A DNA stretch of 64,000 nucleotides from Lysobacterales bacterium (lineage in GTDB: Bacteria; Pseudomonadota; Gammaproteobacteria; Xanthomonadales; SZUA-36): the NCBI GenBank assembly GCA_041601535.1, contig JBFIHZ010000001.1:457-64456 (forward strand), in the 5' to 3' direction. The translations under genes were made by a program, and so were the position numbers. Positions 1-64,000 of this stretch are shown here, piece after piece. Below the pieces are notes generated by a model. The model saw nothing but the letters and a program-made list of their open reading frames with translations. It searched no databases and was not told the origin of the DNA. Position 1 is the stretch's first letter. The number at the start of each line of letters is the position of its first letter.

Positions 1-1010
1 TTGGCCGTGCCTGGCAGGGCATGCCGGTGTGGATCACTGTTGAAGGCGCCAACATCCTGACCCGCAGCATGATGATTTTTGGTCAGGGGGCCATCCGTTG
101 CCATCCCTATGTGCTGAAAGAGCTGGCTGCGGCCCAGCTGACCGATGAGTCACAGCGGGTCGATGAATTCGACCGTGTGTTGTTCCAGCACGTTGGCTAT
201 ACCATTCGCAACGCGGTTCGCAGCCTGGTTCTGGCTATGAGTTTCGGGCGGTTTGCCGCGGTGCCCAATGACCGGCAGACGGCTCCGTACTATCAGAAGT
301 TATCTCGTTATTCGGCTGCATTGGCCTTCGTTTCTGATATTGCCATGTTGACACTGGGTGGCAAACTGAAACAAAAAGAGCATCTGTCGGCCCGGCTGGG
401 TGATGTACTGAGCCAGCTGTATATCTGCTCTGCCATGCTGAAGCGTTATGAAGCCATCGGCCGGCCGGCGGCGGACCAGGCCATCCTGGCCTGGGCGTTT
501 CATGACGCCATTTATAAAATCCAGTTGGCCTTGCGGCAGGTGGTGGATAATTTCCCCAACCGCGCCATGGGGGCGTTGCTGCGCCTGGTGATTTTCCCGC
601 TGGGCCGCCGTGAACGTGCTCCGGGTGACCGCCTGACCCACAAGGTGGCTCAATTACTGCTGGCACCGTCGGACACCCGCGATCGTCTGACCCACGGTGT
701 GTACAAGTCGGCCCGCAGCGGCCATCCGGTGGGGCTTATGGAGCAGGCGTTACCGCAGGTCATTGCCGCCGAGCCACTGGAGCGCAAGCTGCTCAAGGCG
801 CAGAAGCAGGCCGATTTCACTGCCCTGACCTGGGAGGGGCAGCTGCAGGAGGCGGTGGCAAAAGATGTGCTGACTTCCGCTGAAGCAGATACCTTGCTGC
901 GAGTTCGTGAACTGGTTATGGAAATCATTGCCGTGGATGAGTTCGACAGTGCCGAACTGCGCGCGGCGTCAGCATCCGAAGCCAGGCTGGACAAGCAGAA
1001 CGCAGCCTGA
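1..1010 (+). CDS. fadE: Acyl-CoA dehydrogenase, FadE type, C-terminal part (5' end outside window)
   Basis: Frame is open from the window edge (codons from nt 3). GRAWQGMPVWITVEGANILTRSMMIFGQGAIRCHPYVL matches the conserved FadE segment, followed by a long C-terminal helical domain. Stop TGA 1008-1010. Confidence 0.88.
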   Translation, partial: GRAWQGMPVWITVEGANILTRSMMIFGQGAIRCHPYVLKELAAAQLTDESQRVDEFDRVLFQHVGYTIRNAVRSLVLAMSFGRFAAVPNDRQTAPYYQKLSRYSAALAFVSDIAMLTLGGKLKQKEHLSARLGDVLSQLYICSAMLKRYEAIGRPAADQAILAWAFHDAIYKIQLALRQVVDNFPNRAMGALLRLVIFPLGRRERAPGDRLTHKVAQLLLAPSDTRDRLTHGVYKSARSGHPVGLMEQALPQVIAAEPLERKLLKAQKQADFTALTWEGQLQEAVAKDVLTSAEADTLLRVRELVMEIIAVDEFDSAELRAASASEARLDKQNAA

Positions 1011-1025
1011 GTCAACCCGCTAAGC

Positions 1026-1052
1026 GGCCCGGGAGCAACCGCCTCCCGGGCC
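1026..1052 (+). terminator. GC-rich hairpin just after the fadE stop (10-bp stem, no T-tract)
   Basis: GGCCCGGGAG (1026-1035) / CTCCCGGGCC (1043-1052) are perfect complements with a 7-nt loop. No U-run follows, so intrinsic-terminator status is uncertain. Confidence 0.35.
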
Positions 1053-1117
1053 AGATCCTGATTCGGGCCTGCCGCACGCCTGCTGCGCGGGGCGTCATTC
1101 CGGCACCACCCGCCATA

Positions 1118-1135
1118 TTTCCGTGTTTTCCGTGT
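1118..1135. repeat. Perfect tandem 9-mer TTTCCGTGT x2 upstream of the ECF sigma gene
   Basis: Read directly: 1118-1126 and 1127-1135 are identical. It lies about 100 nt upstream of the start at 1233. Confidence 0.6.
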
Positions 1136-1232
1136 CTGATGCCGCTGACAGCGGGATCGCGGTAGTATTCGCCAGATGAAGTGCGCTTCGCGCAACTAAA
1201 CCCTTTTGCCGGGACAACCGTCAAAGTAATTC

Positions 1233-1808
1233 ATGGGAGGCATCGCAGCGGTGGCATCGTGGAAACCGGCTGGTGACGGCCACGGTGAAGACTTGAACCT
1301 GGTGCGTGCCGCCCGGGACGGTGATGTTGCGGCTTTTGAAACGCTGTACCGCCGGCACAAAGACCGTATATATGGTCTGTTGTGGCGCATGGCCGGCGGG
1401 GATGCCGCACTGGCGGAAGACTTGCTGCAGGAAGCCTTCGTGCGGGCCTGGCAGAAGCTGGCCAGTTTCCGTGGCGAGAGCAGTTTCGGCACCTGGCTAC
1501 ACCGCTTGTCGGTCAATGTGGCTCTGAGTGACCGGCGGTCGCGGTTGCGCAAGTCGGGGCGCGAGCGGCCAATGGACGAAGCCACCGCGCGCACGGCCCA
1601 GGGTGCCGATGGTCCGGCAGCTCCGCGGCAGCGGGATATTGAGCGGGCCATTGCCGGTTTACCGGAACGTGCCCGGCAGGTGTTGGTCTTACACGATATA
1701 GAGGGCTACAAGCATGCGGAGATTGCCCGCATGACCGGCATGGCGGTGGGTTCATCCAAGGCCCACCTGCACCGGGCGCGAAAAATGCTACGAGAGGAAT
1801 TGAAGTAA
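1233..1808 (+). CDS. ECF-type RNA polymerase sigma-70 family factor
   Basis: Region 2 (LLQEAFVRAWQKLASFRGESSFGTWLHRLSVNVAL) and region 4 HTH (RQVLVLHDIEGYKHAEIARMTGMAVGSSKAHLHRARKMLRE). ATG at 1233. TAATG overlap with the next gene. Confidence 0.9.
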   Translation: MGGIAAVASWKPAGDGHGEDLNLVRAARDGDVAAFETLYRRHKDRIYGLLWRMAGGDAALAEDLLQEAFVRAWQKLASFRGESSFGTWLHRLSVNVALSDRRSRLRKSGRERPMDEATARTAQGADGPAAPRQRDIERAIAGLPERARQVLVLHDIEGYKHAEIARMTGMAVGSSKAHLHRARKMLREELK

Positions 1809-2365
1809 TGACTAGCGACAGGAGCGAACAGCAGTTGGACGAGTTGCTGGCCGGCTTGCCCAGGGAAATTACGCCGCCACGGGATGTGTGGCAGTCCATT
1901 GCAGCCCGCATCTCGCAGGCGGAACCCGCTGAACGGGAGCGGTTTTCGCGCCGGCCTTCGGTGCTGGCGCTGGCGGCATCCGTGGTGCTGGCGGCTACCG
2001 TTGCCCTGCTGTGGCGCCCGGGTAGTGCACCTGTAAATGAAATTGCGCCACCTGCTCGGCAGCTTGCGCTGGATCAAGTGCCGGTAAATACCTGGTTGCG
2101 GGCCAGCGAGCGTGAATATATGGCGGCATTCAGGGAGTTCATGGTGCTGGCACCGCTTGACCCGCTAACCAGCGAAGTAGCTTCCGGGGTGCGTGATGGC
2201 TGGCTGGCGACACGCGAGGTGGAGCGGCAACTGGATGCCGCTTTGCTGGAAAATCCCGCCGATGAATTTCTGGCGCAACAAATGACCTTACTGAGGGCGC
2301 GTCAACTGGATCTATTACGCCAGGTCGTGGCTGTAGACCGGGCTTCGAGGAGAGAAACGATATGA
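1808..2365 (+). CDS. Putative single-pass anti-sigma factor (no HxxxCxxC zinc motif)
   Basis: Translationally coupled to the sigma gene (TAATG at 1806-1810). Short cytoplasmic N-terminus, one hydrophobic helix (SVLALAASVVLAATVALLW), periplasmic C-terminal domain. Function is inferred from position. Confidence 0.6.
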   Translation: MTSDRSEQQLDELLAGLPREITPPRDVWQSIAARISQAEPAERERFSRRPSVLALAASVVLAATVALLWRPGSAPVNEIAPPARQLALDQVPVNTWLRASEREYMAAFREFMVLAPLDPLTSEVASGVRDGWLATREVERQLDAALLENPADEFLAQQMTLLRARQLDLLRQVVAVDRASRRETI

Positions 2366-3243
2366 ACGTCAGTCGGCTTATTGCCTTTTTACTCATTATA
2401 AGTATGCCGTTCTCGCAGGCCCGAGCCGGCAGCGAAATCGATGAACGGCGTGATCTGGCAGCGGATGCCCGGCTGCAGGTAGAAAATCTCGCCGGCTCGG
2501 TCACGGTTACCACCTGGGACAAGGCCGAGCTGCAAATAAGCGGTGAACTGGGTGATGAAGTAGAAAAACTGGAAATCCTTGAGACCTCTTCCGGCATCCA
2601 TGTGCGGGTAAAAAACCGCAGAAACATACGCAATGTGGATGCGACGCATCTGCGGATCACCATGCCGGCATCAGCCAGCCTGAACGTAGCCAGCGTCAGT
2701 GCTGATCTTACGGCGTCCGCACTCAGCAACCAGGAACTGGTATTGACCACGGTCAGTGGGGATATAGAGGTGCAGGCGGATACCGGCCGGCTGGAGCTTG
2801 AATCGGTAAGCGGTGACATCCGCTTCAGTGGCAATACCCGGCGCTCAGCCATCGAAACGGTCAGCGGCAGAATAGACCTGACTGGATTGACCGCGGAGAT
2901 CAGTGTCAGCACCGTGTCAGGTGACGTGAAACTCACGGCGGCGGACATCAGCCGGGGGCGGTTTGAAACCGTGTCCGGCAAAGTGGCATTGAATGCCAAC
3001 GTGGCCGATGGCGGGCGGCTAAAAGCCCAAAGCATGAGTGGCGACGTCGTGCTTGCTCTGCCGGCTGCGCAGCAGGCCGAATTTTCTGCGCAGACGTTCA
3101 GCGGCAAGATCCGCACCGGGTTTGGCAAGGCCAGTGAGAAGTCATTCGGTGCCGGCAGCAGCCTGAGCCACCGGCAGGGCAATAATGGAGCCAGCATCGA
3201 ACTGGAAAGTTTTAGCGGAGATATCCGGCTGGAGAAAAACTGA
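2362..3243 (+). CDS. Secreted DUF4097-like beta-helix repeat protein
   Basis: ATGA overlap with the anti-sigma gene (2362-2365). Signal peptide MNVSRLIAFLLIISMPFSQARA. About 8-9 iterations of a (T/S)VSGDI/V-containing ~18-20 aa repeat, typical of the DUF4097 putative-adhesin fold. Confidence 0.72.
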   Translation: MNVSRLIAFLLIISMPFSQARAGSEIDERRDLAADARLQVENLAGSVTVTTWDKAELQISGELGDEVEKLEILETSSGIHVRVKNRRNIRNVDATHLRITMPASASLNVASVSADLTASALSNQELVLTTVSGDIEVQADTGRLELESVSGDIRFSGNTRRSAIETVSGRIDLTGLTAEISVSTVSGDVKLTAADISRGRFETVSGKVALNANVADGGRLKAQSMSGDVVLALPAAQQAEFSAQTFSGKIRTGFGKASEKSFGAGSSLSHRQGNNGASIELESFSGDIRLEKN

Positions 3244-3404
3244 TTGCCTGACCGTTGCGCTCAGGCGCAGGCACTACAGTGCCCATCGTACGATATTCCT
3301 TCCTAAAATAAGGCCTGCCGGCTGCGTCTGCGGCCGGTCCGGGGGTGCATCAGGCGGTTGCGGGAACGCCTTCCTGAATCTGTTTGTGGGTCAGAATGTA
3401 TACC

Positions 3405-3418
3405 GGATAACGTTATCC
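3405..3418. promoter_or_regulatory. Perfect 14-nt palindrome GGATAACGTTATCC (candidate operator)
   Basis: Read directly. Central CG with AAC/GTT half-sites resembles LacI/GalR-family operator geometry. It lies 227 nt upstream of the TonB-dependent receptor start. Confidence 0.3.
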
Positions 3419-3456
3419 CGCACTCCGCGCCGGCCTGCAAGCTGCAACTTAATTCT

Positions 3457-3484
3457 GTTAATAGTCCGTTAATTGCAGGTTAAT
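3457..3484. promoter_or_regulatory. Three GTTAAT direct repeats at exact 11-nt phasing in an AT-rich patch
   Basis: GTTAAT at 3457, 3468 and 3479. A related CTTAAT sits at 3448. One-face-of-the-helix spacing suggests a protein-binding array. Confidence 0.3.
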
Positions 3485-3560
3485 AAAGCCTTTCCAATCG
3501 GTTCCGAATGGTGATACTATCCTGCCAAGCTCGGAGATGGCCCTCTCTTGACCTGCGTCT

Positions 3561-3600
3561 GTTGACTTGGGTCAAAGCCGCATTTGATCCGGGTTGACTT
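3561..3600. repeat. GTTGACTT x2 (3561, 3593) plus palindrome TTGAC-N4-GTCAA (3562-3575)
   Basis: Read directly. A fourth TTGAC is at 3548. All lie within 100 nt of the receptor start codon. Confidence 0.4.
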
Positions 3601-3644
3601 CGATCGTAAGACAACCGAACCAAATAAAATTTTGGAGAGTTTAG

Positions 3645-6623
3645 ATGAAACACAGCCGTAATCCTCTGTACCAGGCCGTGCAATATGCACTGGTCCCCAG
3701 TGCAATGGCAGGCTTCGCACTCTCTTCTTCACCTGTTTTCGCACAGGACAGTGAAGATGAGGCGGCAGATCTGGACCGTGTTCAAGTAACCGGTTCCCGT
3801 ATCAGCCGTATTGATATTGAAGGGGCGAACCCTGTAACTGTACTGGATCGTGACGACATCAAGCGCACCGGCATTACTGACCTGGGTGAGTTGGTCCAGG
3901 ATCTGCCGATGATGAGCGGTTCACCGGTTTCCAGCCAGCGTAACAACGGTGGTAGTGGCCGCGTAGCCGTAGACATTCGTGGTTTGGGCACGAACAGAAC
4001 GCTTGTACTTGTTAATGGCAACCGCCTGCCTTCACTGTTCAATGACTTCTCGGTCATTCCGGTGGTAATGGTAGAGCGTATCGAAATCCTGAAAGACGGT
4101 GCTTCAGCAATTTATGGTGCAGATGCTGTTGCTGGTGTAGTAAACATCATCACTCGCCGTGACTTTGAAGGTGCCGAGTTCGAGTTCTCCATCGGCGAAA
4201 GCTTTGATGAAGGAGGCATGAACTACAGCACCAGCTTTATTACGGGTGGTAACTCCGACCGTGGTAACTTTGTAGTTGGTGTGGAATACGTTGAGCAGGA
4301 AGAAGTATTCCTGGCCGCCTACGACGAAAAATACATCAAGGCTGCTGTAACGGTTTATGATCCGGTTGGCTTCAAGCAATTCGGTTTCTCAGGTGATCCC
4401 TGGACGGATGGCGATGGCAACGGTATTGCTGATTGGGGAACGTTTGGTTCTTCACGTCTGCCGTACGGCTTCTTCGATCTGCGTCCGGCTGGTCTGGGCA
4501 ATGGCTGGACCATTTGCCGCGATTCAGCCACCGGTGGCGCCAGTGTCAGCGACTACGGTCCGCGTGACGGCGTATGTAACGAAGCTACTTACGATTTCGC
4601 ACCGGTCAACTACATGCAGACCCCGTACGAGCGTTCCAGCTTCTTCCTGCAGGGTGACTACGAGCTGTTCGAAAACGTCAGTGCCTACGTGGAAGCGCGT
4701 TTCGCCAACCGTAAATCAGAACAGCTGTTGGCTCCACAGCCGTACGACTCGCGTTTTGATCCGGGCTACGCAACTGTCGAACCCGGTGTGGCTATTTCCA
4801 AAGACAACTACTACAACCCGTTTGGTGTGGACATTCCGCAATGGCGCCGCCGCATGGTGGAAACCGGTGGACGTTCATTTATCCAGAACGTTGACCAGTG
4901 GCAGATTGTTACCGGCCTGACCGGTGATATCGCTGGTACCTGGACCTGGGACCTGAGCTACAACTTTGGTCGCAACGAGCGCGCCGATACCGACTTTGGC
5001 CAGTTTAACGGTCAGAACCTGGCTAATGCTCTGGGGCCATCATTCCTGGATCCGGCAACCGGCCAGGTGGTCTGCGGTACGCCGGATGCTCCGATTGCTG
5101 GCTGCGTATCCATGAATGCTTTCTCCAATCCGGATACCAACCCGATTACCCAGGAAATGCTGGCTTACGCTTCTGTGCCGCTGAACGACCGGTACATTAA
5201 CGAGCGTCAGATCACCAACCTGACCCTGGTCGGTGACCTGTTCGAAATGCCTGCCGGTCCGCTGGCTGGCGCTTTCGGTTTCGAACGCCGGACTGAGAAG
5301 TATGACTTTATTCCTGACTCGGCCAAGTCAACCGGTCAAACCACCGGTAACACGGGCCAGGGTACCTCCGGCGCTTATGATGTGGACTCGTTCTTTGGTG
5401 AATTGAATATCCCCATCATTTCCGGTGTGTCTGGTGCCGAACTGCTGGAACTGGGTATCAGTGGCCGCTACGATGATTTCTCAATCTTCGATTCGTCCAC
5501 AACCTGGCAGGGTGCCATTCGCTGGCAGCCGGTCCGCAGCCTGTTGGTTCGTGCGACTGCTGGTCAGGTGTATCGTGAGCCGAACATCTCCGAATTGTTC
5601 GCGGGCGTTGGCGACAGCTTCCCGAACACGGTTGATCCCTGTTCCGGACGCGGCGGTCAGCCGGGTTGTACCAATGTACCCCCGGGTTACGCCCAGTCAG
5701 ATACGCAGGCGCGTGCGCGCATCGGCGGTAACATCAATGTAACGCCGGAAGAAGGCGATACCGTTACCGTGGGTATGGCATGGTCACCGACCTTTGCACC
5801 TGGCTTCAGCATGACCCTGGACTGGTGGAAGATCGAAATTGATGACGCCATCAATATTCCGTCTGCCAACGTGGTTCTGGCCGGCTGTTTCTCCGGTGAC
5901 GTACCCGGGTTCTGTAACAATATCACCCGCTTTGGGCCGGAAGCGTCCAACTACGGCGATTTGCAGCAGATCCTGACCCTGGTACAGAAGGTAGGACCGG
6001 AATCGGCTGAAGGCTTCGACTTCTCGTTCAACTACAACCGCAATACCGACATCGGTCTGTGGGACTTCTCCCTGTACGGAACCTACAACAAGAAGCGTGA
6101 GCAGCTTGTACTGAAGGACTTCGATGCAGACGGTCTCGCCACGGCAGAGGTATCCGACGTTGTGGGTCTGTTCGAGCATCGCGGTCTGGGTCGGCCCAAG
6201 GCATTCCCGGAATGGCGCTGGAGGTTTGACACCGACTGGTCCATGGGTGACTTCGGTCTGAGCCTGAGTGTTGAGTTCATCGACAGTGTTACCGAGTGCG
6301 GTAACCCCAATGCCGATGGTACTTTCCTCACCATGTACTGCCCGGACGATGCTGAAATTGTCGCCATTGACCCGGCTGATACCTACTGGGGCATTCCCAT
6401 CATCGATCGGGCATGGATCAACTCCACCGACAAGGTCTACTACTTTGACCTGGTGGGACGTTACACCATCCCGGGTATTGGCTCGCAGATCACCGCGGGT
6501 ATTACCAACCTGACCGATGAAGAACTGCCGTTCATCAACCAGGGCTTCAACGCCACGACCGATGAAGACACCTTCCGTGCCTTCGGACGTTCCTGGTTTG
6601 TCAGCTTCAAGCACAGCTTCTAA
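3645..6623 (+). CDS. TonB-dependent outer-membrane receptor
   Basis: RBS GGAGAG 3634-3639. Signal peptide ending VFAQD. Plug-domain motifs (DRVQVTGSRI, NPVTVLDRDDI, VDIRGLG, VERIEILKDGASAIYGADAVAGVVNIITR). C-terminal barrel ends ...WFVSFKHSF with a terminal Phe. Confidence 0.93.
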   Translation: MKHSRNPLYQAVQYALVPSAMAGFALSSSPVFAQDSEDEAADLDRVQVTGSRISRIDIEGANPVTVLDRDDIKRTGITDLGELVQDLPMMSGSPVSSQRNNGGSGRVAVDIRGLGTNRTLVLVNGNRLPSLFNDFSVIPVVMVERIEILKDGASAIYGADAVAGVVNIITRRDFEGAEFEFSIGESFDEGGMNYSTSFITGGNSDRGNFVVGVEYVEQEEVFLAAYDEKYIKAAVTVYDPVGFKQFGFSGDPWTDGDGNGIADWGTFGSSRLPYGFFDLRPAGLGNGWTICRDSATGGASVSDYGPRDGVCNEATYDFAPVNYMQTPYERSSFFLQGDYELFENVSAYVEARFANRKSEQLLAPQPYDSRFDPGYATVEPGVAISKDNYYNPFGVDIPQWRRRMVETGGRSFIQNVDQWQIVTGLTGDIAGTWTWDLSYNFGRNERADTDFGQFNGQNLANALGPSFLDPATGQVVCGTPDAPIAGCVSMNAFSNPDTNPITQEMLAYASVPLNDRYINERQITNLTLVGDLFEMPAGPLAGAFGFERRTEKYDFIPDSAKSTGQTTGNTGQGTSGAYDVDSFFGELNIPIISGVSGAELLELGISGRYDDFSIFDSSTTWQGAIRWQPVRSLLVRATAGQVYREPNISELFAGVGDSFPNTVDPCSGRGGQPGCTNVPPGYAQSDTQARARIGGNINVTPEEGDTVTVGMAWSPTFAPGFSMTLDWWKIEIDDAINIPSANVVLAGCFSGDVPGFCNNITRFGPEASNYGDLQQILTLVQKVGPESAEGFDFSFNYNRNTDIGLWDFSLYGTYNKKREQLVLKDFDADGLATAEVSDVVGLFEHRGLGRPKAFPEWRWRFDTDWSMGDFGLSLSVEFIDSVTECGNPNADGTFLTMYCPDDAEIVAIDPADTYWGIPIIDRAWINSTDKVYYFDLVGRYTIPGIGSQITAGITNLTDEELPFINQGFNATTDEDTFRAFGRSWFVSFKHSF

Positions 6624-6658
6624 GCAGTTAACGCTTAGTTACTGAGCCAAGCAGGACG

Positions 6659-6691
6659 AAAAGGCCCCGCCCAGTGCGGGGCCTTTTTTTT
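6659..6691 (+). terminator. Canonical rho-independent terminator after the TonB-dependent receptor
   Basis: AAAA-GGCCCCGC (6663-6670) / loop CCAGT / GCGGGGCC (6676-6683), followed by a run of 8 T (6684-6691). Confidence 0.85.
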
Positions 6692-6774
6692 GTTGACGGG
6701 CCATTGGCCTGCCCGCTGATATGGGTGCCGGCAGGCAGTCACCAGGGCCTTAAATCGGTGTACCATTTACTCGC

Positions 6775-7380
6775 ATGGTCATTTCGCATAAATACCGTTT
6801 TATCTTCATCAAAACCATCAAAACGGCCGGTACCAGTATCGAGGCCTGGTTATCGCCGCGTTGTGGCGCTGAAGATATATTCACGCCGGTTCAGCCGCCG
6901 GTGGAGGGGCATACTCCGAGGAATTTTGGCCGCCTGTATAATCATTTTTCCGCCTGGGGACTGCGTCAGCTGGTTCCGCCGGAAGTCTGGAATGGTTATT
7001 TCAAGTTCTGCGTGGAACGCAATCCCTGGGACAAAACCGTGTCCGACTATGCCATGCAGGCTCACCGCAGCGGCGGTCAGTTAAGCTTTGAGCAATACCT
7101 GCAAGCCGGGCGCTTCTGCAAAAGCTGGGAGCTGTACACCGACACCGATAACCGAACCGTTCTGGTGGACAGGGTACTGCGTTATGAAAACCTCAATGCC
7201 GAACTGGGTGAAGTCTTCCAGAACCTGGGGCTGCCCTGGGAAGGCGAGCTGGGCGTGTATGCCAAGTCCGGCTACCGCCAGAACCGCAAGCCATACCCGG
7301 AATACTACAACGAGCAACAGAAACAGTTGATCGCCCGGGCTTTCAAAGACGAAATTGATGCGTTTGGCTATGCCTTCTGA
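6775..7380 (+). CDS. Sulfotransferase family 2-like protein
   Basis: N-terminal HKYRFIFIKTIKTAGTSIEAWL (5'-phosphosulfate-binding loop), ERNPWDKTVSDY (RxPxDxxxS 3'-phosphate motif) and C-terminal LRYENLNAELGEVFQNLGL motif. Confidence 0.72.
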   Translation: MVISHKYRFIFIKTIKTAGTSIEAWLSPRCGAEDIFTPVQPPVEGHTPRNFGRLYNHFSAWGLRQLVPPEVWNGYFKFCVERNPWDKTVSDYAMQAHRSGGQLSFEQYLQAGRFCKSWELYTDTDNRTVLVDRVLRYENLNAELGEVFQNLGLPWEGELGVYAKSGYRQNRKPYPEYYNEQQKQLIARAFKDEIDAFGYAF

Positions 7381-8194
7381 GTCGCGTGTGCACAAGCCCG
7401 TCATCCGGGTGATACACCATATGGCACGGACCGGCGGCACCCTGATCTGCCGTTGCCTGGCATCCATGGACAACGTGGTGCTGCTCAGTGAGATTCATCC
7501 GCTCGGCTTGAGGATGTTTGACCCATTGCGGCAGGCACATGAGTGGTACGGCCTGCTGACCGAAGCGGATATCGCTTCATTGCGGCAACGCCCGCTGGAG
7601 TTCGCTGAAGCTATCCTGCTGCTCCACCAGCGCTGCAGTGAACAGGGAAAGCACCTGGTTTTGCGCGACTGGAGCCACCTGGATTACACCGGCGTGCCAT
7701 TTGTACGGCCGGCGTTTCGCTCATTGCTGGTGGAAGCCCTGCAGTCGGATTTCAGCGTGTTGCAGATCGCCACCGTGCGCCATCCTCTGGACCAGTGGAT
7801 CAGCCTGACCCGCCAACCGGTTTTCCGTGACAAGCTGCCCATTGCAGACTTTCTTTCAGGCGCATTGCATTTCGCGCGGTTCGCGGTGGACTGCGGCTAT
7901 ATCCGCTACGAGGATTTTACCCGCGAGCACGACACCAGCCTGGTGCAATTGTGTGAAGCGCTGGAGCTTGCCTTTGACCCGCAATACCGTTCCCGCTGGC
8001 GTGATTACACCAATATTACCGGTGATGTGCTGCCGGGAAGGGCTGGCAGTGAAATTACCCCCTTGCCACGGCAGGCAGTTGGCGATGAGGAAACGCAGCG
8101 TGTGATCGAACAAAATGACTATAGGGAGATCCTGCGTTTATTAAACTATTCGGGCCAACAACAGAGTGACCGTGGTGCGCCTGGGACGAATTGA
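7370..8194 (+). CDS. Sulfotransferase-fold protein (intact PAPS-loop-like motifs)
   Basis: IHHMARTGGTLICRCL (P-loop-like), VRHPLDQWISL (RxPxDxxxS) and IRYEDF...LCEALEL. Start is uncertain (TTG 7355, ATG 7358 or ATG 7370). It overlaps the upstream stop at 7378-7380. Confidence 0.55.
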   Translation: MPSESRVHKPVIRVIHHMARTGGTLICRCLASMDNVVLLSEIHPLGLRMFDPLRQAHEWYGLLTEADIASLRQRPLEFAEAILLLHQRCSEQGKHLVLRDWSHLDYTGVPFVRPAFRSLLVEALQSDFSVLQIATVRHPLDQWISLTRQPVFRDKLPIADFLSGALHFARFAVDCGYIRYEDFTREHDTSLVQLCEALELAFDPQYRSRWRDYTNITGDVLPGRAGSEITPLPRQAVGDEETQRVIEQNDYREILRLLNYSGQQQSDRGAPGTN

Positions 8195-8282
8195 TCGGTA
8201 TGCCTTTACGGAAACTTCAGGCAATCTGCAGGGGATACAGCGTCATGCACACCCGGGCCAGGCCGATTGCTCCGGCTGGCGG

Positions 8283-8288
8283 TATAAT
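8283..8288 (+). promoter_or_regulatory. TATAAT hexamer, candidate -10 for the oxygenase-methyltransferase sub-operon
   Basis: Perfect TATAAT 50 nt upstream of ATG 8339, in the only sizeable gap inside the island. No good -35 was seen. Confidence 0.25.
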
Positions 8289-8338
8289 AAACGCCCCGAA
8301 TTGAAAATTGTTGGGGCATTCACTGAGGTTTGACTGAT

Positions 8339-8935
8339 ATGACGGACAATACGGTTGCCGCACTGTTTGGTATTTATGATCGTGCCCTGAGTGCGGAGTT
8401 TTGCCGTGACGTGATCCAGCGGTTTGAGAACGACCCACGCAAAACCCGCGGCAAGGTGGGTGAAGGTGCATACCGCCCCGATTTCAAGGGCACCACGGAA
8501 ATAGATTTTGCGGATATCCGTCAGGGCTGGGAAGACGTGATCAATACCGTCAACCAGAGTCTGATGCTGCACTTGCGGCAATATATGAAGCAGTGGAGTG
8601 AGGCGTTCCAGTCGGTGGAAGTGCATCACGAAGGGTTTCGCATGGCTCGCTACAACCCCGGTGAGCAGTTCAATTGGCATTCGGACAATATCGGTAGTTC
8701 CTTCACCCGGGTGATGACGGTAATGTGGTATCTCAACACCGTGGAAGAAGGCGGTGAGACCGATTACAAGTGGATGGGTCAGGCCATCAAGCCGGTCGAA
8801 GGGCGCATGATGATCTGCCCTGTGGGCTGGCCGTTTTTTCACCGTGGTGCGCCGCCGGTGAGCGGGCCCAAATACACCATCATCACCCAATTGCATCAGA
8901 AGCGCCGGGTGGCGCAGGCCAATACGGGTAGCTGA
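8339..8935 (+). CDS. Fe(II)/2-oxoglutarate-dependent oxygenase, prolyl-4-hydroxylase-like
   Basis: RYNPGEQFNWHSDN (HxD), WYLNTVEEGGETDY and FFHRGAPPVSGPKYTIIT (distal His, basic residue). ATG 8339 with GAGG 9 nt upstream. The ORF track starts at TTG 8330. Confidence 0.72.
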   Translation: MTDNTVAALFGIYDRALSAEFCRDVIQRFENDPRKTRGKVGEGAYRPDFKGTTEIDFADIRQGWEDVINTVNQSLMLHLRQYMKQWSEAFQSVEVHHEGFRMARYNPGEQFNWHSDNIGSSFTRVMTVMWYLNTVEEGGETDYKWMGQAIKPVEGRMMICPVGWPFFHRGAPPVSGPKYTIITQLHQKRRVAQANTGS

Positions 8936-8959
8936 TAGCCACCAGGAGTCAGGATACGC

Positions 8960-9916
8960 ATGACGCAAAGCGGCCACCGGGAATGGGAAAATTACTGGAA
9001 TGAGCCGCGGCTTGCCGCCTGCATGCGTAATGAAGAGGGAAACTACGGCGGCGTGATTGGCCAGGAATGGCACCGGTTTTTCACCTCCCTGCAGAAGCAT
9101 AGCCTGGTGGTGGATCTGGCCACCGGCAACGGTGCCATTGCGCTGTTGGCCCTGCAGGCATCAGACACCGCTGGCCTGGACTTGCAGGTCTGTGGCGTTG
9201 ATGCGGTCGATATTGACCCTGCCCGGGTGCTGCCGCAACTTGCCGGTCAACTGCAAAGAATCAATTTCATAGGCAATACGCAGATGGAGCATTTGCCGTT
9301 TGCAGACCGTTCGGTGCACGCGGTTTCCGGACAGTACGCCCTGGAGTATTCCGACATGGACCTCACCATTGCCGAAATTGCCCGGGTACTGGCGGATTCA
9401 GGCCGGTTGAAATTCATCAGCCATACAACCTCTTCCGCGGTGTACGCAGCCACCCTGAAGCAGCTGCAGGAAATTTCCCAGCTGGAAGGCTGGGACCTGA
9501 CGGGCCGGGTGCAGAAAATGGTGCAAACAGAGCCAGGCACCAGTCCGCATGAACGGGCAAAAAGGGCATTCGGCCGTTGTGCATGCGAAGCCATGCATGC
9601 ACTGGACCGGGCAGAGGGGCAGAACCGTGTATTCCTCACCCAGTTCCTGGCCCGGTTGGGTGAAATTTACCAGCATCGTCACGACCAGCGGAAGAAAAAG
9701 ACTCTGGCTGAACTCAGCGACGTCGATGCTGATTTGAAAGCCCATCAATTACGCCTGGAAAGCCTGCGCAAAGCGGCCCTGAACAAGCCGGCCATCGCCG
9801 CATGTGAACAACTGCTGCAACGTTGTGGATTCTGCCTGCAAGATTCAAGGTCTGTACGCGAGGCGCCGGACCGGCGCCCACTGGGCCATTGTTTTGAAGC
9901 CAGCCTGATCCACTGA
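8960..9916 (+). CDS. Class I SAM-dependent methyltransferase
   Basis: Motif I VVDLATGNGAIA and post-I/II region (FADRSVHAVSGQYALEY). The C-terminal ~150 aa helical extension is of unknown function. Confidence 0.72.
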   Translation: MTQSGHREWENYWNEPRLAACMRNEEGNYGGVIGQEWHRFFTSLQKHSLVVDLATGNGAIALLALQASDTAGLDLQVCGVDAVDIDPARVLPQLAGQLQRINFIGNTQMEHLPFADRSVHAVSGQYALEYSDMDLTIAEIARVLADSGRLKFISHTTSSAVYAATLKQLQEISQLEGWDLTGRVQKMVQTEPGTSPHERAKRAFGRCACEAMHALDRAEGQNRVFLTQFLARLGEIYQHRHDQRKKKTLAELSDVDADLKAHQLRLESLRKAALNKPAIAACEQLLQRCGFCLQDSRSVREAPDRRPLGHCFEASLIH

Positions 9917-9941
9917 GGCTGCTGATGGAACTGCGGTCATC

Positions 9942-11009
9942 GTGAAACTGTCCGCCCCACCGGATTCAAGCCAGTCTGACCTTGTCAGTCCGGACTGGTT
10001 TCTGGCCGGTATCGACCCACCGCATGACCGCTTCCATTTCGCCCGCGTCAGCCAGCAAACCTACCGCGATTCCGCTTTTCTCGATCACCGGATCACACCC
10101 CGGCCAAGTGAGATGCGGTCACTGACCGCTGAGCAACTCTGCCTGCAGTCAGCATCCGCCAGCAATTCTCCGGCCGCATGGATTTTTCACACCGCTTTTT
10201 GCTGTTCTACGCTGTTGGCGTTTTGCCTGGATCAGCCGCAGCACACGCTGGTGCTGCGCGAGCCTGCAGTCGCCTCGTCACTGGCGCAGTGGCTGCGCGA
10301 GCATGGCGAAGAATCCTGGGATGGCGGTGCACGACATGTAATGGCCCTGTTGTCCAGATCGTATGCACAGCAGCAGGTGCTGATCAAGCCGTCCAACTAC
10401 GCCAATGCATTGCTGGGCGGAGTCCTGTCAGGCCGCTGGCTGGATTCCGCCGCCGGGCACGCCCCGCGCTGCCTGTTGATGAGCAGCAACCTCAACAACC
10501 TGGTGGTTTCCGTGCTGAAGAAAAGCACGGAAGCCGCCCGTTTGTTGCCCGGCTTTCTGCAGTCGCTGATGGTGGATAGCGATTACGCTGACAGGCTGAA
10601 CCTGCCCGCCCTGGACCGTCTGGACCTGGCGCAGCAGGCCGTGCTGTTCTGGCATTGCCAGCGCTATCACTTCCAGCAGGTCATGCATGGCCAGCCCTCG
10701 GGCAACTACCAGGCCCTGACCATGGAAGCGTTCCTGGCCTCTCCGGAAGAAACCTTGCACAGCGTGGACACGTTTCTGCATCTGGGCTTGGGACCGGAGC
10801 GCATTCATCAAACCGTTGTGGCTGGTGCGTTTGGCAGGCATTCCAAGGCCGGTGGCACCTACAGTCCGCAGCAGCAACGTGCAGAGGCCCTTCAGGTCAG
10901 TTCGAAATTCGGCGCTGAAATCACCGCGGCCCGGCAGTGGGCCCGGCCATTCTTGCGTGAATTGCCGGTTGAGCCACTGACACCGCAGGAAGACCCATTT
11001 GCCGAATAA
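9942..11009 (+). CDS. Sulfotransferase-fold paralog with degenerate cofactor loops (putative pseudo-enzyme)
   Basis: IFHTAFCCSTLLAFCL aligns with IHHMARTGGTLICRCL of the 7370 gene. LMSSNLNNLVVSVL replaces RxPxDxxxS. It keeps the C-terminal LTMEAFLASPEETLHSVDTFLHLGL motif. GTG start, no clear RBS. Confidence 0.5.
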   Translation: MKLSAPPDSSQSDLVSPDWFLAGIDPPHDRFHFARVSQQTYRDSAFLDHRITPRPSEMRSLTAEQLCLQSASASNSPAAWIFHTAFCCSTLLAFCLDQPQHTLVLREPAVASSLAQWLREHGEESWDGGARHVMALLSRSYAQQQVLIKPSNYANALLGGVLSGRWLDSAAGHAPRCLLMSSNLNNLVVSVLKKSTEAARLLPGFLQSLMVDSDYADRLNLPALDRLDLAQQAVLFWHCQRYHFQQVMHGQPSGNYQALTMEAFLASPEETLHSVDTFLHLGLGPERIHQTVVAGAFGRHSKAGGTYSPQQQRAEALQVSSKFGAEITAARQWARPFLRELPVEPLTPQEDPFAE

Positions 11010-11021
11010 GCCGGGTCTTGC

Positions 11022-11714
11022 TCAGGCTGTGGCTGATGACTCCTGCCAGCGAAAGCTGTAGTTCGCGGCTACGGTGATGCGCGGCAATTTCCCCAGATAG
11101 GGCGTCACCTCATGCTGGATGAAGGAAGGAAACACCAGCAGTTCCCCCGGCTTCATCGGGTAGTTCACTGAGCCGACGTGGTGCGGGCGTTGCCAGTTTG
11201 AATTACCGGCATCACGGTACATGTGCGCGGTGGTGCGCGGATCCTTGAAGTTAAGCGTGCCGCTCAAGGGCAGGTCTGTCGGTGTTTCGCCGGGGTCGAC
11301 CATGTATACCGCCGACCAGGATGCATTGGAATGGATGTGGCTGGATATATAGCCGCCAAAGTGGGTGACGTGATACCAGGCATCCGTTATCACCCGCAAG
11401 CGGCTGCAGTCCTCGGGTGAGTAGCCGTTGGTACTGGCTACCGCGTGCAGCACGCCATGCAGGAAAAACATTTTCAGTTCCTGGATGGCTGGATGAGGGT
11501 CGCGGAACAAGTCAAACGTACTTTCAAATATGCGGACCTGGTTACTCGGAATGTACTCCTTGTTGCGGTACTTCTCGCCTTGCGCCTCCTGTTCCAGGAT
11601 AAGGCCTTTCAGCGCCTCGTTCAGCGCTTTGGGTTGTGGGTAGCTGGCCGAGAATACCGGGGTGGAAAAATCGCCCCAGCTTTTGATTTCAGGTTTTTGT
11701 GTGTTGGCTGGCAT
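11022..11714 (-). CDS. TIGR02466-like putative 2OG-Fe(II) oxygenase family protein
   Basis: GGYISSHIHSNASWSAVYMV and LLVFPSFIQHEVTPY are typical of this family. I prefer ATG 11714 (MPANTQKPEIK, GGGGA 8 nt upstream) over the longer ORF reaching 11807. Confidence 0.68.
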   Translation of the reverse strand: MPANTQKPEIKSWGDFSTPVFSASYPQPKALNEALKGLILEQEAQGEKYRNKEYIPSNQVRIFESTFDLFRDPHPAIQELKMFFLHGVLHAVASTNGYSPEDCSRLRVITDAWYHVTHFGGYISSHIHSNASWSAVYMVDPGETPTDLPLSGTLNFKDPRTTAHMYRDAGNSNWQRPHHVGSVNYPMKPGELLVFPSFIQHEVTPYLGKLPRITVAANYSFRWQESSATA

Positions 11715-11812
11715 ACAGGGTGTCCCCGCGGGTCCAGGTGAAAGAGTCGTGGCTGCCGGCCTGTCTGTCAAGTGGGCAGAACCGCAATCGTGTCCACTGC
11801 CCCGCACAGGGG

Positions 11813-13177
11813 TCAGACCGCCGAGGATTTCAGCTTGCGCGCAATGTCGGCTTTGGCGCTGCGAATCAGCGAATCCCGGTCCAGCGAGTCCTGGATGGCC
11901 TTGGCCACCTCGCGTGGGCCGTTTTTACCCCAGGACTTGCCCCTGGCGAACCAGCTTTGCGCGACCTGGCCGGTCAGGTAGGTTGCGTACCACGCCAGGC
12001 CACCCTGCGCGGACGCCGTTACCACCGTGGATAATCCGGCGCTGGCGGTTTTCATCGCGCTGGACGCCAGATTGATGCCCCAGTAAGCCCCCATCAGGGC
12101 TGCCAGTTGGGCGGAAATGGTCAACACCAGCTTGGCGGCTTCGCGGCGGGACAGGCGAAACCCGTAAACCTCACCGAGGTGAATAACCATGGCCACGTCG
12201 GTGCCGGCCGCTGCGATCAGGTCGGCGATCGGCACCGGGTTGGCGGCCACCACCAGCCCCTTGACCATGCAGTAGTTGCGAATAATGCGTTCGGCCACCG
12301 TTTTACGCGCGGCCACGATGCGGCGGGCGACTTTCTCGTCCAACTCGCTGGCAAATACGGACGCATTGAGCGCCACCAGCGCCTTGCCTTCTTTTTCCAG
12401 CAAGGTCCACAGTACGGAACGCAGTTCACTGACCTCAACCGGGCGGGGCCGGCGGGTTTCACGTTCCGTGCCATCAGGCTCTGCGATGATGACGGTTTCA
12501 TCGCGTGGTTCCGCGGCCGCCGCCAGCACCAGGCTGGCCGGCAGCAAATCAGCTGTGCGCTGGCGCAGGCGTTGCAACAGCAATTGCTGCTCGGAACGGG
12601 TGTAACGGTCCGCTTTATTCAACACCAGGATCACGTTGCGGCCCGCTCTGGCCAATTCATTCAATGCCCGGAATTCCTGTTCGGTAAGGTCTGCCTCGCA
12701 GACAAACAGGATCAGGTCGGCGCGGCGGCTGACCTCCCGAGCGAGTTTCTCGCGCTGCTGTCCATCGAGTTCATCAATGCCGGGTGTGTCAATCAACTGT
12801 ACCCGACCTTGCTGCAGCAGCTGCCACTGGCTGCGGGCTTCCTGTTTGGTTTCGCCATGCAGTGGGCTGGTCTGGAAGCGGTGCTGGCCCAGCAGGGTGT
12901 TCAGCAGGGACGATTTGCCAACGCCAACACGGCCGTATGCTGCAATGTGGATTTCTTCCTGCTGAATCTTATGCGCGATTTGTTCAATCTGCTCAAACTC
13001 TTGCGCCAGTTCAGCGCGCACCGGTGCCGGAATGCTGGAGTCTTCCAGCAGCCTGCCCAGGTTGCTGTAGGCGGCGGCCAGATGGCGTTCCTGTTGCGTG
13101 AGGTCAGGTTTCCCGTTGTCCGTTACGCGTGAGTGCCATTTTTGCAAAACGGACCGCACCGGATTCCAGATTCTCAT
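11813..13177 (-). CDS. GTPase-DUF697 fusion protein (no N-terminal TM)
   Basis: G1 GRVGVGKSS, G3 DTPG, G4 NKAD. C-terminal hydrophobic DUF697-like region (VAANPVPIADLIAAAGTDVAMVIHLGEVYG). ATG 13177 is preceded by GAGGAA with 7-nt spacing. Confidence 0.75.
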   Translation of the reverse strand: MRIWNPVRSVLQKWHSRVTDNGKPDLTQQERHLAAAYSNLGRLLEDSSIPAPVRAELAQEFEQIEQIAHKIQQEEIHIAAYGRVGVGKSSLLNTLLGQHRFQTSPLHGETKQEARSQWQLLQQGRVQLIDTPGIDELDGQQREKLAREVSRRADLILFVCEADLTEQEFRALNELARAGRNVILVLNKADRYTRSEQQLLLQRLRQRTADLLPASLVLAAAAEPRDETVIIAEPDGTERETRRPRPVEVSELRSVLWTLLEKEGKALVALNASVFASELDEKVARRIVAARKTVAERIIRNYCMVKGLVVAANPVPIADLIAAAGTDVAMVIHLGEVYGFRLSRREAAKLVLTISAQLAALMGAYWGINLASSAMKTASAGLSTVVTASAQGGLAWYATYLTGQVAQSWFARGKSWGKNGPREVAKAIQDSLDRDSLIRSAKADIARKLKSSAV

Positions 13178-14564
13178 GTAACAGTTCCTCAAATGCCTGC
13201 GCCGCCGGGAGTGGCCGCAGCTCGCCACGGCTGGCCAGGGTAGCCGCCGCTGCCCGGCCCAGGCTGTCGAATATCATGCCATACGCCACGGCGTGAACCA
13301 TGCCGCCGGTCAGCGTGCCAATGCCGGGAAACGCTTTCAGCGCGTTGCCGGCAATGGCCAGTGTAATGGCGGTCATATTCTTGACCTTGCCACCCGCCAG
13401 CCGCAAAAACGATTCAATCTCCATTTCCTTGACCGGCACGTCGTACAGGCTGGACAGTTCGCGCATCAGTTGCGTGGCCAGTACACCCTGGATCACGAGG
13501 TCGGACCCTGGTGCAACGGCTGCCAGTGCGCCAACCACAGCGCGGCGGGCGTAGCGGCTGACCAGTTCATCGGCCTGCTGGCTGCGATGCCGCGATCGGG
13601 CTGCAAGCAATTTGTCGTTGGCCAGCATCAACACCGCGGTATCCCGCAACGACTCCATCAATTCCCGGTCTCGGTCAAGCAGGCTCTGCACCGCGTGCAG
13701 CAAGGGCAGAATTTCCGCTGGCCGTTGCCGGCTTACCCGTTCTTCAATGCCTTCACCCAGCAGCCGTACCACGTCTTCACGGCCGCCCGCCTGGATGGTT
13801 ACCACGTTCTCGGCAGACAGCCTGGAGTGTTGCTGCAAGCGGTGGCGCAGCTGCTCCAGCTCATCAGCGGTGTAGCGGTCGGATTTGTTCAGTGCCAGCA
13901 CGATCGGCTTGCCCAGTTCCCGCAGCTGGTGCAACTGCCTGGCCTGGCTCGCCGTGAGGTCGCCGTCACACAGAAATATCACCAGATGGGCGCGGCGTGT
14001 TTCCTCCAGCGCCGGCGTTTCTTCGTCAAAATTAAAACCGGGCAGGTCAGCAATAACCACCTGATCCCCGGATGGAGCGGTCCAGCGATAATGCGTTATC
14101 ACCTGCGTGGTACCCGCGCGCGCATCGCAATCTATTTCCGCCTGTGGCAGCAGCGCTTTGACCAGACTGCTCTTGCCGCTACTCACTTCACCGTGGATGG
14201 CGATATACAGTTCGCCACTGGATTTTCGCCGGCGCTGTTCACTGATTTCATCCAGTGCGTGGCTGATATCCACACCCTGGCGCGCTGCTTGCAGCAGATC
14301 GTTCTGCAGGGATTCAGCGTCAGCCGGCGCGGTCGGGGCGGCTGGGCCGGGTTTGCGGGAGGGCCGCAGCCACGACCAGAAGCCGATGGCGGTAACCAGC
14401 GGCAATGCCAGCAGCAGAATGGCATAAGTCCAGCGCAGCCAGGCAGGCGCCTGCTGCAGGTAATTCCACACCGACAAGGCGGTATCGGTGGCCAGCAGGA
14501 ACAGGAACAGCACCACCAGTGCTGCCAGCATAACCACAGCACTGACCAGCCACTTCAGTGGCAT
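13104..14564 (-). CDS. Membrane-anchored GTPase-DUF697 fusion protein
   Basis: Two N-terminal TM helices. G1 GEVSSGKSS, G3 DLPG, G4 NKSD. C-terminal DUF697-like region (AVAPGSDLVIQGVLATQLMRELSSLYD). ATG 14564 has AGGA 6 nt upstream. The ORF extends to GTG 14582. Confidence 0.75.
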   Translation of the reverse strand: MPLKWLVSAVVMLAALVVLFLFLLATDTALSVWNYLQQAPAWLRWTYAILLLALPLVTAIGFWSWLRPSRKPGPAAPTAPADAESLQNDLLQAARQGVDISHALDEISEQRRRKSSGELYIAIHGEVSSGKSSLVKALLPQAEIDCDARAGTTQVITHYRWTAPSGDQVVIADLPGFNFDEETPALEETRRAHLVIFLCDGDLTASQARQLHQLRELGKPIVLALNKSDRYTADELEQLRHRLQQHSRLSAENVVTIQAGGREDVVRLLGEGIEERVSRQRPAEILPLLHAVQSLLDRDRELMESLRDTAVLMLANDKLLAARSRHRSQQADELVSRYARRAVVGALAAVAPGSDLVIQGVLATQLMRELSSLYDVPVKEMEIESFLRLAGGKVKNMTAITLAIAGNALKAFPGIGTLTGGMVHAVAYGMIFDSLGRAAAATLASRGELRPLPAAQAFEELLHENLESGAVRFAKMALTRNGQRET

Positions 14565-14744
14565 GACCCATCCTGCGGCCACTGTGAGGAGGTGCCAGGA
14601 GGCAAGGGGAATGCGTAATTCATGGCCTTATTCTAACAGCCGTTGCATGAAATGCCTTGGGCAGGTACATTGGCAATTACGGGCACCGTGCGCCCTGTTT
14701 CCGTCAGCAGTTCTACGGTTCAATTGCGGTGTCAGGGGGTCACA

Positions 14745-15971
14745 ATGCAGGGCATGAATTCTTCTTTTATGCGGCCCAGGCGGCCGCTTTCCCGTCTTTC
14801 CAGCTCATTGTTTGGAGTGTGCCGCGGCACACCTCCACGGGTTCGCGGCGCCAGCCTGCCCGAGCATTTCAGCTTGTGCCGCCTGGGGCTGGTGCGCCAT
14901 GAATTGCGCACGCCACTGGCAGGCATTATGGGCATGGCCGAGTTGTTGTCCGACTCACCCTTGCGCAGCGAACAGGCTGCCTGGCTGGGCGCCCTGCAGC
15001 AATCCGGACGACAGTTGCAGTGTTTGCTCGAGCGGGTCAGCCGCTCAGGCCTGGCCCCGGTAATGCCGGCCGGACTGAGGCAGCATTCGTTTGATGGCCA
15101 CCGGTTTCTTGAGCAGGTGATGCTGTCACACTGGCCAGAGGCAAAGCGCAAACACCTCGGGCTGTACCTTGAAGTGGACCAGGCGTTACCCACGCAGTGG
15201 CATAGCCATGCGCCGACCTTGCGGCAATTACTGGACAACCTGATCGCCAACAGTCTGAAGTTTACCCAGGCAGGCCATGTGCTGCTCCGTGCGCGATTGC
15301 AAAGACACGCTAGCGCCGCAGGCCCGGCCTTGTCGCTCTGCGTGGAAGATACCGGGGTGGGGTTTTGTGAACAGGCGGACCAGTCGGTTTACGCCGTGCG
15401 TGAACAGGGGCAATGCACCCCGCAGATGGCCATCAGTGGGCGCGGCATGGGATTGCAGATCTGCCGCTACAACACGCAGTTGCTGAAAGGCCAGTTGAGC
15501 AACCAGTCCGTACCGGGCGATGGCAGCCGCTTCGAACTGGTATTGCCGGAGGTGCTCAGGCAACAAGCCAGTGGCATCAGGCAGCGGCCGGCGCTGCTGG
15601 GTACCCTGGTTTGCCTGCTGGGTCTGTCCGGGCCTTTGCGCGCTGTGGTTGAGCACCTGTTGGGTCGACTTGGCATCGGTATTGTGCGGATGCCATCGCA
15701 GCACATGGATCGCTTGCCTGAGGGGGTACAGGTGGTGATCTGTGACCCCGTGCATGCCCGGCGCCTGCGCTGGCTGCCCGGTTTGCATCAGTGGTGCGCG
15801 CAAGCCATGCTGCTGTCGCCGGATTATCAGGTGTCCGATAGTGGAGCGCCAGGCCCACCCAGGCTGGCCTGTACCGCCTTGCCTCAACCAGTGATCCGCT
15901 CCAACCTGGAGCCTTTGCTGTTACAAGTGGCACTGCAGCGCGCGCTGCAGGCCGGAAAAGGGCTGGAATGA
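14745..15971 (+). CDS. Soluble sensor histidine kinase with a C-terminal receiver-like (degenerate) region
   Basis: H-box LVRHELRTPLAGIMGMAELL, N-box DNLIANSLKFT, G1 VEDTGVGF, G2 GRGMGLQICR. No TM segment. ATG 14745 with AGGGGG upstream. Confidence 0.72.
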   Translation: MQGMNSSFMRPRRPLSRLSSSLFGVCRGTPPRVRGASLPEHFSLCRLGLVRHELRTPLAGIMGMAELLSDSPLRSEQAAWLGALQQSGRQLQCLLERVSRSGLAPVMPAGLRQHSFDGHRFLEQVMLSHWPEAKRKHLGLYLEVDQALPTQWHSHAPTLRQLLDNLIANSLKFTQAGHVLLRARLQRHASAAGPALSLCVEDTGVGFCEQADQSVYAVREQGQCTPQMAISGRGMGLQICRYNTQLLKGQLSNQSVPGDGSRFELVLPEVLRQQASGIRQRPALLGTLVCLLGLSGPLRAVVEHLLGRLGIGIVRMPSQHMDRLPEGVQVVICDPVHARRLRWLPGLHQWCAQAMLLSPDYQVSDSGAPGPPRLACTALPQPVIRSNLEPLLLQVALQRALQAGKGLE

Positions 15972-15984
15972 CCTGCCGCCGGCC

Positions 15985-17055
15985 TCAATCACCGGCCTGG
16001 TGGAAGGCCGGGCTGTACTCCGCCACTGCACGGATAAGACCATCCAGGTGGTCGGGATTGACATCAGGTGTAATGCCGTGGCCCAGGTTGAACACATGGC
16101 CCGGGCCTTTGCCAAAACTGTCCAGCACCTGTTCGGCCTCATGGCGGATCACTTGCGGGCTGGCCAACAGGATGGCCGGGTCCAGGTTACCCTGCAGCGC
16201 TACCCGATCGCCCACGCGGGCCCGGGCTTCGGCCAGGGAGATGGTCCAGTCAACACCCAGCGCGTCGCAGCCGGTATCTGCCTGCGCTTCCAGGTGGGCA
16301 TTACAGTTTTTGCAGAACAGGATGACCGGCACCGGGTTGCCATCGTGCTGACGTTCCAGCCCTTCGACGATACGTGCCAGGTACTGCAGCGAGAAGGCCT
16401 GGTAGGCCGGGGGCGACAGCACGCCACCCCAGGTATCGAACAGTTGCACCGCCTGGGCACCCGCGCGAATCTGCGCATTCAGGTAAGCGGTTACCGCGTC
16501 GGCCAAGCGGCCCAGCAGATCATGTGCCAGCGCCGGCTCGTTGTAGATCATCTGTTTGACGAGGTTAAACGTTTTGCTTGAACCCCCTTCCACCATGTAG
16601 GTGGCCAGGGTCCATGGGCTGCCGCTGAACCCGATCAGCGGCACCCGGCCATCGAGTTCCCGGCGTGTGACACTGATGGCATCCATGACGTACCCCAGTG
16701 AATCGGCGATGTCCAGTTTTGGCAGTTGTTTCACCTGTTCAGCGGAGCGGATCGGGCGCTCAAACTTGGGGCCTTCACCTTCTGAAAAGTACAGGCCCAG
16801 GCCCATCGCATCGGGAATGGTAAGAATATCCGAGAAAATGATGGCGGCGTCCAGGTCAAATCGTCTCAGCGGTTGCAGCGTCACTTCGCAGGCCAGTTCC
16901 GGCGTACGGCACAGGTTCATAAAACTCCCGGCCTGCGCGCGGGTGTTGAGGTATTCGGGCAGGTAGCGGCCGGCCTGGCGCATGATCCACACCGGGGTGC
17001 GGTCCACCGGCTGGCGCAGCAGGGCGCGAATGATTCGGTCGTTTTTCAGGGTCAT
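15985..17055 (-). CDS. hemE: Uroporphyrinogen decarboxylase
   Basis: [35 protein letters not shown] and full-length similarity to HemE. Confidence 0.95.
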
Positions 17056-17087
17056 TGCGGTATTTCCTGGTGTTTGGGGTGGCCGCT

Positions 17088-18176
17088 TCAGCCACTGGTC
17101 GAACGGCAGCTTTCCATCGCGCGATTGATTTCCGTGGCACTGCTCTGGCGGTCAATGACAGCGTCACCCAGGGCGTTCAGCAAAATCAGCCGGATGCCAC
17201 TGGCGAGGGCTTTCTTGTCGAGTTCCAGTGCATCGTTCAGCTCTTGCAGCCCCAGTGAATCCGGCAGTGAAACAGGTAGCTGAAAGCACGACAGTAATTG
17301 CCGCAAACGGTCCGAGCTACCGGCGGCACACAGGCCTCGTTGTTCGCTCAGGCGGGCGGCGATGACCATGCCAATGGCCACCGCTTCACCGTGCAGGTAG
17401 CGCTGGTAGCGGGTGACGGTTTCGATGGCATGGCCAAAGCTGTGGCCGAAGTTCAGAATGGCGCGTATGCCGCTTTCGCGCTCATCCGCAGCCACTATTT
17501 TGGCCTTGTTGGCCACGCAGCGGTCGATAAGGTGACTCAGGGCGGCTGGTTCGCGCTGGCTGATCTGCTCGCTGGAGGACTCCAGCCAGTCGAAGAATTC
17601 GCTGTCCATGATTGCGCCGTACTTCACCACCTCGGCCAGACCGGCCCGGTATTCACGTTCCGGCAGCGTGTTCAGTGTGCGGGTATCAATCACCACGGCG
17701 GCCGGCTGGTGGAAAGCCCCGATCAGGTTTTTGCCGCGGGCGTGATTGATGCCTGTTTTGCCACCAACCGAGGCGTCCACCTGGGCCAGCAAAGTCGTAG
17801 GAACTTGCAAAAACTTCACGCCGCGCATGTAGCTGGCCGCGGCGAAACCGGTCATGTCACCCACCACGCCGCCGCCCAGCGCGATCAGGTTGACGTCCCG
17901 CCGCGCCTGCATGTCTACCAGTCGATCGATGATTTCCGACCAGGTGGACAGGTTTTTGTGCTGTTCCCCATCCGGCATGACATGAACTTCGGCCTCCCGG
18001 CCCGGCAGGGCAGAGCGCAAGGCGTCAAGGTACAACGGCGCCACCACGTCGTTGCTGACGATCAGTGTTTTGCCGTCGCCCAGATGATGTTGCCACAGCG
18101 ATTGGGCGGACAAGGCCCCGGCACCAAGGTAAACCGGGTAGGCATGGTCGGCCAGTTCGATGTTGATGGTGTGCAT
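17088..18176 (-). CDS. aroB: 3-dehydroquinate synthase
   Basis: [19 protein letters not shown] and [11 protein letters not shown] motifs. ATG 18176 ([18 protein letters not shown]) lies 1 nt after the aroK stop. Confidence 0.93.
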
Positions 18177-18177
18177 T

Positions 18178-18747
18178 TCAGCTTCCATGGCTGGTTTCAC
18201 CCGCCTGCCCGGCGGGTTGATTGCTGGCATTGAATTGCTTCAGCGCTTCCATAATGGAATGGATGGTGCCATCAACATTGCGACCGCGAATGGTTACAGT
18301 GATGTCCGCAACTGATTCGTACAGGGGGTTACGGATTTCAGCCAGTTCCAGCAACTTTGCCTGTTTATCGTCCGTTTGCAGCAACGGCCGGGTTTTATCC
18401 CTGCGCAAGCGGTCCAGTTGCTGCTCCACCGACGTGCTCAGATACACCACGGTTCCGCCTTGCTTGAGCATCTGCCGGTTCTTCTCACTCAACACGATAC
18501 CGCCACCGGTGGCCACCAGCACGTCACTCATTTGCGACAGCTTGTCCAGCATGCGGGTTTCGCGTTCCCGAAAACCGGATTCGCCCTCGATATCGAATAT
18601 CAGGTTTACGCTGGCCCCGGTAGTGGCCTCGATCTCGTGGTCGCTGTCATGGAATTGCAGGCCCAGTTTCTGGGCCAGACGTTGCCCAATGGTGGTTTTG
18701 CCTGAACCCATGGGACCAACCAGAAAAATGTTACCTCTACCCTTCAC
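18178..18747 (-). CDS. aroK: Shikimate kinase
   Basis: Walker A GPMGSGKTTIG and DSD...ATGGG motifs. GTG start. aroK-aroB order is conserved. Confidence 0.93.
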   Translation of the reverse strand: MKGRGNIFLVGPMGSGKTTIGQRLAQKLGLQFHDSDHEIEATTGASVNLIFDIEGESGFRERETRMLDKLSQMSDVLVATGGGIVLSEKNRQMLKQGGTVVYLSTSVEQQLDRLRRDKTRPLLQTDDKQAKLLELAEIRNPLYESVADITVTIRGRNVDGTIHSIMEALKQFNASNQPAGQAGETSHGS

Positions 18748-18835
18748 CGTGCCGCCGCCTTAAATCCAACGTGCACGACGTGTGAACTTTGGGTACCATG
18801 GCGGAACTTTTTTCACACCTTCTTTTCCATTCCAG

Positions 18836-19357
18836 ATGATTCGATTTTTCATACTGTTTGCAGTGCTCCTGGTCGGGCTGTTCACGCTGGAGATTTTACA
18901 GCCGGCGGAAAAGTACGTCATCCTGCCATTTACCTCGTTTGTGGCTGATGTCAGCGTATGGATTATCAAGTTTTTTGACGATGGCGTCGTGGCCCATGCC
19001 AACGTGATCAGGGACCAGGCGAGTGGCTTTGGAGTACGCATCGAACGCGGGTGTAACGGCGTTGAGGCGATGATTATACTGTTTGCGGCGCTATTTGCCT
19101 TTCCTGCGCCACTAAAAAACAAGCTGATCGGCTTTGTGGCTGGTTTTTTCGCCATTCAGTTACTGAATCTGGTACGTATCGTAAGCCTTTTTTACCTCGG
19201 TCAGTGGAATCAGGTGGCGTTTGAATGGTTCCACCTGTACTTGTGGCAAGCCCTGATCATCATGGATGCACTGGTGGTCTGGCTGGTGTGGTTGCGTACC
19301 CTGCCGCAGGCCAAGCTGAAACGCCAGATGGAGGCTGCGGCCAGGCAGGATGGCTGA
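18836..19357 (+). CDS. Compact exosortase/archaeosortase-family protein (about 173 aa; size resembles the small XrtH-like class)
   Basis: Polytopic membrane protein with the family's Cys/Arg/His signature in order: IERGCNGVEAMI (Cys codon 19052-19054), LNLVRIVSLF, EWFHLYLWQ. I prefer ATG 18836 to GTG 18782. Confidence 0.62.
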   Translation: MIRFFILFAVLLVGLFTLEILQPAEKYVILPFTSFVADVSVWIIKFFDDGVVAHANVIRDQASGFGVRIERGCNGVEAMIILFAALFAFPAPLKNKLIGFVAGFFAIQLLNLVRIVSLFYLGQWNQVAFEWFHLYLWQALIIMDALVVWLVWLRTLPQAKLKRQMEAAARQDG

Positions 19358-19368
19358 TGACCATTGCA

Positions 19369-19388
19369 GGCCGGGCCCGGCCGGGCCC
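19369..19388. repeat. (GGCCGGGCCC)x2 tandem, self-complementary GC block after the exosortase-like gene
   Basis: Read directly. GGCCGGGCCCGGCC (19369-19382) is its own reverse complement. No T-tract. Confidence 0.5.
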
Positions 19389-19414
19389 GTTGACTGCCGA
19401 TAAGTGGTGTTGCG

Positions 19415-19996
19415 ATGTTATCACCGGAAATCATTAATCGATTCAATGAGTGCCTGGAAACGGCGCGCCAGGCCGGTGAGCCTGAGCCCACTGCCATGGT
19501 GTTGGCCACTACCGATGGTCACGGCGCTGTCGCCAGCCGCACGGTTCTGCTCAAATCCATAGATTCAGGCGGCTTCACCTTTTACACCAATACACAAAGC
19601 CGCAAAGGCCAGCATTTACAGGCCTGTCCGCGCGCTGCGGCCACTTTTCTCTGGAAAGCCAGCTTTTGCCAGGTTCAGCTGGCTGGCGCTGTCACGCCGG
19701 TAACAGCGGCCGAAGCGGACGCCTATTTCGCCAGCCGTGACCGCGGCAGTCAGTTGGGTGCGTGGGCATCAGAGCAATCCCGTCCGCTGGCCAGCCGCGA
19801 ACTGCTGGAACAACGGGTGGCTGAGCTGGAGCGGCAGTACCAGAACCAGCCCGTGCCACGGCCGCCGCACTGGTCGGGTTACCGCATTGAACCGGACGTA
19901 GTGGAGTTCTGGTATGGGCGTGAATTCCGCCTGCATGACCGCTTCAGCTATACACCGAAAGGTGATGGATGGCAGGTTCAGCGCCTGTATCCCTGA
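19415..19996 (+). CDS. pdxH: Pyridoxamine 5'-phosphate oxidase
   Basis: RTVLLK, FYTN..SRKG and RIEPDVVEFWYGREFRLHDRF motifs. Confidence 0.93.
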   Translation: MLSPEIINRFNECLETARQAGEPEPTAMVLATTDGHGAVASRTVLLKSIDSGGFTFYTNTQSRKGQHLQACPRAAATFLWKASFCQVQLAGAVTPVTAAEADAYFASRDRGSQLGAWASEQSRPLASRELLEQRVAELERQYQNQPVPRPPHWSGYRIEPDVVEFWYGREFRLHDRFSYTPKGDGWQVQRLYP

Positions 19997-20001
19997 GCCA
20001 G

Positions 20002-20022
20002 ACACCGGCACTCAGCCGGTGT
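20002..20022. terminator. Hairpin between convergent pdxH and the DUF4426 gene
   Basis: ACACCGGC (20002-20009) / loop ACTCA / GCCGGTGT (20015-20022). Weak T-run (GTTTC) on the + side. Confidence 0.45.
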
Positions 20023-20025
20023 GTT

Positions 20026-20478
20026 TCACTCTGTATAAAATTGTTGCCGAAAGGTCAGATCGAACGGCTTTTGTTCGCCTTCCAGTTTTACTTTTACGGT
20101 GAAATTGTAAGTTTCCATGTTATGAATCGGTAACAGGCCGATGTAATAGATGGCTTCTTCGGATTCAACGATTTCACGCATTTCCACGTCACGGCGCTGA
20201 CCGGTCAGGTTGATGGCGCTGGTGGTGACCGCAGCGCGCACCGGCATGCCGACACCGGCTTCACCCTGGCTGTTATCCATTACCGTGATATTGACCAGGG
20301 CCCGGTTGGGCGAGCGGGTAATACCGTATCCCTGGGCGACCTGTGCGGGGATGTGGTTGGAGTTGATCACGTTGTAATGAACGGAGTATTTGCCGAATTC
20401 CTGCGACTGCTGGGCGAGGCAATCGCCTGCCAGCATTACCAGAACCAGGGCAAGTAATTTGCAAAGCAGTGGTTTCAT
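20026..20478 (-). CDS. DUF4426 domain-containing periplasmic protein
   Basis: Signal peptide MKPLLCKLLALVLVMLAGDCLA. FGKYSVHYNVINSNHIPAQVAQGYGITRS is typical of DUF4426. Conserved position after yggT. Confidence 0.72.
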   Translation of the reverse strand: MKPLLCKLLALVLVMLAGDCLAQQSQEFGKYSVHYNVINSNHIPAQVAQGYGITRSPNRALVNITVMDNSQGEAGVGMPVRAAVTTSAINLTGQRRDVEMREIVESEEAIYYIGLLPIHNMETYNFTVKVKLEGEQKPFDLTFRQQFYTE

Positions 20479-20575
20479 ACTTCGGACTCCCGATTGTTGC
20501 TGGGTCTGACAGCGCGGCGGCGTCACTACAGCCTGCGGGCTGGCCAGTGTGAACGGGCCATTCAGCCCGGTTTAC

Positions 20576-21118
20576 TCACCATCCTAGCAGAAGAATCAGA
20601 AAGCGTATGCCAATCAGGGCCACCAGCGGTGACAGGTCAATTCCGGCAATCGGTGGAATGACCCTGCGAATGGGCCGCAGCACCGGCTCGGTCAGCTGAA
20701 ATACCAGTGGAATGGCCGGATGGCGCAGCCCCTGGCCCAGCCAGCTGAGGATAACGGCGACAATGATCAGGAAGAAGTAGGTCATCAACAGCGTCATCAG
20801 CAGCTTGATGCAGGCGAAAGCGATGACCTGCTGGAAAGGCAGTGGCGCGGAACCAATTTTACTGACCAGCCAGATGCCCAGAACCTCAAGTAACAGCATC
20901 AGCACCACGGATGCGGTATCGAGGCGGCCGATGGAAGGAATTATTCGTCTCAATGGCACCAGCGCCGGGTTGGTGACCTTGACCAGAAACTGGGACAGGG
21001 GATTGTAGAAATCGGCCCGCACCCACTGCAACATCAGGCGCAGCATCACGGCGGCCACGTACAGACCTATCAGGGTGCTGACCAGATAGGAAAGCGCATT
21101 GACGCCGGAGGAGCTCAA
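20576..21118 (-). CDS. yggT: YggT family membrane protein
   Basis: Two YGGT repeats (LQWVRADFYNPLSQFLVKVTNPALVPLRR; HPAIPLVFQLTEPVLRPIRR). An in-frame TTG at 21118 lies 16 nt after the proC stop. The longer ORF to 21430 would overlap proC. Confidence 0.8.
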   Translation of the reverse strand: MSSSGVNALSYLVSTLIGLYVAAVMLRLMLQWVRADFYNPLSQFLVKVTNPALVPLRRIIPSIGRLDTASVVLMLLLEVLGIWLVSKIGSAPLPFQQVIAFACIKLLMTLLMTYFFLIIVAVILSWLGQGLRHPAIPLVFQLTEPVLRPIRRVIPPIAGIDLSPLVALIGIRFLILLLGW

Positions 21119-21134
21119 GTCTGTGGCTCCCGGT

Positions 21135-21944
21135 TCATGCCTTGTCTCCGGCCAGTTCCTTGCCACGCCGTTCAGCTGCCTCGGCAGCTGCCAGCACCAG
21201 GGCGGCAAAACCGCCTCGTTCAAATGCTTCCAGTGCCGCCTGGGTAGTGCCGCCTGGTGAAGTAACCCGGCGGCGCAGTTCGGCTGCGTCTTCTTCTGCT
21301 TGCTCCAGCATGGCGCCAGCACCCGAACAGGTCTGTTCCGCCAGTTGGCGGGCGATGTCTTCGGGCAGGCCCAGCTTCGTTCCCGCTTGGGCCAGGCACT
21401 CCGCCAACAGGAAAAAATACGCGGGCCCACTGCCGGAAATGGCGGTAACGGCGTCCATCAGGTTTTCGTCATCAATTCGCACCACCTTGCCCGCAGCCTG
21501 TAATACACGTTCGGCCTGCTCCAGGTGATGTGGCCGGCAGGTGGCGCTGGCGCACATGCCGGAGATTCCGGCACCAATCAGTGCGGGCGTATTGGGCATG
21601 GAGCGCACAATAGCCTGCTGGCTGTCCAGCCCGGCGGTAATCTGACCGATGGTGATGCCGGCTGCAATGGACAGGACCAACTGCCCTGGTTCAATCGCGC
21701 CGGACAGGTCGGCCAGTACCATGGGCATCACCTGGGGTTTTATCGCTAGCACGATCACATCCGCACCGGCCGCGGCCTCCGCAGTGCTGGCCGAGACAGT
21801 GATATCAAAGCTCGACTGCAGGCGTTTCCTGGCGTCTTCATTCGGGTCTGCCACGTGAATCTGAACGCGTGTTCCATGCCGCTCTTTGAGGCCACTGATC
21901 ATCGCGGTAGCCATGTTGCCGCCACCTATGAACGCAATTTGCAT
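21135..21944 (-). CDS. proC: Pyrroline-5-carboxylate reductase
   Basis: IAFIGGGNMA Rossmann motif, MPNTPALIG, and the C-terminal SPGGTT motif. Confidence 0.93.
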   Translation of the reverse strand: MQIAFIGGGNMATAMISGLKERHGTRVQIHVADPNEDARKRLQSSFDITVSASTAEAAAGADVIVLAIKPQVMPMVLADLSGAIEPGQLVLSIAAGITIGQITAGLDSQQAIVRSMPNTPALIGAGISGMCASATCRPHHLEQAERVLQAAGKVVRIDDENLMDAVTAISGSGPAYFFLLAECLAQAGTKLGLPEDIARQLAEQTCSGAGAMLEQAEEDAAELRRRVTSPGGTTQAALEAFERGGFAALVLAAAEAAERRGKELAGDKA

Positions 21945-21976
21945 GAGTCTGGTATTCCTGTGGTTGGTTTGACGGT

Positions 21977-22663
21977 TCAGCTGTCGCGCGGGCCAAACAG
22001 GTCCGTGCCTACCCGCACCATGGTGCTGCCGGCAGCTATGGCCTGCTCCAGGTCAGCGGACATGCCCAGCGACAGCGTATCCAGTTTCAGGCCGTGCTCA
22101 CACAGTTGTTCAAACAAGTGGCGCAAGCGCTCAAAGCTGTGCACCGGATCGTGACCATTGCCGGGCGGGCGGGGTATGGCCATCAGGCCCCGCAGACGTA
22201 ATCTTGGCAGCCCGGTGGCGGTCAGTGCAAGTTGCAGTACATCTTCCGGCCGAATTCCCGATTTTTGCTCTTCTTCGTCTATGTTCACCTGCAAACAGAT
22301 GTTCAGATCGGGCAGGTGATCCGGTCGCTGCCGCGACAGACGCTGCAACACTTTTTCACGGTCCACGCTTTGCACCCACTGGAATCGCGCGGCGATTTCC
22401 CGTGTCTTGTTGGACTGGATGGGGCCGATGAAATGCCATTCGATACCGAGGTCAGCGAGCTCGTCCTGCTTTTCTGCTGCCTCCTGCAAGTAGTTTTCGC
22501 CAAAAGCAGTTTGTCCGGCCGCATGCATTGCGCGGATTTTATCCACCGTCTGACGCTTGCTAACGGCCAGAATCCGCACCGAGTCCACGGGCCGTCCGGC
22601 CTGGCTGCAGGCAGTGGATACGCGTGCACTTACATTCTGAAGATTGGCGTTTAAGTTGTTCAT
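21977..22663 (-). CDS. yggS: YggS family pyridoxal-phosphate homeostasis protein
   Basis: ILAVSKRQ (PLP lysine), HFIGPIQSNK, LSLGMSADLEQAI. Confidence 0.9.
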   Translation of the reverse strand: MNNLNANLQNVSARVSTACSQAGRPVDSVRILAVSKRQTVDKIRAMHAAGQTAFGENYLQEAAEKQDELADLGIEWHFIGPIQSNKTREIAARFQWVQSVDREKVLQRLSRQRPDHLPDLNICLQVNIDEEEQKSGIRPEDVLQLALTATGLPRLRLRGLMAIPRPPGNGHDPVHSFERLRHLFEQLCEHGLKLDTLSLGMSADLEQAIAAGSTMVRVGTDLFGPRDS

Positions 22664-22788
22664 CTTGCAGGAAGACTATGCATTGTTCTATGGTAGAATC
22701 TTGTGCCAGGGGTTTACGGACCGCACACCGGGTTTCTTTACGTTATATCCAGCATTGTAGCGTGACCGGTCAGATTCAAGGAGAGAAC

Positions 22789-23826
22789 ATGGATATTGCA
22801 GAGCTGTTGGCCTTTTCGGTCAAGAACAACGCATCGGATTTGCACCTTTCAGCCGGGTTGCCGCCCATGATTCGTGTTGATGGTGACATTCGCCGCCTGA
22901 CACTGCCTGCGATTGACTCTCCCCAACTCAGTGAACTGTTGTACAGCACCATGAGCGACCAGCAGAGGCGCGATTTCGAAGCCAATCTGGAAGTGGATTA
23001 TTCCTACTCCGTATCAGGACTGGCGCGTTTTCGCGTAAATTGTTATCACCATGACCGTGGCGTAGGTGGTGCGTTTCGTACCATTCCCGACTCAGTGTGG
23101 AAACTGGAAGACGTGGGTGCGCCGCCGGTGTTCCGGGAAATCATCGATGTTCCCCGCGGTCTGGTGCTGGTGACCGGCCCCACGGGTTCCGGCAAATCGA
23201 CCACGCTGGCGGCCATGATTGATCACCTCAACTCGTATGTTGAGGGCCATATCCTGACCATTGAAGACCCCATCGAATTTCTGCACAAGAGCCGCCGCTG
23301 CCTGATCAACCAGCGTGAGGTCCACCGCGACACGCATGGCTTCAACCAGGCCCTGCGCGCTTCTCTGCGTGAGGATCCGGATATCATCCTGGTGGGCGAA
23401 ATGCGTGATATTGAAACCATCCGGCTGGCCCTTACCGCGGCGGAAACCGGTCACCTGGTATTTTCCACCCTGCACACCAGTTCCGCGCCGAAAACCATCG
23501 ACCGCATCATTGACGTCTTTCCAGCCGGCGAGAAGTCGATGGTACGATCCATGTTGTCTGAGTCACTGCGCTCGGTAATCACCCAGACCCTGCTCAAGCG
23601 GGTGGGCGGCGGCCGTGTGGCGGCCTGGGAGATCATGGTGGCCACGCCGGCCATACGAAACCTGATTCGCGAAGACAAGGTGGCGCAGATGTATTCGGCC
23701 ATTCAGACTGGCCAGAACGTCGGAATGCAGACGCTGGACCAGGCCTTGGAAGCCCTGGTTGCCAGGGGCATCATTACCCGGCAGGAAGCCGGCAGACGGG
23801 CAGTTGATCGCAAACTGTTCCAGTAG
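22789..23826 (+). CDS. pilT: Type IV pilus twitching-motility ATPase PilT
   Basis: MDIAELLAFSVKNNASDLHLSAGLPPMIRVDG, Walker A GPTGSGKSTT, LVGEMRD, GHLVFSTLHT. RBS AAGGAG before ATG 22789. Confidence 0.93.
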   Translation: MDIAELLAFSVKNNASDLHLSAGLPPMIRVDGDIRRLTLPAIDSPQLSELLYSTMSDQQRRDFEANLEVDYSYSVSGLARFRVNCYHHDRGVGGAFRTIPDSVWKLEDVGAPPVFREIIDVPRGLVLVTGPTGSGKSTTLAAMIDHLNSYVEGHILTIEDPIEFLHKSRRCLINQREVHRDTHGFNQALRASLREDPDIILVGEMRDIETIRLALTAAETGHLVFSTLHTSSAPKTIDRIIDVFPAGEKSMVRSMLSESLRSVITQTLLKRVGGGRVAAWEIMVATPAIRNLIREDKVAQMYSAIQTGQNVGMQTLDQALEALVARGIITRQEAGRRAVDRKLFQ

Positions 23827-23836
23827 GAGTAATGCC

Positions 23837-24964
23837 ATGAGTACTGTAGACGGTTGGCTGAAACAACTTCATGAAGAAGTCGGCTCAGATTTGTTCGTCA
23901 CGGTGGACGCACCGCCCTGCATCAAGGTGCACGGCAAGATAAAGCCCATTTCCACCGATATGCTGACCGCGGATGCCGCCCGTGAGGTGGTGTTCAGCAT
24001 GATGACCGAGCGGCAGAAGAACGAATTCATTCAGACCAATGAATGCCAGTTTGCCTATTCTCTGGATGCTGAAGTGCGTTTTCGCGTGAGCGCATTTTTC
24101 CAGCAGGGCGTGATCGGCATGGTCTGCCGCCGCATTGAAAGCCGTATCCCGACGTTTGACGAGCTGGGCTGCCCCGATGTAATGGCTGAACTGGCGCTGC
24201 AAAAACGCGGCATCGTGCTGTTCGTTGGTGCAACCGGTACCGGTAAATCCACCTCCATGGCCGCCATGATCGGCTATCGCAACCAGCGCATGACCGGCCA
24301 CATCATTACCGTTGAAGATCCAATTGAGTATGTCCACCGCCACGGCAAGAGCCTGGTCACGCAGCGTGAAGTCGGTATTGATACCGAATCTTTCGAAGTG
24401 GCACTGCGTAACACCCTGCGCCAGGCCCCCGATGTGATCATGATTGGCGAAATTCGCACGCGCGAGGCGATGGAACACGCCATCACCTTTGCCGAAACCG
24501 GGCACCTGGTTTTGTGCACCCTGCATGCCAATAACGCCAACCAGGCACTGGACCGTATCCTGCACTTTTTCCCGGAAGATTTCCGGGAACAACTGCTGCT
24601 GGACTTGTCATTCAACCTGAAAGCCACGATAGCCCAGCAGCTTATACCGTCGCTGGACGGCTCGCGGCGCTGGGCCGCGTTTGAAGTATTGATGGCCACG
24701 CCGCTGGTCAAGGACCTGATTCGCAAGGGCGAAATTGATCAGCTCAAGAACGTTATGCGCGACTCCGGCCATCACGGCATGGTGACTTTCGACAAGTGCA
24801 TGTTCCGCATGTACAAGGAAAACAAGATTTCCTACGACGATGCGCTGCGCCATGCTGACTCAGCCAATGAAGTCCGCCTGATGATCAAGATGGACGAAGG
24901 CGGTGATGCCGACACCCTCACCCGGGGTCTGGAAGGGGTGGAAGTGCTGGGCGGGGACCACTAG
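23837..24964 (+). CDS. pilU: PilT-family ATPase PilU
   Basis: GATGTGKSTS, MIGEIRT, GHLVLCTLHANNA. Starts 10 nt after the pilT stop. Confidence 0.9.
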   Translation: MSTVDGWLKQLHEEVGSDLFVTVDAPPCIKVHGKIKPISTDMLTADAAREVVFSMMTERQKNEFIQTNECQFAYSLDAEVRFRVSAFFQQGVIGMVCRRIESRIPTFDELGCPDVMAELALQKRGIVLFVGATGTGKSTSMAAMIGYRNQRMTGHIITVEDPIEYVHRHGKSLVTQREVGIDTESFEVALRNTLRQAPDVIMIGEIRTREAMEHAITFAETGHLVLCTLHANNANQALDRILHFFPEDFREQLLLDLSFNLKATIAQQLIPSLDGSRRWAAFEVLMATPLVKDLIRKGEIDQLKNVMRDSGHHGMVTFDKCMFRMYKENKISYDDALRHADSANEVRLMIKMDEGGDADTLTRGLEGVEVLGGDH

Positions 24965-25007
24965 TTCCGGTCAGCGGTACGTGTGGTGCGCCCATGCGCG
25001 CAGCACA

Positions 25008-25026
25008 TTAACCCGTTGTTAACCCG
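25008..25026. promoter_or_regulatory. TTAACCCG direct repeat x2 with 11-nt period upstream of the two-component operon
   Basis: Identical octamers at 25008-25015 and 25019-25026, about 175 nt upstream of the OmpR-family regulator start. Confidence 0.3.
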
Positions 25027-25199
25027 CGCCCGCGTAAACTGGAGCCATCCGGCGCATGGTTGCTGCCCTTACCCGTGTGCAGTTTGATCTGGTGTTTCGC
25101 GTCGGCGTCCGGCCTTGCTGGATAAATTTCACGGCATGATTATCGTCAGCAACAGCAATGTTGCGCCAGGCTGGCCATTCGGGTGCAAAGGAGTACCAA

Positions 25200-25892
25200 A
25201 TGCGCGTTTTGATAATTGAAGACAACCCCGATATCGCGGCGAACCTGGGAGATTTCCTGGAAGACCACGGTCACACGGTGGATTTCGCCGGTGATGGCGT
25301 GACCGGCTTGCACCTGGCAGTGGTCAATGATTTTGACGCCATCGTGCTGGATCTGGCCTTGCCGGGAATGGACGGTCTGGAAGTCTGCCGCAAGTTGCGT
25401 GGGGATGCGGGCAAGGATACACCGGTGCTTATGCTCACCGCGCGTGACCGCCTGGAAGACAAGCTGTTGGGCTTCAATACCGGGGCGGATGATTACCTTG
25501 TCAAACCATTCGAGTTACAGGAAGTCGAGGCTCGCTTGAAGGTGCTGGCCAGCCGTGGACGCCGCCGGGTACGGCGTGAGCTGAAAGTGGGTGACCTGGT
25601 ATTCAATCTCGACACCCTGTCGGTGAAGCGGGGTTCCAGCGAGATATACCTTAATCCGATTGGCCTGAAGCTGTTGCAGTGCCTGATGGAAGCATCCCCC
25701 AACGTGGTCTCACGCAACGATCTGGAAATGGAAGTGTGGGGCGAAGAAATGCCTGACAGTGACAGCCTGCGTGTACACATTCATTCCTTGCGCAGTGCAC
25801 TGGACAAACCATTCGGCAGCAGCATGATCCAGACCCGTCACGGCATCGGCTACCGGCTGGTGGAGTCAGATGCAGTACCGCCACAGGCTTAG
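25200..25892 (+). CDS. OmpR-family response regulator
   Basis: MRVLIIEDNPDIA, DAIVLDLALPGMDG (phospho-acceptor Asp), LMLTARD, GADDYLVKPF. Winged-helix C-terminus (IQTRHGIGYRL). RBS AAGGAG. Confidence 0.92.
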   Translation: MRVLIIEDNPDIAANLGDFLEDHGHTVDFAGDGVTGLHLAVVNDFDAIVLDLALPGMDGLEVCRKLRGDAGKDTPVLMLTARDRLEDKLLGFNTGADDYLVKPFELQEVEARLKVLASRGRRRVRRELKVGDLVFNLDTLSVKRGSSEIYLNPIGLKLLQCLMEASPNVVSRNDLEMEVWGEEMPDSDSLRVHIHSLRSALDKPFGSSMIQTRHGIGYRLVESDAVPPQA

Positions 25893-27147
25893 AAGCCGGA
25901 TAATCCTGTCGTTCCTGTTGTTTGGCACTGTGCTCAGTGCCCTGTTCGCGCTGAGCACACTGTCTTTGCAAAATTATCTTGAAGACCAGTTGATTGGGGC
26001 CACGCTCAAACAGGAGCTGGATGACTACGTCAACCAGTTACGCCTCGACCCCACCGTGGTGGAGCCGTTCTATACCCGCATCCAGGGTTATATCACCCGG
26101 CCGGGTGATCCCAACCAGACGGTCAGCGCCCAGGTGCGCGAGCTGCCTAGCGGGGTGCATGACGTGCGCATCAACAACGGTTACTTCAAGGCGGCGGTGC
26201 GCAAGGAAGATGATTTGTGGGCTTTCCTTATTTACGACGTCAGTGACAACCAGCTGCTGAAAAAGCAGCTGGTATTCGCGCTTGTTGGCGTAGTGCTGTT
26301 GTTCTCGGTGTTTTCGTTTACTTTGGGTGCCTGGTCTTCGCGTCGCGTGATGAAGCCGGTAACCGACCTTGCCAATCGTCTGGACATGCTGAGTGAGGAG
26401 CGCACGCCAGATCGCCTGGCCCATCATTTTGCCGATGATGAAGTGGGTCAGCTGGCAGCGGCGCTGGACAGTTATGCCGACCGCCTGCACGACCTGGTGG
26501 AGCGTGATCGCGAATTCAACGCCGATGTCAGCCATGAACTGCGTTCACCGCTGACCGTGATAACCGGCGCCACCGAGTTGCTGTTGGCGCAGCGCGATCT
26601 GCCGCCCAAGGTGCGCACCCGCATGCTGCGCATAGCGCGCGCGGCCAGGCAGTCCGCCGATATTACCTCGGCGCTGCTGCACCTGGTGCGTGCAGAGCAG
26701 GGCACCGACAAGGATACGGCTGCCCAGAACGTTGGCCAGGTGGTGAACGAAGTGGTTCACCTGTACGAGCCGCTGATTGGCAATAAAGATCTCCGCTTCC
26801 TGGTGCGCGAAGAGGAAAAGGTCAGTGTCATCGCACCGGAGTCCGTGCTGGCCGTGACGGTGGGTAACCTGATAGGCAACGCCATGCGCTACACCGCCAG
26901 TGGTGAAGTGCTGATCACCATTGGCAACGGCAAGGCCGTGGTGGAAGACACCGGCCCCGGAATTCCCGAAGAAGAACTGGAACACGTATTTGACCGTCAT
27001 TATCGCGGCCAGAACATCACCGGCAAGGGCGCGGGATTGGGGCTGGCCATCGTCAAGCGCTTGTGTGAGCTGTATGGCTGGTCGGTGCATTTCAGTAACC
27101 GCGAGACCGGCGGCTTGCGGGCGGAATTGCGATTTTTTGGCAGTTGA
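25870..27147 (+). CDS. Membrane sensor histidine kinase (HAMP-HisKA-HATPase)
   Basis: Two TM segments, H-box DVSHELRSPLTVI, N-box GNAMRYT, G1 VEDTGPGI, G2 GAGLGLAIVKRL. Overlaps the regulator gene by 23 nt. Confidence 0.9.
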   Translation: MQYRHRLRSRIILSFLLFGTVLSALFALSTLSLQNYLEDQLIGATLKQELDDYVNQLRLDPTVVEPFYTRIQGYITRPGDPNQTVSAQVRELPSGVHDVRINNGYFKAAVRKEDDLWAFLIYDVSDNQLLKKQLVFALVGVVLLFSVFSFTLGAWSSRRVMKPVTDLANRLDMLSEERTPDRLAHHFADDEVGQLAAALDSYADRLHDLVERDREFNADVSHELRSPLTVITGATELLLAQRDLPPKVRTRMLRIARAARQSADITSALLHLVRAEQGTDKDTAAQNVGQVVNEVVHLYEPLIGNKDLRFLVREEEKVSVIAPESVLAVTVGNLIGNAMRYTASGEVLITIGNGKAVVEDTGPGIPEEELEHVFDRHYRGQNITGKGAGLGLAIVKRLCELYGWSVHFSNRETGGLRAELRFFGS

Positions 27148-27259
27148 TTCAGTGGCCGGTACTCAATCACCGCGCCTGCTGGAGCATGCCGGGCCGAGTC
27201 TTGCACTGCAGGCCAAGCCCCGCTAACGTGTCACCCCAGACCATAGAAGTGGAACGTGT

Positions 27260-27610
27260 ATGAGCATCATTTCCTGCCCGCAGTGCGGTAAAAAAATTTC
27301 CAGCATGGTGTCCCTCTGCCCGCATTGTGGTTTCGAGCTGGGGGAGGTTTCCGACGATGACCTGCTGGTGTTCCGGCAGCGTCAGGCCCGTGAGAAGGTC
27401 TATCGCCTGAATATGTACAGTTATGTGGTCATTACCATTTTCGTGGCGGCTTTTGGCTGGTATTGGTGGAGCACCAGGGGGTTTCAGCAACCATCCGGCA
27501 GTGGGCCATTCATCCTGATGGGTTTGAGTGCGGTGGCTTACCTCGGAGTGCGGGTTTTCCTGTTCCAGGCCAAGCGCAAACACAAAGAGCTCAAACGTCA
27601 GCTATTGTGA
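27260..27610 (+). CDS. Zinc-ribbon membrane protein (2 TM)
   Basis: CPQCGKK...CPHCGF zinc-ribbon at the N-terminus, then two hydrophobic helices. Confidence 0.6.
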   Translation: MSIISCPQCGKKISSMVSLCPHCGFELGEVSDDDLLVFRQRQAREKVYRLNMYSYVVITIFVAAFGWYWWSTRGFQQPSGSGPFILMGLSAVAYLGVRVFLFQAKRKHKELKRQLL

Positions 27611-27675
27611 GCGGAATGCTGTCTGGGTGCTGCTCTTGCCCGGACCCGGGCAAACCGGTTTAACGAGGTGTAGAA

Positions 27676-28413
27676 ATGTCGCGGCCTAAAGTGGAGTTTT
27701 TTACCGAACACGAGGAGTTGCTTGATTTTCCGCCGATTGCGGCCCGCAAGGCGCTGCCGGAGTGGTTCAGGCAGATGGCGCCCTCCATTGATTTGCCTCC
27801 CAGTAACACACGGTTTCCTTTTGGCTTGTCCAAGGCCTTACGCCTGTCCAATGTCAATGCAACCATCCGGCGTTGCCCGGGGATAATTTCCTACCTGTCA
27901 GAAGGCTATCTGATCCCGCTGTGGACTGATTTCCTGGTCCAGGTAAGGGGCAAGACAGTTTATGCCGTAGGTTCCAATGAACTGGCGCATGCATCGCCGC
28001 ACAGCAAGCAGATGCAATATGACACCATGCCGCTGCCGGATGATTACCTGGCTGATTCGGTGAAATTCACCAATCCCTGGAAAGTGCGCACGCCGCCGGG
28101 GTGGTCGGTGTTGCTGTCGCAGCCGTTCTACCATTTTGAGCAACGCTTTACCGTGGTGCCTGGCGTGGTGGATGCTGATGCCTATCACCACATTCACGTC
28201 AATACCTTTTTCCGCAAAGGCGACCGCGACCACCAGCTGAAAATGGGCATGCCGTTTGTGCATGTGCTGCCGTTCCAGCGCAGTCAGCTGGAACTGGAGG
28301 TACGGGCCATGACCGATGCCGATCGCAAGCGCATGAAGCGGCTGGATTTCAAGGCCAAGCGTTTTTTTGGCAAGAACGCGGCCATCCGCGGGCTGGCTGA
28401 CAGCGAGGATTAG
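27676..28413 (+). CDS. Conserved hypothetical protein (245 aa), family not recognised with confidence
   Basis: Good RBS (GAGGTG) and coding-like composition. Motifs RRCPGIISYLSEGYLIPLWTDF and PGWSVLLSQP...HHIHVNTFF. No assignable function. Confidence 0.6.
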   Translation: MSRPKVEFFTEHEELLDFPPIAARKALPEWFRQMAPSIDLPPSNTRFPFGLSKALRLSNVNATIRRCPGIISYLSEGYLIPLWTDFLVQVRGKTVYAVGSNELAHASPHSKQMQYDTMPLPDDYLADSVKFTNPWKVRTPPGWSVLLSQPFYHFEQRFTVVPGVVDADAYHHIHVNTFFRKGDRDHQLKMGMPFVHVLPFQRSQLELEVRAMTDADRKRMKRLDFKAKRFFGKNAAIRGLADSED

Positions 28414-28423
28414 GCCGGCCGCA

Positions 28424-28447
28424 AGCCCGGCGTGAGGTAGCCGGGCT
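28424..28447. terminator. Hairpin between convergent genes
   Basis: AGCCCGGC (28424-28431) / 8-nt loop / GCCGGGCT (28440-28447). No T-tract. Confidence 0.4.
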
Positions 28448-28474
28448 GATGGTGACTTGCAGCGGGGAATCGCG

Positions 28475-28963
28475 TTACTGGATGCGTTCTACCCGAACCT
28501 TGGAGTTGTAGCCTTCCACCTTCAGTTGCCAGGTGCGGAACGCATGGGGCTCAATGGTAACCAGCGGGTTCTGAATCGCACGGATGTAGAATTTGTCTTT
28601 ATCGGCCTGTTGCCAGATCATGCCGTTTTCCAGCTTGAACGTGGTCTGGCCGTCCCAGCCGGTAAACGAACCCACGATTCGGCTGGTGATGGTGGTGCGG
28701 TCCATGTTTTTCATGTTCTTGACTTCGAAGCCGCGCGTATCACCACCGCCGGCGGCGCCGGGTTTGGCCGCATCCAGCGTGACCAGTGAGCGGCTGCGTA
28801 TCCAGCTATTAAGCGCTTCCAGCTCTTCCGGGGTGAGTTTGTCCAGCCCGGCAGCGCTGTATTCCTTGCCGCTCATTTGCTCTTCCAGGGAAGAAAAGGC
28901 CTGTTGCGCCATGGCGGGCGAGGCGGCTGTCATAATCAAAATCGCAATCAGCAGTTTTTTCAT
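28475..28963 (-). CDS. Small secreted protein of unknown function (163 aa)
   Basis: Signal peptide MKKLLIAILIMTAASPAMAQQ. I prefer ATG 28963; the N-terminal extension to 29248 would overlap the upstream sulfotransferase gene. Confidence 0.6.
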   Translation of the reverse strand: MKKLLIAILIMTAASPAMAQQAFSSLEEQMSGKEYSAAGLDKLTPEELEALNSWIRSRSLVTLDAAKPGAAGGGDTRGFEVKNMKNMDRTTITSRIVGSFTGWDGQTTFKLENGMIWQQADKDKFYIRAIQNPLVTIEPHAFRTWQLKVEGYNSKVRVERIQ

Positions 28964-29058
28964 CGTGTAACCTTCAGGGACAAACCGGCGCAAGTTTATC
29001 ATGATCGTGCAGTAGTTCGATGCATTGTTCCATTTTCTGCAACGCTGCTGCACCACGG

Positions 29059-30699
29059 TCAGGCTGGCGGGTAACCAAAGTGCCTGACCCATGGAGTCAG
29101 AAAAGCCTGCGCGGGTTCCATTTGCTGTTGATAATTTTTCCATCTGCCAATGGCACGGATGTACAACGGCTGGGCAACCTGGTGATAACTGGGTGTGGCG
29201 ATATGCTGCTGCAGATGCTGGCGATAGTTCATCACGCCTTGATCCCAATCCAGCCCGAGAAACCGTATCAATGGCCGCATCTGACCCGCAAAATCGTCCA
29301 CCAGTTGTTCGTACCGGATGGTATGCCGCGGGTTGGAAATAATGTCCAGTGACGACGTGGCTAGGCGCATCAGCTGGTCGTAATACCTCACGGTATCCAT
29401 CAAGTCCAGGAAATAAGGCATGGCACCGGTCAGTTCAAAGGTCTGAAAGAAACAGGACAGGCAGGCGTCACGCGGATCGCGCAGGGCCACGATGATGTGT
29501 GCTGCCGGAAAAAGCCGGTGAATCAGCGCCAGGTAAGCGATATTCAGTGGCAGCTTGTCCACCACGATGCGGCGTTGCGGGTGCTGGCGATGGCTGTTCA
29601 TCGCGGCCAGGTATTCCTCCCGCGCCGCCCGGAGGTGTTCGGGCTGCAGGTTTGCCAGGCCAGGTGCGCCTTCCTGTTCGAGCCATCGCTGGCGGGCCGG
29701 CGCGAGCAATTCAAGCTCCTCCAGCACTTCAATATCGGGGTGAGCGGCCAGCGCCTGATGCAGCAATGTCGTGCCGGAACGGGGAAATCCCACCAGGAAC
29801 ACCGGTGAACCGGCAGGTTTGCCGGCAGCCTCTTCCCCCGGCTCTCCGCCATGCGCTGACCAGTTGCTTGGCGGATTCTGCCGCAGCCAGTCCGACAGAC
29901 GCCCCAGTGTGCTGATGCCATAGCTGCCGTTATCGTCCGGCTGGCCACAGGGGTGGTGGTTGCGCAGGATCAGGTTGCTCTCGCTAAAACAGGCGAAGGC
30001 TTGTGTATAGGCGCCCTGCTGGTCATGGCTTTGGCCCATCTGGTTCAGGGTAATGCTGCGATTCAAGGCCGAAGGCTGATCACGCAAAACGGCTGTCAAT
30101 CGCTCCTGGGCCTGCGCATGCTGGCCCTGGCGGCGATCCAGTGTGGCCCGGGTCAGGTTGGCCATAAAGTTGTCCGGAGCCAGCTGCAGCGCCTGGTCGG
30201 CCAGCTTGCCAGCTTCTTCCAGCTTGTTGGCGCGTTCCAGCAAGAATGCCAGGTTGGCGGCCGCATCAGCGTGGCGGGGCATCAGCTCCAGAACTCTTTG
30301 ATAATGCCGCATGGCCTGCTCAGGCAGTTGCAGCTGGGTCATGCAGCGGCCCAGCTCATAATGGGCATCTGTATCGAATCCACTGCGTTCCGCCGCTTTC
30401 TGCAAAGGCGGTACGGCTTGTTCAAACTGGCCCTGTTGGCGCAGCAGCCGGCCCAGCCACAGCGCGGCATGATGATTTTCCGGACTCGCTTGCCAGGCCG
30501 TGTGTAAGTCGGCTACGGCCTGATCATGCTGGCCAAGTTGGGCTGCGGCCAGTCCGCGCAAATGGAAAGCCGCAGCCGTGGCGGCGGCAGGCACCCCGCT
30601 GCCACCGAGAACTTTGTCGCACAAGGCCTGACAGCCTGGTGCATCGGACGCGTTAAGCCGCTCGGCGGCCTGCTGTAAATTGGCCTGATAGTCCGCCAC
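29059..30699 (-). CDS. TPR-repeat sulfotransferase
   Basis: N-terminal ~270 aa of TPR-like repeats, then VFLVGFPRSGTTLLHQALAAHPDI (PAPS loop), ALRDPRDACLSCF (RxPxDxxxS) and IRYEQLVDDFAGQMRPLIRFLGL. GTG start. Confidence 0.82.
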   Translation of the reverse strand: MADYQANLQQAAERLNASDAPGCQALCDKVLGGSGVPAAATAAAFHLRGLAAAQLGQHDQAVADLHTAWQASPENHHAALWLGRLLRQQGQFEQAVPPLQKAAERSGFDTDAHYELGRCMTQLQLPEQAMRHYQRVLELMPRHADAAANLAFLLERANKLEEAGKLADQALQLAPDNFMANLTRATLDRRQGQHAQAQERLTAVLRDQPSALNRSITLNQMGQSHDQQGAYTQAFACFSESNLILRNHHPCGQPDDNGSYGISTLGRLSDWLRQNPPSNWSAHGGEPGEEAAGKPAGSPVFLVGFPRSGTTLLHQALAAHPDIEVLEELELLAPARQRWLEQEGAPGLANLQPEHLRAAREEYLAAMNSHRQHPQRRIVVDKLPLNIAYLALIHRLFPAAHIIVALRDPRDACLSCFFQTFELTGAMPYFLDLMDTVRYYDQLMRLATSSLDIISNPRHTIRYEQLVDDFAGQMRPLIRFLGLDWDQGVMNYRQHLQQHIATPSYHQVAQPLYIRAIGRWKNYQQQMEPAQAFLTPWVRHFGYPPA

Positions 30700-30757
30700 C
30701 TGGTTACCTGGTAAACGCAGCGTCCGGACAGCGGCTGTGGTCTGGAGTGTTCAATGG

Positions 30758-31318
30758 CTACCACAGTGTGTAGGTGCTGAGAATGTACTTGGCGTTGCTG
30801 ACCGGCGGCCGTCCGGCGTGACGGTACATCCAGTAGGGAGGAAACATCAGCAAGGAACCAGCAGTAGGCGCAATGCGGGTTTGCAGATCCACAAACTCGG
30901 TTTCGCCACCATCCGCCACATCGTTGAGGTACCACAAGAACACCAGGTAACGATCGGCGACCTCACGAATGGAGTCAAAATGCGGCTGAAAGCGGTCGTT
31001 ACCACCCGGGTCATAACGCTTGATGATAAAAGGCGCCAGGGCTCCGGCTTCAGGCAATGCCGGGCGGATGCCGCAATCGGTTTCATAGCGGGCCTTGTAG
31101 TGGCGCAGACAATTGTTGAGGATGTTGTGGCAATTGAGTGACTGACATTCCGCCAGGTCCATTTCCAGCCAGCTGCTTTCCGCCAGACCGCTGCGGATGC
31201 TGGCGCCATTGCGCTGCTGTTTGGCTGGGTCCGATTCAAACCACGCCACCACCCGGGCACAGAAATCAGACGTCAGGGCATCCTTGTATACACGAATGTA
31301 ATGCCGCAGGTCCGTCAT
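30758..31318 (-). CDS. Fe(II)/2-oxoglutarate-dependent oxygenase, paralog of the 8339-8935 gene
   Basis: RYDPGGNDRFQPHFDS (HxD), WYLNDVADGGETEF, MYRHAGRPPVSNAKYILST. Strong RBS GGAGAGAG. Confidence 0.74.
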   Translation of the reverse strand: MTDLRHYIRVYKDALTSDFCARVVAWFESDPAKQQRNGASIRSGLAESSWLEMDLAECQSLNCHNILNNCLRHYKARYETDCGIRPALPEAGALAPFIIKRYDPGGNDRFQPHFDSIREVADRYLVFLWYLNDVADGGETEFVDLQTRIAPTAGSLLMFPPYWMYRHAGRPPVSNAKYILSTYTLW

Positions 31319-31353
31319 TGGGGCAAACTCTCTCCAAAGGGCAACAGACGGGT

Positions 31354-31359
31354 ATTATA
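31354..31359 (-). promoter_or_regulatory. TATAAT (minus strand), candidate -10 for the oxygenase/TPR-sulfotransferase unit
   Basis: ATTATA on the + strand reads TATAAT on the - strand, 35 nt upstream of ATG 31318. The -35 is poor (GGAACC-like). Confidence 0.3.
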
Positions 31360-31441
31360 GGCCAGCGGAAGCGCTCTGGTTCCGGCGCATCCGGGTGTTG
31401 GCGCACGGTAAAGTCCAGAAGCTGAAACAGAAACAGAAAGC

Positions 31442-32611
31442 TCAGAGGTCCTGCTGGTAACGGACGTAGGGGATGCGGCCGTAAATCGATTCAAACCGGT
31501 CGGCTGTCTCATCTGCCCCCGGGCGGTCATCCACGCCGGCGCCCAACACATTGCTGGCGCCAACACTCAGGTTGGCGTTCCAGGGGGTGCGCCAGGTGAA
31601 GTGCACGTCAAAGGTGCTCATGCTGTTCAGTGAGCCCTGGTTCAGGAAGTTGACCGAATCCCGGTAATATCCACGAATGCCGCTGCTGAATGATCCACGC
31701 TGCCATTCCAGGCCGAGACTTGCGGCATTGAATGGCTCGGCCAGGTTCCAGCTCAGTGGCCCCAGGCTGCTTCCATAGAAGCTGTCATAGTGGGCATCAA
31801 ACACGCGAGTCAGTGCCAGCCCCAAATGCAGATCACCGGCATTATCCGTGGTAATGCCAAGCTGGAAACTCAGGTCGATGCCCGTGGTTTCGCTGTTCAT
31901 CAGCGATGCCGTATTCATTCCAGGCATCAGCAGGTTGGCCGGTAATTGCGTCATCAGGCCGCTATCCAGCAAGGGCGATGGTGCCTGGACATTTGGCTGA
32001 AGAGCGGGCGTAGCGCCAGAGTTGAATTCCGAGGTAAACCAGTTAACCGCCGAAGTAAAACCGCCCAGCTGGAAATCCGCGCCCAGTTGCAAGGTCCGCC
32101 GGTCAAACAAGGGGGCTGACTGGTTAACAAAGCGGCATCCGGAAGCCGTATAGGAATCAGGTCCCAGGGTGCCATTCATGCACTGGATGCTGCCCAGTGA
32201 CTGGAACGGCGCCTGGCTGGTGACGTGCTGCACGCCGCCAGTGATGTTCAGCTGCGGACTCAGCGGCACGTTCAGACTGGCACCCAGGCCCAGCATGCTG
32301 GTACCCGACGCGCTGGATTGCAGGTGGCTGCCTGGCTCCAGTATCAACGGGTGGGACAGCTGTAACTGCAGCTTGCGGGTTTCACTGCCACCCAGGTCAA
32401 ATTCGAATGCGCTGCTTGCCGGATCGAGCACCATCGGCGTGCCCGGGTGAGGCATGCGCGCCTGGTTCGGGTTGGCGTGGGCCGCTTTGAGTAAATGAGA
32501 GCGGCTGGATCTTGAATCGTCCGCCACCGCCGGCACAGAAACGAGGCAAAACAGTGCCGTGGCCACACAGGCCATTCTCACTGGTTTAAACTGTCTGCTG
32601 CTGCGCCGCAT
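31442..32611 (-). CDS. Putative outer-membrane beta-barrel protein (unknown family)
   Basis: Signal peptide ...ATALFCLVSVPAVADD. Gly/Ser/Asn/aromatic-rich alternating pattern throughout. No family motif recognised. Confidence 0.5.
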   Translation of the reverse strand: MRRSSRQFKPVRMACVATALFCLVSVPAVADDSRSSRSHLLKAAHANPNQARMPHPGTPMVLDPASSAFEFDLGGSETRKLQLQLSHPLILEPGSHLQSSASGTSMLGLGASLNVPLSPQLNITGGVQHVTSQAPFQSLGSIQCMNGTLGPDSYTASGCRFVNQSAPLFDRRTLQLGADFQLGGFTSAVNWFTSEFNSGATPALQPNVQAPSPLLDSGLMTQLPANLLMPGMNTASLMNSETTGIDLSFQLGITTDNAGDLHLGLALTRVFDAHYDSFYGSSLGPLSWNLAEPFNAASLGLEWQRGSFSSGIRGYYRDSVNFLNQGSLNSMSTFDVHFTWRTPWNANLSVGASNVLGAGVDDRPGADETADRFESIYGRIPYVRYQQDL

Positions 32612-32717
32612 TGCCGGTTTTGCCTTTATTCCGCCGAGTGAACAGGTAGTTCCTGAGTCTTGGAAAGCGGAGTTGCTTAAAAGTTTAACTCAATCATAGC
32701 AAAAAACGTGCAAAATC

Positions 32718-32733
32718 ACGTAATAAATTACGT
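32718..32733. promoter_or_regulatory. Inverted repeat ACGTAAT-AA-ATTACGT
   Basis: Perfect 7-bp arms with a 2-nt spacer in an AT-rich divergent intergenic region, 70 nt upstream of ATG 32803. Confidence 0.3.
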
Positions 32734-32802
32734 CAGACGGGCGTTTGGGGGCGTTGAACGGACCCATTTCCCGCCCCAACCCAAACAGTGGAACCGAAAA
32801 TT

Positions 32803-33354
32803 ATGGTTTTAACGCATACCCCGACCCTGCAGAGCGGCTTTATGGCGCCGGATTTCAGCCTGCCTGGCACCGATGGAAAACACTGGAGCCGGCAGCAATG
32901 CCAGGGCGAAAAAGGCCTGTTGGTGATGTTCATTTCCAATCATTGCCCCTATGTGCAGGCTATTAATCACAAGCTGGTCAGGGATGCCGGCGAGCTGATG
33001 GATCTGGGCATCGGCTGCGTTGCCATCATGCCGAATGACGTTGCATCCTATCCGGCCGATTCGCTGGATAACATGCGTCGGGTCAAAGCGGAGCACTCCT
33101 ACCCTTTTCCCTACCTGATCGATGAAACGCAGGAAGTGGCACAGGCTTATGGTGCGGTGTGTACGCCAGACTTTTTCGGCTTCAACAGCAAGCTGGAGTT
33201 ACAGTACCGCGGCCGCCTGGATGCCAGCGGCAACAAGACTGACCAGGGTCAGGCGCCACGCGAGTTGTACCAGGCCATGAAACAGGTTGCCGCAACCGGC
33301 CGCGGTCCGGAACAACAGTTTTCATCCATGGGGTGCTCGATCAAGTGGCGTTGA
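32803..33354 (+). CDS. Thioredoxin-fold (AhpC/TSA-like) protein
   Basis: APDFSLPGTDGKHWS...LLVMFISNHCPYV...CTPDFFGF. Confidence 0.8.
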   Translation: MVLTHTPTLQSGFMAPDFSLPGTDGKHWSRQQCQGEKGLLVMFISNHCPYVQAINHKLVRDAGELMDLGIGCVAIMPNDVASYPADSLDNMRRVKAEHSYPFPYLIDETQEVAQAYGAVCTPDFFGFNSKLELQYRGRLDASGNKTDQGQAPRELYQAMKQVAATGRGPEQQFSSMGCSIKWR

Positions 33355-33467
33355 TTTACCGCCGCCCACCACCCCGAATCACACAAGCGGCTGTGACTGG
33401 GTTAGTATTAACGCCGTTTTTTCAGTGCAGCTTCGCACACGATACAGAACTGTAGGCGGGAGAAACC

Positions 33468-33902
33468 ATGAACCAATTACTTCTGGTAGGAATTGACTGC
33501 AGTAATTGCAGTCAGCGCGCCATTGACTATGCAGCGGCCTGGGCAGAGTCTACCGGGGCCAGGTTGGCCGTCGTGCACGTCATCGAGTGGTCACCGTACT
33601 CTTTCAGTACTGCGATGGAAAATGAAGTGCGCCACAAGCGCAGGGAAGAGGAGCTGACGCGCGCGCACAAGGAGATTGTTGATCCGGTGGTTGAATCGCT
33701 GCGCGCCCGCGGCATTGAAGTCGAGGGGATTATCCGCCATGGCCACCCGGCCGAGACCATCAACCAGCTGGCCATCGATATGGATGCTGCCAATATCGTG
33801 GTAGGGCGCAAGGGGACGTCGCGCCTGAAGTCACATCTGTTTGGCAGCGTACCCAGCATGTTGGTGCAAATAGCGGAAACGCCGGTAACAGTGGTTCCAT
33901 AA
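33468..33902 (+). CDS. Universal stress protein (UspA family)
   Basis: LLVGIDCS...A, LAVVHVIE and the C-terminal ATP-binding motif [23 protein letters not shown]. Confidence 0.85.
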
Positions 33903-33924
33903 GCAGCTTCGTCCGGAGAAATTC

Positions 33925-35460
33925 ATGTTAAAAATCAAAAACCTGATTTTGTTGTTACTGGTGCTGCCGGTTTCAGTATTTGCCCAGGAGGGCATAGACA
34001 GCCAGATTGACAACGCGGTACGACCCTTTGCCAACGCGGTGTCCGGTTTCATTTTTTCTTCTTTTCCTGTTGCTGGTGTACAGATACCGTTTGTGCTGGT
34101 GTGGCTGATCGTTGCAGCTACGTTTTTTACGTTTTATTTCCGCTTTATCAACTTGCGGGCCATGGGCCACGGCTTTGCGCTGGTCCGGGGTGATTACAGC
34201 GATCCGACAGCGGCGGGTGAGGTTACGCATTTCCAGGCATTGGCCACGGCTCTGTCCGGCACGGTCGGGCTGGGGAATATCGCAGGGGTAGCGGTTGCTG
34301 TATCGCTGGGCGGCCCGGGCGCCACCTTCTGGATGATTGTTGCCGGCTTCCTCGGCATGTCATCAAAGTTCGTGGAATGCACGCTGGGCGTGAAATACCG
34401 CAATGAATATACCGATGGCTCGGTATCCGGCGGACCGATGTATTACCTGTCCAAGGGGCTGGCGGAACGCAGCGACAAGCTCAAGACCCTGGGCAAGATA
34501 CTGGCCGTGATGTTCGCCATTTTCTGCATTGGCGGTTCATTTGGCGGTGGCAACATGTTTCAGGCCAATCAAAGCTTCAAGCAGGTGCTGTCCGTCACGG
34601 GCGGAGACGCCAGCTGGCTGGCTGACAAGGGCTGGCTGTTTGGCGTGGTGGTGGCCACCCTGGTGGGGCTGGTCATTATCGGTGGAATCCAGGGCATTGC
34701 ACGGGTGACTTCAAAAATCGTGCCCTTTATGGCGATTATTTATGTATCGGCAGGGCTGCTGATTATTTTTATGAATATTACCGCAGTGCCTGCGGCTTTC
34801 GTGGCCATTTTCAACGGCGCATTCAGCCCGGAGGGAATGGCCGGCGGTGTGGTTGGCGTGCTGTTCCAGGGCTTCAAGCGGGCGGCGTTTTCCAATGAAG
34901 CCGGCATCGGTTCGGCGGCCATTGCCCATTCGGCGGTCAAGACCAACCGGCCCATTACCGAAGGCTTTGTTGCCTTGTACGAACCGTTTGTCGATACCAT
35001 CGTGGTCTGCACCATCACCGCACTGGTCATCATCATCACCGGCACCTGGGACCCGAACGTTGATCCCAGCCAGGGCGTTTCGCTTACCTCCCAGGCCTTT
35101 GAGTCTGCCATTTCCTGGTTCCCATGGGTGCTGACCGTCGCGGTGGTGTTATTTGCTTTCTCAACCATGATTTCCTGGTCTTATTACGGGCTCAAGGCCT
35201 GGACCTACCTGTTTGGCGATTCGCTGATCACCGATATTGTGTACAAGGTTCTGTTCCTGTTCTTCGTGGTTGTTGGTGCTTCAATGCAGCTCGGTTCAGT
35301 GATCGATTTTTCGGATGCGATGATATTTGCCATGGCATTTCCCAACATCATTGGCATTTACTTCCTGGTACCGGTAGTGCGTAAAGAGCTGGATGAGTAC
35401 TGGGCTGATTTCAAAGCCGGACGGCTGCAAAAGTTCGGACGAGCGGCACGCCGCGGCTGA
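33925..35460 (+). CDS. Alanine/glycine:cation symporter (AGCS family)
   Basis: Polytopic. Motifs [35 protein letters not shown] and [17 protein letters not shown]. Confidence 0.9.
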
Positions 35461-35483
35461 AATCGGGATTTGTACGTAAATTC

Positions 35484-35499
35484 GGGCGCAATTGCGCCC
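35484..35499. other. Perfect 16-nt palindrome GGGCGCAATTGCGCCC
   Basis: Read directly, 24 nt after the symporter stop. Confidence 0.5.
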
Positions 35500-35549
35500 T
35501 TAAGCCTTGCCCCGGTAGCTGCCTATCGGCGAAAATCAGAGGTTGATTC

Positions 35550-35584
35550 TGCCCGCCGTTGAACGCGGCGGGCAATTTTTCTTT
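35550..35584 (+). terminator. Rho-independent terminator-like hairpin with T-tract, 30 nt upstream of tkt
   Basis: TGCCCGCCG (35550-35558) / 7-nt loop / CGGCGGGCA (35566-35574), followed by ATTTTTCTTT. Confidence 0.6.
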
Positions 35585-35613
35585 CCGGCCACGTAAACAA
35601 TCAGGAATTCGTA

Positions 35614-37623
35614 ATGCCCACCCGTCGTGATCTTGCCAATGCTGTCCGTGCTCTTTCCATGGATGCTGTACAACAGGCCAACTCCGGACACCCTGGCATG
35701 CCCATGGGCATGGCCGACATAGCCGAAGTGCTGTGGAGTGACAATCTCAAACACAATCCGGCCAATCCGCAATGGGCCGACCGGGACCGCTTTGTGCTGT
35801 CCAACGGTCACGGATCCATGCTGTTGTACTCGCTGCTGCACCTCAGCGGCTATGACCTGCCGATTGAACAGCTGAAGAACTTCCGCCAGTTGCATTCCAA
35901 AACCCCGGGACATCCGGAATTTGGCGAAACCCCGGGGGTTGAGACCACCACCGGGCCGCTGGGCCAGGGCCTGGCCAACGCGGTGGGGCTGGCTCTGGCT
36001 GAGAAAGTGCTGGCCAACCGCTTCAACCAGGACGATATGGACCTGGTTGACCACCACACCTGGGTATTCCTGGGTGACGGTTGCCTGATGGAAGGCGTAT
36101 CACACGAAGCCTGTTCATTGGCCGGTACAATGGGACTGGGCAAGTTAATCGCCTTCTGGGATGACAATGGGATTTCCATTGACGGCGAAGTGGGCGGCTG
36201 GTTTACCGATGACACGCCGGCCCGTTTCGAGGCCTATGGCTGGCAGGTTATCCGTGCGGTTGACGGCCATGATCCGGTTGAAATCCAGCAGGCCATTGAT
36301 ACGGCGCGTGACGAAACCAGCCGGCCCACGCTGATCTGTTGCCGCACCATTATCGGTTTCGGCTCGCCCAACAAGCAGGGCACTGAAGCGACCCATGGCG
36401 CGCCTTTGGGTGCAGATGAAATAGCCGCCACGCGCAAGCAGCTGGGTTGGGAACACGCTGCGTTTGAAATACCAAAGGATATCGCTGATGCCTGGAATGC
36501 CAGGGCGGAAGGGGCCAAAGCCGAGCAGCAGTGGCAGCAACGGTTCGAGGCATACTCCGCAAAATACCCGCAATTGGCAGAGGAGTTCAGCCGCCGGATG
36601 AGCGGCGATCTGCCACCGGACTGGGAACAGCAAACCCGTGATTTGATCGCAGGTATGCAGGAAAAAGGTGGCGACGTGGCCACGCGCAAATCCTCCCAGA
36701 TGGCGCTGGAAGCGTTCGGGCCGTTATTGCCCGAGTTGATCGGCGGCTCCGCTGACCTGGCGGGCTCGAACAACACCATCTGGTCGGGAAGCGTGGACGT
36801 CAACCAGGGAACGGATCAGGGTAATTATGTTTATTTCGGTGTGCGCGAATTCGGCATGACGGCTGTTTGCAATGGCATCGCGCTGCACGGCGGTTTCGTG
36901 CCGTATAACGCCACCTTCCTGGTGTTTTCGGATTATGCACGCAATGCGGTACGCATGTCGGCGCTGATCCCAACCCGCAATATTCATGTCTACACCCATG
37001 ATTCAATTGGCCTCGGCGAAGACGGACCTACCCACCAGCCGGTAGAGCATGTGGCCAGCCTTAGACTGATACCCGGGCTGCAGGTGTGGCGGCCGTGCGA
37101 TACGGTTGAGTCCGCCGTGGCGTGGAAATGCGCCATTGAAAACCGTGGCCGGCCCAGTGCGTTGATTTTTACCCGGCAAAACCTGCCACATCAGAACAGG
37201 GATGAAGCCCAGTTGGCGGCCATATCCCGCGGTGGTTATATACTGAAAGAGCCTGCCGGCACTGCAGATGCCATCATTATTGCAACCGGCTCGGAAGTGG
37301 GCCTGGCTGCCCGGGCTGCCGAAGAACTGGCCGGGCAGGGTGTCGCGGTGCGGTTGGTTTCAATGCCCAACCCGGGATTGTTCCTGCAGCAGGAAGCTGA
37401 CTATCGCGAATCCGTATTGCCCGCTGGTATCACCGCCCGTGTGGCTGTGGAAGCAGGTGTCAGTCATTACTGGCATCCTTTTGTGGGTGATCGTGGTCGT
37501 ATTGTCGGCGTCGACCGGTTTGGCGCTTCAGCCCCGGGGAACACTCTTTTTGAACATTATGGTTTGACCGTTGCCAACGTCAGTCAGGCCGTGCGCGATT
37601 CCATCGCGGCAAACCAGGCCTGA
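35614..37623 (+). CDS. tkt: Transketolase
   Basis: [31 protein letters not shown] and full-length similarity. Confidence 0.95.
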
Positions 37624-37657
37624 TAGCAGGCCCTTTATTATCCAGGAGTCAGAAAAC

Positions 37658-38665
37658 ATGGCGATCAAAGTTGCAATCAATGGCTATGGCCGCATCGGAC
37701 GGAACATCATGCGTGCCCTGTACGAATCCGGCCGCACCGACGAAATACAGGTTGTTGCAATCAACGACCTTGGCGACGCGGAAACCAATGCGCACCTCAC
37801 ACGTTTTGATACCGCCCATGGCAAGTTCCCGTTTGAAGTGGAAGTGGACCAGGGTGACCTGGTAATCGACGGTGACCGCATCAAGGTGTTTGCGGAACGT
37901 GATCCGGCCAAACTGCCCTGGGGCGAACTCGGCGTGGACGTGGTGCATGAATCGACCGGTTTTTTCGCCAGCAAGGAAAAAGCCGGAGCGCATATCGAAG
38001 CCGGCGCCAAAAAAGTCATCATTTCCGCGCCCGGTAAAAACGTCGACAACACCGTGGTATACGGGGTTAACCACACGGATCTGAAATCCACCGACCAGGT
38101 GATTTCCAACGCGTCCTGCACGACCAACTGCCTGGCACCGCTGGCCAAGGTGCTGCATGCGGCCGTGGGAATTGAGCACGGCTTGATGACCACCATTCAC
38201 GCCTACACCAATGACCAGGTGCTGACCGATGTGTTTCACTCGGATTTGCGCCGCGCCCGTTCCGCAACGATGAGCCAGATTCCGACCAAGACTGGCGCCG
38301 CCGCTGCCGTTGGGCTGGTGCTGCCGGAGTTGAACGGCCGGCTGGACGGTTTCTCCATGCGGGTGCCCACCATTAATGTTTCCGTTGTGGATCTGAGCTT
38401 TGTCGCCAGCCGTTCAACCACGGTGGACGAGATCAACCAGGTGGTGCGTGCGGCTGCTGAAGGTGAAATGAAGGGCGTCTTGGCATACAACACGCAACCG
38501 TTGGTTTCCATTGACTTCAATCACAACCCGCATTCATCCATTTTCGATTCCACCCTGACGCGCGTCATGGAAGGCAATCTGGTCAAGGTGCTCAGCTGGT
38601 ACGACAACGAGTGGGGTTTCAGCAACCGCATGCTGGATACCACCATTGCGTTGGTCAACGCCTGA
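37658..38665 (+). CDS. gap: Type I glyceraldehyde-3-phosphate dehydrogenase (Gap/Epd clade; cannot discriminate by eye)
   Basis: [47 protein letters not shown]. Position between tkt and pgk. Confidence 0.9.
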
Positions 38666-38680
38666 CCCGGATTATCCAGC

Positions 38681-39859
38681 GTGACTTTCCTGCGAATGCA
38701 AGATATTGATCTCGCCGGCCGGCGGGTGATGATCCGTGAAGATCTGAATGTTCCCATCGAACAGGGGGAAGTCAGTTCCGATGCACGCATCCGTGCCGCC
38801 CTGCCCACGCTGCGGCTGGCACTGGAGGCGAATGCCGCCGTGCTGCTGGTGTCGCATCTTGGGCGGCCGGTGGAAGGTCAGCCGTCGGAGGAGTTTTCAC
38901 TGGCTCCGGTGGCCAGGCATTTGTCCAAGCTGCTGGACCGTGAGGTCCGGCTGGTGGTCAACTGGCTGGACGGCGTTGAGGTAGCGCCGGGTGAACTGGT
39001 GCTGTGTGAAAATGTGCGCTTCAATGTCGGTGAAAAGGCCAATGATCCCGGCCTGGCCGAACGCATGGCCGGTTTGTGCGATGTGTTCGTGATGGATGCA
39101 TTTGGTGCCGCTCACCGCGCCCAGGCCTCCACCGAGGGTGTGATCAGCAAGGCGCCTGTCGCCTGTGCCGGGCCTTTGCTCAGCCGGGAACTGGACGCGC
39201 TGCATCAGGCGCTGAACAAGCCGGAGCGGCCAATGCTGGGCATCGTTGGAGGTTCCAAGGTGTCCACCAAGCTTACCGTGCTGGAAAGCCTGTTGAATCA
39301 TGTTGATGAGCTGATCGTGGGCGGTGGTATCGCCAACACGTTTATTGCTGCGGCCGGTTACAACGTGGGCAAGTCATTGTACGAGCCGGACCTGGTCCAC
39401 GAAGCGGCATCACTGATCAGTCAGACCCACGACAGGGGTGGCGCCATTCCAATTCCCAAAGACGTGGTGGTGGCCAAGTCATTTTCCGCGGAAGCGCCCG
39501 CCATGGTGCGTAAAGTCGACGCAGTACAGGACGATGACCTGATCCTTGATATTGGTCCGCTGACAGCTGTTGAATATGCCGGCATCATTGCCGGCGCTGG
39601 CACCATCATCTGGAATGGTCCGGTCGGCGTATTTGAATTTGATGGATTTGCCGCCGGCACCCGCGCCGTTGCCGAAGCCATCGCGCGTTCCAGCGCGTTC
39701 AGTATAGCCGGCGGAGGCGACACTTTGGCAGCCATCGACCGCTTCGACGTTGCCGACGAAATCAGCTACATCTCCACCGGAGGTGGAGCGTTCCTGGAGT
39801 TCGTGGAGGGCAAAAGCCTGCCCGCGGTAGCGGCCCTGGAAGCGCGCGCTGGTCACTGA
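38681..39859 (+). CDS. pgk: Phosphoglycerate kinase
   Basis: [37 protein letters not shown] 38681 (an alternative ATG is at 38696). Confidence 0.95.
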
Positions 39860-39873
39860 CCGCTGACCGCTTT

Positions 39874-41577
39874 TCAGCTTCCGTTTTCACCGTCCGATGC
39901 ATAGCGGCGGTCAGTCGCTGCCAGTGCGTCAAAGAATTCCGGCGCGTGCTGCCGGTAGTGTTGCCAGCGTGCCACCGATGCCTGGTGTACCGGTTGCCGT
40001 GCTTGCCAGCTGCTGGCCGTGCGCACCGCACGGGCGTGCTGCTGGGAGCTGTCCATTGATGCGGTCCACTCAAGCCCGAGAAATTCCAGCACGGTTTTAA
40101 GCGTCGCGGCAGGCGCAGTCACCAGGTCCTCATAGGCCAGGGAGTGAATGCGTTCAGGGGCCTGGTCCTGCCAGAAAGACATGATGGAGCGGTATCCCGC
40201 GTAGTAGTCCTCAAGATCATCCAGGCGGTTGGCGAATCCGGCATCCGCGTGCTGGAACAACTGGCAGAAACAAGACAGGCAGCTGTCGCGGCCATCGCGG
40301 CTGAGGTGGAGAATTTTTGCTTCGGGCATTACCGTCAGCAGGAAACCGACAAAGCGAAAATTCAGCGGATTCTTGTCTATGTAAATATGATCACCCGGCC
40401 CGTCCAGTTGTAAATGCGTCCACAGTTCATCGGCAATGGCCGACCGCTCGGCGGATGACAACGCGTGTGCCGGCCCGTGTCGCGTGGCCAAGTGTGACAG
40501 GAAATTGAGTTCGCCCCGGCCAGTAATCCGCTCATGCCGGTCCAGCAGCTGTTCCAGCAAGGTCGTTCCGGAGCGCAGCATGCCCATGATATAGACCGGC
40601 TGGCGGCCGCCGCGGGCGGGCCTGAGCTGCCGTGCGTGGCTTGCGGCGACGGGTTGCAATGCGGTATCGCGCTGCCGGTGCCAGCCACTGCGGTCCCAGG
40701 GCTGGGCCTGGTGGCGCAGCCGGTTGCCGCGCACAAAGGCTTGCCAGGCATCGCCCCAGCTGCCTAAATCATCCAGCGCCTTGCCCCGTGCGAATGCCAG
40801 GCACATGTCCGCTTCCGGGCCCAGCGATGATTGCGCGGCTAGCTGGATGCGCTGCCAGTCCGCGTTTTCACGCGACTCAAAGCGTTGCAGCTGGGCCAGG
40901 TTAAGCCACGCGCCGCCCAGGCCGGGGTCAGCGTCCAGTGCATTTCGATAGTGATCCAGTGCGGGTTCGAATTGCCCCAGCGATTGATGCAGCCGTGCCA
41001 CGCGAAAATGCAGGCCGGCGTCAGCGGGCGCGAGTTGCAGCGCCATGTTCATGGTGCTAATGGCTGCCGTCGCCTGGTGGCTGTCGCGCAGGAATCCGCT
41101 GACCTTCAACAGGCAGGTCAGATTGTGCCGCTGGTGCCGCGCCAGCGACAGCAGCGCCTCCGCTGCCTTGCCGGTCTGACCCTGCTCACGCAGCAGGTAG
41201 GCCAGCGCGAACGCGGCGTTCTCATCGCCCGGTTGTTCTGCCAGTAATTGAACCAACAGCGATTCGGCCCCGGCGGGCTGGCCGTTCAGCCGCCGTGCAT
41301 TGGCCAGCCAATAGCGCGCTTCGCGGCTTTGCGGCGCCTGCCGCACGGCCGCTTCAAGATGACCTGCCGCTTCACCGCCGCGTTGCTGCTCAACGGCCCT
41401 GATGCCTGCTTCCAGTTGTCGTTGCCAGTCGGTATCGCTCACGTGCCGGGCCTGTGGTTGGTTTTTCCCGCCCAAGCATAACTGCTCATCCCGGCGCCCG
41501 AAACGGTTTGTGCGGAATGTCATATCAAGTGGGTATAATCGGGTGTATGAAAAAAGACCAAGATCCGATTGCTTCAA
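39874..41577 (-). CDS. TPR-repeat sulfotransferase (second copy), inserted between pgk and pyk
   Basis: TPR-like N-terminal half, then VYIMGMLRSGTTLLEQLLDRHERI, LSRDGRDSCLSCF and LAYEDLVTAPAATLKTVLEFLGL. Start uncertain: maximal ORF 41577, ATG 41523, or GTG 41442, which would leave 104 nt to pyk. Confidence 0.8.
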   Translation of the reverse strand: MKQSDLGLFSYTRLYPLDMTFRTNRFGRRDEQLCLGGKNQPQARHVSDTDWQRQLEAGIRAVEQQRGGEAAGHLEAAVRQAPQSREARYWLANARRLNGQPAGAESLLVQLLAEQPGDENAAFALAYLLREQGQTGKAAEALLSLARHQRHNLTCLLKVSGFLRDSHQATAAISTMNMALQLAPADAGLHFRVARLHQSLGQFEPALDHYRNALDADPGLGGAWLNLAQLQRFESRENADWQRIQLAAQSSLGPEADMCLAFARGKALDDLGSWGDAWQAFVRGNRLRHQAQPWDRSGWHRQRDTALQPVAASHARQLRPARGGRQPVYIMGMLRSGTTLLEQLLDRHERITGRGELNFLSHLATRHGPAHALSSAERSAIADELWTHLQLDGPGDHIYIDKNPLNFRFVGFLLTVMPEAKILHLSRDGRDSCLSCFCQLFQHADAGFANRLDDLEDYYAGYRSIMSFWQDQAPERIHSLAYEDLVTAPAATLKTVLEFLGLEWTASMDSSQQHARAVRTASSWQARQPVHQASVARWQHYRQHAPEFFDALAATDRRYASDGENGS

Positions 41578-43043
41578 AAATCCGCCGTACCAAGATCATT
41601 GCCACACTGGGTCCCGCGACCGACAAGCGGGAAAGCCTGCATGCTTTGATCAAGGCCGGGGCCGATATGCTGCGCCTTAATATGTCACACGGGCCGACCG
41701 AAATGCACGTGCAACGCGCTCAGATGGCGCGGGAGGTGGCGGCAGAGCTGGGCAGGGAAGTGGCCATTCTGTTCGATTTGCAGGGCCCCAAGATCCGCGT
41801 GGAGAAGTTTGTCGACGGCAGTGTTCAGCTTGCTCCCGGAGATGCCTTCACCCTGGATGCGGGAGATTTCGAAACCCCCGGTGACCAGACCCGCGTGGGC
41901 GTCAGCTACACTGGTCTGCCGGGTGACGTCAGCGTTGGCAACCTGTTGTTGCTGGATGATGGCCTGATTTCCATGCGGGTGCAGTCCATCGATGGTCAGC
42001 AGATCCACTGCGTGGTGGAAAACGGCGGCAAGCTGTCCAACCGCAAGGGTATCAACGTGCAGGGTGGCGGTTTGTCCATTGCCGGCATTGCCGAGCACGA
42101 TTTGCCGCACATCCAGCTGGCCGCCGAACTGGGGGCAGATTACGTGGCGGTATCATTCGCCAGCAGTGCAGCCGATATGCACCGGGCCCGCGACTTGCTG
42201 CGCAAGGCGGGCAGCGAGGCATCGCTAATGGCGAAGGTGGAGCGTGCAGAGGCGATAGATAACCTGGAAGAAATCTGCGATGCCTCAGATGCCATCCTGG
42301 TCGCTCGCGGCGATCTCGGAGTTGAGTTCGGTGATGCCGAGCTGCCCGGTTTGCAGAAACTCATTATCCAGACCGCTTTGAAACACAATCGCATCGTTGC
42401 CACGGCCACCCAGATGATGCAGTCCATGATCGAGAACCCGATTCCCACCCGGGCCGAAGTGCTGGACGTGGCCAATGCGGTAATTGACGGTTCCGACGCG
42501 GTCATGCTGTCCGCTGAAACCGCGGTAGGCAAACATCCGGCCAAAGTGGTCACAGCCATGCATCGTATCTGCCTGGGCGCAGAAGGTCATTTTGACCGTG
42601 TTGGTGTCAGCCTCCAGCTCAATGTGCGTTTCCAGCGAATTGACCAGGCCATTGCCATGGCTGCCATGTTCATGGCCAAGAATGTTTCCGTGCAGGCCAT
42701 TGTGGCTTTGACGGAATCGGGCTCCACCGCCCAGTGGTTATCGCGCGTTCAGTCTTCAGTGCCCATTTTCGCGCTGTCCCCCAATATCGCCAGCCGCCGT
42801 CGCATGGCCTTGTTTCGTAACGTGTACCCGGTAGCGCACAACCCGGTAGGCGAAGACATGGATCAGGTGGTGCAGGATGTGCTGCGCTTGCTGTTTCGAA
42901 AACAGTACGTGCACGCTGGCGACCGCGTTATCGTCACCATGGGCGATACGCTCGGTAATGAAGGGGGAACCAATACCCTGCGCCTGCTGCAGCTGGGTTC
43001 CGACGGATTCGTGGAAAACCAGTCCGAGCTGGACCTGCACTGA
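41547..43043 (+). CDS. pyk: Pyruvate kinase
   Basis: RRTKIIATLGPAT, MLRLNMSHG, MAKVERAEA, VARGDLGVE. Confidence 0.93.
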   Translation: MKKDQDPIASKIRRTKIIATLGPATDKRESLHALIKAGADMLRLNMSHGPTEMHVQRAQMAREVAAELGREVAILFDLQGPKIRVEKFVDGSVQLAPGDAFTLDAGDFETPGDQTRVGVSYTGLPGDVSVGNLLLLDDGLISMRVQSIDGQQIHCVVENGGKLSNRKGINVQGGGLSIAGIAEHDLPHIQLAAELGADYVAVSFASSAADMHRARDLLRKAGSEASLMAKVERAEAIDNLEEICDASDAILVARGDLGVEFGDAELPGLQKLIIQTALKHNRIVATATQMMQSMIENPIPTRAEVLDVANAVIDGSDAVMLSAETAVGKHPAKVVTAMHRICLGAEGHFDRVGVSLQLNVRFQRIDQAIAMAAMFMAKNVSVQAIVALTESGSTAQWLSRVQSSVPIFALSPNIASRRRMALFRNVYPVAHNPVGEDMDQVVQDVLRLLFRKQYVHAGDRVIVTMGDTLGNEGGTNTLRLLQLGSDGFVENQSELDLH

Positions 43044-43206
43044 AACCACCCGGAGAACGTTCGCGGATACGCCGCTGTATGGAAAACAGGCTTTAGCGAA
43101 TCATGGTTTTAGCCGTCGCTAAGCAGTAAAATAAACGGTTCCTCCGGAAACACCTGCCTTGTTCCGGGGTTTTTGGGCTGGTTCTTCAATTATTCAGGAG
43201 TCAAAC

Positions 43207-44226
43207 ATGAGCAGTATGGAATTGGTGTCGGTAGCACAGGCAATGGTTGCCGAGGGTAAAGGAATTTTGGCCATCGATGAGAGCACGGGCACCATTACCA
43301 AGCGCTTCAAGACCATCGATATGGAGTCAACCGAAGAAAACCGCCGGGCCTACCGCGAGTTGCTGCTTACCACTCCCGGCCTGGGCAAGCACATCAGCGG
43401 TGCCATCCTGTTTGATGAAACCATCCGGCAATCTACCAGTGACGGTGTTTCATTCGTCAAAATCATGCAGGACGCAGGTATCCTGCCTGGCATCAAAGTA
43501 GATGCCGGAGCCCATGATCTGGCCGGGCATCCGGGTGAAAAAGTCACCGAAGGGCTGGACGGGCTGCGCGCCCGGCTGAAGGAATACCATGGACTGGGCG
43601 CCAAGTTCGCCAAGTGGCGCGCGGTGATCACCATCGGTGAAAACATTCCTACCTCATCCTGTGTGGATGCCAATGCGCATGCGCTGGCGCGTTATGCGTC
43701 ACTGTGCCAGGAAGCCGGCATTGTGCCCATCGTGGAACCTGAAGTGCTGATGGACGGCAGCCACAGCCTGGATGAATCTTTTGAAGTCACCGAGGCCACC
43801 CTGCGTTCATTGTTCCACCAGTTGTACGAACAGAATGTGCTGCTGGAAGGCACCATCCTGAAAGCCAGCATGGTGATTTCCGGGTCTGAAGCATCCAACC
43901 GGGCCGGCGTGGATGAAGTGGCTGAAGCCACCGTGCAGTGCCTGCTCAACGCGGTACCGGCCGCCGTCGCCGGTGTGGTGTTTCTGTCCGGCGGGCAGTC
44001 CGATGAAGAAGCAACCGCGCACCTGGATGCAATGAACCGGCTGGGCGATTTTCCGTGGCCGCTGACATTTTCCTATGGCCGCGCCCTGCAGGCGCCCGCA
44101 CTGAAAGTCTGGGGCGAAAACCCGGCAGCCAACGTTGCCGCTGCCCAGAAAAAGCTGGCCCACCGTGCCCACATGAACGGTCTCGCCGCTGTCGGTCAAT
44201 ACGACAAATCACTCGAGGCGGCTTAA
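43207..44226 (+). CDS. fba: Fructose-bisphosphate aldolase, class I
   Basis: GILAIDESTGTITKRF and later class I (Schiff-base type) core similarity. RBS CAGGAG. Confidence 0.9.
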   Translation: MSSMELVSVAQAMVAEGKGILAIDESTGTITKRFKTIDMESTEENRRAYRELLLTTPGLGKHISGAILFDETIRQSTSDGVSFVKIMQDAGILPGIKVDAGAHDLAGHPGEKVTEGLDGLRARLKEYHGLGAKFAKWRAVITIGENIPTSSCVDANAHALARYASLCQEAGIVPIVEPEVLMDGSHSLDESFEVTEATLRSLFHQLYEQNVLLEGTILKASMVISGSEASNRAGVDEVAEATVQCLLNAVPAAVAGVVFLSGGQSDEEATAHLDAMNRLGDFPWPLTFSYGRALQAPALKVWGENPAANVAAAQKKLAHRAHMNGLAAVGQYDKSLEAA

Positions 44227-44253
44227 ACCGCGACGGCAGCCCGGTATTCCTGT

Positions 44254-44280
44254 GCCCGGCGTAATGCCGGGCAATCCTTT
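44254..44280 (+). terminator. Hairpin after fba
   Basis: GCCCGGC (44254-44260) / GTAAT / GCCGGGC (44266-44272), then AATCCTTT. A second imperfect hairpin is at 44282-44307. Confidence 0.45.
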
Positions 44281-44329
44281 CTGAGGCACACCCGCTGTGC
44301 TGCCTCAAAACGCGTTTGCTGGTGAATTG

Positions 44330-46624
44330 ATGAACGGTAACCTGAAAGAAAATGCCCTGCATTACCATCGTTACCCCAAGCCGGGCAAAATCAAGATCAC
44401 TCCGACCAAGGCGCTGACCACGCAACAGGACCTTGCACTGGCCTATTCACCCGGCGTGGCTGCTGCCAGCGAATTGATCCACCAGGACCCGGTGACGGTC
44501 AGCGAGGTTACGGCGCGCGGCAACCTGGTGGCCGTGATCAGTAACGGCACAGCGGTTCTGGGCCTGGGCAACATTGGGCCACTGGCCGCCAAACCTGTGA
44601 TGGAAGGCAAGGGTGTGCTGTTCAAGAAATTTGCCGATATCGACGTATTCGATATCGAAATTTCCGAAAACGACCCGGACCGGCTGGTGGACATCATTGC
44701 CTCGCTGGAACCCACATTTGGTGGCATCAATCTGGAGGACATCAAGGCGCCAGAATGTTTTATCGTGGAAGCGAAGCTGAAAGAGCGTCTCGGCATCCCG
44801 GTTTTTCACGATGACCAGCACGGAACGGCGATCATCACGGCCGCCGCCGTACTGAATGCATTGCAGATCGTTAACAAAGAAATTGGCGAAATCCGCGTGG
44901 TCGCCTCCGGTGCCGGCGCCGCCGGCATGGCCTGTCTGGACCTGCTGGTCAACCTCGGGCTGAGCAAGGACAACATCATCGTGGTGGATCGCCTGGGGGT
45001 GATTTACAAAGACCGCGGTGAGTATATGGACGACCGCAAGGCCGCTTATGCGGTGGAAACAGAGCTGCGTACGCTGGAACAGGCCATCAAGGGCGCTGAT
45101 CTGTTCCTGGGCGTTTCCGCGGGTGGCATTCTGAGCAAGGAAATGGTGGCTTCCATGGTGGATCAGCCCATCATTTTGGCGCTGGCCAATCCAGACCCTG
45201 AAATTCTGCCGGAAGACGCGCGTGAAGCCAGTCCCAACGCCATCATCGCCACCGGCCGGTCCGATTACCCCAACCAGGTAAACAACGTACTGTGTTTCCC
45301 GTATATTTTTCGTGGCGCACTGGATGTCGGCGCCACGGTCATCAATGATGAGATGAAAATGGCCTGCGTGTATGCGCTGGCTGAAATCACCCACAAGGAA
45401 GTCCAGCAAACCGGTGCGGTCCCGCAGGGCGCAGAGCCTTTGCAGTTCGGGCCGGATTATATTATTCCCAAACCGTTTGATCCGCGCCTGCTGGTGCAAT
45501 TGGCCCCGGCCGTGGCCCAGGCCGCCATGGACAGCGGCGTGGCAACCCGTCCGATCGAAGACATGCAGGCCTACCAGGAGCAGCTGGATCAGTTTGTTTA
45601 CCGCACCGGCCTGCTGATGAAGCCGGTATTCGATGCGGCGCGCAGCGATCCGAAACGGGTGGCATACGCCAATGGCGAAGAGAACGTGGTGCTCCGCGGT
45701 GTGCAAACCGTGGTGGATAATCACCTGGCCTTTCCGGTATTGATCGGACGCCCGTCGGTGGTTGAAAGCCGGATAGAAAAACTGGGTCTGCGGCTTAAAG
45801 CCGGCATCGATTTTGAGCTGGTCAACCCCGAATCCGACCCGAGGTTCTGGGATTACTGGACCACCTACCACGCCATCATGGAACGGCACGGCGTGTCCCC
45901 GGATACCGCCAAGACCATCGTACGCACCCGCAACAGCGTGATCGCGGCCCTGATGTTGCATCGTAATGAAGTAGACGCGATGGTCACTGGTATTGTCGGC
46001 CGTTACCGCATGAACCTGGAAAATGTCCTTGATGTGATCGGTTTGAAAGCGGGCGCGAAAGTTGCCGGCTCAATGGGGGTTCTGAGCACCGACGACGGCG
46101 CATATTTTGTTTGCGATACGCACGTCAATGCCAACCCAAGTGCCGAGGAAATTGCTGAAATCACCATGATGGCAGCGGAAAAAATCCGCATTTTCGGCAT
46201 TCGCCCGCGGGTGGCGCTGTTGTCACATTCGGCATTCGGCAGCCACAAGGACAAGAGTGCCGAGAAAATGAAACGTGCACTCAGTCTGCTGCGTGAACTC
46301 GACCCCGAACTCGAAGTCGAAGGTGAAATGACAGCCGATATGGCGCTGGATGAAAGTTACCGTCGCCATGTATTTCCCAATTCCCGCTTGCGCGGCCCGG
46401 CCAATCTGCTGGTGATGCCCAACCTGGATTCGGCACACATTGCGTTTAATATGGCACGTGTGATCAGCAACGGCGTGACCGTTGGGCCCATCCTGCTGGG
46501 TGTGGGGCGTCCAGCGCATGTTTTGACATCGTCAGCCTCAGCCCGGCGCGTGGTCAATATGACTGCCATCGCCGTCGCAGAAGCACAAATTTATGACAAA
46601 ACGAAACAGGCTTTGTCACAGTGA
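44330..46624 (+). CDS. maeB: NADP-dependent malic enzyme with C-terminal phosphotransacetylase-like domain
   Basis: [34 protein letters not shown]. The ~330-aa PTA-like C-terminal domain gives a MaeB-type length. Confidence 0.93.
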
Positions 46625-46637
46625 CAGGAGTTGCCGA

Positions 46638-49310
46638 ATGAATTCGCATGAAGACAAGCTGCGCCATGACAGTGATCCGGTCGAAACGCAGGAGTGGCTG
46701 GAGTCGCTGCAAGCCATCATTGGCCGTGAAGGCCCGGATCGCGCGCATTTTCTGCTGGAGAAACTGGTCGATTACACCCGGCGCTCCGGTGGTTACCTGC
46801 CATACGATGCCACTACCGCTTACATCAACACCATTCCGCAACATCTTGAGCAACGTTCCCCGGGCAATGCAGAGCTGGAATACCGTATCCGTTCGTTCAT
46901 CCGCTGGAACGCCATGGCAACTGTGGTGCGTGCCAGCAAACGCGGCGGCGAATTGGGCGGGCACATCGCCAGTTTTGCATCAGCCGCCACCCTGTATGAC
47001 GTAGGCTTCAATCATTTTTTCCGTGGGCCGGATCATCCGGGCGGCGGCGACCTGGTCTATATCCAGGGCCATTCCTCTCCCGGTATTTATGCCCGCTCCT
47101 ACCTGGAGGGCCGGTTGACCCAGGAACAGCTGGACGGTTTCAGGCAGGAATCCGGCGGTGAGGGGCTGAGTTCCTATCCACACCCCTGGCTTATGCCTGA
47201 TTACTGGCAGTTGCCTACCGTGTCGATGGGGCTGGGCCCGATCATGGCGATCTACCAGGCGCGCTTCCTGAAGTACCTGCACAACCGCGGCATTGCCGAT
47301 ACCTCCGACCGCAAGGTCTGGTGTTTTCTCGGCGACGGCGAAACCGATGAGCCGGAATCGCTGGGCGCCATCTCACTGGCCGGCCGGGAGAAACTGAACA
47401 ACCTGATTTTTGTCATCAATTGCAATTTGCAGCGGCTGGACGGACCAGTGCGTGGCAATGGCAAGATCATCCAGGAGCTGGAAAGCGTGTTCCGGGGCGC
47501 CGGCTGGAGCGTGTTGAAAGTAATCTGGGGCTCGTACTGGGATCCGCTTTTTGCCAAGGATACCAATGGCCTGCTGCGCAAGCGCATGGAAGAAGCAGTG
47601 GACGGCGAGTACCAGAATTACAAGGCCAAGGGTGGCGCCTACACCCGCGAACATTTCTTTGGCAAATATCCGGAACTCAAGGAAATGGTCGCCAGCATGT
47701 CCAACGACGATATATGGCGTCTGAACCGCGGTGGTCACGATCCACACAAAGTGTATGCCGCCTATTACCAGGCCATGCAGCCGCGCGAACGGCCGGTAGT
47801 CATCCTCGCCAAGACGGTAAAAGGCTATGGCATGGGCGGTGCCGGCGAAGCCCAAAACATCACCCATCAGCAGAAGAAAATGGATCTGGACTCCATTCGC
47901 CAGTTCCGTGACCGTTTTAATGTGCCGATTCCGGATGAAGAAATCGAGCAGGTGCCGTATTACCACCCGGGCGAAGACAGCCCGGAAGTACAGTACATGC
48001 TGGAACGCCGCAAACAACTGGGTGGTTTCCTGCCGCAACGCCGCAGCGATTTTGAGCCGATCAAGACACCGGAGCTGGAAGCGTTTGACAGTTTGCTGAA
48101 ATCCACCGGTGACCGCGAGATCAGCACCACGATGTCGTTTGTCCGCGGTCTGGCCATCCTGTTGCGGGACAAGGAACTGTCCTCACGGATTGTGCCCATC
48201 GTGGCTGACGAAGCCCGCACGTTCGGCATGGAAGGCATGTTCCGGCAACTGGGCATTTATTCATCCGCCGGCCAGCTGTACACGCCGGTGGATTCTGACC
48301 AGCTGATGTTTTACAAGGAAGACCAGAAAGGTCAGATCCTGCAGGAAGGCATCACCGAGGCCGGAGCGATGTCATCGTGGATTGCCGCGGCCACCAGTTA
48401 CGCCAATAGCGGCGTGCCGATGATTCCGTTTTTTATTTTCTATTCCATGTTTGGCTTCCAGCGGGTGGGCGATCTGGCCTGGGCCGCCGGTGATATGCGC
48501 GCCAAGGGCTTTCTGATTGGCGGCACCGCTGGCCGCACCACCCTGAATGGCGAGGGTCTGCAGCACGAAGATGGTAACAGCCATCTGATTTCAGGCATGG
48601 TGCCCAACTGCGTGTCTTACGATCCTACCTTCGGCTATGAAGTGGCGGTAATCCTGCAGGACGGTTTGCGGCGCATGTACACAGATGACGAGGATGTTTT
48701 CTATTACATCACCGTGATGAATGAGAATTACCCGCAGCCCGATATGCCGGAAGGGTGTGAAGAGGGCATTCGCAAGGGCATGTACCTGTTCAAGCAAGGT
48801 GAAGATGCTGAGCGCAAGGTGCAGTTGATGGGCTCCGGTACCATCCTGCGTGAAGTGGTGGCGGCAGCGAATATTCTCGAACAGGATTATGGCGTGACTG
48901 CCGACATCTGGAGCGCCACCAGCTTTACCGAATTACGCCGCAACGGTGTCGATTGCGCACGCTGGAACCGTCTGAATCCCGAGAAAGAACCCCATATTCC
49001 CTGGGTTACGAAGTGTCTTTCCGATCGCCAGGGTCCGGTCATAGCGGCTTCGGATTACGTCCGAGCATTTGCCGACCAGGTGCGCGGGTTCCTGCCGCAG
49101 GAAGACTATATCGTGCTGGGCACTGACGGTTTCGGCCGTTCGGATACACGCGAGAAACTGCGGCGGTTTTTCGAGGTGGACCGCTACCAGGTGGCTTACG
49201 CGGCGCTTTATGCCCTGTATCGCCAGGGCAAATTCAGCCAGAACGAGTTATTGACCGCGCGTGGCAAACTGGGAATCAATCCGGAGAAAACCAATCCGGC
49301 GAAAGTGTAA
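46638..49310 (+). CDS. aceE: Pyruvate dehydrogenase E1 component (homodimeric type)
   Basis: DPVETQEWLESL, GGHIASFASAATLYDVGFNHFFRG, about 890 aa. Confidence 0.95.
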   Translation: MNSHEDKLRHDSDPVETQEWLESLQAIIGREGPDRAHFLLEKLVDYTRRSGGYLPYDATTAYINTIPQHLEQRSPGNAELEYRIRSFIRWNAMATVVRASKRGGELGGHIASFASAATLYDVGFNHFFRGPDHPGGGDLVYIQGHSSPGIYARSYLEGRLTQEQLDGFRQESGGEGLSSYPHPWLMPDYWQLPTVSMGLGPIMAIYQARFLKYLHNRGIADTSDRKVWCFLGDGETDEPESLGAISLAGREKLNNLIFVINCNLQRLDGPVRGNGKIIQELESVFRGAGWSVLKVIWGSYWDPLFAKDTNGLLRKRMEEAVDGEYQNYKAKGGAYTREHFFGKYPELKEMVASMSNDDIWRLNRGGHDPHKVYAAYYQAMQPRERPVVILAKTVKGYGMGGAGEAQNITHQQKKMDLDSIRQFRDRFNVPIPDEEIEQVPYYHPGEDSPEVQYMLERRKQLGGFLPQRRSDFEPIKTPELEAFDSLLKSTGDREISTTMSFVRGLAILLRDKELSSRIVPIVADEARTFGMEGMFRQLGIYSSAGQLYTPVDSDQLMFYKEDQKGQILQEGITEAGAMSSWIAAATSYANSGVPMIPFFIFYSMFGFQRVGDLAWAAGDMRAKGFLIGGTAGRTTLNGEGLQHEDGNSHLISGMVPNCVSYDPTFGYEVAVILQDGLRRMYTDDEDVFYYITVMNENYPQPDMPEGCEEGIRKGMYLFKQGEDAERKVQLMGSGTILREVVAAANILEQDYGVTADIWSATSFTELRRNGVDCARWNRLNPEKEPHIPWVTKCLSDRQGPVIAASDYVRAFADQVRGFLPQEDYIVLGTDGFGRSDTREKLRRFFEVDRYQVAYAALYALYRQGKFSQNELLTARGKLGINPEKTNPAKV

Positions 49311-49389
49311 ACAGGTGAGATTTGGATGAAATTGGCTGCATGACTTTACGCAAGCCAGTCAGCCCCGCGAAGATGAATCGGAGCAGGAT

Positions 49390-50772
49390 GTGAGCAAGAC
49401 TGTTGAAGTACGCGTGCCGGATATCGGAGATTTCAGCGATATACCCGTGATTGAAGTGCTGGTCCAGGCAGGCGACCAGGTGCAGGCTGAAGATTCTCTG
49501 GTCACGCTGGAAAGCGACAAGGCCACCATGGAAGTGCCAGCACCGCAGGCCGGCACCATCAAGGAGGTCCGGCTGAAGGTCAATGACACGGTATCGGAAG
49601 GGGCCGTGGTCGCTGTTCTCGAAGTAGATGACGCAGACGACTCACAGGCTGCGGACGACGGGGCCAGCGGCCCATCGACACCGCCTGCGGCAGATGCCGG
49701 CACAGAGGCACAGGAACAGGTTGCCGCATCGCCTGAAGATACCGCCAGCCAGGAGCCGTCACCAGGCGATTCCGCGCCTGCGGCCAGCCCATCAGCCCCG
49801 GACCAGCAACGCCAGTTACCGCCGGAGCCGGTCCCCCGGGGTATCGCGGCCATCGATCCCGCGACGGTGCCTTACGCCAGCCCGGCCGTGCGTCAGTTTG
49901 CCCGTGAGTTGGGCGTCGACCTGAAACAAGTCAAAGGTACGGGCAACAACAACCGCATTTTGAAAGAGGATGTCGCGGCCCATATCAAGTCGGTGATGAG
50001 CGGGCAAACCGCGGCGGCCACAGGCAGCTCCGGGTTCAGTTTGCCGGCAGCGCCCAAGGTGGATTTCAGCAAGTTTGGTGAAGTTTCGGAACAGCCCCTA
50101 AGCCGTATTCAGAAGCTGTCGGCCAGCCATTTGCACCGCAACTGGGTCAGTATTCCCCACGTCACGCAACACGACGAGGCTGACATCACCGACATGGAGG
50201 CGTTTCGCAAAGCTCACACCGCCGATGCACAGGCGCAGGGCTTCAAGCTGACACCACTGGTGTTCCTGATCAAGGCCAGTGTCGCGGCCATGAAAAAGTA
50301 TCCGCGGTTCAACGCTTCGCTGGATCCGGGCGGCGAAAAGCTGATCATGAAAAACTATTTCAATATCGGTATCGCAGTCGATACGCCCGATGGCCTGGTG
50401 GTTCCGGTGCTGCGTGATTGCGACCGCAAAGGCATCATGCAACTGGCCAGCGAACTGGCGGAGCTCAGCGCCCGGGCCCGGGAGCAGAAACTCAAACCGC
50501 AGGATATCCAGGGTGGCTGCTTCTCCATTTCCAGCCTCGGCGGAATTGGCGGGACTGCGTTTACCCCCATTATCAACGCACCGGAAGTGGCGATACTCGG
50601 GGTTTCCCGCTCGCGCATGCAACCGGTGTGGATCAATGATGCGTTTGAACCCCGGCTGATGCTTCCTTTGTCACTGTCCTATGACCATCGGGTAATCGAT
50701 GGTGCCGCGGCTGCCCGCTTTACCCGGTTTTTGGCCAGCCAGCTTGAGGATCTCAGGCGCTTGACGCTGTAA
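49390..50772 (+). CDS. aceF: Dihydrolipoyllysine-residue acetyltransferase (E2) with a single lipoyl domain
   Basis: One lipoyl domain (LESDKATMEV), Ala/Pro-rich linker, E3-binding domain (ASPAVRQFARELGVDL), catalytic SLSYDHRVIDGA. GTG start. Confidence 0.93.
   Translation: MSKTVEVRVPDIGDFSDIPVIEVLVQAGDQVQAEDSLVTLESDKATMEVPAPQAGTIKEVRLKVNDTVSEGAVVAVLEVDDADDSQAADDGASGPSTPPAADAGTEAQEQVAASPEDTASQEPSPGDSAPAASPSAPDQQRQLPPEPVPRGIAAIDPATVPYASPAVRQFARELGVDLKQVKGTGNNNRILKEDVAAHIKSVMSGQTAAATGSSGFSLPAAPKVDFSKFGEVSEQPLSRIQKLSASHLHRNWVSIPHVTQHDEADITDMEAFRKAHTADAQAQGFKLTPLVFLIKASVAAMKKYPRFNASLDPGGEKLIMKNYFNIGIAVDTPDGLVVPVLRDCDRKGIMQLASELAELSARAREQKLKPQDIQGGCFSISSLGGIGGTAFTPIINAPEVAILGVSRSRMQPVWINDAFEPRLMLPLSLSYDHRVIDGAAAARFTRFLASQLEDLRRLTL
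49504..49529 (+). repeat. 26-nt exact repeat, copy 1 (lipoyl-lysine region of aceF)
   Basis: ACGCTGGAAAGCGACAAGGCCACCAT is identical to 51419-51444. Confidence 0.9.
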
Positions 50773-50783
50773 CCACCAGGCGC

Positions 50784-51299
50784 ATGGGTGATTCGAATAA
50801 AAGCGCCACCATCCCGCAGGGCCGTCAGCTTTATTGGGCGGCCATTGTCGCCTTGATGCTGGGTATTACCGCGCTGTATCACGCCGTGTTGCGCAATGAC
50901 GGCGGCATGAGTCTGCAGCAATCTGCCGACGGCAAGGTGATGGTGGTGCTGCAACGCAAGCGGAATGGCCATTACAGTGCCGATGGCACCATCAATGGGC
51001 AAAAGGTACATTTCCTGGTGGATACGGGTGCCACCGATATTGCCGTTTCAACGGAAATGGCCAGGGCACTGGGCCTGGAATTTGGCCCACCGATTGGCAT
51101 CATGACCGCTGCCGGGCGGGTTAACGGCTGGATCACCCGCATTGACGAAGCGCAGCTTGGTGTGCTGGCCGTGCAAAACGTTCGCGCCACCATTACCCCC
51201 GGGCTGGGTGACGAGGTTTTGTTGGGCATGAGTTTTCTCAAGCATTTCAGCATAGTCCAGGAGGGCGATACCCTGATCATCGCCCACAGTGGAGAATAA
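50784..51299 (+). CDS. Membrane-anchored retropepsin-like (clan AA, TIGR02281-type) aspartic protease
   Basis: N-terminal TM (LYWAAIVALMLGITALYHAVL). Catalytic FLVDTGATDIAVS (D-T-G). C-terminal LLGMSFL. Confidence 0.75.
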   Translation: MGDSNKSATIPQGRQLYWAAIVALMLGITALYHAVLRNDGGMSLQQSADGKVMVVLQRKRNGHYSADGTINGQKVHFLVDTGATDIAVSTEMARALGLEFGPPIGIMTAAGRVNGWITRIDEAQLGVLAVQNVRATITPGLGDEVLLGMSFLKHFSIVQEGDTLIIAHSGE

Positions 51300-51304
51300 G
51301 TACC

Positions 51305-53161
51305 ATGAGTAAAACTGTTGATGTAACCGTGCCTGATATTGGTGATTTCGCCGACGTGCCCGTCATCGAAATCCTGGTAAGCAAGGGCGAGCAGGTGGCC
51401 GTTGAGCAATCGCTGCTTACGCTGGAAAGCGACAAGGCCACCATCGAAATTCCCTCACCAGTGGCCGGAGAGGTGGTGGAGTTAGTGGTGGAAGTGGGTT
51501 CGACCGTTTCTGAAGGCAGCCTGATTGCACGTATAAAGGCCAGCGAGGAAGCAGGCGAAACAACCACATCTGGCCCACCCGGACAAACGGCTTCGGCCAC
51601 AGACACCGCACCGGAAAACAGCGATCACGCCGGTAGCGGAGAGGCGGCAGTCACGAGTGCATCAGCAGGCCCGCAGTCCGCCGCCGGCGGCGGCCAAACA
51701 GAGGAAACACCCGCCGCCCCGGCAGCGCGGGAGACGGGTGGTCACGAATTCGACGTTTTGGTTCTGGGTTCGGGCCCCGGCGGGTACACCGCTGCGTTCC
51801 GCGCCGCTGACCTGGGCCTGAAAGTGGCTCTGGTGGAGCGATACCCGACACTGGGTGGCGTGTGCCTGAACGTAGGCTGCATTCCGTCCAAGACCTTGCT
51901 GCACACCGCGCAGATCATTGATGAGGCGGCAGCCATGTCGCGCCATGGTGTGCAGTTTGGAGACCCCCGGATTGATCTTGTAAAGCTGGGGGCGTTCAAG
52001 GATGACGTGGTTGGCAAGCTCACCGGGGGGCTGGCGCGCATGGCCGATATGCGCAAAGTGGAGGTCATCCAGGGCAACGGCATGTTTGCCGGTCCACATG
52101 AAGTGTCGGTCGAGCACCAGGGGAAAACACGCACGGTGGGTTTTGGCCAGGCCATTATCGCGGTGGGCTCCCAGTCTTTCGAACTCCCCGGTTTGCCCTG
52201 GGGTGATCCGCGGCTGATGGACTCTACCGATGCGTTGAAACTGGAAGAGATTCCACCGCGCCTGCTGGTTATCGGCGGTGGCATTATCGGGCTGGAAATG
52301 GCTTGCGTTTATGCAGCCCTGGGCAGCAAGGTCACCGTGGTCGAACTGGCCAAGCAATTGATGCCTGGGGCCGACCCGGACCTGTTGCGGCCATTGCAAA
52401 AGCGTATCAGTAAACGCTATGAAAACATCTACCTTGAAACCCGTGTGACCCAGGTTGATGTCGCTGATGATGCGCTGGTAGCGCGTTTTGAAGGCAAGGA
52501 CGCACCGGCATCGGACAGTTTTGACCGCATCCTGGTGGCGGTGGGCCGGGTGCCGAATGGTAATCGAATAGCCGCTGAAGCGGCGGGTGTAAAGGTGACC
52601 GACCGGGGCTTTATCGAGGTGGATAACCAGATGCGCACCAACATGCCGCATATTTTTGCCATTGGTGATGTCATCGGACAGCCGATGCTGGCGCACAAGG
52701 CGACACATGAAGGCAAGGTGGCTGCTGAAGTATGTGCCGGTGAGAAAAGTGCGTTTGAAGCCCGGGTGATTCCATCCGTGGCCTATACCGACCCGGAAGT
52801 GGCCTGGGTGGGGCTGACGGAAACCGAAGCCCGCCAGGCTGGAGTGAAGTACGAAGTGGGTAAATTGCCCTGGGTGGCGAGCGCGAGGGCATTGGGCATC
52901 GACCGGCCAGAGGGCTTTACCAAGCTGCTGTTCGATCCGGAAACCAAGCGGGTTCTTGGGGCGGGCATCGTCGGTCCACACGCCGGTGACCTGATCTCAG
53001 AGGTCGCCCTGGCCATTGAAATGGGCTGTGAGGCGGCGGACATTGGCCTGACCATTCACCCGCATCCGACCCTGTCGGAAAGCATCGCAATGGCGGCAGA
53101 GGCGTTTGAAGGCACCATCACGGACCTGTATCAGCCGAAAAAGAAGAACCGCAAGGCTTGA
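51305..53161 (+). CDS. lpdA: Dihydrolipoyl dehydrogenase (E3) carrying its own N-terminal lipoyl domain
   Basis: Lipoyl domain (LESDKATIEI), long Ala/Gly/Pro/Glu linker, FAD motif VLVLGSGPGGYTAA, redox disulfide GGVCLNVGCIPSK, C-terminal HPHPTLSE. Confidence 0.93.
   Translation: MSKTVDVTVPDIGDFADVPVIEILVSKGEQVAVEQSLLTLESDKATIEIPSPVAGEVVELVVEVGSTVSEGSLIARIKASEEAGETTTSGPPGQTASATDTAPENSDHAGSGEAAVTSASAGPQSAAGGGQTEETPAAPAARETGGHEFDVLVLGSGPGGYTAAFRAADLGLKVALVERYPTLGGVCLNVGCIPSKTLLHTAQIIDEAAAMSRHGVQFGDPRIDLVKLGAFKDDVVGKLTGGLARMADMRKVEVIQGNGMFAGPHEVSVEHQGKTRTVGFGQAIIAVGSQSFELPGLPWGDPRLMDSTDALKLEEIPPRLLVIGGGIIGLEMACVYAALGSKVTVVELAKQLMPGADPDLLRPLQKRISKRYENIYLETRVTQVDVADDALVARFEGKDAPASDSFDRILVAVGRVPNGNRIAAEAAGVKVTDRGFIEVDNQMRTNMPHIFAIGDVIGQPMLAHKATHEGKVAAEVCAGEKSAFEARVIPSVAYTDPEVAWVGLTETEARQAGVKYEVGKLPWVASARALGIDRPEGFTKLLFDPETKRVLGAGIVGPHAGDLISEVALAIEMGCEAADIGLTIHPHPTLSESIAMAAEAFEGTITDLYQPKKKNRKA
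51419..51444 (+). repeat. 26-nt exact repeat, copy 2 (lipoyl-lysine region of lpd)
   Basis: Identical to 49504-49529. Confidence 0.9.
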
Positions 53162-53231
53162 TCGGCCCGGCCGGATTATCGGGCCAGTTTGGTGTCGGCT
53201 GTTACCGTCAATTGCCCTCTGCGGCGGGTGA

Positions 53232-53993
53232 TTATTTCCGCCGAAAGCGGTACACCACCCGGTCGGTTTTGCCGCGTACGGTTTCGTCGAACATGGCCTT
53301 GCCGTAGTCATCAGCAGGATTGCGTAGAATGTCGGCTTCGCCGTCAAATACAAAACAGCTGCCGGCCAGGTCCTGCTTGATCCGTTGCGGGTCAATGCGA
53401 TGCAGGCTCTGAGCAGATTCCCGGACATCCGAACCGGCGGCGGCCACGTGATCCACCACGCCCAGTATGGCACCTTGTTTAAGTGCCTTGCACAGGGTTT
53501 CCGTCAGCGCTGGCTCATCAATGGCGGGCCAGCCGTTGTCAGGGTCAAGATAATAAAAATCATGCCAGGTCAATATGGCCAGTGCGGCGTCAAACCGGGC
53601 TTCAGCTAGCTGCAGTTCACTGGCTTCCGCCGTCAGCCGCTGTACGTTGGCCAGCCGGCCGCTGGTGAAGCGGTTGCTCAGCTCATCGGCTGCATACGCC
53701 AGGTAGGCCTGGTTGTTATGCGCCACAACTTTACCGCTTTCGCCCACCACACCGCTGAGGATTTCGGTGTAATAGCCGCCGCCGGAAAACAGATCCAGTA
53801 CCGTCATTCCCGGGCCGATCTCGAAGAAAGCCAAAACGTCGTCCGGACGCCGTAACGGGTCTTTCAGACGATCAGCCTGTGGCCGTTCCGGGTTGGCCAG
53901 TGCTTCAGCAATGGCCAGGTCCAGCGAGGGACCGCCACCTTCGTTACACGGTGAGAAAAGCAACAGGCTCAAAACAGCTTGGGTGCAGGTCAT
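53232..53993 (-). CDS. Class I SAM-dependent methyltransferase-fold protein with an N-terminal signal-like sequence
   Basis: MTCTQAVLSLLLFSPC hydrophobic N-terminus. Motif I VLDLFSGGGYYTE. Confidence 0.68.
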   Translation of the reverse strand: MTCTQAVLSLLLFSPCNEGGGPSLDLAIAEALANPERPQADRLKDPLRRPDDVLAFFEIGPGMTVLDLFSGGGYYTEILSGVVGESGKVVAHNNQAYLAYAADELSNRFTSGRLANVQRLTAEASELQLAEARFDAALAILTWHDFYYLDPDNGWPAIDEPALTETLCKALKQGAILGVVDHVAAAGSDVRESAQSLHRIDPQRIKQDLAGSCFVFDGEADILRNPADDYGKAMFDETVRGKTDRVVYRFRRK

Positions 53994-54111
53994 GGTATCT
54001 GACTTCCTGTTTGGCTCGGTTGCGCTGAAGTATAAGGCACGGCCTGGAGCCGTTTACCAGGATGTCCGCTGCCCGGCGACAAACAGAAGCCGGGCTGCGA
54101 TAAAGCGCAGT

Positions 54112-55476
54112 TCAGTCGAGTATCAGAAAGCAAACTGCAGTAATAACCACTGCCCCAACCAGGTTCAGTACCAGACCGGCGTGTGCCATGTCGCGCACGG
54201 TAAACCGTCCGCTGCCGTAGACGATGGCATTGGGAGCGGTTGCCACTGGCAGCATGAACGCACAACTGGCGCTCAACGCGGCCGGCACCATCAACAGCAT
54301 GGGGTCAATGTCCGTAGCTATCGCGGTAGCCGCCAGCAATGGCATCAACAGGCTGGCTGTCGCGGTATTGCTGGTGACTTCGGTCAAGAACGTAACGGAC
54401 AGGCAGATCGACAGCACAATCAGCCAGGTGGGCAGGGTGACCAGCAAGGCCAGTTCCTCGGCAATCAGTGCCGCCAGGCCGCTCTGAACAAACGCACTGG
54501 CCAGTGCGATGCCGCCGCCGAACAGCAGCAAAACACCCCACGGAATGCGGGACGCAGCTTCCCAGCGCAGCAAGCGGCTGCCTTCACCATTGGGCAGCAT
54601 GGCCATTATCACAGCCGCCAGCATCGCCACCGAGGCATCATTGGCTTGTGGTACTCCGAATAATTCACTCCAGCCACCAAATGGCGCCTGACGGGTTACC
54701 CAGGCGAAAGCTGTGATCACAAACATGATCAACACCCGTTTCTCACTCGGTCTCCAGCTGCCGGTGGACGGCAGTTGCACCGGCTCGCTCAGGCGCAACC
54801 CACGTGTCAGCCACAAAGCCACCAGCGGAACCATGATGATGACAACCGGAATTCCCCAACTCATCCACTGCAAAAAGTCTGGTGCGGATCCGAACTGGTT
54901 CTGATGAACCTGCATGAAAATCAGGTTGGGTGGAGTGCCAATGGGTGTGCCCAGCCCGCCGATACTGGCCGCATAGGCGATACCCAGCAGCAATGGAATG
55001 GCCATGCGTTTTTCCGTGTGATCCAGCACCGCCAGGGCCACGGGTAACAGCATCAGCGTGGTTGCGGTGTTGGAGATCCACATGCTCAGGACAGCCGAGG
55101 CGCACATAAAGCCCATCACCAGGCCACGCGCGCTGCCGCCACCGAACAGGTTGACCATGTACAGGGCCAGCCGCTTATGGGCACCCGAGTCCGCCATGGC
55201 CGTGGACAGCATGAAGCCGCCCATCAGCAACAGGATTAACGGACTGCCAAATGCCTGTCCTACCTCAGCCGGGGTGAGAATACCCAGCAAAGGGAACAAG
55301 GCCAAGGGAATCAGCGATGTGAAGGGAATGGGCACCGGCTCAAAAATCCACCAGCTGGCGCACAACAGCGCGATGGCGGCGGTGGCCGCGGCGGCAAAGG
55401 TCCAGTCATTATTGCGCAGAAGAACAAACAGAATAAGCGACAAAACCGGTCCGCCAAGCAGGAGTAGACGGTTCAT
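54112..55476 (-). CDS. SLC13/DASS-family anion:sodium symporter (substrate unknown: sulfate or di/tricarboxylate)
   Basis: About 454 aa polytopic protein with repeated SNTAT-type hairpin motifs (WISNTATTLMLLP; VTSNTATASLLMP). Confidence 0.82.
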   Translation of the reverse strand: MNRLLLLGGPVLSLILFVLLRNNDWTFAAAATAAIALLCASWWIFEPVPIPFTSLIPLALFPLLGILTPAEVGQAFGSPLILLLMGGFMLSTAMADSGAHKRLALYMVNLFGGGSARGLVMGFMCASAVLSMWISNTATTLMLLPVALAVLDHTEKRMAIPLLLGIAYAASIGGLGTPIGTPPNLIFMQVHQNQFGSAPDFLQWMSWGIPVVIIMVPLVALWLTRGLRLSEPVQLPSTGSWRPSEKRVLIMFVITAFAWVTRQAPFGGWSELFGVPQANDASVAMLAAVIMAMLPNGEGSRLLRWEAASRIPWGVLLLFGGGIALASAFVQSGLAALIAEELALLVTLPTWLIVLSICLSVTFLTEVTSNTATASLLMPLLAATAIATDIDPMLLMVPAALSASCAFMLPVATAPNAIVYGSGRFTVRDMAHAGLVLNLVGAVVITAVCFLILD

Positions 55477-55705
55477 TTAAGCAAGCTGATTCTGGTCAAA
55501 AGGAAAGCCATATCATTGTGCGTTTTTATATTCATTGTCGTATGATACCGTCAGTACAGGGAATTCTGAGTACCTGCGGGCGGCCTTAGTTGCCGGTCTC
55601 GCAGGTAAATGTTGGAAGTCTTCCTTCGTTTTGTTCATACGCTACCGTATGGTTGGCGCTTCGATGAAGCGATGGATTATGACTTAGTAGACGACGGGGA
55701 CACAA

Positions 55706-57946
55706 ATGATCAGTAAGCGTCTGGCTCTTTTCCTATTAACTATGGTTTTCGCGCTACAGGTTCAGGCAGCGCCTACCTATCCCGCACTCAATAAAGACGG
55801 CAGTATTGTCACCGGCGTGTTGACGGCGGCGTATGACCCGTTGAACGGTGTTTTTCCGTTTCCGTTCAACCTGCTGTTTCTGGGTACCACCGATTTGACC
55901 CTGAACCCACCGGTCGCTGATCCCAACGACCCGAGCGACCCTACCGTGGCGCTGAGCGCGCTGGATGGCTTCAGTACCGTGGAGAAGTGGACCACCACGT
56001 TTATCGACAACAACGGCCAGCCGGGCGATATTGATCCGGCTTCCGTGGTTCCCGGCCAGTCGGTGCGGGTGTTTCAGGTGACCACCTCCGGGCTGGTTGC
56101 AGTCACCGGTCTGGTACGTGAACTGACTCCAGGCGTGGACTACACGGCAGTTGCCGCCGACGGGGGTTTTGTGGCCATTATCCCGCTGCGGCCGCTGCCC
56201 GAGTACAGATCATTTATGGCGGTTCTGACCAATGACATCAAGGACATCGCCGGTAATGACGCGACCCCTTCGCAGACCTATTTCCTGACCAAGCGGCGTA
56301 CCCCATGGGTTGATGCCACGGGCAAAAGCACCTACGCCCTGATACCGGATGCGACCGCGCAAGGCCTGGAACCACAACGCCAGATTACCCAGTCCATGGA
56401 GTTTGCAGCCGCGGCGGCCGGTATCAATCCAGATGACATCGTATTGAGTTGGACGGTGCAAACCCAGTCCATCAGCCCGACACTCAGACTGCTCAGAAGC
56501 ATTGCCGAACCCGGTTTCAGCCAGTTTGCCCCCACTGGCCTGGATACCTCGGCAGTGGGCGCGCCCGGTCTGGCCGACATCCATATTGGCGTAATTTCCT
56601 TGCCTTATTACCTCGGCATCCCCACACCGCAAAAGCCGACCGCGCTGCTGACTGACTGGTGGAAGGCGGAGCCGGGTGGCTACGTGCCACCTTTCGAGCA
56701 GTTCGGGCTGGACCCCACCTCGACCAACATAACCGTTGCCAACCCGTTTCCGGTGGTGACCGGTGTGCAAACGGTTCCCCTGGTGGTGGCTACCCCCAGC
56801 GCGAAAACCGGCCTGACCAAGCCGGACAGCGGCTGGCCGGTGGTGATTTACCAGCATGGCATCACGCGCAACCGTACCGACGTGATTGCCGTGGCGGACT
56901 CCATCGCCAGCGTGGGCTATGCTGTTATTGCCATGGATCAACCGCTGCATGGCGCGGTGCCGGATGTTGAGCCGTTCACATCATTGTTCTACGTGGAAAA
57001 TACGCCGTTTGGTGCCATCGCCAACGAACGCACGTTTGATGTTGACCTGGTAAACAATGTCACCCGTGCGCCAGGGCCGGATGGCCTGAAGGATGCTTCC
57101 GGTACGCACAGTTTCAATCTGGCCAACCTGCAGGTGGCGCGCGATAACCTGCGTCAGGCCACGGCTGACCTGTCATCGCTGACGGTCACCATTCCCACCA
57201 TGGATCTGGATGGCGATGGCACACCTGATTTCGATGCGAACAATATTACTTTTTACGGTCACTCTCTGGCCGGCGTAATAGGCACCGGATACCTGGCAAT
57301 TGAGCCGATGGTGAAGCGGGGCTATCTTAACGCCAGTACCGGCAGCCTGATTCGGACCGGCGTGGCGGGTTCGTTCGGGGTGCTGGTCAATTCCCTGCTG
57401 GCGCAGGCCGGCATCCTGCCGGGAACAGCCGACTATGAATCATTCCTGACGGTGGCGCAGACCCTGGTCGACTCGGGCGATGCGATCAATTACGCGGTTG
57501 AAGCCGCGGCCAAGAAGCCCATCCTGTTCAATGAGGTGATAGGCGATGCAACCGTGCCGAATTTTGTCGCTGGCGCGCCGCTGGCCGGCTCTGAAGCGCA
57601 AATTGCCCTGATGGGGCTGAAATCGTTCAGCACCAGCCAGGCCAACCCGGAGGGTTTGCGGGCGGTGTCGCGATTCCTGCCGCCGGCGGTACACAGTTCC
57701 TTGATTAGTACGTCAGCCTCACCGGCCAGCACATTTGAAATGCAGGGCCAGGCTGCTTCGTTTGCTGCGTCCCTGGGCACCTTTGTCCAGGTTGGTAACC
57801 CCGCTGTCTTGCAGACAGTGATGCAGATTGAGCTGGCGCCTGGCAAAACCGTTTCAGCCGAAGTGGGCGGCAAGAGCGGCGATGGTAAAAAACGCACCCG
57901 GCCTGCCTCACGGGTAGAACGGTTGGGGGAGCAGAATCATGACTAA
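55706..57946 (+). CDS. Large secreted lipase/esterase (alpha/beta hydrolase with bacterial-lipase N-terminal region)
   Basis: Signal peptide MISKRLALFLLTMVFALQVQA. Nucleophile elbow FYGHSLAGVIG. VIYQHGITRNR upstream (oxyanion region). Confidence 0.68.
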   Translation: MISKRLALFLLTMVFALQVQAAPTYPALNKDGSIVTGVLTAAYDPLNGVFPFPFNLLFLGTTDLTLNPPVADPNDPSDPTVALSALDGFSTVEKWTTTFIDNNGQPGDIDPASVVPGQSVRVFQVTTSGLVAVTGLVRELTPGVDYTAVAADGGFVAIIPLRPLPEYRSFMAVLTNDIKDIAGNDATPSQTYFLTKRRTPWVDATGKSTYALIPDATAQGLEPQRQITQSMEFAAAAAGINPDDIVLSWTVQTQSISPTLRLLRSIAEPGFSQFAPTGLDTSAVGAPGLADIHIGVISLPYYLGIPTPQKPTALLTDWWKAEPGGYVPPFEQFGLDPTSTNITVANPFPVVTGVQTVPLVVATPSAKTGLTKPDSGWPVVIYQHGITRNRTDVIAVADSIASVGYAVIAMDQPLHGAVPDVEPFTSLFYVENTPFGAIANERTFDVDLVNNVTRAPGPDGLKDASGTHSFNLANLQVARDNLRQATADLSSLTVTIPTMDLDGDGTPDFDANNITFYGHSLAGVIGTGYLAIEPMVKRGYLNASTGSLIRTGVAGSFGVLVNSLLAQAGILPGTADYESFLTVAQTLVDSGDAINYAVEAAAKKPILFNEVIGDATVPNFVAGAPLAGSEAQIALMGLKSFSTSQANPEGLRAVSRFLPPAVHSSLISTSASPASTFEMQGQAASFAASLGTFVQVGNPAVLQTVMQIELAPGKTVSAEVGGKSGDGKKRTRPASRVERLGEQNHD

Positions 57947-59852
57947 CCTAGAGAATTTCATGAGCACAGACAACACACGTGTGACCGGGGCATGCCGCCC
58001 CCGTTCCGGATCAATGCTGGCTTGCGCAATGGCAGCGGGCCTGTTCGGGCTGTGTGCCGGCCCGGCCATGGCCATTGAGTTTTCCAGCGGCGAATGGTCA
58101 GGCAGTTTTGATACCACCATAAGTTATGGTGCATCGTGGCGGGTCAGCGATCCTGACGATGACAATGTGGGTAAAGCCGTATTCAATCCAACCGCTTTTT
58201 TGCTGGACAATGCCGGGCAGCGAGCGGCCCTGGGCCGCTGGTCGGTGAATAATGACGATGGCAATCTGAACTACGACGGCGGCGACCTGGTATCCAACGC
58301 CATCAAACTTACATCAGAGCTGGATATCGGTTACCGCAATTACGGTGCCTTTGTCCGCTTCAGTGCGTTTTACGATTTTGAAAATGAAGACCGCGATGAG
58401 TTGTCCGAAGTGGCCAAGGAAAAAGTCGGCAAGGACTTGCGCCTGCTGGATGCGTATGTCTGGGGTGACCACCGTTTCGGCGAGAAAGGCCTGACCTGGC
58501 GCCTGGGTAAACAGGTGGTCAGCTGGGGTGAATCAACCTTTATCCAGGGCGGCATTAACGTGATCAACCCGGTGGATGTTTCCAAGCTCCGGGTTGCCGG
58601 CGCTGAACTGAAAGAGGCGTTCGAAGGCATCAATATGTTATGGGCCAGCATCGAGCTGACCCAGTCTGTGTCGATTGAACCCTTGATGATTTTTGAATAT
58701 CAGCAGATCGATCCGGACCCCGCGGGCACCTATTTTTCTACCAATGATATCGCCACCCCGGGCGGTTCCTACGCCATGCTGAGTTTCGGTACCTTGCCGC
58801 AGCCAGTAATTAATCCCGACCTTTATCACGACGTGTGCCTGAACGGGAATTTCAGCCGTTCCGACACCGGCCTGCCAGCTTCCCTGGTGGCCGCCGGTTG
58901 CTCAGGTTCCTTCGCCCGAACCGAAACCGTGTTTCCCAAGGAAAGCGGTCAGTACGGTGCAGCCTTACGCTGGTATGCGGAACAACTGAACGGCACGGAG
59001 TTTGGTTTTTTCTACCTGAATTACCACAGCAGACTGCCACTGATCAGCGGGCGCGCCATCACCACGTCCGCTCCCAGCAGCGGCAAGTACTGGACCGAGT
59101 ATCCTGAGGACATCCACCTGTATGGCATCAGCTTCAACAGTTCGATTGGTACCTGGTCAGTGGGCGGTGAAGTCAGCTATCGTCCCAATGCTCCGTTGCA
59201 GTTTGACGATGTGGAAGTATTGTTTGCCGGCCTGACGCCGCTGAATCCGCTGATTCCAGCGCCGGTGCTGCGCTTCAAAAGCCAGTTGGGTGAGTTCGCG
59301 CCTGGGGAATATATCCGGGGTTGGGATGAGCACAAGATGTGGCAGGCTCAAACCACCATCACCCAGTTATTCGGCCCCGGAAACTTTATCAAGGCGGACC
59401 AGATTGCCTTTGTTACCGAGATTGGCGCGAACTATATCTCCGATATGCCATCAAAAGATTGGCTGCGATATAACGGCGATGGAACGGACACCGGTGGTGG
59501 CCCGGATTTCCTGAGCGGTGATTTCCGCAATCCCGAAACCGAAACCAACGGCTTTGCCGATGATTTCAGTTGGGGTTATCGCATGCTGGTACGTGCTGAG
59601 TACAACAATGCATTCGGTACGTCCCTGACCATGTCACCGAGTATTGGCTGGCAGCATGACGTCAGTGGAACAACTCCGGGTCCGGGTGGTTCGTTTATCG
59701 ACGGCCGCAAAACCCTGAGCCTGGGCGTGACCTTCAACTATCTGCAAAAGTGGGTATTTGATTTCTCATACACTTCGTATTTCGGAGGGGGTCGTTACAA
59801 CCCGCTCAAGGACCGGGACTTCATTGGTGCCAGTGTCCGCTACTCATTCTGA
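57939..59852 (+). CDS. DUF1302 family outer-membrane protein
   Basis: IEFSSGEWSGSFDTTISYGASWRVSD N-terminal signature and C-terminal ...GASVRYSF. Start uncertain (57939, 57960 or 58014). Confidence 0.8.
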   Translation: MTNLENFMSTDNTRVTGACRPRSGSMLACAMAAGLFGLCAGPAMAIEFSSGEWSGSFDTTISYGASWRVSDPDDDNVGKAVFNPTAFLLDNAGQRAALGRWSVNNDDGNLNYDGGDLVSNAIKLTSELDIGYRNYGAFVRFSAFYDFENEDRDELSEVAKEKVGKDLRLLDAYVWGDHRFGEKGLTWRLGKQVVSWGESTFIQGGINVINPVDVSKLRVAGAELKEAFEGINMLWASIELTQSVSIEPLMIFEYQQIDPDPAGTYFSTNDIATPGGSYAMLSFGTLPQPVINPDLYHDVCLNGNFSRSDTGLPASLVAAGCSGSFARTETVFPKESGQYGAALRWYAEQLNGTEFGFFYLNYHSRLPLISGRAITTSAPSSGKYWTEYPEDIHLYGISFNSSIGTWSVGGEVSYRPNAPLQFDDVEVLFAGLTPLNPLIPAPVLRFKSQLGEFAPGEYIRGWDEHKMWQAQTTITQLFGPGNFIKADQIAFVTEIGANYISDMPSKDWLRYNGDGTDTGGGPDFLSGDFRNPETETNGFADDFSWGYRMLVRAEYNNAFGTSLTMSPSIGWQHDVSGTTPGPGGSFIDGRKTLSLGVTFNYLQKWVFDFSYTSYFGGGRYNPLKDRDFIGASVRYSF

Positions 59853-59867
59853 TCGCCGGAGGATTAC

Positions 59868-61232
59868 ATGCGCACAATGAACAAACTGACACTGGCCGCA
59901 CTTGCAGGCCTGGTGCTGGCAGCCAGCCAGGCGATGGCCGGGGCAAAGCCAGATGAAATTCACCGGCTCAGTGAAGACCTGACCCCAATGGGGTCCGAAC
60001 GGGCAGGCAATGCCGATGGCACCATTCCGGCCTGGACAGGGGGCATTACCCAGCCGCCCGCGAATTACACACCGGGTATCCACCACCCGGATCCATTTGC
60101 GGATGACAAACCGCTGTTCCGCATTACCGGCAGTAACTATCAGGAGTACGGTGACAAGCTGGGCGTGGGGCAGAAAGCGTTGTTTGAAAAGTATCCGGAA
60201 AGTTACTTCATGGATGTCTATCCCACCCGGCGGTCTACTTCGTTCCCGCAACGGACCTATGACATGACGGCCGAGAATGGCAAAACCGCCACGCTGGCTG
60301 AGAACGGGGAAGGTGTAATCAATGCGGCTGAAGGATTTCCGTTCCCGTTTCCGGAAGGCCCCTATGAACTGATGTGGAACCACAAACTCAAATACAAGGG
60401 CATCGGCGGGGTGCGCTACAACAACCAGGTAGCACCCACGGCTGATGGCAAGTACTCGGTCACGGTAATTCGCGAAGAGCTGCTCGGGCTGTATTACAAA
60501 GAAGGCGAAACCATTGAGTCCATCAACAACATCCTGTTGTATTTCTTCCAGGAAGTGGAGTCACCCGCCCGGCTGGCCGGCAATATCCTGCTGGTACATG
60601 AAACCCTGAATCAGCAGGTGCTGCCCCGCCAGGCCTGGATCTACAATCCCGGTCAGCGCCGGGTGCGCCGCGCACCCAACGTGGCCTACGACAATCCGGG
60701 CACGGCATCTGACGGGCTGCGCACCAACGACATGACCGACATGTTCAACGGGGCGATGGATCGTTTTGACTGGAAAGTGCTGGGTAAAAAGGAAATGTAT
60801 GTTCCTTACAACTCTTATGGCGCCCATGCCGAAGGCCTTGATTACGATGAGTTCATCCGGCCCGGACACCTCAACCAGGACCTGATGCGCTACGAATTGC
60901 ACCGCGTCTGGGTGATTGAGGCCAACCTGAAAGATGGCATGCGGCACATCAACCCCAAGCGCACGTTTTATCTGGATGAAGACAGCTACCAGATCCTGCT
61001 GGTCGATCACTATGATGCACGCGGTGAACTGTGGCGGGCTTCGGAAGCGCATTGTGTTAACTACTACGAAGTACCTACTTTCTGGTCGACCGTTGAAGTG
61101 CACTATGACTTGCAGTCAGGCCGTTACGTAACCCAGGGCCTCGACAATACATTGCCCGTCAATACCTTCAACGTGGAATTGAATCCCGGGCAATTCACAC
61201 CACAAGCCCTGCGTACACGCGGTCGGCGATAA
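59868..61232 (+). CDS. DUF1329 family protein (LolA-like outer-membrane lipoprotein-sorting fold)
   Basis: Signal peptide MRTMNKLTLAALAGLVLAASQAMA. LTPMGSERAGNADGTIPAWTGG signature. Confidence 0.83.
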   Translation: MRTMNKLTLAALAGLVLAASQAMAGAKPDEIHRLSEDLTPMGSERAGNADGTIPAWTGGITQPPANYTPGIHHPDPFADDKPLFRITGSNYQEYGDKLGVGQKALFEKYPESYFMDVYPTRRSTSFPQRTYDMTAENGKTATLAENGEGVINAAEGFPFPFPEGPYELMWNHKLKYKGIGGVRYNNQVAPTADGKYSVTVIREELLGLYYKEGETIESINNILLYFFQEVESPARLAGNILLVHETLNQQVLPRQAWIYNPGQRRVRRAPNVAYDNPGTASDGLRTNDMTDMFNGAMDRFDWKVLGKKEMYVPYNSYGAHAEGLDYDEFIRPGHLNQDLMRYELHRVWVIEANLKDGMRHINPKRTFYLDEDSYQILLVDHYDARGELWRASEAHCVNYYEVPTFWSTVEVHYDLQSGRYVTQGLDNTLPVNTFNVELNPGQFTPQALRTRGRR

Positions 61233-61328
61233 AGCATATAGAAGGCCAGCCAGTTGCTGGCCTTCTGCCTTGTCACGAAGGGAATCGTGTCATACTCACC
61301 GCATGACCGTGGATCAGTCCAGACCAGG

Positions 61329-62330
61329 ATGAACGCCATGCCAAAATTCAGAATCTGCATTGCCTTGATGGCCAGTCTTGCTTTGATGTATGGCATTCCG
61401 GCTGGGGCAGTCGGTCCTCAAGAGGGTGAGCAGCCGATAGAATATGCGGCACGGGTTCCACTGGCAGCGCAGTCTCTGCTGCTGGACATTGTCCGGCTGG
61501 ACGGTCGTCTGGTAGGTGCTGGTGAACGTGGTCACATCGTACTATCGGATGATGACGGGGAAACCTGGCGGCAGGCACAGAGTGTTCCCACCCGCGCCAC
61601 ATTTACCTCTTTGGCTGCCGTAAATGGTCGCTTGTGGGCTGCCGGCCATGACTCGGTTATCGTTTCCAGTGCAGATGGCGGTGAAACCTGGGAACTTCAG
61701 CATTCCGATCCGGAACGTCTTCAGCCAATCATGGATGTGCATTTCTCCAGCCCGGATGATGGCATCGCCATCGGCGCATACGGCCTGGTTCTGGTCACCA
61801 GTGACGGTGGGCAGAATTGGGAGGATGGCCTGGTCGACGAGGAGAATGATTACCATCTGAACGCGCTGCTGGTTTTGCCCGATAACAGCTGGCTGATTGC
61901 CGGTGAGGCGGGGTATTCCTATCGCAGTGAGGATCAGGGAAATACCTGGCAGCCGTTGGACCTGCCGTATCGGGGTTCAATGTTCGGTGCCGTGCTGACA
62001 GACGAGGGCTGTGTTCTGTATTACGGCTTGCGTGGACATGTGCAGTCAAGTTGTGACGGCGGGGAGACCTGGCAAAGTCTGCAGACCGGTATCAACGCAA
62101 CTCTGGCGGGAGCTGCCACCCAGGATGGCCTGACGCTGCTGGCCGGAAACAGCGGTACCCTGCTGCTTTATCAGCAGGGCGTATTCACCTCCCGGCAGCA
62201 TACCAGCGGGGTCGATTTTTCTTCGGTGGTGGGCCTCGGCTCCGGCCGGTTTTTGCTGGGTGGCGAAGAGGGTACACATTTTTACCCTGAAGAGGCCGGT
62301 CAGACGGCTATCGCGGGAGACGGACAGTGA
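61329..62330 (+). CDS. BNR/Asp-box repeat beta-propeller protein (Ycf48-like)
   Basis: Signal peptide. Five SxDxGxTW-type boxes (SDDDGETW, SADGGETW, TSDGGQNW, SEDQGNTW, SCDGGETW). Confidence 0.72.
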   Translation: MNAMPKFRICIALMASLALMYGIPAGAVGPQEGEQPIEYAARVPLAAQSLLLDIVRLDGRLVGAGERGHIVLSDDDGETWRQAQSVPTRATFTSLAAVNGRLWAAGHDSVIVSSADGGETWELQHSDPERLQPIMDVHFSSPDDGIAIGAYGLVLVTSDGGQNWEDGLVDEENDYHLNALLVLPDNSWLIAGEAGYSYRSEDQGNTWQPLDLPYRGSMFGAVLTDEGCVLYYGLRGHVQSSCDGGETWQSLQTGINATLAGAATQDGLTLLAGNSGTLLLYQQGVFTSRQHTSGVDFSSVVGLGSGRFLLGGEEGTHFYPEEAGQTAIAGDGQ

Positions 62331-64000
62331 ATCAGCCAGTCAAGAAGCCGGAAGACGATAAAGTCACCCAGCGTCTGCATACGCTGGCAACCTTTCTGAT
62401 CAATTACCGTTATGCGGTGGTTTCCATTTTCCTGGTCATCACCGTGGCCATGCTTTATTCCGCCTCCAGCCTGAAAATCGAAACCGGGTTCAAGAAGCAA
62501 CTGCCGCTTGAACACGAATACATGCAGACCTTCCTTAAATACGAAAAGGAGTTTGGCGGTGCCAACCGCATTCTGGTTGCCCTGGTAGCAAGCGATGGAG
62601 ATATGTTTACCCCTGGTTTTTTCGAGGATTTCGAAAGTATCACCAACCAGGTGTTTTTCATTCCAGGCGTTGACCGGGCCAGTGTCCGCTCCATATTCAC
62701 TCCCAATGTGCGTTTCGTGGAAGTGGTTGAAGACGGCTTTGCCGGTGGCAATGTCATTCCGTCTGATTTTTCTCCAACCGAGCAGATGTTTCAGCGGGTC
62801 AGGGGCAATATCGTCAAGTCAGGGGAGGTCGGCCGGCTGGTTTCTAACGACTTTTCGGGCGCCATGGTGTGGGCCAACCTGCTGGAAGAAGACCCGATAA
62901 CTGGTGAAAAACTGGATTATCGCCAGGTGGCGGAGCAACTTGAGGCCATCCGGACGGAGTACGAGGGGGATGATTACACCGTTCATATCATCGGTTTCGC
63001 CAAGATCGTCGGCGATATATCGGATGGGGCGAAGTCCGTTGTCTGGTTTTTCCTGATTGCCCTGTTGGTCACCACTGTACTGTTGTACCTTTATTCCCAT
63101 TCAATATGGCTGACTTTTATTCCATTGATCTGTTCGCTGATCGGTGTGACCTGGCAAATGGGCACCCTCAGCCTGTTGGGCTACAGCCTTGACCCGATGA
63201 ACATCCTCACGCCCTTCCTGATTTTTGCCATTGGGGTGAGTCATGGCGTGCAGAAGATCAGCGCCTGGACCGTTGAAAAAGAATTCAATGGCCGTTCGCC
63301 CGATGCCTGGGCGCAGGATGGCGTGACTGACGTGGACACCATCGCCCGGCGCTCGCCCATGCACGGCTCGCGGGAAACCATGAAAAAACTGCTGGCGCCC
63401 GGCATCATTGCGCTGATATCGGACACCATTGGTTTCCTGACCATCATGTTCATCAATATCCAGATCATCCAGGAACTGGCGATCACAGCGAGTATTGGTG
63501 TGGCGGTTATTATCCTCACCAACCTGATATTGCTGCCGGTGCTGTTGTCATGGGTTCATCTGCGCAACCCGCATGCCTACCGTGCGCGGCTGTTGCGTAA
63601 CGCTCACCAGCATTCCACCTTCTGGATGTTCCTTACCAATGTAACCAAACCGCGCCGCGCTGCCATTGTCATTGGTATTGCCGCGGTGCTGTTTGTGGTC
63701 GGGTTCTGGATTGCCATGGACATGAAGATTGGCGATTCAGAAGTCGGCGTTCCCGAGCTGCGCCCGGACTCCAGGTATAACCAGGATGCCATGCTGATTT
63801 CAGAGAAATTCTCGCTTGGCGTAGATCTGCTGACCGTGGTTTCTGAAACCGTCCCCAATGCCTGCACGGAAAATTATGCGGTGATGGAGAATATCGACCG
63901 CTTTGCCTGGCAAATGCGAAACGTCGAAGGCGTGCAGAAAGTCATCACGCTGCCGATGGTGGCCAAGGTGGTCAATGCCGGTTGGAATGAAGGCAACATC
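62327..64000 (+). CDS. RND/MMPL-type transporter, N-terminal part (continues beyond the window)
   Basis: GTGA overlap with the BNR gene. My own translation: VNQPVKKPEDDKVTQRLHTLATFLINYRYAVVSIFLVITVAMLY...FAKIVGDISDGAKSVVWFFLIALLVTTVLLYLYSHSIWLTFIPLICSLIGVTWQMGTLSLLGYSLDPMNILTPFLIFAIGVSHGVQKI. I did not translate the whole span codon by codon; the absence of any in-frame + strand ORF break in the track is consistent with the frame being open to nt 64000. Confidence 0.85.
   Translation, partial: MNQPVKKPEDDKVTQRLHTLATFLINYRYAVVSIFLVITVAMLYSASSLKIETGFKKQLPLEHEYMQTFLKYEKEFGGANRILVALVASDGDMFTPGFFEDFESITNQVFFIPGVDRASVRSIFTPNVRFVEVVEDGFAGGNVIPSDFSPTEQMFQRVRGNIVKSGEVGRLVSNDFSGAMVWANLLEEDPITGEKLDYRQVAEQLEAIRTEYEGDDYTVHIIGFAKIVGDISDGAKSVVWFFLIALLVTTVLLYLYSHSIWLTFIPLICSLIGVTWQMGTLSLLGYSLDPMNILTPFLIFAIGVSHGVQKISAWTVEKEFNGRSPDAWAQDGVTDVDTIARRSPMHGSRETMKKLLAPGIIALISDTIGFLTIMFINIQIIQELAITASIGVAVIILTNLILLPVLLSWVHLRNPHAYRARLLRNAHQHSTFWMFLTNVTKPRRAAIVIGIAAVLFVVGFWIAMDMKIGDSEVGVPELRPDSRYNQDAMLISEKFSLGVDLLTVVSETVPNACTENYAVMENIDRFAWQMRNVEGVQKVITLPMVAKVVNAGWNEGNI

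Follow-up and report, generated by a model that had tools for sequence, protein, structure and literature searches.

Six tightly packed genes (g1 to g6) occupy positions 6775–11714 of the 64-kb window, by which we mean the whole stretch of DNA that was analysed. Five of them, g1 (6775–7380, 201 aa), g2 (7370–8194, 274 aa), g3 (8339–8935, 198 aa), g4 (8960–9916, 318 aa) and g5 (9942–11009, 355 aa), are on the + strand and converge on g6 (11022–11714, 230 aa) on the − strand. The ATG of g2 lies inside the end of g1 (11 nt overlap) and no intergenic gap in the island exceeds 144 nt, in agreement with an earlier interpretation made without database searches (here called the sequence-only reading). 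Some starts were refined from the gene calls of L089, a relative that is 96% identical; that of g2 was taken from the 274-aa L089 gene call. Since orthologs are present in many genomes and all six genes are under purifying selection (dN/dS of 0.015–0.26 against L089), g1 to g6 are real genes and not chance ORFs. Signal peptides are missing from all six products, which indicates that they are cytoplasmic.

The gene upstream of the island encodes a TonB-dependent outer-membrane receptor (3645–6623, + strand, 992 aa) with a signal peptide, a Plug and a barrel, and is the longest ORF in the window. Pfam Plug and TonB_dep_Rec were matched in the L001 gene call of the receptor; its NCBIfam matches were all below cutoff and limited to the plug region, and the protein lies outside every named receptor equivalog. 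Receptors that adjoin g5 clusters in Colwellia, Lysobacter, Vulcaniibacterium, Agrilutibacter and other gammaproteobacteria could be aligned with it over their full length at 30–46% identity, whereas an unrelated neighbouring receptor aligned over the plug alone at 24%. Further 5′ on the + strand is a trio consisting of an ECF sigma factor (1233–1808, NCBIfam sigma70-ECF match), a single-pass anti-sigma protein (1808–2365) and a secreted DUF4097/LiaG-like protein (2362–3243, NCBIfam LiaG-like match), which was also found 5′ of the receptor in L002, L003, L013 and L089. A Fur box was absent 5′ of the receptor, g1 and the ECF sigma gene, both here and in four relatives, and no riboswitch or other Rfam element was found, so that the locus gives no indication of iron or of a ligand that is known.

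Between the receptor and g1 is a hairpin with a T-tract (6658–6697, + strand) that resembles an intrinsic terminator. Its stem of 13 bp with eight GC pairs (6658–6688) is followed by a T-run, and to that extent the strong terminator of the sequence-only reading is present. It does not, however, set the island apart from the receptor gene. The hairpin is kept in six loci, where the arm sequences vary but their complementarity is retained, and in L003 and L011 the distance from the end of the T-tract to the g1 ATG is about 10–25 nt. This leaves no space there for a separate promoter, and transcripts of g1 to g5 must therefore cross the hairpin. Read-through is thus likely, the receptor and the island are probably co-transcribed, and the hairpin is probably an intra-operon attenuator or a stabiliser of an mRNA end, not an insulator.

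The motifs reported for g1 to g4 were all found, in columns that are invariant or nearly so in the family alignments, and the catalytic motifs of these four proteins are intact. The first gene encodes a small Sulfotransfer_2-type sulfotransferase with KTAGTS (K16–S21) and ERNPWDKTVS (R82-N-P-W-D-K-x-x-S90), whose motif residues are invariant. A Pfam search with g1 itself gave no match, while 34 of 46 homologs matched Sulfotransfer_2 (PF03567). The g1 family is large (more than 3000 homologs), homologs that are about 50% identical to g1 are also found in unrelated gene contexts, and dN/dS was 0.11. The g2 product is a Sulfotransfer_3-type sulfotransferase with intact ARTGGT and RHPLDQWIS; its own match fell below the Pfam cutoff, and PF13469 (Sulfotransfer_3) was matched by 45 of 52 homologs. 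Its AF2 model (pLDDT 91) retrieved sulfotransferases only in Foldseek, the best matches being the sulfotransferase domains of OLS and CurM (E = 6e-8 and 1.5e-7, TM-scores 0.61–0.63); tyrosylprotein sulfotransferases and LGS1 were also in the list.

Pfam and NCBIfam searches with g5 gave no match. However, Foldseek with its AF2 model (pLDDT 92.5) and a PDB profile search with the family profile both matched sulfotransferases only. The CurM domain was at the top of the fold list, which also included LGS1, and the best TM-scores (up to 0.61) were those of tyrosylprotein sulfotransferases 1 and 2. The phosphate-binding loop is non-canonical (H83-T-A-F-C-C-S-T90, consensus HTAFCCST), and D48, R50, H83, F86, S89, T90, E107, P108, K149 and W237 are invariant in the family alignment. 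The family is present in 484 species genomes and comprises 1463 clusters at 50% identity (E ≤ 1e-30); dN/dS for g5 was 0.26. The sulfotransferase fold assigned by the sequence-only reading was thus confirmed, but g5 is not a degenerate paralog of g1 or g2: it belongs to a separate, conserved family with its own invariant residues. The island therefore contains three different sulfotransferase-fold families (g1, g2 and g5).

The remaining assignments were upheld by profile and fold evidence. g3 is a short P4H-like Fe(II)/2OG oxygenase (2OG-FeII_Oxy_3, PF13640, E = 5.5e-11) with the HSD...H motif, and had the lowest dN/dS, 0.015. Its closest solved structures are bacterial and algal prolyl-4-hydroxylases (E = 1.7e-5), and its family is abundant in cyanophages (456 matching phage records, mostly of cyanophages, with 31–34% identity among the matches listed). 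g6 is a TIGR02466/2OG-FeII_Oxy_5 oxygenase-like protein (68.5 bits against a TIGR02466 cutoff of 62.5; PF13759, E = 5e-17), with the uncharacterised 3bvc and 2rg4 as nearest structures. g4 is a class I SAM methyltransferase with VVDLATGNG and a helical C-terminal half, matched above cutoff by Methyltransf_25 and Methyltransf_11 and also by NCBIfam.

All six genes were found in the same order in L089. The order receptor, hairpin, g1, g2, g3, g5, g6 was kept in L002, L003 and L010–L013 (Wenzhouxiangellaceae/Lysobacterales), from which g4 is missing; a seventh relative, L014, is a 2.7-kb fragment with g5, g6 and one GTPase only. No relative has the locus within an O-antigen or capsule cluster, and the full island was found in this one clade only. 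In other lineages the methyltransferase recurs, fused in register to g5; in L007 and L075 a homologous methyltransferase overlaps the start of g5. Thus g4 is a lineage-specific accessory gene that recurs beside g5 elsewhere.

Outside this clade, g5 is the most widely shared gene among related clusters, and the anchor of variable oxygenase/sulfotransferase/receptor clusters in alpha- and gammaproteobacteria. Among 49 distant g5 loci whose flanks were complete, an oxygenase of the Oxy3, Oxy5 or AspH family was present within 10 kb in 33 and within 3 kb in 28; another sulfotransferase was within 10 kb in 16 and a receptor in 19. About 60% had no receptor within 10 kb, and at such a rate adjacency in receptor-rich alphaproteobacteria could be chance. 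The L053 cluster, which is directly flanked by a FecI/FecR-type pair and a receptor, contains two g5 genes, ST2, TPR-ST, AspH, Oxy3, Oxy5 and a methyltransferase; in Colwellia, a TonB2-type system is on one side of g5 and the receptor on the other. Partner enzymes in other lineages include proteins with TPR or Sel1 repeats, Asp/Asn beta-hydroxylases and Ofd1-like families. A second pair of P4H-like and TPR-sulfotransferase genes is present elsewhere in the 64-kb window, which makes hydroxylase plus sulfotransferase a recurring unit.

Glycosyltransferase, PKS/NRPS, exporter and precursor peptide were all absent from 6775–11714, as had been claimed. In the island and its immediate flanks, no inner-membrane importer, exporter, scaffold-forming enzyme or PAPS-synthesis gene was found; among the larger ORFs that were scanned in the rest of the window were a Na:alanine symporter and a weak MMPL match, neither of them near the island. 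Profiles, folds and co-localisation support the view of a tailoring-only set whose substrate is made or imported elsewhere, with a possible link to the receptor.

Our tentative preference is that the six genes form an accessory module of the upstream receptor, which hydroxylates and then sulfates or methylates its substrate. In this scheme g3 and g6 would add hydroxyl groups, which g1 and g2, and possibly the atypical g5, would then O-sulfate from PAPS and which g4 could O-methylate in the source lineage. The substrate is not encoded in the island and would most likely be a small amino-acid- or peptide-like compound that serves as the receptor ligand or its precursor. The enzymes would either modify it before it is released and taken up again, or act on it once it has been imported.

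The TPR/Sel1, AspH and Ofd1-like partners and the fold likeness of g5 to tyrosylprotein sulfotransferases fit a protein substrate better. In such a system, the oxygenases would hydroxylate Pro, Asp or Asn of a cytoplasmic polypeptide and the sulfotransferases would sulfate its Tyr residues or the hydroxyls so formed. The target could be the receptor precursor, prior to its export by Sec, or a different envelope or secreted protein whose gene is elsewhere. This is consistent with the prolyl-4-hydroxylases as closest solved relatives of g3, with the tyrosylprotein sulfotransferases matched by g2 as well as g5, and with the TPR-AspH, TPR-sulfotransferase, Sel1-oxygenase and Ofd1-like oxygenase architectures of related clusters, which are typical of protein-directed enzymes. 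Furthermore, the receptor is the sole recurrent non-enzyme gene of the clusters, and hydroxylation followed by sulfation of co-encoded proteins was proposed for a related neighbourhood class (Iyer et al. 2010, PMC2938197). However, the island encodes no protein or peptide that could be such a substrate, whether collagen-like, tail-collar or other, TPR/Sel1 domains are absent from g1–g3, g5 and g6, and many g5 loci lack a receptor. The second cassette of the window also adjoins an outer-membrane protein gene, but of 51 related loci without the oxygenase, 47 still have that gene in the same place, so that adjacency there is incidental. We know of no outer-membrane receptor that is modified before it is exported. 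Overall, we regard a protein substrate as rather unlikely.

We consider it improbable that the genes are unrelated neighbours, or modifiers of an envelope lipid or polysaccharide made elsewhere, with the receptor link reflecting inherited synteny in one family. The confinement of the complete island to Wenzhouxiangellaceae/Lysobacterales and the g1 homologs in unrelated contexts would fit, and the Sulfotransfer_2 and AspH/LpxO families include carbohydrate- and lipid-directed enzymes. g6, which converges on g5, has the orientation of the GTPase pair upstream of it and begins 98 nt 3′ of that pair, and could equally be the last gene of a GTPase operon. Yet g6-type genes adjoin g5 homologs without GTPases in many distant loci, and the same families surround g5 in alpha- and gammaproteobacteria in differing orders and orientations, which argues for selection for co-location and not inherited synteny. 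Glycosyltransferase, lipid A, Wzx/Wzy and export genes were absent from all inspected loci.

Transient sulfation, in which an oxygenase-made hydroxyl would be sulfated as a leaving group for elimination or ring closure to a sulfate-free product, as in CurM, olefin synthase and LGS1, would account for the best fold matches of g2, the top position of CurM with g5, the LGS1 matches of both and the three sulfotransferase folds on one substrate, unusual for simple decoration, but is distinctly improbable, given that thioesterase, carrier protein and acyl-handling genes are absent from the island, that a TM-score of about 0.6 does not define chemistry, and that it would refine the receptor-module explanation and is not independent of it.

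CurM and the Synechococcus olefin synthase (PDB 4gbm, 4gox) have activating sulfotransferase domains that share PAPS-type loop motifs with g2. These domains are, however, parts of PKS megasynthases and act on carrier-protein-bound beta-hydroxyacyl chains, whereas the island proteins are stand-alone, no PKS, ACP or thioesterase is nearby, and sequence identity is 11–16%. The human TPST1/2 structures were matched by g5 and g2, and the bacterial counterpart, RaxST, acts on RaxX. The invariant Glu after the second strand of g5 (E107) and the invariant Lys (K149) presumably resemble the catalytic Glu and Lys of TPST. In contrast, the Arg or Lys of the 5′-phosphosulfate loop is replaced in g5, the island has neither a precursor peptide nor a RaxA/RaxB-type exporter, and no sequence-level match to the TPST or RaxST families was obtained.

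In Caulobacter crescentus, genetics published in 2025 (PMC12004947) showed a strict requirement of CciT for CciO, the cytoplasmic 2OG dioxygenase encoded next to it, in order to function; homologous pairs are Fiu-YbiX in E. coli and PiuA-PiuC in Pseudomonas. Both there and here, the gene of an outer-membrane TonB-dependent transporter precedes that of a cytoplasmic P4H-type (2OG-FeII_Oxy_3) dioxygenase within one operon (a probable one at the present locus). The island differs in that no Fur box was found and that g3 is accompanied by three sulfotransferase-fold proteins, a second oxygenase and a methyltransferase. g3 was rejected as an ortholog of YbiX/PiuC (pairwise E = 0.1, no NCBIfam match), as was a Fiu-like receptor (alignment limited to the plug).

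The sequence-only reading could not match the arrangement to a characterised pathway. It is still without such a match, but the type of neighbourhood had already been described: Iyer, Abhiman, de Souza and Aravind (2010, PMC2938197) found TonB-receptor/2OG-dioxygenase/sulfotransferase neighbourhoods by comparative genomics and predicted that they make or modify amino-acid-derived, siderophore-like metabolites. Like the island, these are conserved bacterial neighbourhoods in which a TonB-class outer-membrane receptor is combined with several 2OG-Fe(II) dioxygenases that are unrelated to one another and come from cyanophage-related families, and with sulfotransferases and methyltransferases whose predicted targets are the hydroxyls so introduced. 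Unlike the island, they usually also contain tryptophan halogenases, SapC, JmjC proteins, prenyltransferases or NRPS. The g5 family, the hairpin and the fixed order g1-g2-g3-g5-g6 were not part of that description. The island belongs to this type of receptor-linked enzyme cluster, which is widespread and known from computation, without experimental characterisation.

The island comprises six genes, g1 to g6, at 6775–11714, downstream of a TonB-dependent receptor gene (3645–6623, 992 aa). The start codons of some of these genes were adjusted to the gene calls of L089 (GCA_025491055.1), a 96%-identical relative. On the + strand lie g1 (6775–7380, 201 aa), g2 (7370–8194, 274 aa), which overlaps g1 by 11 nt, g3 (8339–8935, 198 aa), g4 (8960–9916, 318 aa) and g5 (9942–11009, 355 aa), converging on g6 on the − strand (11022–11714, 230 aa); the gaps between the genes are 144, 24, 25 and 12 nt. 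The third-position GC of the six ORFs (0.65–0.71) resembles that of the adjoining genes, and all six proteins lack a signal peptide. Relative to L089, dN/dS is 0.11 for g1, 0.20 for g2, 0.015 for g3, 0.13 for g4, 0.26 for g5 and 0.12 for g6, so that all six genes are kept by selection. A 285-aa antisense ORF over g3 and g4 (8243–9100, −) is without gene support and is a typical high-GC antisense frame.

The receptor gene is preceded on its 5′ side by genes for an ECF sigma factor, an anti-sigma factor and a secreted DUF4097/LiaG-like protein. On the 3′ side of the island, two slr1306/DUF697-type GTPases are encoded on the − strand, followed by core genes (histidine kinase, hemE, aroB, aroK, pdxH, yggT, yggS, pilT/U). 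The GTPase genes (11813–14582, −) are tandem and overlapping, share the orientation of g6 and immediately precede it, encode DUF697 membrane domains and score below the cutoff for the slr1306 family; the pair travels with the island wherever close relatives have kept it and is found in no distant locus. An exosortase EpsH-like ORF (18782–19357, 191 aa) matches the Pfam model only over its C-terminal portion, represents an exosortase that has been truncated or else a short paralog, and has an equivalent in the same place in L089 and in L007, a more distant locus. Genes at the window end (55706–64000), encoding a Lipase_bact_N protein, a DUF1302 outer-membrane protein and an MMPL/RND-like protein, appear unrelated to the island. 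The nearest named organism is Elongatibacter sediminis (Wenzhouxiangellaceae).

ORFs, profiles and folds bear out the set of sulfotransferase-fold, oxygenase and methyltransferase genes that the sequence-only reading had proposed. For the oxygenases and the methyltransferase the profile matches were all above cutoff. The g3 protein matches 2OG-FeII_Oxy_3 (Oxy3, PF13640) with 43.7 bits against a cutoff of 27 (E 5.5e-11), carries the metal-ligand residues H-S-D plus a distal H within FFHRG, and has prolyl-4-hydroxylases (P4H) as its nearest solved structures; its family is common among cyanophages, with 456 matching phage records, mostly of Synechococcus phages. The g6 protein matches 2OG-FeII_Oxy_5 (Oxy5, PF13759; 62.5 bits, E 5e-17) and TIGR02466 (68.5 bits, cutoff 62.5). 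Its metal motif is H-x-H rather than H-x-D, its SHIHSN and IQHEV motifs align to the same motifs in PDB 3bvc, and 3bvc and 2rg4, its nearest structures, are both uncharacterised, no member of the family being known to be characterised; a homolog is encoded by cyanophage AS-1. With profile scores above the curated cutoffs and with metal-binding residues, g3 and g6 are classed as predicted Fe(II)/2OG oxygenases. The g4 protein scores above cutoff for both Methyltransf_25 and Methyltransf_11. A literature search on TIGR02466, on SapC/Pass1/tryptophan halogenase and on TPR-sulfotransferases returned nothing functional.

By fold model or family profile, g1, g2 and g5 are assigned to the sulfotransferase superfamily. 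Here the profile check was carried by homologs and folds: Sulfotransfer_2 (PF03567) matches 34 of 46 g1 homologs and Sulfotransfer_3 (PF13469) 45 of 52 g2 homologs, but g1 itself has no Pfam match and g2 is sub-threshold. PDB sequence and profile searches with g1 gave no meaningful match. The AF2 model of g2 (pLDDT 91) has significant Foldseek PDB matches that are essentially all sulfotransferases. Taking K/R-x-G-T/S-T/S as the PAPS loop and R-x-P-x-D-x-x-x-S as the 3′-phosphate motif, both motifs are present in g1 and g2 and absent from g5. In g1 they read K16TAGTS and R82NPWDKTVS, both in invariant columns, and in g2 ARTGGT and RHPLDQWIS, in invariant or nearly invariant columns, so the two PAPS loops are intact, as had been claimed. 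Sulfuryl transfer from PAPS would be the predicted function of g1 and g2. Recent paralogy of the three proteins was rejected, since profile–profile comparison gave no more than marginal E-values, 4e-4 and 1.5e-3, over partial regions; they are three separate families.

The g5 protein, which had been taken for a degenerate sulfotransferase paralog, instead has a conserved family of its own. It has no Pfam or NCBIfam match. Its AF2 model (pLDDT 92.5, pTM 0.91) has significant Foldseek PDB matches that are essentially all sulfotransferases, its family profile retrieves nothing but sulfotransferases from the PDB sequences, and iterated searches from Sulfotransfer_3 seed domains also arrive at g5 proteins. 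Ten residues are invariant (D48, R50, H83, F86, S89, T90, E107, P108, K149 and W237). At the position of the basic PAPS loop elsewhere, g5 has the consensus HTAFCCSTLL, with no basic residue, and its second motif reads K149-P-[ST]-N. An exhaustive profile search placed 1463 clusters (50% identity) in the family at E ≤ 1e-30, and relatives occur in 484 species-representative genomes, including Lysobacterales, Wenzhouxiangellaceae, Colwellia, Halioglobus, Maricaulis, Oceanicaulis, Sphingomonas, Phenylobacterium and Rhizomicrobium. No paper characterising the family was found. An unannotated sulfotransferase-fold family is defined here; it is present in some 480 species genomes and is a marker of receptor-linked tailoring-gene clusters.

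Conservation of the neighbourhood, proposed earlier as a check, was found at two depths, with eight close loci of the island type and a variable form in distant taxa. All six genes are carried by L089. The order receptor, hairpin, g1, g2, g3, g5, g6 (−), GTPase pair is kept in six more distant relatives (L002/L009, from Elongatibacter, L003 and L010–L013), and L014 is a 2.7-kb fragment with only g5, g6 and one GTPase gene; g4 is missing from all of these. Protein identities among the close relatives are 40–85%. An additional Sulfotransfer_2 gene precedes g1 in L002, and a 38-aa gene call in L003 is without counterpart in the window. At distant loci gene order is lost and the same families recur around g5. 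Several uncultured gammaproteobacteria have a TonB-dependent receptor, Oxy5, TPR- or AspH-sulfotransferase, Oxy3, TPR-AspH, g5, Ofd1-like Oxy3 and Sel1-Oxy3 genes. L007, at the same chromosomal site beside hemE-aroB-aroK, has three receptors, a methyltransferase homologous to g4 (E 3e-39), g5 and Oxy3. The g4-like methyltransferase gene and the start of the g5 homolog share 4 nt both there (8955–11020) and in L075 (3–1759), which suggests translational coupling of the two; the g4–g5 gap in the window is 25 nt. In L053, from a Pseudomonadales MAG (12952–18624), a FecI-type ECF sigma factor, FecR and a receptor directly flank eleven tailoring genes, comprising hydroxylases, sulfotransferases, a methyltransferase and two g5 copies. 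This layout is that of cell-surface signalling and differs from the window, where the set is RpoE-like sigma/anti-sigma/DUF4097. The Colwellia g5 gene has a TonB2-type system on one side and a receptor gene on the other.

Recurrence was counted over 49 distant g5 loci with full flanks, which are not independent because many come from the genus Maricaulis: an oxygenase (Oxy3, Oxy5 or AspH) lies within 10 kb at 33 and within 3 kb at 28, a second sulfotransferase is present at 16 and a receptor at 19. A receptor frequency of some 40% could reflect chance in receptor-rich alphaproteobacteria. In favour of a specific receptor link, the gammaproteobacterial g5-adjacent receptors align with the window receptor over their full length (30–46% identity), whereas an unrelated neighbouring receptor aligns over the plug alone. 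In L030 (Oceanicaulis alexandrii, 7324–12042) neither a receptor nor a 2OG oxygenase gene is near the g5 homolog, whose two neighbours are a homogentisate-dioxygenase-like gene and a fumarylacetoacetate hydrolase gene; this context may be a hint that the substrate derives from an aromatic amino acid, or a coincidence.

An intrinsic-terminator-like hairpin (6658–6697) follows the receptor gene, with a 13-bp GC-rich stem (6658–6688) and a T-run. It is kept in six loci, in which the arms vary yet remain complementary (GGCCCCGC/GCGGGGCC versus GGCCACCCC/GGGGTGGCC). In L003 (about 9960–10000) and L011 (about 7930–7982) only ~10–25 nt, containing the Shine–Dalgarno sequence, separate the end of the T-tract from the g1 start codon. 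This is too short for a separate promoter, and transcripts of g1–g5 must therefore cross the hairpin. We infer that it acts as an intra-operon attenuator or 3′-end stabiliser, which would set receptor expression above that of the enzymes. A promoter scan found no independent sigma-70 promoter for g1, and a TTGACG-N18-TGATAT match seen by eye ahead of g1 is weak and was given no weight. Siderophore or iron regulation was rejected, since the window has no Fur box (19-mer, ≥12 matches) ahead of any of three genes (receptor, g1, ECF sigma factor); the same three sites in four relatives gave none except one A-rich chance match in L003. At gathering score Rfam matched nothing anywhere in the window, nor did it at E ≤ 1 in 3100–3800, and on these scans a riboswitch or known RNA ahead of the receptor gene was rejected.

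Two further units lie in the window. A predicted outer-membrane protein with a signal peptide (31442–32611, −, 389 aa) is followed by two enzymes: a P4H-like 2OG oxygenase (30758–31318, −; 30% identity with g3, E 6e-24) and a TPR + Sulfotransfer_3 protein (29059–30699, −). An exact look-up of the latter returned no record. Among metagenome loci having the outer-membrane protein, the oxygenase is present in 4 of 51 with enough downstream room and the sulfotransferase in 2 of 25 with room for it. The outer-membrane protein was accordingly rejected as a constant partner, and since it stays where the oxygenase is mostly absent, the enzyme pair is an inserted two-gene cassette. A third TPR + Sulfotransfer_3 gene (39874–41577, −, 567 aa) converges on tkt-gap-pgk (35614–39859). 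In Halioglobus (L080) a g5 pair lies beside fba-pgk-gap-tkt, and this vicinity is possibly a recurrent insertion site. These units do not support a fixed outer-membrane partner; they show a genome rich in hydroxylase/sulfotransferase units and support hydroxylation followed by sulfation as a recurring logic.

The best-supported reading of the island is a receptor-coupled cytoplasmic tailoring module. The oxygenases would introduce hydroxyls in the cytoplasm, and these would then be sulfated and, in this lineage, methylated too. The interpretation drawn from sequence alone is largely supported, with corrections on the hairpin, on g5, on the lineage-specific methyltransferase and on the existence of computational precedents. 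It counts against every version of the module that no importer, exporter or scaffold enzyme was found among the window genes scanned, nor, in the Pfam scan, a PAPS-synthesis gene, and that the regions scanned hold no Fur box or riboswitch. With a small ligand-related compound as its substrate, the module has a little under an even chance. A protein substrate is unlikely but not negligible: it is favoured by the resemblances to P4H and tyrosylprotein sulfotransferases and by the TPR, Sel1, AspH and Ofd1 partner enzymes at other loci. A more specific proposal is that g5 represents a new sulfotransferase-fold enzyme class with a Cys-containing, non-basic HTAFCCST loop and is the obligate cytoplasmic partner of a specific TonB-dependent-receptor subfamily, the neighbouring hydroxylases and sulfotransferases modifying, ahead of export, the precursor of the receptor or some other protein of the envelope. 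We consider this a long shot; if true, transport across the outer membrane in these bacteria would rely on the hydroxylation and sulfation of proteins in the cytoplasm.

A function that is unrelated or directed at the envelope is similarly improbable. That sulfate is a CurM-like leaving group is very doubtful, although the best Foldseek matches of g2 are the olefin synthase and CurM sulfotransferase domains (E 6e-8, TM 0.61–0.63), with tyrosylprotein sulfotransferases next.

TonB-dependent receptors of aquatic and soil proteobacteria often have cytoplasmic tailoring genes behind them. In bacteria, PAPS-dependent sulfation, whether of metabolites or of proteins, is seldom met with and has been poorly charted. 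To our knowledge, CciT–CciO (2025) is the only genetic proof of a partnership between receptor and tailoring enzyme. The island bears on the open question of why these receptors carry cytoplasmic oxygenases and sulfotransferases, and it is unusually complete and compact, with one receptor, two oxygenases, three sulfotransferase folds, one methyltransferase and no confounding genes. Because it is conserved in cultured Elongatibacter sediminis, the question is experimentally approachable; the product, once found, would add a new class of sulfated ligand or a new type of protein modification.

Among known systems, a RaxST/RaxX-type peptide sulfation system was rejected for want of a precursor gene and a dedicated exporter: the island gaps leave no room for a precursor peptide, there is no conserved small ORF, and the flanks contain no ABC or T1SS genes. 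An O-antigen, capsule or exopolysaccharide cluster was also rejected. No glycosyltransferase, Wzx/Wzy or ABC export, or sugar-nucleotide gene was found among the Pfam-annotated genes of the window flanks, L002, L003, L006, L007, L008 and L089, and in none of the relatives' loci inspected was such a cluster seen. In Caulobacter, there is a strict requirement of the receptor CciT for CciO, a cytoplasmic 2OG dioxygenase encoded next to it, by a mechanism left open, and the pair is homologous to Fiu–YbiX and PiuA–PiuC (Hernandez-Ortiz et al. 2025, PMC12004947). The island shares with these pairs the architecture only, a receptor gene with one for a cytoplasmic 2OG-FeII_Oxy_3 enzyme behind it, but neither orthology nor Fur control: g3 gives E 0.1 against E. 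coli YbiX and has no NCBIfam PKHD-type match, and the alignment of the window receptor with Fiu is confined to the plug.

A further likeness is to the neighbourhoods that Iyer et al. 2010 (PMC2938197) described from comparative genomics, in which cyanophage-related 2OG dioxygenases are conserved alongside TonB-like receptors and sulfotransferases, together with tryptophan halogenases, SapC and in some cases NRPS. Defined by a TonB-class receptor, at least two unrelated cyanophage-related 2OG dioxygenases and one or more sulfotransferases, conserved across genomes, this class includes the island through its receptor, g3, g6, g1, g2 and g5, although the tryptophan halogenase, SapC and JmjC genes frequent in the class are absent from it by Pfam and NCBIfam. 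The arrangement is thus of a kind known computationally and experimentally uncharacterised. For this class an amino-acid-derived, siderophore-like metabolite was predicted, and for a related class co-encoded proteins were predicted to be hydroxylated and then sulfated (PMC2938197).

Follow-up and report, generated by a model that had tools for sequence, protein, structure and literature searches.

Among the closest described counterparts of the locus analysed here are the YcjX and YcjF proteins of Escherichia coli, a GTP-binding protein and a DUF697 (PF05128) protein encoded side by side. The pair is part of the heat-shock regulon of E. coli and is often found beside the phage-shock operon. 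To our knowledge, neither YcjX/YcjF nor DUF697 has an established function. In the literature we searched, DUF697 is mentioned only in passing, and we found nothing on the function of slr1306, slr1462, sll0503 or the "YcjF family". The two E. coli-type genes are adjacent almost always, and ycjX carries a sigma-32 promoter (PMC3041696). Two other kinds of bacterial GTPase system offer comparisons. Bacterial dynamin-like genes mostly occur as operon pairs (PMC6104087; PMC4159319), and DO-GTPase conflict systems bring together a DO-GTPase domain, a GAP1 protein and effector genes that vary (PMC7159879; Kaur et al. 2020). A 2019 study, as represented in a paper that cites it (PMC11237479), counts among the literature favouring a paired GTPase complex.

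The locus studied here joins these elements differently. On the minus strand of the window, a 64,000-nucleotide stretch of a Lysobacterales contig, lie two genes, A (13104..14564, 486 amino acids) and B (11813..13177, 454 amino acids), each of which encodes a GTPase domain followed by a long helix and DUF697. Gene A starts at ATG 14564, as its N-terminus MPLRLLVS is kept in 39 homologues. The public gene call for gene B begins at GTG 13159, but B homologues have the common N-terminus MxIWNxVxSxL, which places the start at ATG 13177. The first-pass annotation had described the pair as tandem paralogous GTPase-DUF697 fusions with a membrane anchor in the upstream copy only, and most of this description held.

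Both GTPase domains are of the Era/EngA type, as the annotation had proposed. They exceed the Pfam MMR_HSR1 (PF01926) cutoff of 21.9, with 53.4 bits in A and 70.4 bits in B, and all 40 A-type homologues match this family too. In A the domain occupies amino acids 117–282 (13719..14216, minus strand) and carries G1 GEVSSGKSS (125–133), G3 DLPG (173–176) and G4 NKSD (226–229); in B it occupies amino acids 73–246 (12440..12961, minus strand) with G1 GRVGVGKSS, G3 DTPG and G4 NKAD. The G1 (GxxxxGKS), G2 Thr, G3 (DxxG) and G4 (NKxD) residues are invariant across 36 B-type and 40 A-type sequences. Both domains lack the catalytic glutamine after DxxG and have a hydrophobic residue there instead. The same glutamine is absent from Era, Der, MnmE, FeoB, Toc34, septins and dynamin-like proteins, many of which hydrolyse GTP upon pairing of two G domains.

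The C-terminal assignment to DUF697 also stood. B scores 105.8 bits (E=2.6e-30) against a cutoff of 27.7, over amino acids 276–432 (11882..12352, minus strand). A scores 26.1 bits, 1.6 bits short, over amino acids 323–443 (13236..13598, minus strand), with the conserved domain reaching to about residue 470; all 40 A-type homologues match DUF697 at E<=1e-3, the best at 9e-9. Profile comparison thus places B in DUF697 and makes A a borderline but supported member. The two proteins are confirmed as paralogues by alignment: BLASTP finds 28% identity over 267 amino acids (E=1e-22), and profile-profile alignment, at 99.95% probability, extends across the first half of DUF697. In both proteins this domain is more conserved than any other part: its mean top-residue frequency is 0.86–0.90 (0.90 in A), compared with 0.74–0.76 for the G domains.

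In AlphaFold2 models of both proteins, the G domain is followed by a helix of about 60 residues and then by a helical bundle (mean pLDDT 69.8 for A and 74.2 for B, with low-confidence loops within DUF697). Gly, Ala and Ser are abundant in the DUF697 helices. The annotation's "hydrophobic" C-terminal domain needs qualifying: these domains are moderately hydrophobic, with a Kyte-Doolittle maximum of 1.55–1.56, and are not classical transmembrane domains. A sequence search of the PDB found no solved DUF697 structure, the best match being an esterase at E=0.3.

What separates the two proteins is the N-terminus. A begins with a two-helix membrane hairpin (amino acids 3–66; 14367..14558, minus strand), whose two strongly hydrophobic segments reach Kyte-Doolittle maxima of 3.14 and 2.05 and whose helices are modelled at residues 3–25 and 41–65; B has no such segment. 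This difference is general: in related loci, all 68 A proteins have one or two such segments, and all 55 B proteins lack them. Ten of the 21 residues in the loop between the hairpin helices are invariant in 40 homologues. Basic residues (RPSRKPG) directly follow helix 2, so the positive-inside rule would place the A GTPase in the cytoplasm.

The genes are adjacent, as first described, and they are not separate: the end of A overlaps the start of B by 74 nt (13104–13177) in another reading frame. The junction (13104..13190, minus strand) also includes a GAGGA ribosome-binding site for B (13190–13186, minus strand), which lies within invariant F-E-E codons of A. Across related loci the overlap measures 44–104 nt (median 77). 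Its length is 2 mod 3 in 54 of 55 A/B pairs, and the ATG of B is kept within H/N-E/D codons of A in 54 of 55. B is read in the +1 frame relative to A at every locus. We also considered an A–B fusion made by frameshifting and set it aside: no fused homologue was seen, and in the two long representatives, P0241 and P0244, the extra N-terminal sequence is unrelated.

Upstream of gene A, TGTTAGAAT (14630..14638, minus strand) is conserved in the window and in four related loci (L007, L009, L011 and L013), while TTGATATTCT occupies the same site in other loci. It might be an extended -10 promoter element of gene A, but this is a weak suggestion, and the element is missing from the results of the consensus promoter scan. 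Consensus sigma-32, sigma-E, sigma-54 and sigma-70 promoters did not rise above shuffled background upstream of gene A in 66 loci. A scan of the window near the pair found no convincing promoter or terminator, and no known RNA family was found in 11000–16000.

In a group of marine and soil Gammaproteobacteria, A and B are kept together as a unit. Of 80 related species genomes, 76 have A immediately before B in the same orientation, and in the remaining four the locus is truncated by a contig end; in this group the genes are not usually single, and adjacency with overlap is obligate. One carrier, Elongatibacter sediminis, is cultured. Sequence matches were confined to metagenome DNA runs from marine, estuary and sediment samples and one coded-organism run. 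In about 40 species hemE, aroB and aroK adjoin the pair at a fixed place and the pair is 57–73% identical, which indicates vertical inheritance and not a mobile defence island.

Flanking housekeeping genes are constant within each clade, and no flanking gene family is common to close and distant clades; A and B therefore form a self-contained two-gene module. In some distant loci a small MGMT-like gene follows B and a sodium:solute symporter gene precedes A; we judged both unrelated. Two neighbours singled out in the first-pass annotation fit this picture. The co-directional TIGR02466 gene (68.5 bits, cutoff 62.5) does lie 98 nt from B, provided that it starts at ATG 11714. Six loci have it after B in the same orientation, three have it on the opposite strand and the rest lack it; a functional link to the pair is thus not supported, and the gene is a lineage-specific neighbour. 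The divergent gene does encode a kinase (HisKA and HATPase_c); its conservation is limited to the closest clade, about 25 loci.

Beyond the Gammaproteobacteria, the planctomycete Anatilimnocola floriformis encodes an anchored copy followed by a B-type copy, and tandem paralogues also occur in two metagenome contigs. Lignipirellula (L081) and a cyanobacterium-like contig (L083) have single-copy relatives; in the wider family, a protein can apparently function with no partner gene beside it. In a neighbour-joining tree, which is too rough for dating the A/B duplication, B-type proteins group with unanchored relatives of other phyla and A-type proteins sit on a long separate branch.

The wider family includes the slr1306 family (NF049994) and other proteins of cyanobacteria and planctomycetes in which a single gene joins MMR_HSR1 to DUF697 in the same GTPase-helix-DUF697 architecture; we found no published function for any of them. 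Unlike A and B, at least some slr1306-like relatives, those of L081 and L083, stand alone. Over about 300 positions of the NF049994 model B scores 156 bits and A 84.9 bits; both fall far below the cutoff of 490, so A and B belong to sister groups of this family. At E<=1e-30, B has matches in 224 clusters represented at 50% identity.

How do the two proteins relate to YcjX and YcjF? The annotation correctly named DUF697 as the domain of E. coli YcjF, where it spans residues 183–341 (E=1e-55) behind a two-helix hairpin at residues 70–123. Protein A has the same order of hairpin and DUF697, and so looks like a YcjF layout with a GTPase inserted. The motif NP/SPxxxxD...YG is common to the DUF697 of YcjF, A and B, and the hydrophobic segment 210–236 of YcjF coincides with its NP/SPxxxxD part. 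The E. coli ycjX and ycjF genes also overlap (positions 5512–5515 of locus L087). The differences are equally clear. In the present pair a single protein combines the GTPase with DUF697, and the complete fusion has been duplicated; its GTPase belongs to the Era/Der type, whereas YcjX is a DUF463 protein; and no sigma-32 type promoter was found upstream of A in 66 loci.

Homology of the G domain to YcjX was considered and rejected (hhalign probability 0.6%). Both genes do encode a GTPase-DUF697 fusion, as the annotation stated, but because the G domain is unrelated in sequence to YcjX, "YcjX-YcjF fusion" is, by this comparison, an analogy and not a homologous fusion. Alignments of A and B, which are low in diversity, did not match the E. 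coli YcjF sequence significantly (E=0.028 and 0.14), so it is through the shared Pfam model that they are tied to YcjF. Against TIGR01620 (YcjF proper, UPF0283; cutoff 160) B scores 22.3 bits and A is not listed; the presence of the GTPase sets the architecture apart.

We propose that A and B are produced together and form a membrane-bound heterodimer, a GTPase whose action on the membrane runs through DUF697; to this reading we give a probability of roughly 45%. The two genes would make up an operon of their own, coding for both subunits of a single membrane-associated GTPase complex. Subunit A would sit in the inner membrane by its hairpin, with GTPase, long helix and DUF697 facing the cytoplasm, and subunit B would be an anchor-free protein with an equal GTPase-helix-DUF697 body, translated from the shared mRNA. 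With GTP bound, the two may pair through their G domains, which we propose since both, like GTPases that work by pairing, lack the catalytic glutamine. The GTP cycle could then be relayed via the long helices to both DUF697 domains, whose moderately hydrophobic, small-residue-rich helices appear homologous to the membrane-embedded part of YcjF, and could alter how these domains are seated in, or assemble on, the cytoplasmic membrane face.

By analogy with the heat-shock pair YcjX/YcjF, the physiological role would likely be membrane maintenance or a stress response. Neither a sigma-32 nor a sigma-E type promoter was found upstream of A in 66 loci, so this parallel draws no direct support from the pair itself. 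As the DUF697 helices are only moderately hydrophobic, the domain could also be soluble, a helical bundle whose binding partner is not lipid.

The pairing of two GTPases raises the question of whether A and B are instead a short bacterial dynamin-like pair that polymerises on membranes and tethers, fuses or cuts them, as has been proposed for Campylobacter DLP1/DLP2, Bacillus DynA, IniA/IniC and LeoABC. These systems and BDLP1/2 likewise include tandem paralogous GTPases, A has a G1 motif of their GxxSxGKSS type, and the G domains of dynamin-like proteins are among the nearest structural matches. The top Foldseek ranks hold the Campylobacter dynamin-like pair, mitofusins, IRG proteins and Toc34, and the best matches for B are that Campylobacter pair (5owv), mitofusin 1, LeoA and BDLP. 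Pfam Dynamin_N reaches 42.6 bits in B, and the LeoA and LeoBC profiles of PADLOC, the only matches there, hit both proteins (E=1e-13 to 1e-17). Yet every one of these matches is confined to the GTPase domain: Dynamin_N covers only residues 139–205 of B (A, at 23.2 bits, stays below the cutoff of 27), and the PADLOC matches span about the first 200 of 559–601 profile positions.

Over long alignments with dynamin-like proteins, Foldseek TM-scores are 0.19–0.31 with rmsd above 20 Å. Full-length family models score far too low, at 19–22 bits against 325 for LeoA/HP0731 (DLP_LeoA_gen) and 33 against 1600 for DynA, and the best PDB sequence matches are Der and Era. A and B are also much shorter (454–486 amino acids), and their moderate-confidence models contain a single long helix plus a C-terminal bundle, with no paddle and no neck or trunk built from helices flanking the G domain; DUF697, together with the transmembrane hairpin of A, takes the place of the dynamin-like membrane module. 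The analogy with paired dynamin-like proteins drawn in the first-pass annotation accordingly stands for pairing and G-domain similarity and stops there (TM-scores 0.25–0.31), and we consider a true dynamin-like pair unlikely.

The same LeoA and LeoBC profiles could point to a two-GTPase anti-phage or conflict system akin to LeoABC or to the DO-GTPase systems, which often have two paralogous copies, some with N-terminal transmembrane segments (PMC7159879). A full-length match to a defence model with its partner genes was not found, as the PADLOC matches end with the G domain. No DO-GTPase Pfam family matched A, B or the A-type homologues at E<=0.01, and the module consists of two genes, with no GAP1-like protein or variable effector gene. 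The fixed hemE/aroB/aroK context argues further against this scenario, to which we attach hardly any credence.

Other readings take their cue from the G domain's wider class. FeoB, Toc34/Toc159 and HydF share it, including the hydrophobic residue after DxxG, and B scores 46.4 bits with FeoB_N (above cutoff), 40 bits with AIG1 and 76 bits with HydF. If the pair were a FeoB-like GTP-gated transporter or channel, DUF697 would be the membrane pore and the G domain its gate; the G domain does precede the hydrophobic domain as in FeoB, and the Gly/Ala/Ser-rich helices would suit such a role. B, however, has no classical transmembrane segment (maximum 1.55), A has only its two N-terminal helices, and the C-terminal domains of FeoB, Toc34/Toc159 and HydF are unrelated to DUF697, that of FeoB being also much larger. 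Equivalog cutoffs for these families are not reached by A or B, and no transport-related gene is among the conserved neighbours; a transporter seems improbable to us.

The pair could alternatively be Era/Der-type ribosome-associated GTPases placed at the membrane for ribosome assembly or membrane-bound translation. Der/EngA (E=4.5e-17) and Era are the best sequence matches of solved structure, Era is the top Foldseek match for A, and the Pfam domain is named "50S ribosome-binding GTPase". This similarity ends at the G domain, no KH or other RNA-binding domain is present, and the best conserved part is DUF697 and not the G domain. NCBIfam equivalogs for Era, Der/EngA, YihA, HflX and MnmE reach at best 41–75 bits against cutoffs of 116–380, again in the G domain only. 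We see little chance that ribosomes are the site of action.

A broader idea would build on the membrane-bound heterodimer. DUF697 might be the working part of unrecognised GTP-driven membrane machines separate from the dynamins, a speculative extension that we regard as doubtful. Its ancestral form would be a heterodimer of a hairpin-anchored and a peripheral subunit, surviving in Gammaproteobacteria and Planctomycetota. YcjX/YcjF would be a version with a different GTPase as a separate protein, and the conserved loop of the A hairpin would be periplasmic and sense the state of the envelope.

The GTPase-DUF697 family is already catalogued, and the pair is a further member of an uncharacterised kind. 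Its fused and duplicated form makes the link between GTP hydrolysis and DUF697 explicit, and it offers a compact two-protein system, with a cultured carrier in E. sediminis, in which to examine that link. If A and B do not form a membrane-active heterodimer, they are an ordinary conserved pair of uncharacterised genes. If they do, the paired membrane GTPases of bacteria would include, next to the dynamin-like proteins, a second type that is much smaller.

Two long open reading frames lie on the minus strand of the window between positions 11813 and 14564. The upstream gene, hereafter gene A, runs from an ATG at 14564 to a stop codon at 13104 (486 aa), a start backed by the N-terminus MPLRLLVS common to 39 homologues. 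An N-terminus common to 35 homologues (MxIWNxVxSxLxxW) places the start of the downstream gene, hereafter gene B (minus strand, 454 aa), at the ATG at 13177; alternative starts are a GTG at 13228 in the ORF listing and a GTG at 13159 in the public gene call. A and B therefore overlap by 74 nt (13104-13177) in different reading frames, and the ribosome-binding site of B, GAGGA at 13190-13186, is located inside gene A.

Both proteins combine an Era/Der-type GTPase domain with the YcjF-family domain DUF697, as the first-pass annotation had proposed. The Pfam GTPase model MMR_HSR1 scores 53.4 bits in A and 70.4 bits in B (cutoff 21.9). DUF697 reaches 105.8 bits in B and 26.1 bits in A, slightly below the 27.7 cutoff. 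All 40 A-type homologues nevertheless match DUF697 at E<=1e-3, and an alignment between the family profiles of A and B (99.95% probability) starts ahead of the G domain and continues to the end of the first half of DUF697; this identifies the C-terminal domain of A, by homology, as a diverged DUF697. The two genes are indeed paralogues (28% identity across 267 residues, E=1e-22). The GTPase motifs already read from the sequence, GEVSSGKSS/DLPG/NKSD in A and GRVGVGKSS/DTPG/NKAD in B, are invariant among homologues, and neither protein looks like a dead GTPase. In both proteins the residue following DxxG is hydrophobic (Phe in A, Ile in B), as is usual for the Era/Der/MnmE/FeoB/Toc/septin/dynamin members of the TRAFAC class. 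Both proteins are most conserved in DUF697, where the top residue at a position has a mean frequency of 0.86-0.90, versus 0.74-0.76 in the G domains.

The proposal that only the upstream copy is membrane-anchored holds well beyond the window. Near its N-terminus A carries two segments of strong hydrophobicity (Kyte-Doolittle 3.14 and 2.05), and B has none; across related loci, one or two such segments occur in 68/68 A proteins and zero in 55/55 B proteins. Within the 21-residue loop joining A's two membrane helices, 10 positions are invariant, so the hairpin is probably more than a passive anchor. The "hydrophobic" C-terminal domain is DUF697, but its hydrophobicity was overstated: with Kyte-Doolittle peaks of only 1.2-1.56, these regions are moderately hydrophobic and, by this measure, not classical transmembrane domains. 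AlphaFold2 models of A and B (mean pLDDT 70 and 74) are alike, with a G domain, a single helix of ~60 residues and a four-to-five-helix bundle.

A and B occur as a unit. When 185,579 species, each represented by one genome, were scanned with a sequence pattern, 452 B relatives were confirmed, of which the best 80 loci are all from Gammaproteobacteria, mostly uncultured Lysobacterales/Xanthomonadales, Wenzhouxiangellaceae, Chromatiales, Ectothiorhodospiraceae and Thiotrichales, with Elongatibacter sediminis as a cultured carrier. In 76/80 loci B is immediately preceded by an A-type gene on its own strand, and in the remaining four the contig ends within ~650 nt of B. Clustering of all flanking ORFs found no gene family common to the closer 45 and the more distant 35 loci; the pair alone is constant across them. 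The sequence source is a marine metagenome, and for A and B alike, close relatives in metagenomes (60-73% identity) number in the thousands.

The A/B overlap (13104-13177 in the window, and the corresponding junction in L001-L080, the loci of related species) is unusually long and conserved. Where both gene ends can be placed, the overlap spans 44-104 nt (median 77), and its length is 2 mod 3 in 54/55 pairs, the exception being one locus (L052) with a gap of 551 nt. Conserved residues occur in both frames, ...FEELLHExLESGAVRFAK in A and the N-terminal motif in B. B's ATG falls within conserved His/Asn-Glu/Asp codons of A that always end in T, a pattern that suggests selection on the start codon itself.

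At E<=1e-30, exhaustive searching with B recovered 224 protein clusters, counted as 50% identity representatives; at E<=1e-10 the total was 1,391. The best 150 include proteins of 430-480 aa that lack an anchor and others of 510-540 aa that carry a pair of hydrophobic helices at the N-terminus; one anchored clade is planctomycetal. In Anatilimnocola floriformis an anchored gene precedes a B-type gene (323 bits on the B profile), and two metagenome contigs carry two (L085) and three (L086) tandem copies; in Lignipirellula cremea the next gene is unrelated, and a cyanobacterium-like contig has a single copy. Tandem paralogues thus recur but are not universal across the superfamily. In L085 and L086 (an ENA metagenome contig of 2287 nt), which represent distant lineages, the GTPase-DUF697 paralogues stand in a row with no anchored copy, and the second gene of L085 is a shortened form (371 aa).

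The closer clade keeps the order aroK-aroB-hemE-(divergent histidine kinase)-A-B, with the kinase position kept in ~25 of the closest loci. In the window this kinase (14745-15971, plus strand; HisKA and HATPase_c) has only ~50 residues ahead of the H-box, with no recognisable sensor or transmembrane region, and its C-terminal ~130 residues, which lack a Pfam match, are possibly a receiver domain in degenerate form; the genes beside it include no response regulator. The kinase leader contains a conserved structured element (14681-14735, plus strand). Near-identical copies of its 15-mer GGGCACCGCGCGCCC, which the window carries with one mismatch, occur in 23 related loci. The CACCGCG of this 15-mer base-pairs with CGCGGTG further downstream, enclosing a hairpin whose stem sequence varies by locus, and a Shine-Dalgarno sequence and ATG follow; the element has no Rfam match. 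Upstream of gene A (14630-14638, minus strand) stand two alternative conserved motifs, TGnTAGAAT in the window and four related loci (L007, L009, L011 and L013) and TTGATATTCT at the aligned position in the majority of the other close loci. Each of the two looks like an extended -10 promoter element. No sigma-32-like or sigma-E-like promoter was found upstream of A in 66 loci.

On the other side, the co-directional TIGR02466-type neighbour is present in the window but is not a conserved partner: it follows B in this position and orientation in 6 loci only, lies on the opposite strand in 3 and is absent elsewhere. A convergent gene instead follows B in 27 closer loci. The TIGR02466 gene and its neighbours are therefore a separate cluster, outside the GTPase pair system. 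This five-gene cluster (7355-11714) encodes the TIGR02466-type 2OG-Fe(II) oxygenase (11022-11714, minus strand), a protein of 355 aa that lacks Pfam matches (9942-11009, plus strand), a class I methyltransferase (8960-9916), another 2OG-Fe(II) oxygenase (8330-8935) and, at 7355-8194, a protein with weak likeness to sulfotransferases. All but the methyltransferase co-occur in five related loci (L004, L009, L011, L013 and L039), which suggests a small modification pathway with no relation to the GTPase pair.

In bacteria, genes for dynamin-like proteins mostly come as operon pairs, whose products probably act as heterodimers (PMC6104087; PMC4159319). Foldseek ranks a Campylobacter DLP pair, mitofusins, IRG proteins, Toc34, LeoA and BDLP highest for B, and Era, IRG proteins and BDLP for A, but at TM-scores of only 0.25-0.31 and rmsd >20 A across long alignments. 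PADLOC LeoA/LeoBC profiles match the G domain only, both proteins fall far under the cutoffs of dynamin family models, and the nearest solved structures by sequence are Der and Era. A and B are outside the dynamin-like family, though they may work in the manner of a dynamin pair. A reading as Era/Der-like ribosome factors is opposed by the absence of an RNA-binding domain and by DUF697 being the conserved part. A FeoB-like gated transporter would demand more than their low hydrophobicity and a B protein lacking any transmembrane segment, and a role in DO-GTPase or other defence systems is opposed by the absence of GAP1 and effector genes (PMC7159879) and by the pair's fixed chromosomal position and vertical inheritance.

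E. coli YcjF matches DUF697 at residues 183-341 (E=1e-55) and has N-terminal membrane helices at 70-88 and 98-123, giving a layout of hairpin plus DUF697; A is hairpin, GTPase and DUF697, and B is GTPase and DUF697. A hydrophobic segment within YcjF's DUF697 (210-236) aligns with the B motif NPxPxxD...YG. The comparison with the E. coli YcjX/YcjF pair holds for DUF697 but not for the GTPase, which has no detectable relation to the DUF463 protein YcjX. The parallel is one of design, in which DUF697 and a GTPase act together at the membrane, and not a ycjX-ycjF gene fusion. ycjX and ycjF are nearly always adjacent, with a sigma-32 promoter on ycjX, and often lie near the psp operon (PMC3041696).

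Such proteins are named "GTP-binding protein", "DUF697 domain-containing protein" or "YcjF family protein" in databases, and NCBIfam holds a sister family, slr1306. The architecture is therefore already catalogued, and these genes join a known but uncharacterised kind; our literature search found no published function for GTPase-DUF697 proteins, in line with the first-pass annotation. We found no earlier description of the strict pairing of anchored and unanchored copies or of the long overlap that is conserved between them. The sequence evidence shows the architecture, paralogy, single anchor and obligate overlapping pairing. Beyond these, we infer, with a probability of about 0.45, that the two genes are a self-contained operon whose product is a heterodimeric GTPase bound to the membrane. 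A would be anchored through its hairpin and B recruited via G-domain and/or DUF697 contacts, and the GTP cycle would be relayed along the long helices to DUF697 modules at the cytoplasmic membrane face. By analogy with YcjXF, the pair could plausibly serve in membrane maintenance or stress.

Follow-up and report, generated by a model that had tools for sequence, protein, structure and literature searches.

Whether a dioxygenase and a sulfotransferase encoded side by side act together, and on which substrate, is the question raised by a locus within the 64,000-nucleotide stretch of Lysobacterales DNA that we analysed (hereafter the window). The gene for Oxy2, a P4H-like Fe(II)/2-oxoglutarate (2OG) dioxygenase of 186 aa (30758-31318), is followed on the minus strand by a gap of 58 nt (30700-30757) and the gene for a TPR-sulfotransferase of 546 aa (29059-30699). 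A 95-nt spacer (28964-29058) then leads to sec163 (28475-28963, minus strand), which encodes a Sec-signal-peptide protein of 162 aa (about 162-163). The other neighbour of Oxy2 is OMP389 (31442..32611, minus strand), encoding a 389-aa signal-peptide outer-membrane beta-barrel protein, and a DUF6065-like gene of 245 aa lies on the plus strand (27676..28413), convergent with sec163. The coordinates and gap lengths that the initial annotation gave for the oxygenase, sulfotransferase and secreted-protein genes were all verified. Its regulatory elements fared less well: the proposed TATAAT is present at 31354-31359 on the minus strand, within the 123-nt spacer between OMP389 and Oxy2 (31319..31441), but a promoter scan finds no -35 partner, and the spacer is unconserved, shrinking to 31-49 nt in two relatives. 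The "strong" ribosome-binding site ascribed to Oxy2 corresponds to GGAGAG, about 12-17 nt 5' of the start, and is one of the weaker points of that annotation.

Oxy2 matched PF13640 in a Pfam profile search (E 5e-11, 43.8 bits, cut-off 27), the sole domain found in it; it has no PKHD_C domain and no NCBIfam match. It has the iron-binding HxD...H triad together with a basic residue: H113, D115, H167 and K177 are invariant among 51 homologues, K177 being assigned as the 2OG ligand by its position alone. The AF2 model (pLDDT 92.7) had its best fold matches among peptidyl-prolyl 4-hydroxylases, namely PBCV-1 vCPH, human C-P4H-II, Bacillus anthracis P4H, PHD2 and Pseudomonas PPHD. Of the 50 best PDB matches, with E values down to 4e-11, almost all were peptidyl-prolyl hydroxylases, the exceptions including PiuC (rank 31) and the lysyl hydroxylase LH3. 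Oxy2 shares with these 4-hydroxylases the double-stranded beta-helix (TM 0.6-0.75), the triad and a Lys positioned for 2OG, but is only 14-21% identical to them and has no peptide-substrate-binding domain. A signal peptide is absent from both Oxy2 and the TPR-sulfotransferase, and Oxy2 is taken to be a cytoplasmic P4H-like Fe(II)/2OG oxygenase with putative prolyl hydroxylase activity. Relatives are also found in cyanophages, whose auxiliary 2OG-Fe(II) oxygenases (phrog_61, 1.7e-36; these genes include those of the Syn9 dioxygenase/halogenase array) are 37-39% identical to Oxy2 over its full length, although they are phage-borne and have no TPR-sulfotransferase partner there.

The sulfotransferase domain of the second enzyme (residues 299-546, 29062..29805) was recognised as Sulfotransfer_3 over residues 299-486 (PF13469, E 6e-39, 135 bits), and the catalytic domain (residues 300-546) aligned over its whole length with animal TPST1/2 (E 1e-14 to 1e-16). 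The 5'-PSB loop PRSGTT is conserved, RDPRD...S lies opposite the TPST 3'-PB motif RDGR...S, and EE and DK lie opposite GEE and NK, aligning the catalytic Glu and Lys. The enzyme is thus predicted, from these alignments, to be a PAPS-dependent sulfotransferase of the TPST/RaxST type that sulfates tyrosine. Unlike TPST, which resides in the Golgi lumen, it is soluble and cytoplasmic and carries a TPR array of about 200-250 aa (about residues 40-240, 29980..30582), matched by multiple Pfam TPR families. This array is presumed to be a docking module, and among solved structures it most resembles consensus TPR proteins and the corresponding domain of O-GlcNAc transferase (OGT), itself a protein-modifying enzyme. 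RaxST shows that, within the same bacterial order, Tyr can be sulfated in the cytoplasm ahead of export, but the window's sulfotransferase differs from RaxST in its surroundings, since neither a RaxX-like precursor nor a peptidase-containing, RaxABC-type ABC exporter was found among the ORFs at 26000-34000 or among the conserved neighbour families of 80 loci.

The initial annotation regarded the oxygenase and the sulfotransferase as a functional couple, and this view was borne out by distant genomes. Among 72 loci with Oxy2 orthologues of 46-55% identity, a sulfotransferase gene lies within 100 bp of the orthologue in 59 and within 2.5 kb in 64. In 33 loci it precedes the oxygenase gene in the same orientation, and in 27 it is downstream and convergent; a third arrangement, downstream on the same strand, is that of the window's family. 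In X. sacchari the two genes even share a 4-bp overlap. Because these genomes carry only 2-11 sulfotransferase-domain genes per 2.4-5.7 Mb, such adjacency is expected by chance in <1% of cases. The two families are therefore, with strong support, a conserved couple across Xanthomonadales-like Gammaproteobacteria. In the tree of sulfotransferases the window's enzyme falls outside the large clade formed by sulfotransferases with an oxygenase neighbour (a split with SH-aLRT 96), and we treat it as a putative counterpart, not a proven orthologue, of the Xanthomonas-type partner.

The same pairing had been thought to recur within the window, which proved to be partly the case. Oxy1 (8339..8935, plus strand), in a separate island with a TonB receptor gene (3645-6623), has a PF13640 match in Pfam and is a genuine paralogue of Oxy2 (BLASTP 30% identity, E 6e-24, including the sequence blocks originally quoted), but the presumed island sulfotransferases are only marginal in Pfam, with no match for 6775-7380 and E 0.0066 for 7355-8194. 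In relatives, Oxy1 orthologues stay 18-26 kb from Oxy2.

What else accompanies the couple was assessed in a wider set of 80 loci by clustering non-overlapping ORFs of at least 45 aa within 5 kb. This yielded only sulfotransferase, oxygenase, TonB-dependent receptor, AspH-type and sulfotransferase-like families. Within 2.5 kb of the Oxy2 orthologue there is a TonB-dependent receptor in 42 of the 80 loci and a TPR-AspH hydroxylase in 26; a barrel gene encoding the conserved tail described below precedes the orthologue in the same orientation in 27, and in Xanthomonas-type loci an OMP389-type barrel gene heads clusters of the order OMP-TBDR-ST-Oxy. No scaffold-synthesis, exporter, inner-membrane transporter or precursor-peptide genes are conserved across the 80 loci, nor was a RiPP-like maturation system (a small precursor with a protease or exporter) found there. 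The window's locus and the syntenic loci of its family have no TonB receptor.

Such neighbourhoods, joining TonB receptors, 2OG dioxygenases and sulfotransferases, were predicted by Iyer, Abhiman, de Souza and Aravind (NAR 2010, PMC2938197). The passages of that paper drawn on here tie classical 2OG-Fe dioxygenases, including relatives of the cyanophage Syn9 oxygenases, to P-loop sulfotransferases, and link TonB receptors and beta-hydroxylases to them, as is the case in the orthologous loci; those clusters and the present locus are alike known from computational prediction. The window's copy differs in being a two-gene cassette that has no TonB receptor and lies between genes for a non-TonB barrel and a small secreted protein. 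Judged against the same passages, it is a receptor-less variant of these hydroxylase/sulfotransferase clusters, and they do not describe the pairing of a 186-aa P4H-like enzyme with a TPR-TPST-like one or its presence/absence polymorphism (PMC2938197).

This polymorphism is seen in four states at the site among 22 genomes examined. Five genomes (G000, G002, G003, G007 and G020) have both enzyme genes, G013 has only Oxy2 and G006 only the TPR-sulfotransferase (538 aa), each of them intact, and the remaining 15 have neither; given the single-gene states, the couple is not strictly obligate. Comparison of G003 with G021, a genome of the same genus without the cassette, reveals a clean 2.3-kb indel directly after the OMP stop codon, with no mobility genes or repeats seen at its borders. 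The sequence of the 95-nt spacer stands directly after this stop codon in G021 and after the sulfotransferase stop in G003, and we therefore regard 28964..29058 as the ancestral OMP389-sec163 intergenic region. The flanking-gene tree demands at least three changes for each enzyme gene. In this lineage the enzyme couple is an optional indel unit between the barrel gene and the sec163 gene. The DUF6065-like gene is the second variable gene at the locus and possibly a third accessory component, being present in all six Oxy2-carrying genomes and in G021 but missing from the other 34 relatives. It matches phrog_7084 (E 1e-45), and its homologue gp43 of cyanophage Syn9 is encoded between two tryptophan halogenases and the 2OG oxygenase array.

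On balance, Oxy2 and the TPR-sulfotransferase probably constitute a facultative two-enzyme tailoring cassette that places two independent marks on a common, likely protein or peptide, substrate. Oxy2 would act as a cytoplasmic dioxygenase of the peptidyl-prolyl-4-hydroxylase type and add a hydroxyl group, and the sulfotransferase, also cytoplasmic, would put sulfate from PAPS onto an existing hydroxyl, such as that of a Tyr side chain, while its TPR array would dock the substrate. Both marks may be placed independently on one common substrate in the cytoplasm, and our best guess is that this would be the precursor of an envelope protein encoded beside the cassette.

Fold and family likeness cannot fix the class of substrate. 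A protein or peptide is nevertheless more likely than a small molecule, because TPST-like, P4H-like and AspH-like enzymes are protein modifiers, two of them with TPR fusions, and because no genes for scaffold synthesis, export, inner-membrane transport or a precursor peptide are conserved in the 80 loci. The original argument that the TPR domain indicates a protein or peptide substrate is thus plausible, given the TPST-like domain, the OGT-like TPR array and the peptidyl hydroxylase fold, although its application to sec163 is not supported.

The strongest competitor, though unlikely, is that the pair hydroxylates and sulfates a metabolite (a siderophore-like or amino-acid-derived product of the cell itself, or an imported nutrient) that passes through the neighbouring outer-membrane proteins, in line with the model of Iyer et al. 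and with models 1-3 put forward for CciT-CciO. TonB-linked dioxygenases such as PiuC and CciO are often held to act on small molecules. In CciT-CciO of Caulobacter, PiuA-PiuC of Pseudomonas and Fiu-YbiX of E. coli, a TonB-dependent transporter is accompanied by an adjacent cytoplasmic PF13640 dioxygenase, and CciT strictly needs CciO (PMC12004947); for the reading preferred above, too, this is an earlier case of a receptor reliant on a P4H-like dioxygenase in the cytoplasm. CciT has been proposed to import iron bound to a self-made compound, which CciO perhaps synthesises or processes (PMC12004947), and siderophore-like products are among the predictions for the TonB/2OG-dioxygenase/sulfotransferase neighbourhoods in the passages cited above (PMC2938197). 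The present system resembles the CciT-CciO type in that there is genetic coupling between a cytoplasmic dioxygenase of the P4H fold and a protein for uptake across the outer membrane, and in that PiuC is itself a fold match of Oxy2; just over half of the orthologue loci (42 of 80) have a TonB-dependent receptor within 2.5 kb. However, Oxy2 is shorter than PiuC, YbiX and CciO, does not contain their PKHD_C domain and is coupled first to a sulfotransferase, with no adjacent receptor. Against a metabolite also stand the lack of any conserved scaffold-forming enzyme, exporter or inner-membrane transporter in the loci, the TPST-like and TPR-fused nature of the sulfotransferase, and the nearest folds of the oxygenase, which are all those of peptidyl hydroxylases.

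A further possibility, fairly improbable in our judgement, is an obligatory relay in which the hydroxyl made by Oxy2, as in 4-hydroxyproline, is itself the site that the sulfotransferase sulfates; such a scheme would suit either class of substrate. Hydroxylation followed by sulfation is explicitly predicted in the consulted part of the work of Iyer et al. (PMC2938197), and the dependence between the two genes is asymmetric, as Oxy2-type genes are nearly always near a sulfotransferase, whereas only one of about 13 sulfotransferase-domain genes in the window's genome has an Oxy2-type neighbour. Yet the intact sulfotransferase of G006 persists at the same site with no Oxy2 orthologue elsewhere in that genome, and tyrosine sulfotransferases are the enzymes that the catalytic domain most resembles. 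Because the single-gene states are intact and the Tyr acceptor of a TPST-type enzyme needs no prior hydroxylation, independent marks are more likely than a relay.

If the independent marks are placed on an envelope protein encoded nearby, the candidates are OMP389 and sec163. With cytoplasmic enzymes and Sec-exported neighbours, modification would be required before export, and protein modification preceding export is unusual. OMP389 is the constant, single-copy upstream neighbour of the cassette, and sec163 is the constant partner of OMP389 on the downstream side. Its C-terminal 100 residues match NCBIfam XOO1806_fam (E 2e-16, below the family cut-off), and AF2 models the protein as an all-beta barrel (mean pLDDT 62.8) that matches just generic porin, FadL and TonB-dependent receptor barrels, at a TM of about 0.3. 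Six of the eight invariant columns in a 32-sequence alignment fall in the tail PYVRYQQDL (31442..31471 with the stop, minus strand), which is modelled as the last beta-strand. Only one ORF in the 4.1-Mb genome has this ending, and 35 of 41 relatives have the tail a single time in their genome, whether or not the enzymes are present. In the form PYVRYxQDL, the tail contains one Pro, two Tyr and one Asp, and residues of these kinds are modified by enzymes resembling P4H, TPST and AspH. A free C-terminal peptide is also what TPR domains of the "carboxylate clamp" type classically bind. That adjacent enzymes covalently mark outer-membrane beta-barrel precursors in the cytoplasm before Sec export, the XOO1806-like barrel here and a TonB-dependent receptor elsewhere, is a long shot. 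The barrel and sec163 are both kept, without the enzymes, in most relatives, and in some lineages the enzyme pair occurs without a tail-bearing barrel (13 of 20 genomes), which argues that no adjacent protein is an obligate partner.

Still more doubtful is the proposal of the initial annotation, which had singled out the co-directional secreted protein as a candidate substrate, to be hydroxylated and sulfated before or during export. By inspection, sec163 begins with a Sec signal peptide (MKKLLIAILIMTAASPAMA/QQ); it has no match in Pfam or NCBIfam, and its 614 homologues are all named hypothetical or "secreted protein". It does follow the sulfotransferase gene at 95 nt, co-directionally, in all five full-cassette genomes, and lies between variable genes, with the DUF6065-like gene to one side and the two enzyme genes to the other. 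Its linker is variable and often Pro-rich, as in PEHTPPAPASPGTSASPAPVPPAP of G013, where Oxy2 lies directly upstream. However, sec163 immediately follows the barrel gene, and both enzyme genes are absent, in about 14-15 genomes (15 of 22 at the site; 13 of the same family and 1 of another), is missing from all 72 distant oxygenase loci, and has distant homologues in other families with no module gene within 6 kb. The one Tyr that it has in acidic, unstructured surroundings (KEYSAAG) is replaced by Phe in each of nine homologues compared, no invariant Pro lies outside its folded domain, and the protein is Sec-exported whereas the enzymes are cytoplasmic. Finally, it is very improbable that the two genes have no functional link and co-travel as a mobile or recombining block, as the cassette-like presence/absence at a fixed site with at least three changes per gene might suggest, since their adjacency outlasts three arrangements and about 50% sequence divergence in several families, extends to a gene overlap in X. 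sacchari, and is unaccompanied by mobility genes or repeats at the indel borders.

Clusters that join outer-membrane receptors with cytoplasmic relatives of animal protein hydroxylases and of tyrosine sulfotransferases occur widely, and their prediction dates from 2010. The locus described here is a minimal, receptor-free form of the enzyme couple, and it provides a natural experiment, in which a single site, between genes for the same two exported proteins, holds both enzyme genes, either one alone or none, depending on the close relative. As one full-cassette carrier is a cultured strain (Elongatibacter sediminis CH-27) and four natural states exist at one site, comparison of their proteomes or metabolomes could reveal the substrate directly. 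Should barrel precursors prove to be the target, the optional cassette would fine-tune how a barrel that is otherwise universal is made or how it works.

Four genes follow one another on the minus strand of the window (C1:457-64456 of a 4.1-Mb assembly in 482 contigs): OMP389, an XOO1806-like outer-membrane barrel of 389 aa with a signal peptide (31442-32611); Oxy2, a 186-aa P4H-like Fe(II)/2OG oxygenase (30758-31318; Pfam 2OG-FeII_Oxy_3, 43.8 bits); TPR-ST, a 546-aa TPR-sulfotransferase (29059-30699; several Pfam TPR families and Sulfotransfer_3, 135 bits); and sec163, a secreted protein of 162 aa with a signal peptide (28475-28963). The intergenic gaps are 123, 58 and 95 nt, respectively. 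The gene order and features reported in the initial annotation were confirmed with the exception of the promoter. The TATAAT at 31354-31359 is present in the sequence, but it has no -35 partner and lies in a spacer which is neither conserved nor constant in length among relatives, and a promoter belonging to the Oxy2/TPR-ST cassette itself was therefore rejected. The proposed paralogy between Oxy2 and the oxygenase of the island, a separate TonB-receptor module in the window, also held, as Oxy2 and the protein encoded at 8339-8935 share 30% identity (E 6e-24) and the blocks listed previously fall inside the alignment. Pfam and NCBIfam gave nothing useful for sec163 or OMP389, nor for two genes of the island (6775-7380 and 9942-11009). 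Three plus-strand genes immediately precede the TonB receptor that heads this first island and may be its regulators; they encode an ECF sigma factor (1233-1808), a candidate anti-sigma factor with no Pfam match (1808-2365) and a DUF4097 protein (2362-3243).

Judging from their sequences, both enzymes of the cassette are intact, with complete catalytic motifs. Residues 300-546 of TPR-ST align end to end with animal TPST1/2 (E 1e-14 to 1e-16), conserving the PRSGTT loop, with Glu-Glu aligned to the GEE of TPST, Asp-Lys to Asn-Lys and RDPRD...S to RDGR...S. For the TPR part, the closest natural counterpart is that of O-GlcNAc transferase. RaxST, the one characterised tyrosine sulfotransferase of bacteria that we found in the literature, would be of the same catalytic type as TPR-ST but occurs in a different context; we found no characterised bacterial TPR-sulfotransferase. 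In Oxy2, H113, D115, H167 and K177 are invariant in an alignment of 51 sequences. The best PDB fold matches to its predicted model (pLDDT 92.7) are almost all peptidyl-prolyl 4-hydroxylases, and include PBCV-1 vCPH, human C-P4H-II, B. anthracis P4H, Chlamydomonas P4H, PHD2 and P. putida PPHD, with the receptor-linked PiuC at rank 31. Oxy2 is not a member of the PiuC/CciO group, as it lacks the PKHD_C domain, and it has no curated family match. It is 37-39% identical to cyanophage 2OG oxygenases (461 phage records; family phrog_61).

The initial annotation had proposed that the oxygenase and the sulfotransferase form a functional couple, a claim which the comparison across genomes bears out. 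Scanning a single genome for each species gave 323 loci with an Oxy2 relative, of which the best 80 were taken with as much as 10 kb of flanking sequence on either side and searched by local tblastn with the window's proteins. Among 72 of these 80, a distant set whose oxygenases are 46-55% identical to Oxy2 and whose members belong to Xanthomonas, Stenotrophomonas, Lysobacter, Tahibacter, Dokdonella, Thermomonas, Luteimonas, Rhodanobacteraceae, Steroidobacteraceae, Nevskiaceae and Kangiella, a sulfotransferase-domain gene lies within 100 bp of the oxygenase in 59 loci and within 2.5 kb in 64. As the genomes examined carry 2-11 sulfotransferase-domain genes each, adjacency by chance would be expected in well under 1% of cases. 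The arrangement differs between loci: the sulfotransferase is upstream on the same strand in 33 (with the two genes overlapping by 4 bp in X. sacchari), downstream and convergent in 27, and downstream on the same strand in the window's family. Adjacency which outlasts both rearrangement and approximately 50% sequence divergence is strong evidence of a functional couple, and the Oxy2/TPR-ST pair is judged real and functionally coupled. The 150 best representatives, nearly all of them 100-240 aa long, included no oxygenase-sulfotransferase fusion of the Rosetta stone type.

Dependence within the couple is asymmetric. The window's genome has approximately 13 sulfotransferase-domain genes (for example on contigs C17, C66, C74, C159, C195, C209, C286, C300 and C404), only one of which has an Oxy2-type neighbour. 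A sulfotransferase-domain tree groups TPR-ST, together with three orthologues, among other paralogues from the genome and not within the large clade made up of sulfotransferases adjacent to an oxygenase (support for the split, 96). The tree gave no support to the window's enzyme being an orthologue of the Xanthomonas-type partner, and the sulfotransferase partner may have been exchanged. A third TPR-sulfotransferase (39874-41577, minus strand, 567 aa; Sulfotransfer_3 E 1e-39) is encoded antisense between pgk and pyk in a gap-pgk-pyk-fba glycolytic cluster and has no oxygenase partner; its orthologue is approximately 9 kb from Oxy2 in two related genomes, G003 and G007.

The couple is recurrently linked to outer-membrane uptake proteins, and among the best 80 loci a TonB-dependent receptor lies within 2.5 kb of the oxygenase in 42. 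A TPR-fused Asp/Asn beta-hydroxylase (TPR-AspH) is found within the same distance in 26 of the 80; the X. sacchari locus, for instance, reads 286-aa OMP, TonB receptor, TPR-sulfotransferase, oxygenase and convergent TPR-AspH. The window's genome has no TPR-AspH homologue, although this protein accompanies the pair in Xanthomonas-type loci. Clustering of neighbour families in the best 80 loci, with greedy ORF selection to remove the shadow ORFs abundant in these high-GC genomes, showed no further common gene family. Scaffold-forming enzymes, exporters, inner-membrane transporters and small precursors were all missing from the shared families, and the idea of a conserved exporter or precursor peptide was therefore discarded. 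In some genomes (loci L037 and L047, from Wenzhouxiangellaceae-like MAGs, and L063, L069, L079, L089 and L112) the Oxy2-type oxygenase adjoins homologues of the island genes for a 355-aa protein (9942-11009) and a methyltransferase (8960-9916), which replace or join the TPR-sulfotransferase. Parts of the two modules of the window are interchangeable in other genomes.

Closer to the window, Oxy2, TPR-ST and sec163 are colinear in four genomes of the same family (G002, G003, G007 and G020), but this is mere synteny of the whole region, which reads HK, zinc-ribbon protein, DUF6065-like gene, sec163, sulfotransferase, Oxy2, OMP389, Trx, USP. Equivalent sites were located through a degenerate DNA pattern for the OMP389 tail and fetched, and 22 genomes were examined. 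Both enzyme genes are present in the window's genome (G000) and in the same four relatives, an intact Oxy2 alone in G013, an intact 538-aa TPR-sulfotransferase alone in G006 and neither enzyme in 15 of the 22. Within a single genus, G003 and G021 differ by a clean indel starting just after the stop codon of the OMP gene, and the 95-nt gap upstream of sec163 is the ancestral OMP-sec163 spacer. In a tree of flanking genes, the five full-cassette genomes and G021 form one clade (support 99), and at least three changes are needed for each enzyme gene. The cassette is facultative at this site.

By inspection of their N-termini, neither Oxy2 nor TPR-ST has a signal peptide, and we infer that both would act in the cytoplasm on one common substrate. 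Hydroxylation and sulfation would then be independent marks rather than a relay, a reading favoured because each enzyme gene is intact where it occurs alone and because acceptors of the TPST type do not have to be hydroxylated first. A protein or peptide is the more likely substrate, since all three enzyme types (P4H-, TPST- and AspH-like) modify proteins, two of them have TPR arrays for docking, and genes for scaffold synthesis or transport are missing from the loci. The main rival is tailoring of a small molecule by the pair, which agrees with Iyer et al. 2010 and with the models put forward for CciT-CciO. Iyer et al. (PMC2938197) described gene neighbourhoods in which sulfotransferases and TonB-like receptors occur with classical 2OG dioxygenases, and proposed hydroxylation followed by sulfation; in Caulobacter, the TonB transporter CciT depends on the cytoplasmic dioxygenase CciO (Hernandez-Ortiz et al., PMC12004947).

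If the substrate is a protein, the barrel upstream of the cassette is one candidate; the literature searched contained no mention of XOO1806. An alignment of 32 sequences has eight invariant columns, and six of them lie in the C-terminal tail of OMP389 (31442-31471, minus strand; tail peptide GRIPYVRYQQDL), which ends in PYVRYQQDL, contains Pro, Tyr and Asp and follows a near-invariant family consensus, PYV(R/Q)YxQD(L/F)-stop. OMP389 is the sole ORF in the genome with this ending, and 35 of 41 relatives, among them all 25 members of the family, contain the pattern once and once only. It is unusual for an outer-membrane barrel to end in Leu instead of an aromatic amino acid, and free C-terminal peptides are classic ligands of TPR domains. 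Of the best 80 of the 323 loci, 27 have a tail-bearing barrel gene upstream and on the same strand, far more than chance would give for a single-copy gene. As an obligate substrate, the tail was rejected: 19 family genomes have the barrel but not Oxy2 (Oxy2 occurs in only 6 of the 25), the motif is missing in 13 of the 20 distant genomes that carry both enzymes, and the tail is modelled as the last beta-strand of the barrel in the predicted structure. A fold search with OMP389 returned only generic similarity to porins, FadL and TonB-dependent receptor barrels. The tail-bearing barrel is a facultative partner of the couple, and modification of a barrel precursor is a reading of low probability.

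The secreted protein, which the initial annotation had put forward as a substrate, is not supported in that role: sec163 directly follows OMP389 with no enzyme gene between them in 14 genomes (13 from the family that lack Oxy2, plus one from a different family), it has no homologue in any of the 72 distant oxygenase loci, and no module gene lies within 6 kb of its homologues outside the family (30-49% identity). G014, of the same family, lacks both the enzymes and sec163. Furthermore, sec163 has only one Tyr whose surroundings are acidic and unstructured (KEYSAAG), and each of the nine aligned homologues, cassette-adjacent ones included, has Phe at that position. The comparative evidence offers no reason to single out sec163, and the idea survives at low probability because its linker is variable and sometimes Pro-rich, and because the gene on its other flank is variable. 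The linker is short and Gly/Ala-rich in the window's protein; the G013 homologue (L028 5984-6541), preceded by Oxy2 alone, has a long Pro/Ala-rich one, PEHTPPAPASPGTSASPAPVPPAP. On the other flank, the DUF6065-like gene (27676-28413, plus strand; phrog_7084, E 1e-45) is confined to the six Oxy2-bearing genomes and G021. Its homologues are found in haloarchaeal tailed viruses and cyanophages, and in Syn9 one of them, gp43, has two tryptophan halogenases on one side and the phage's array of 2OG oxygenases on the other.

Taken together, this is an optional form, without a receptor, of a predicted, uncharacterised kind of gene cluster. The names carried by homologues put the genome in the Xanthomonadales/Lysobacterales, near Wenzhouxiangellaceae, and the Oxy2 of the cultured Elongatibacter sediminis (strain CH-27) is 71% identical to that of the window. 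The most useful new point is the natural polymorphism of four states beside two constant exported proteins, which, together with one full-cassette carrier in culture, makes the question of the substrate experimentally approachable.
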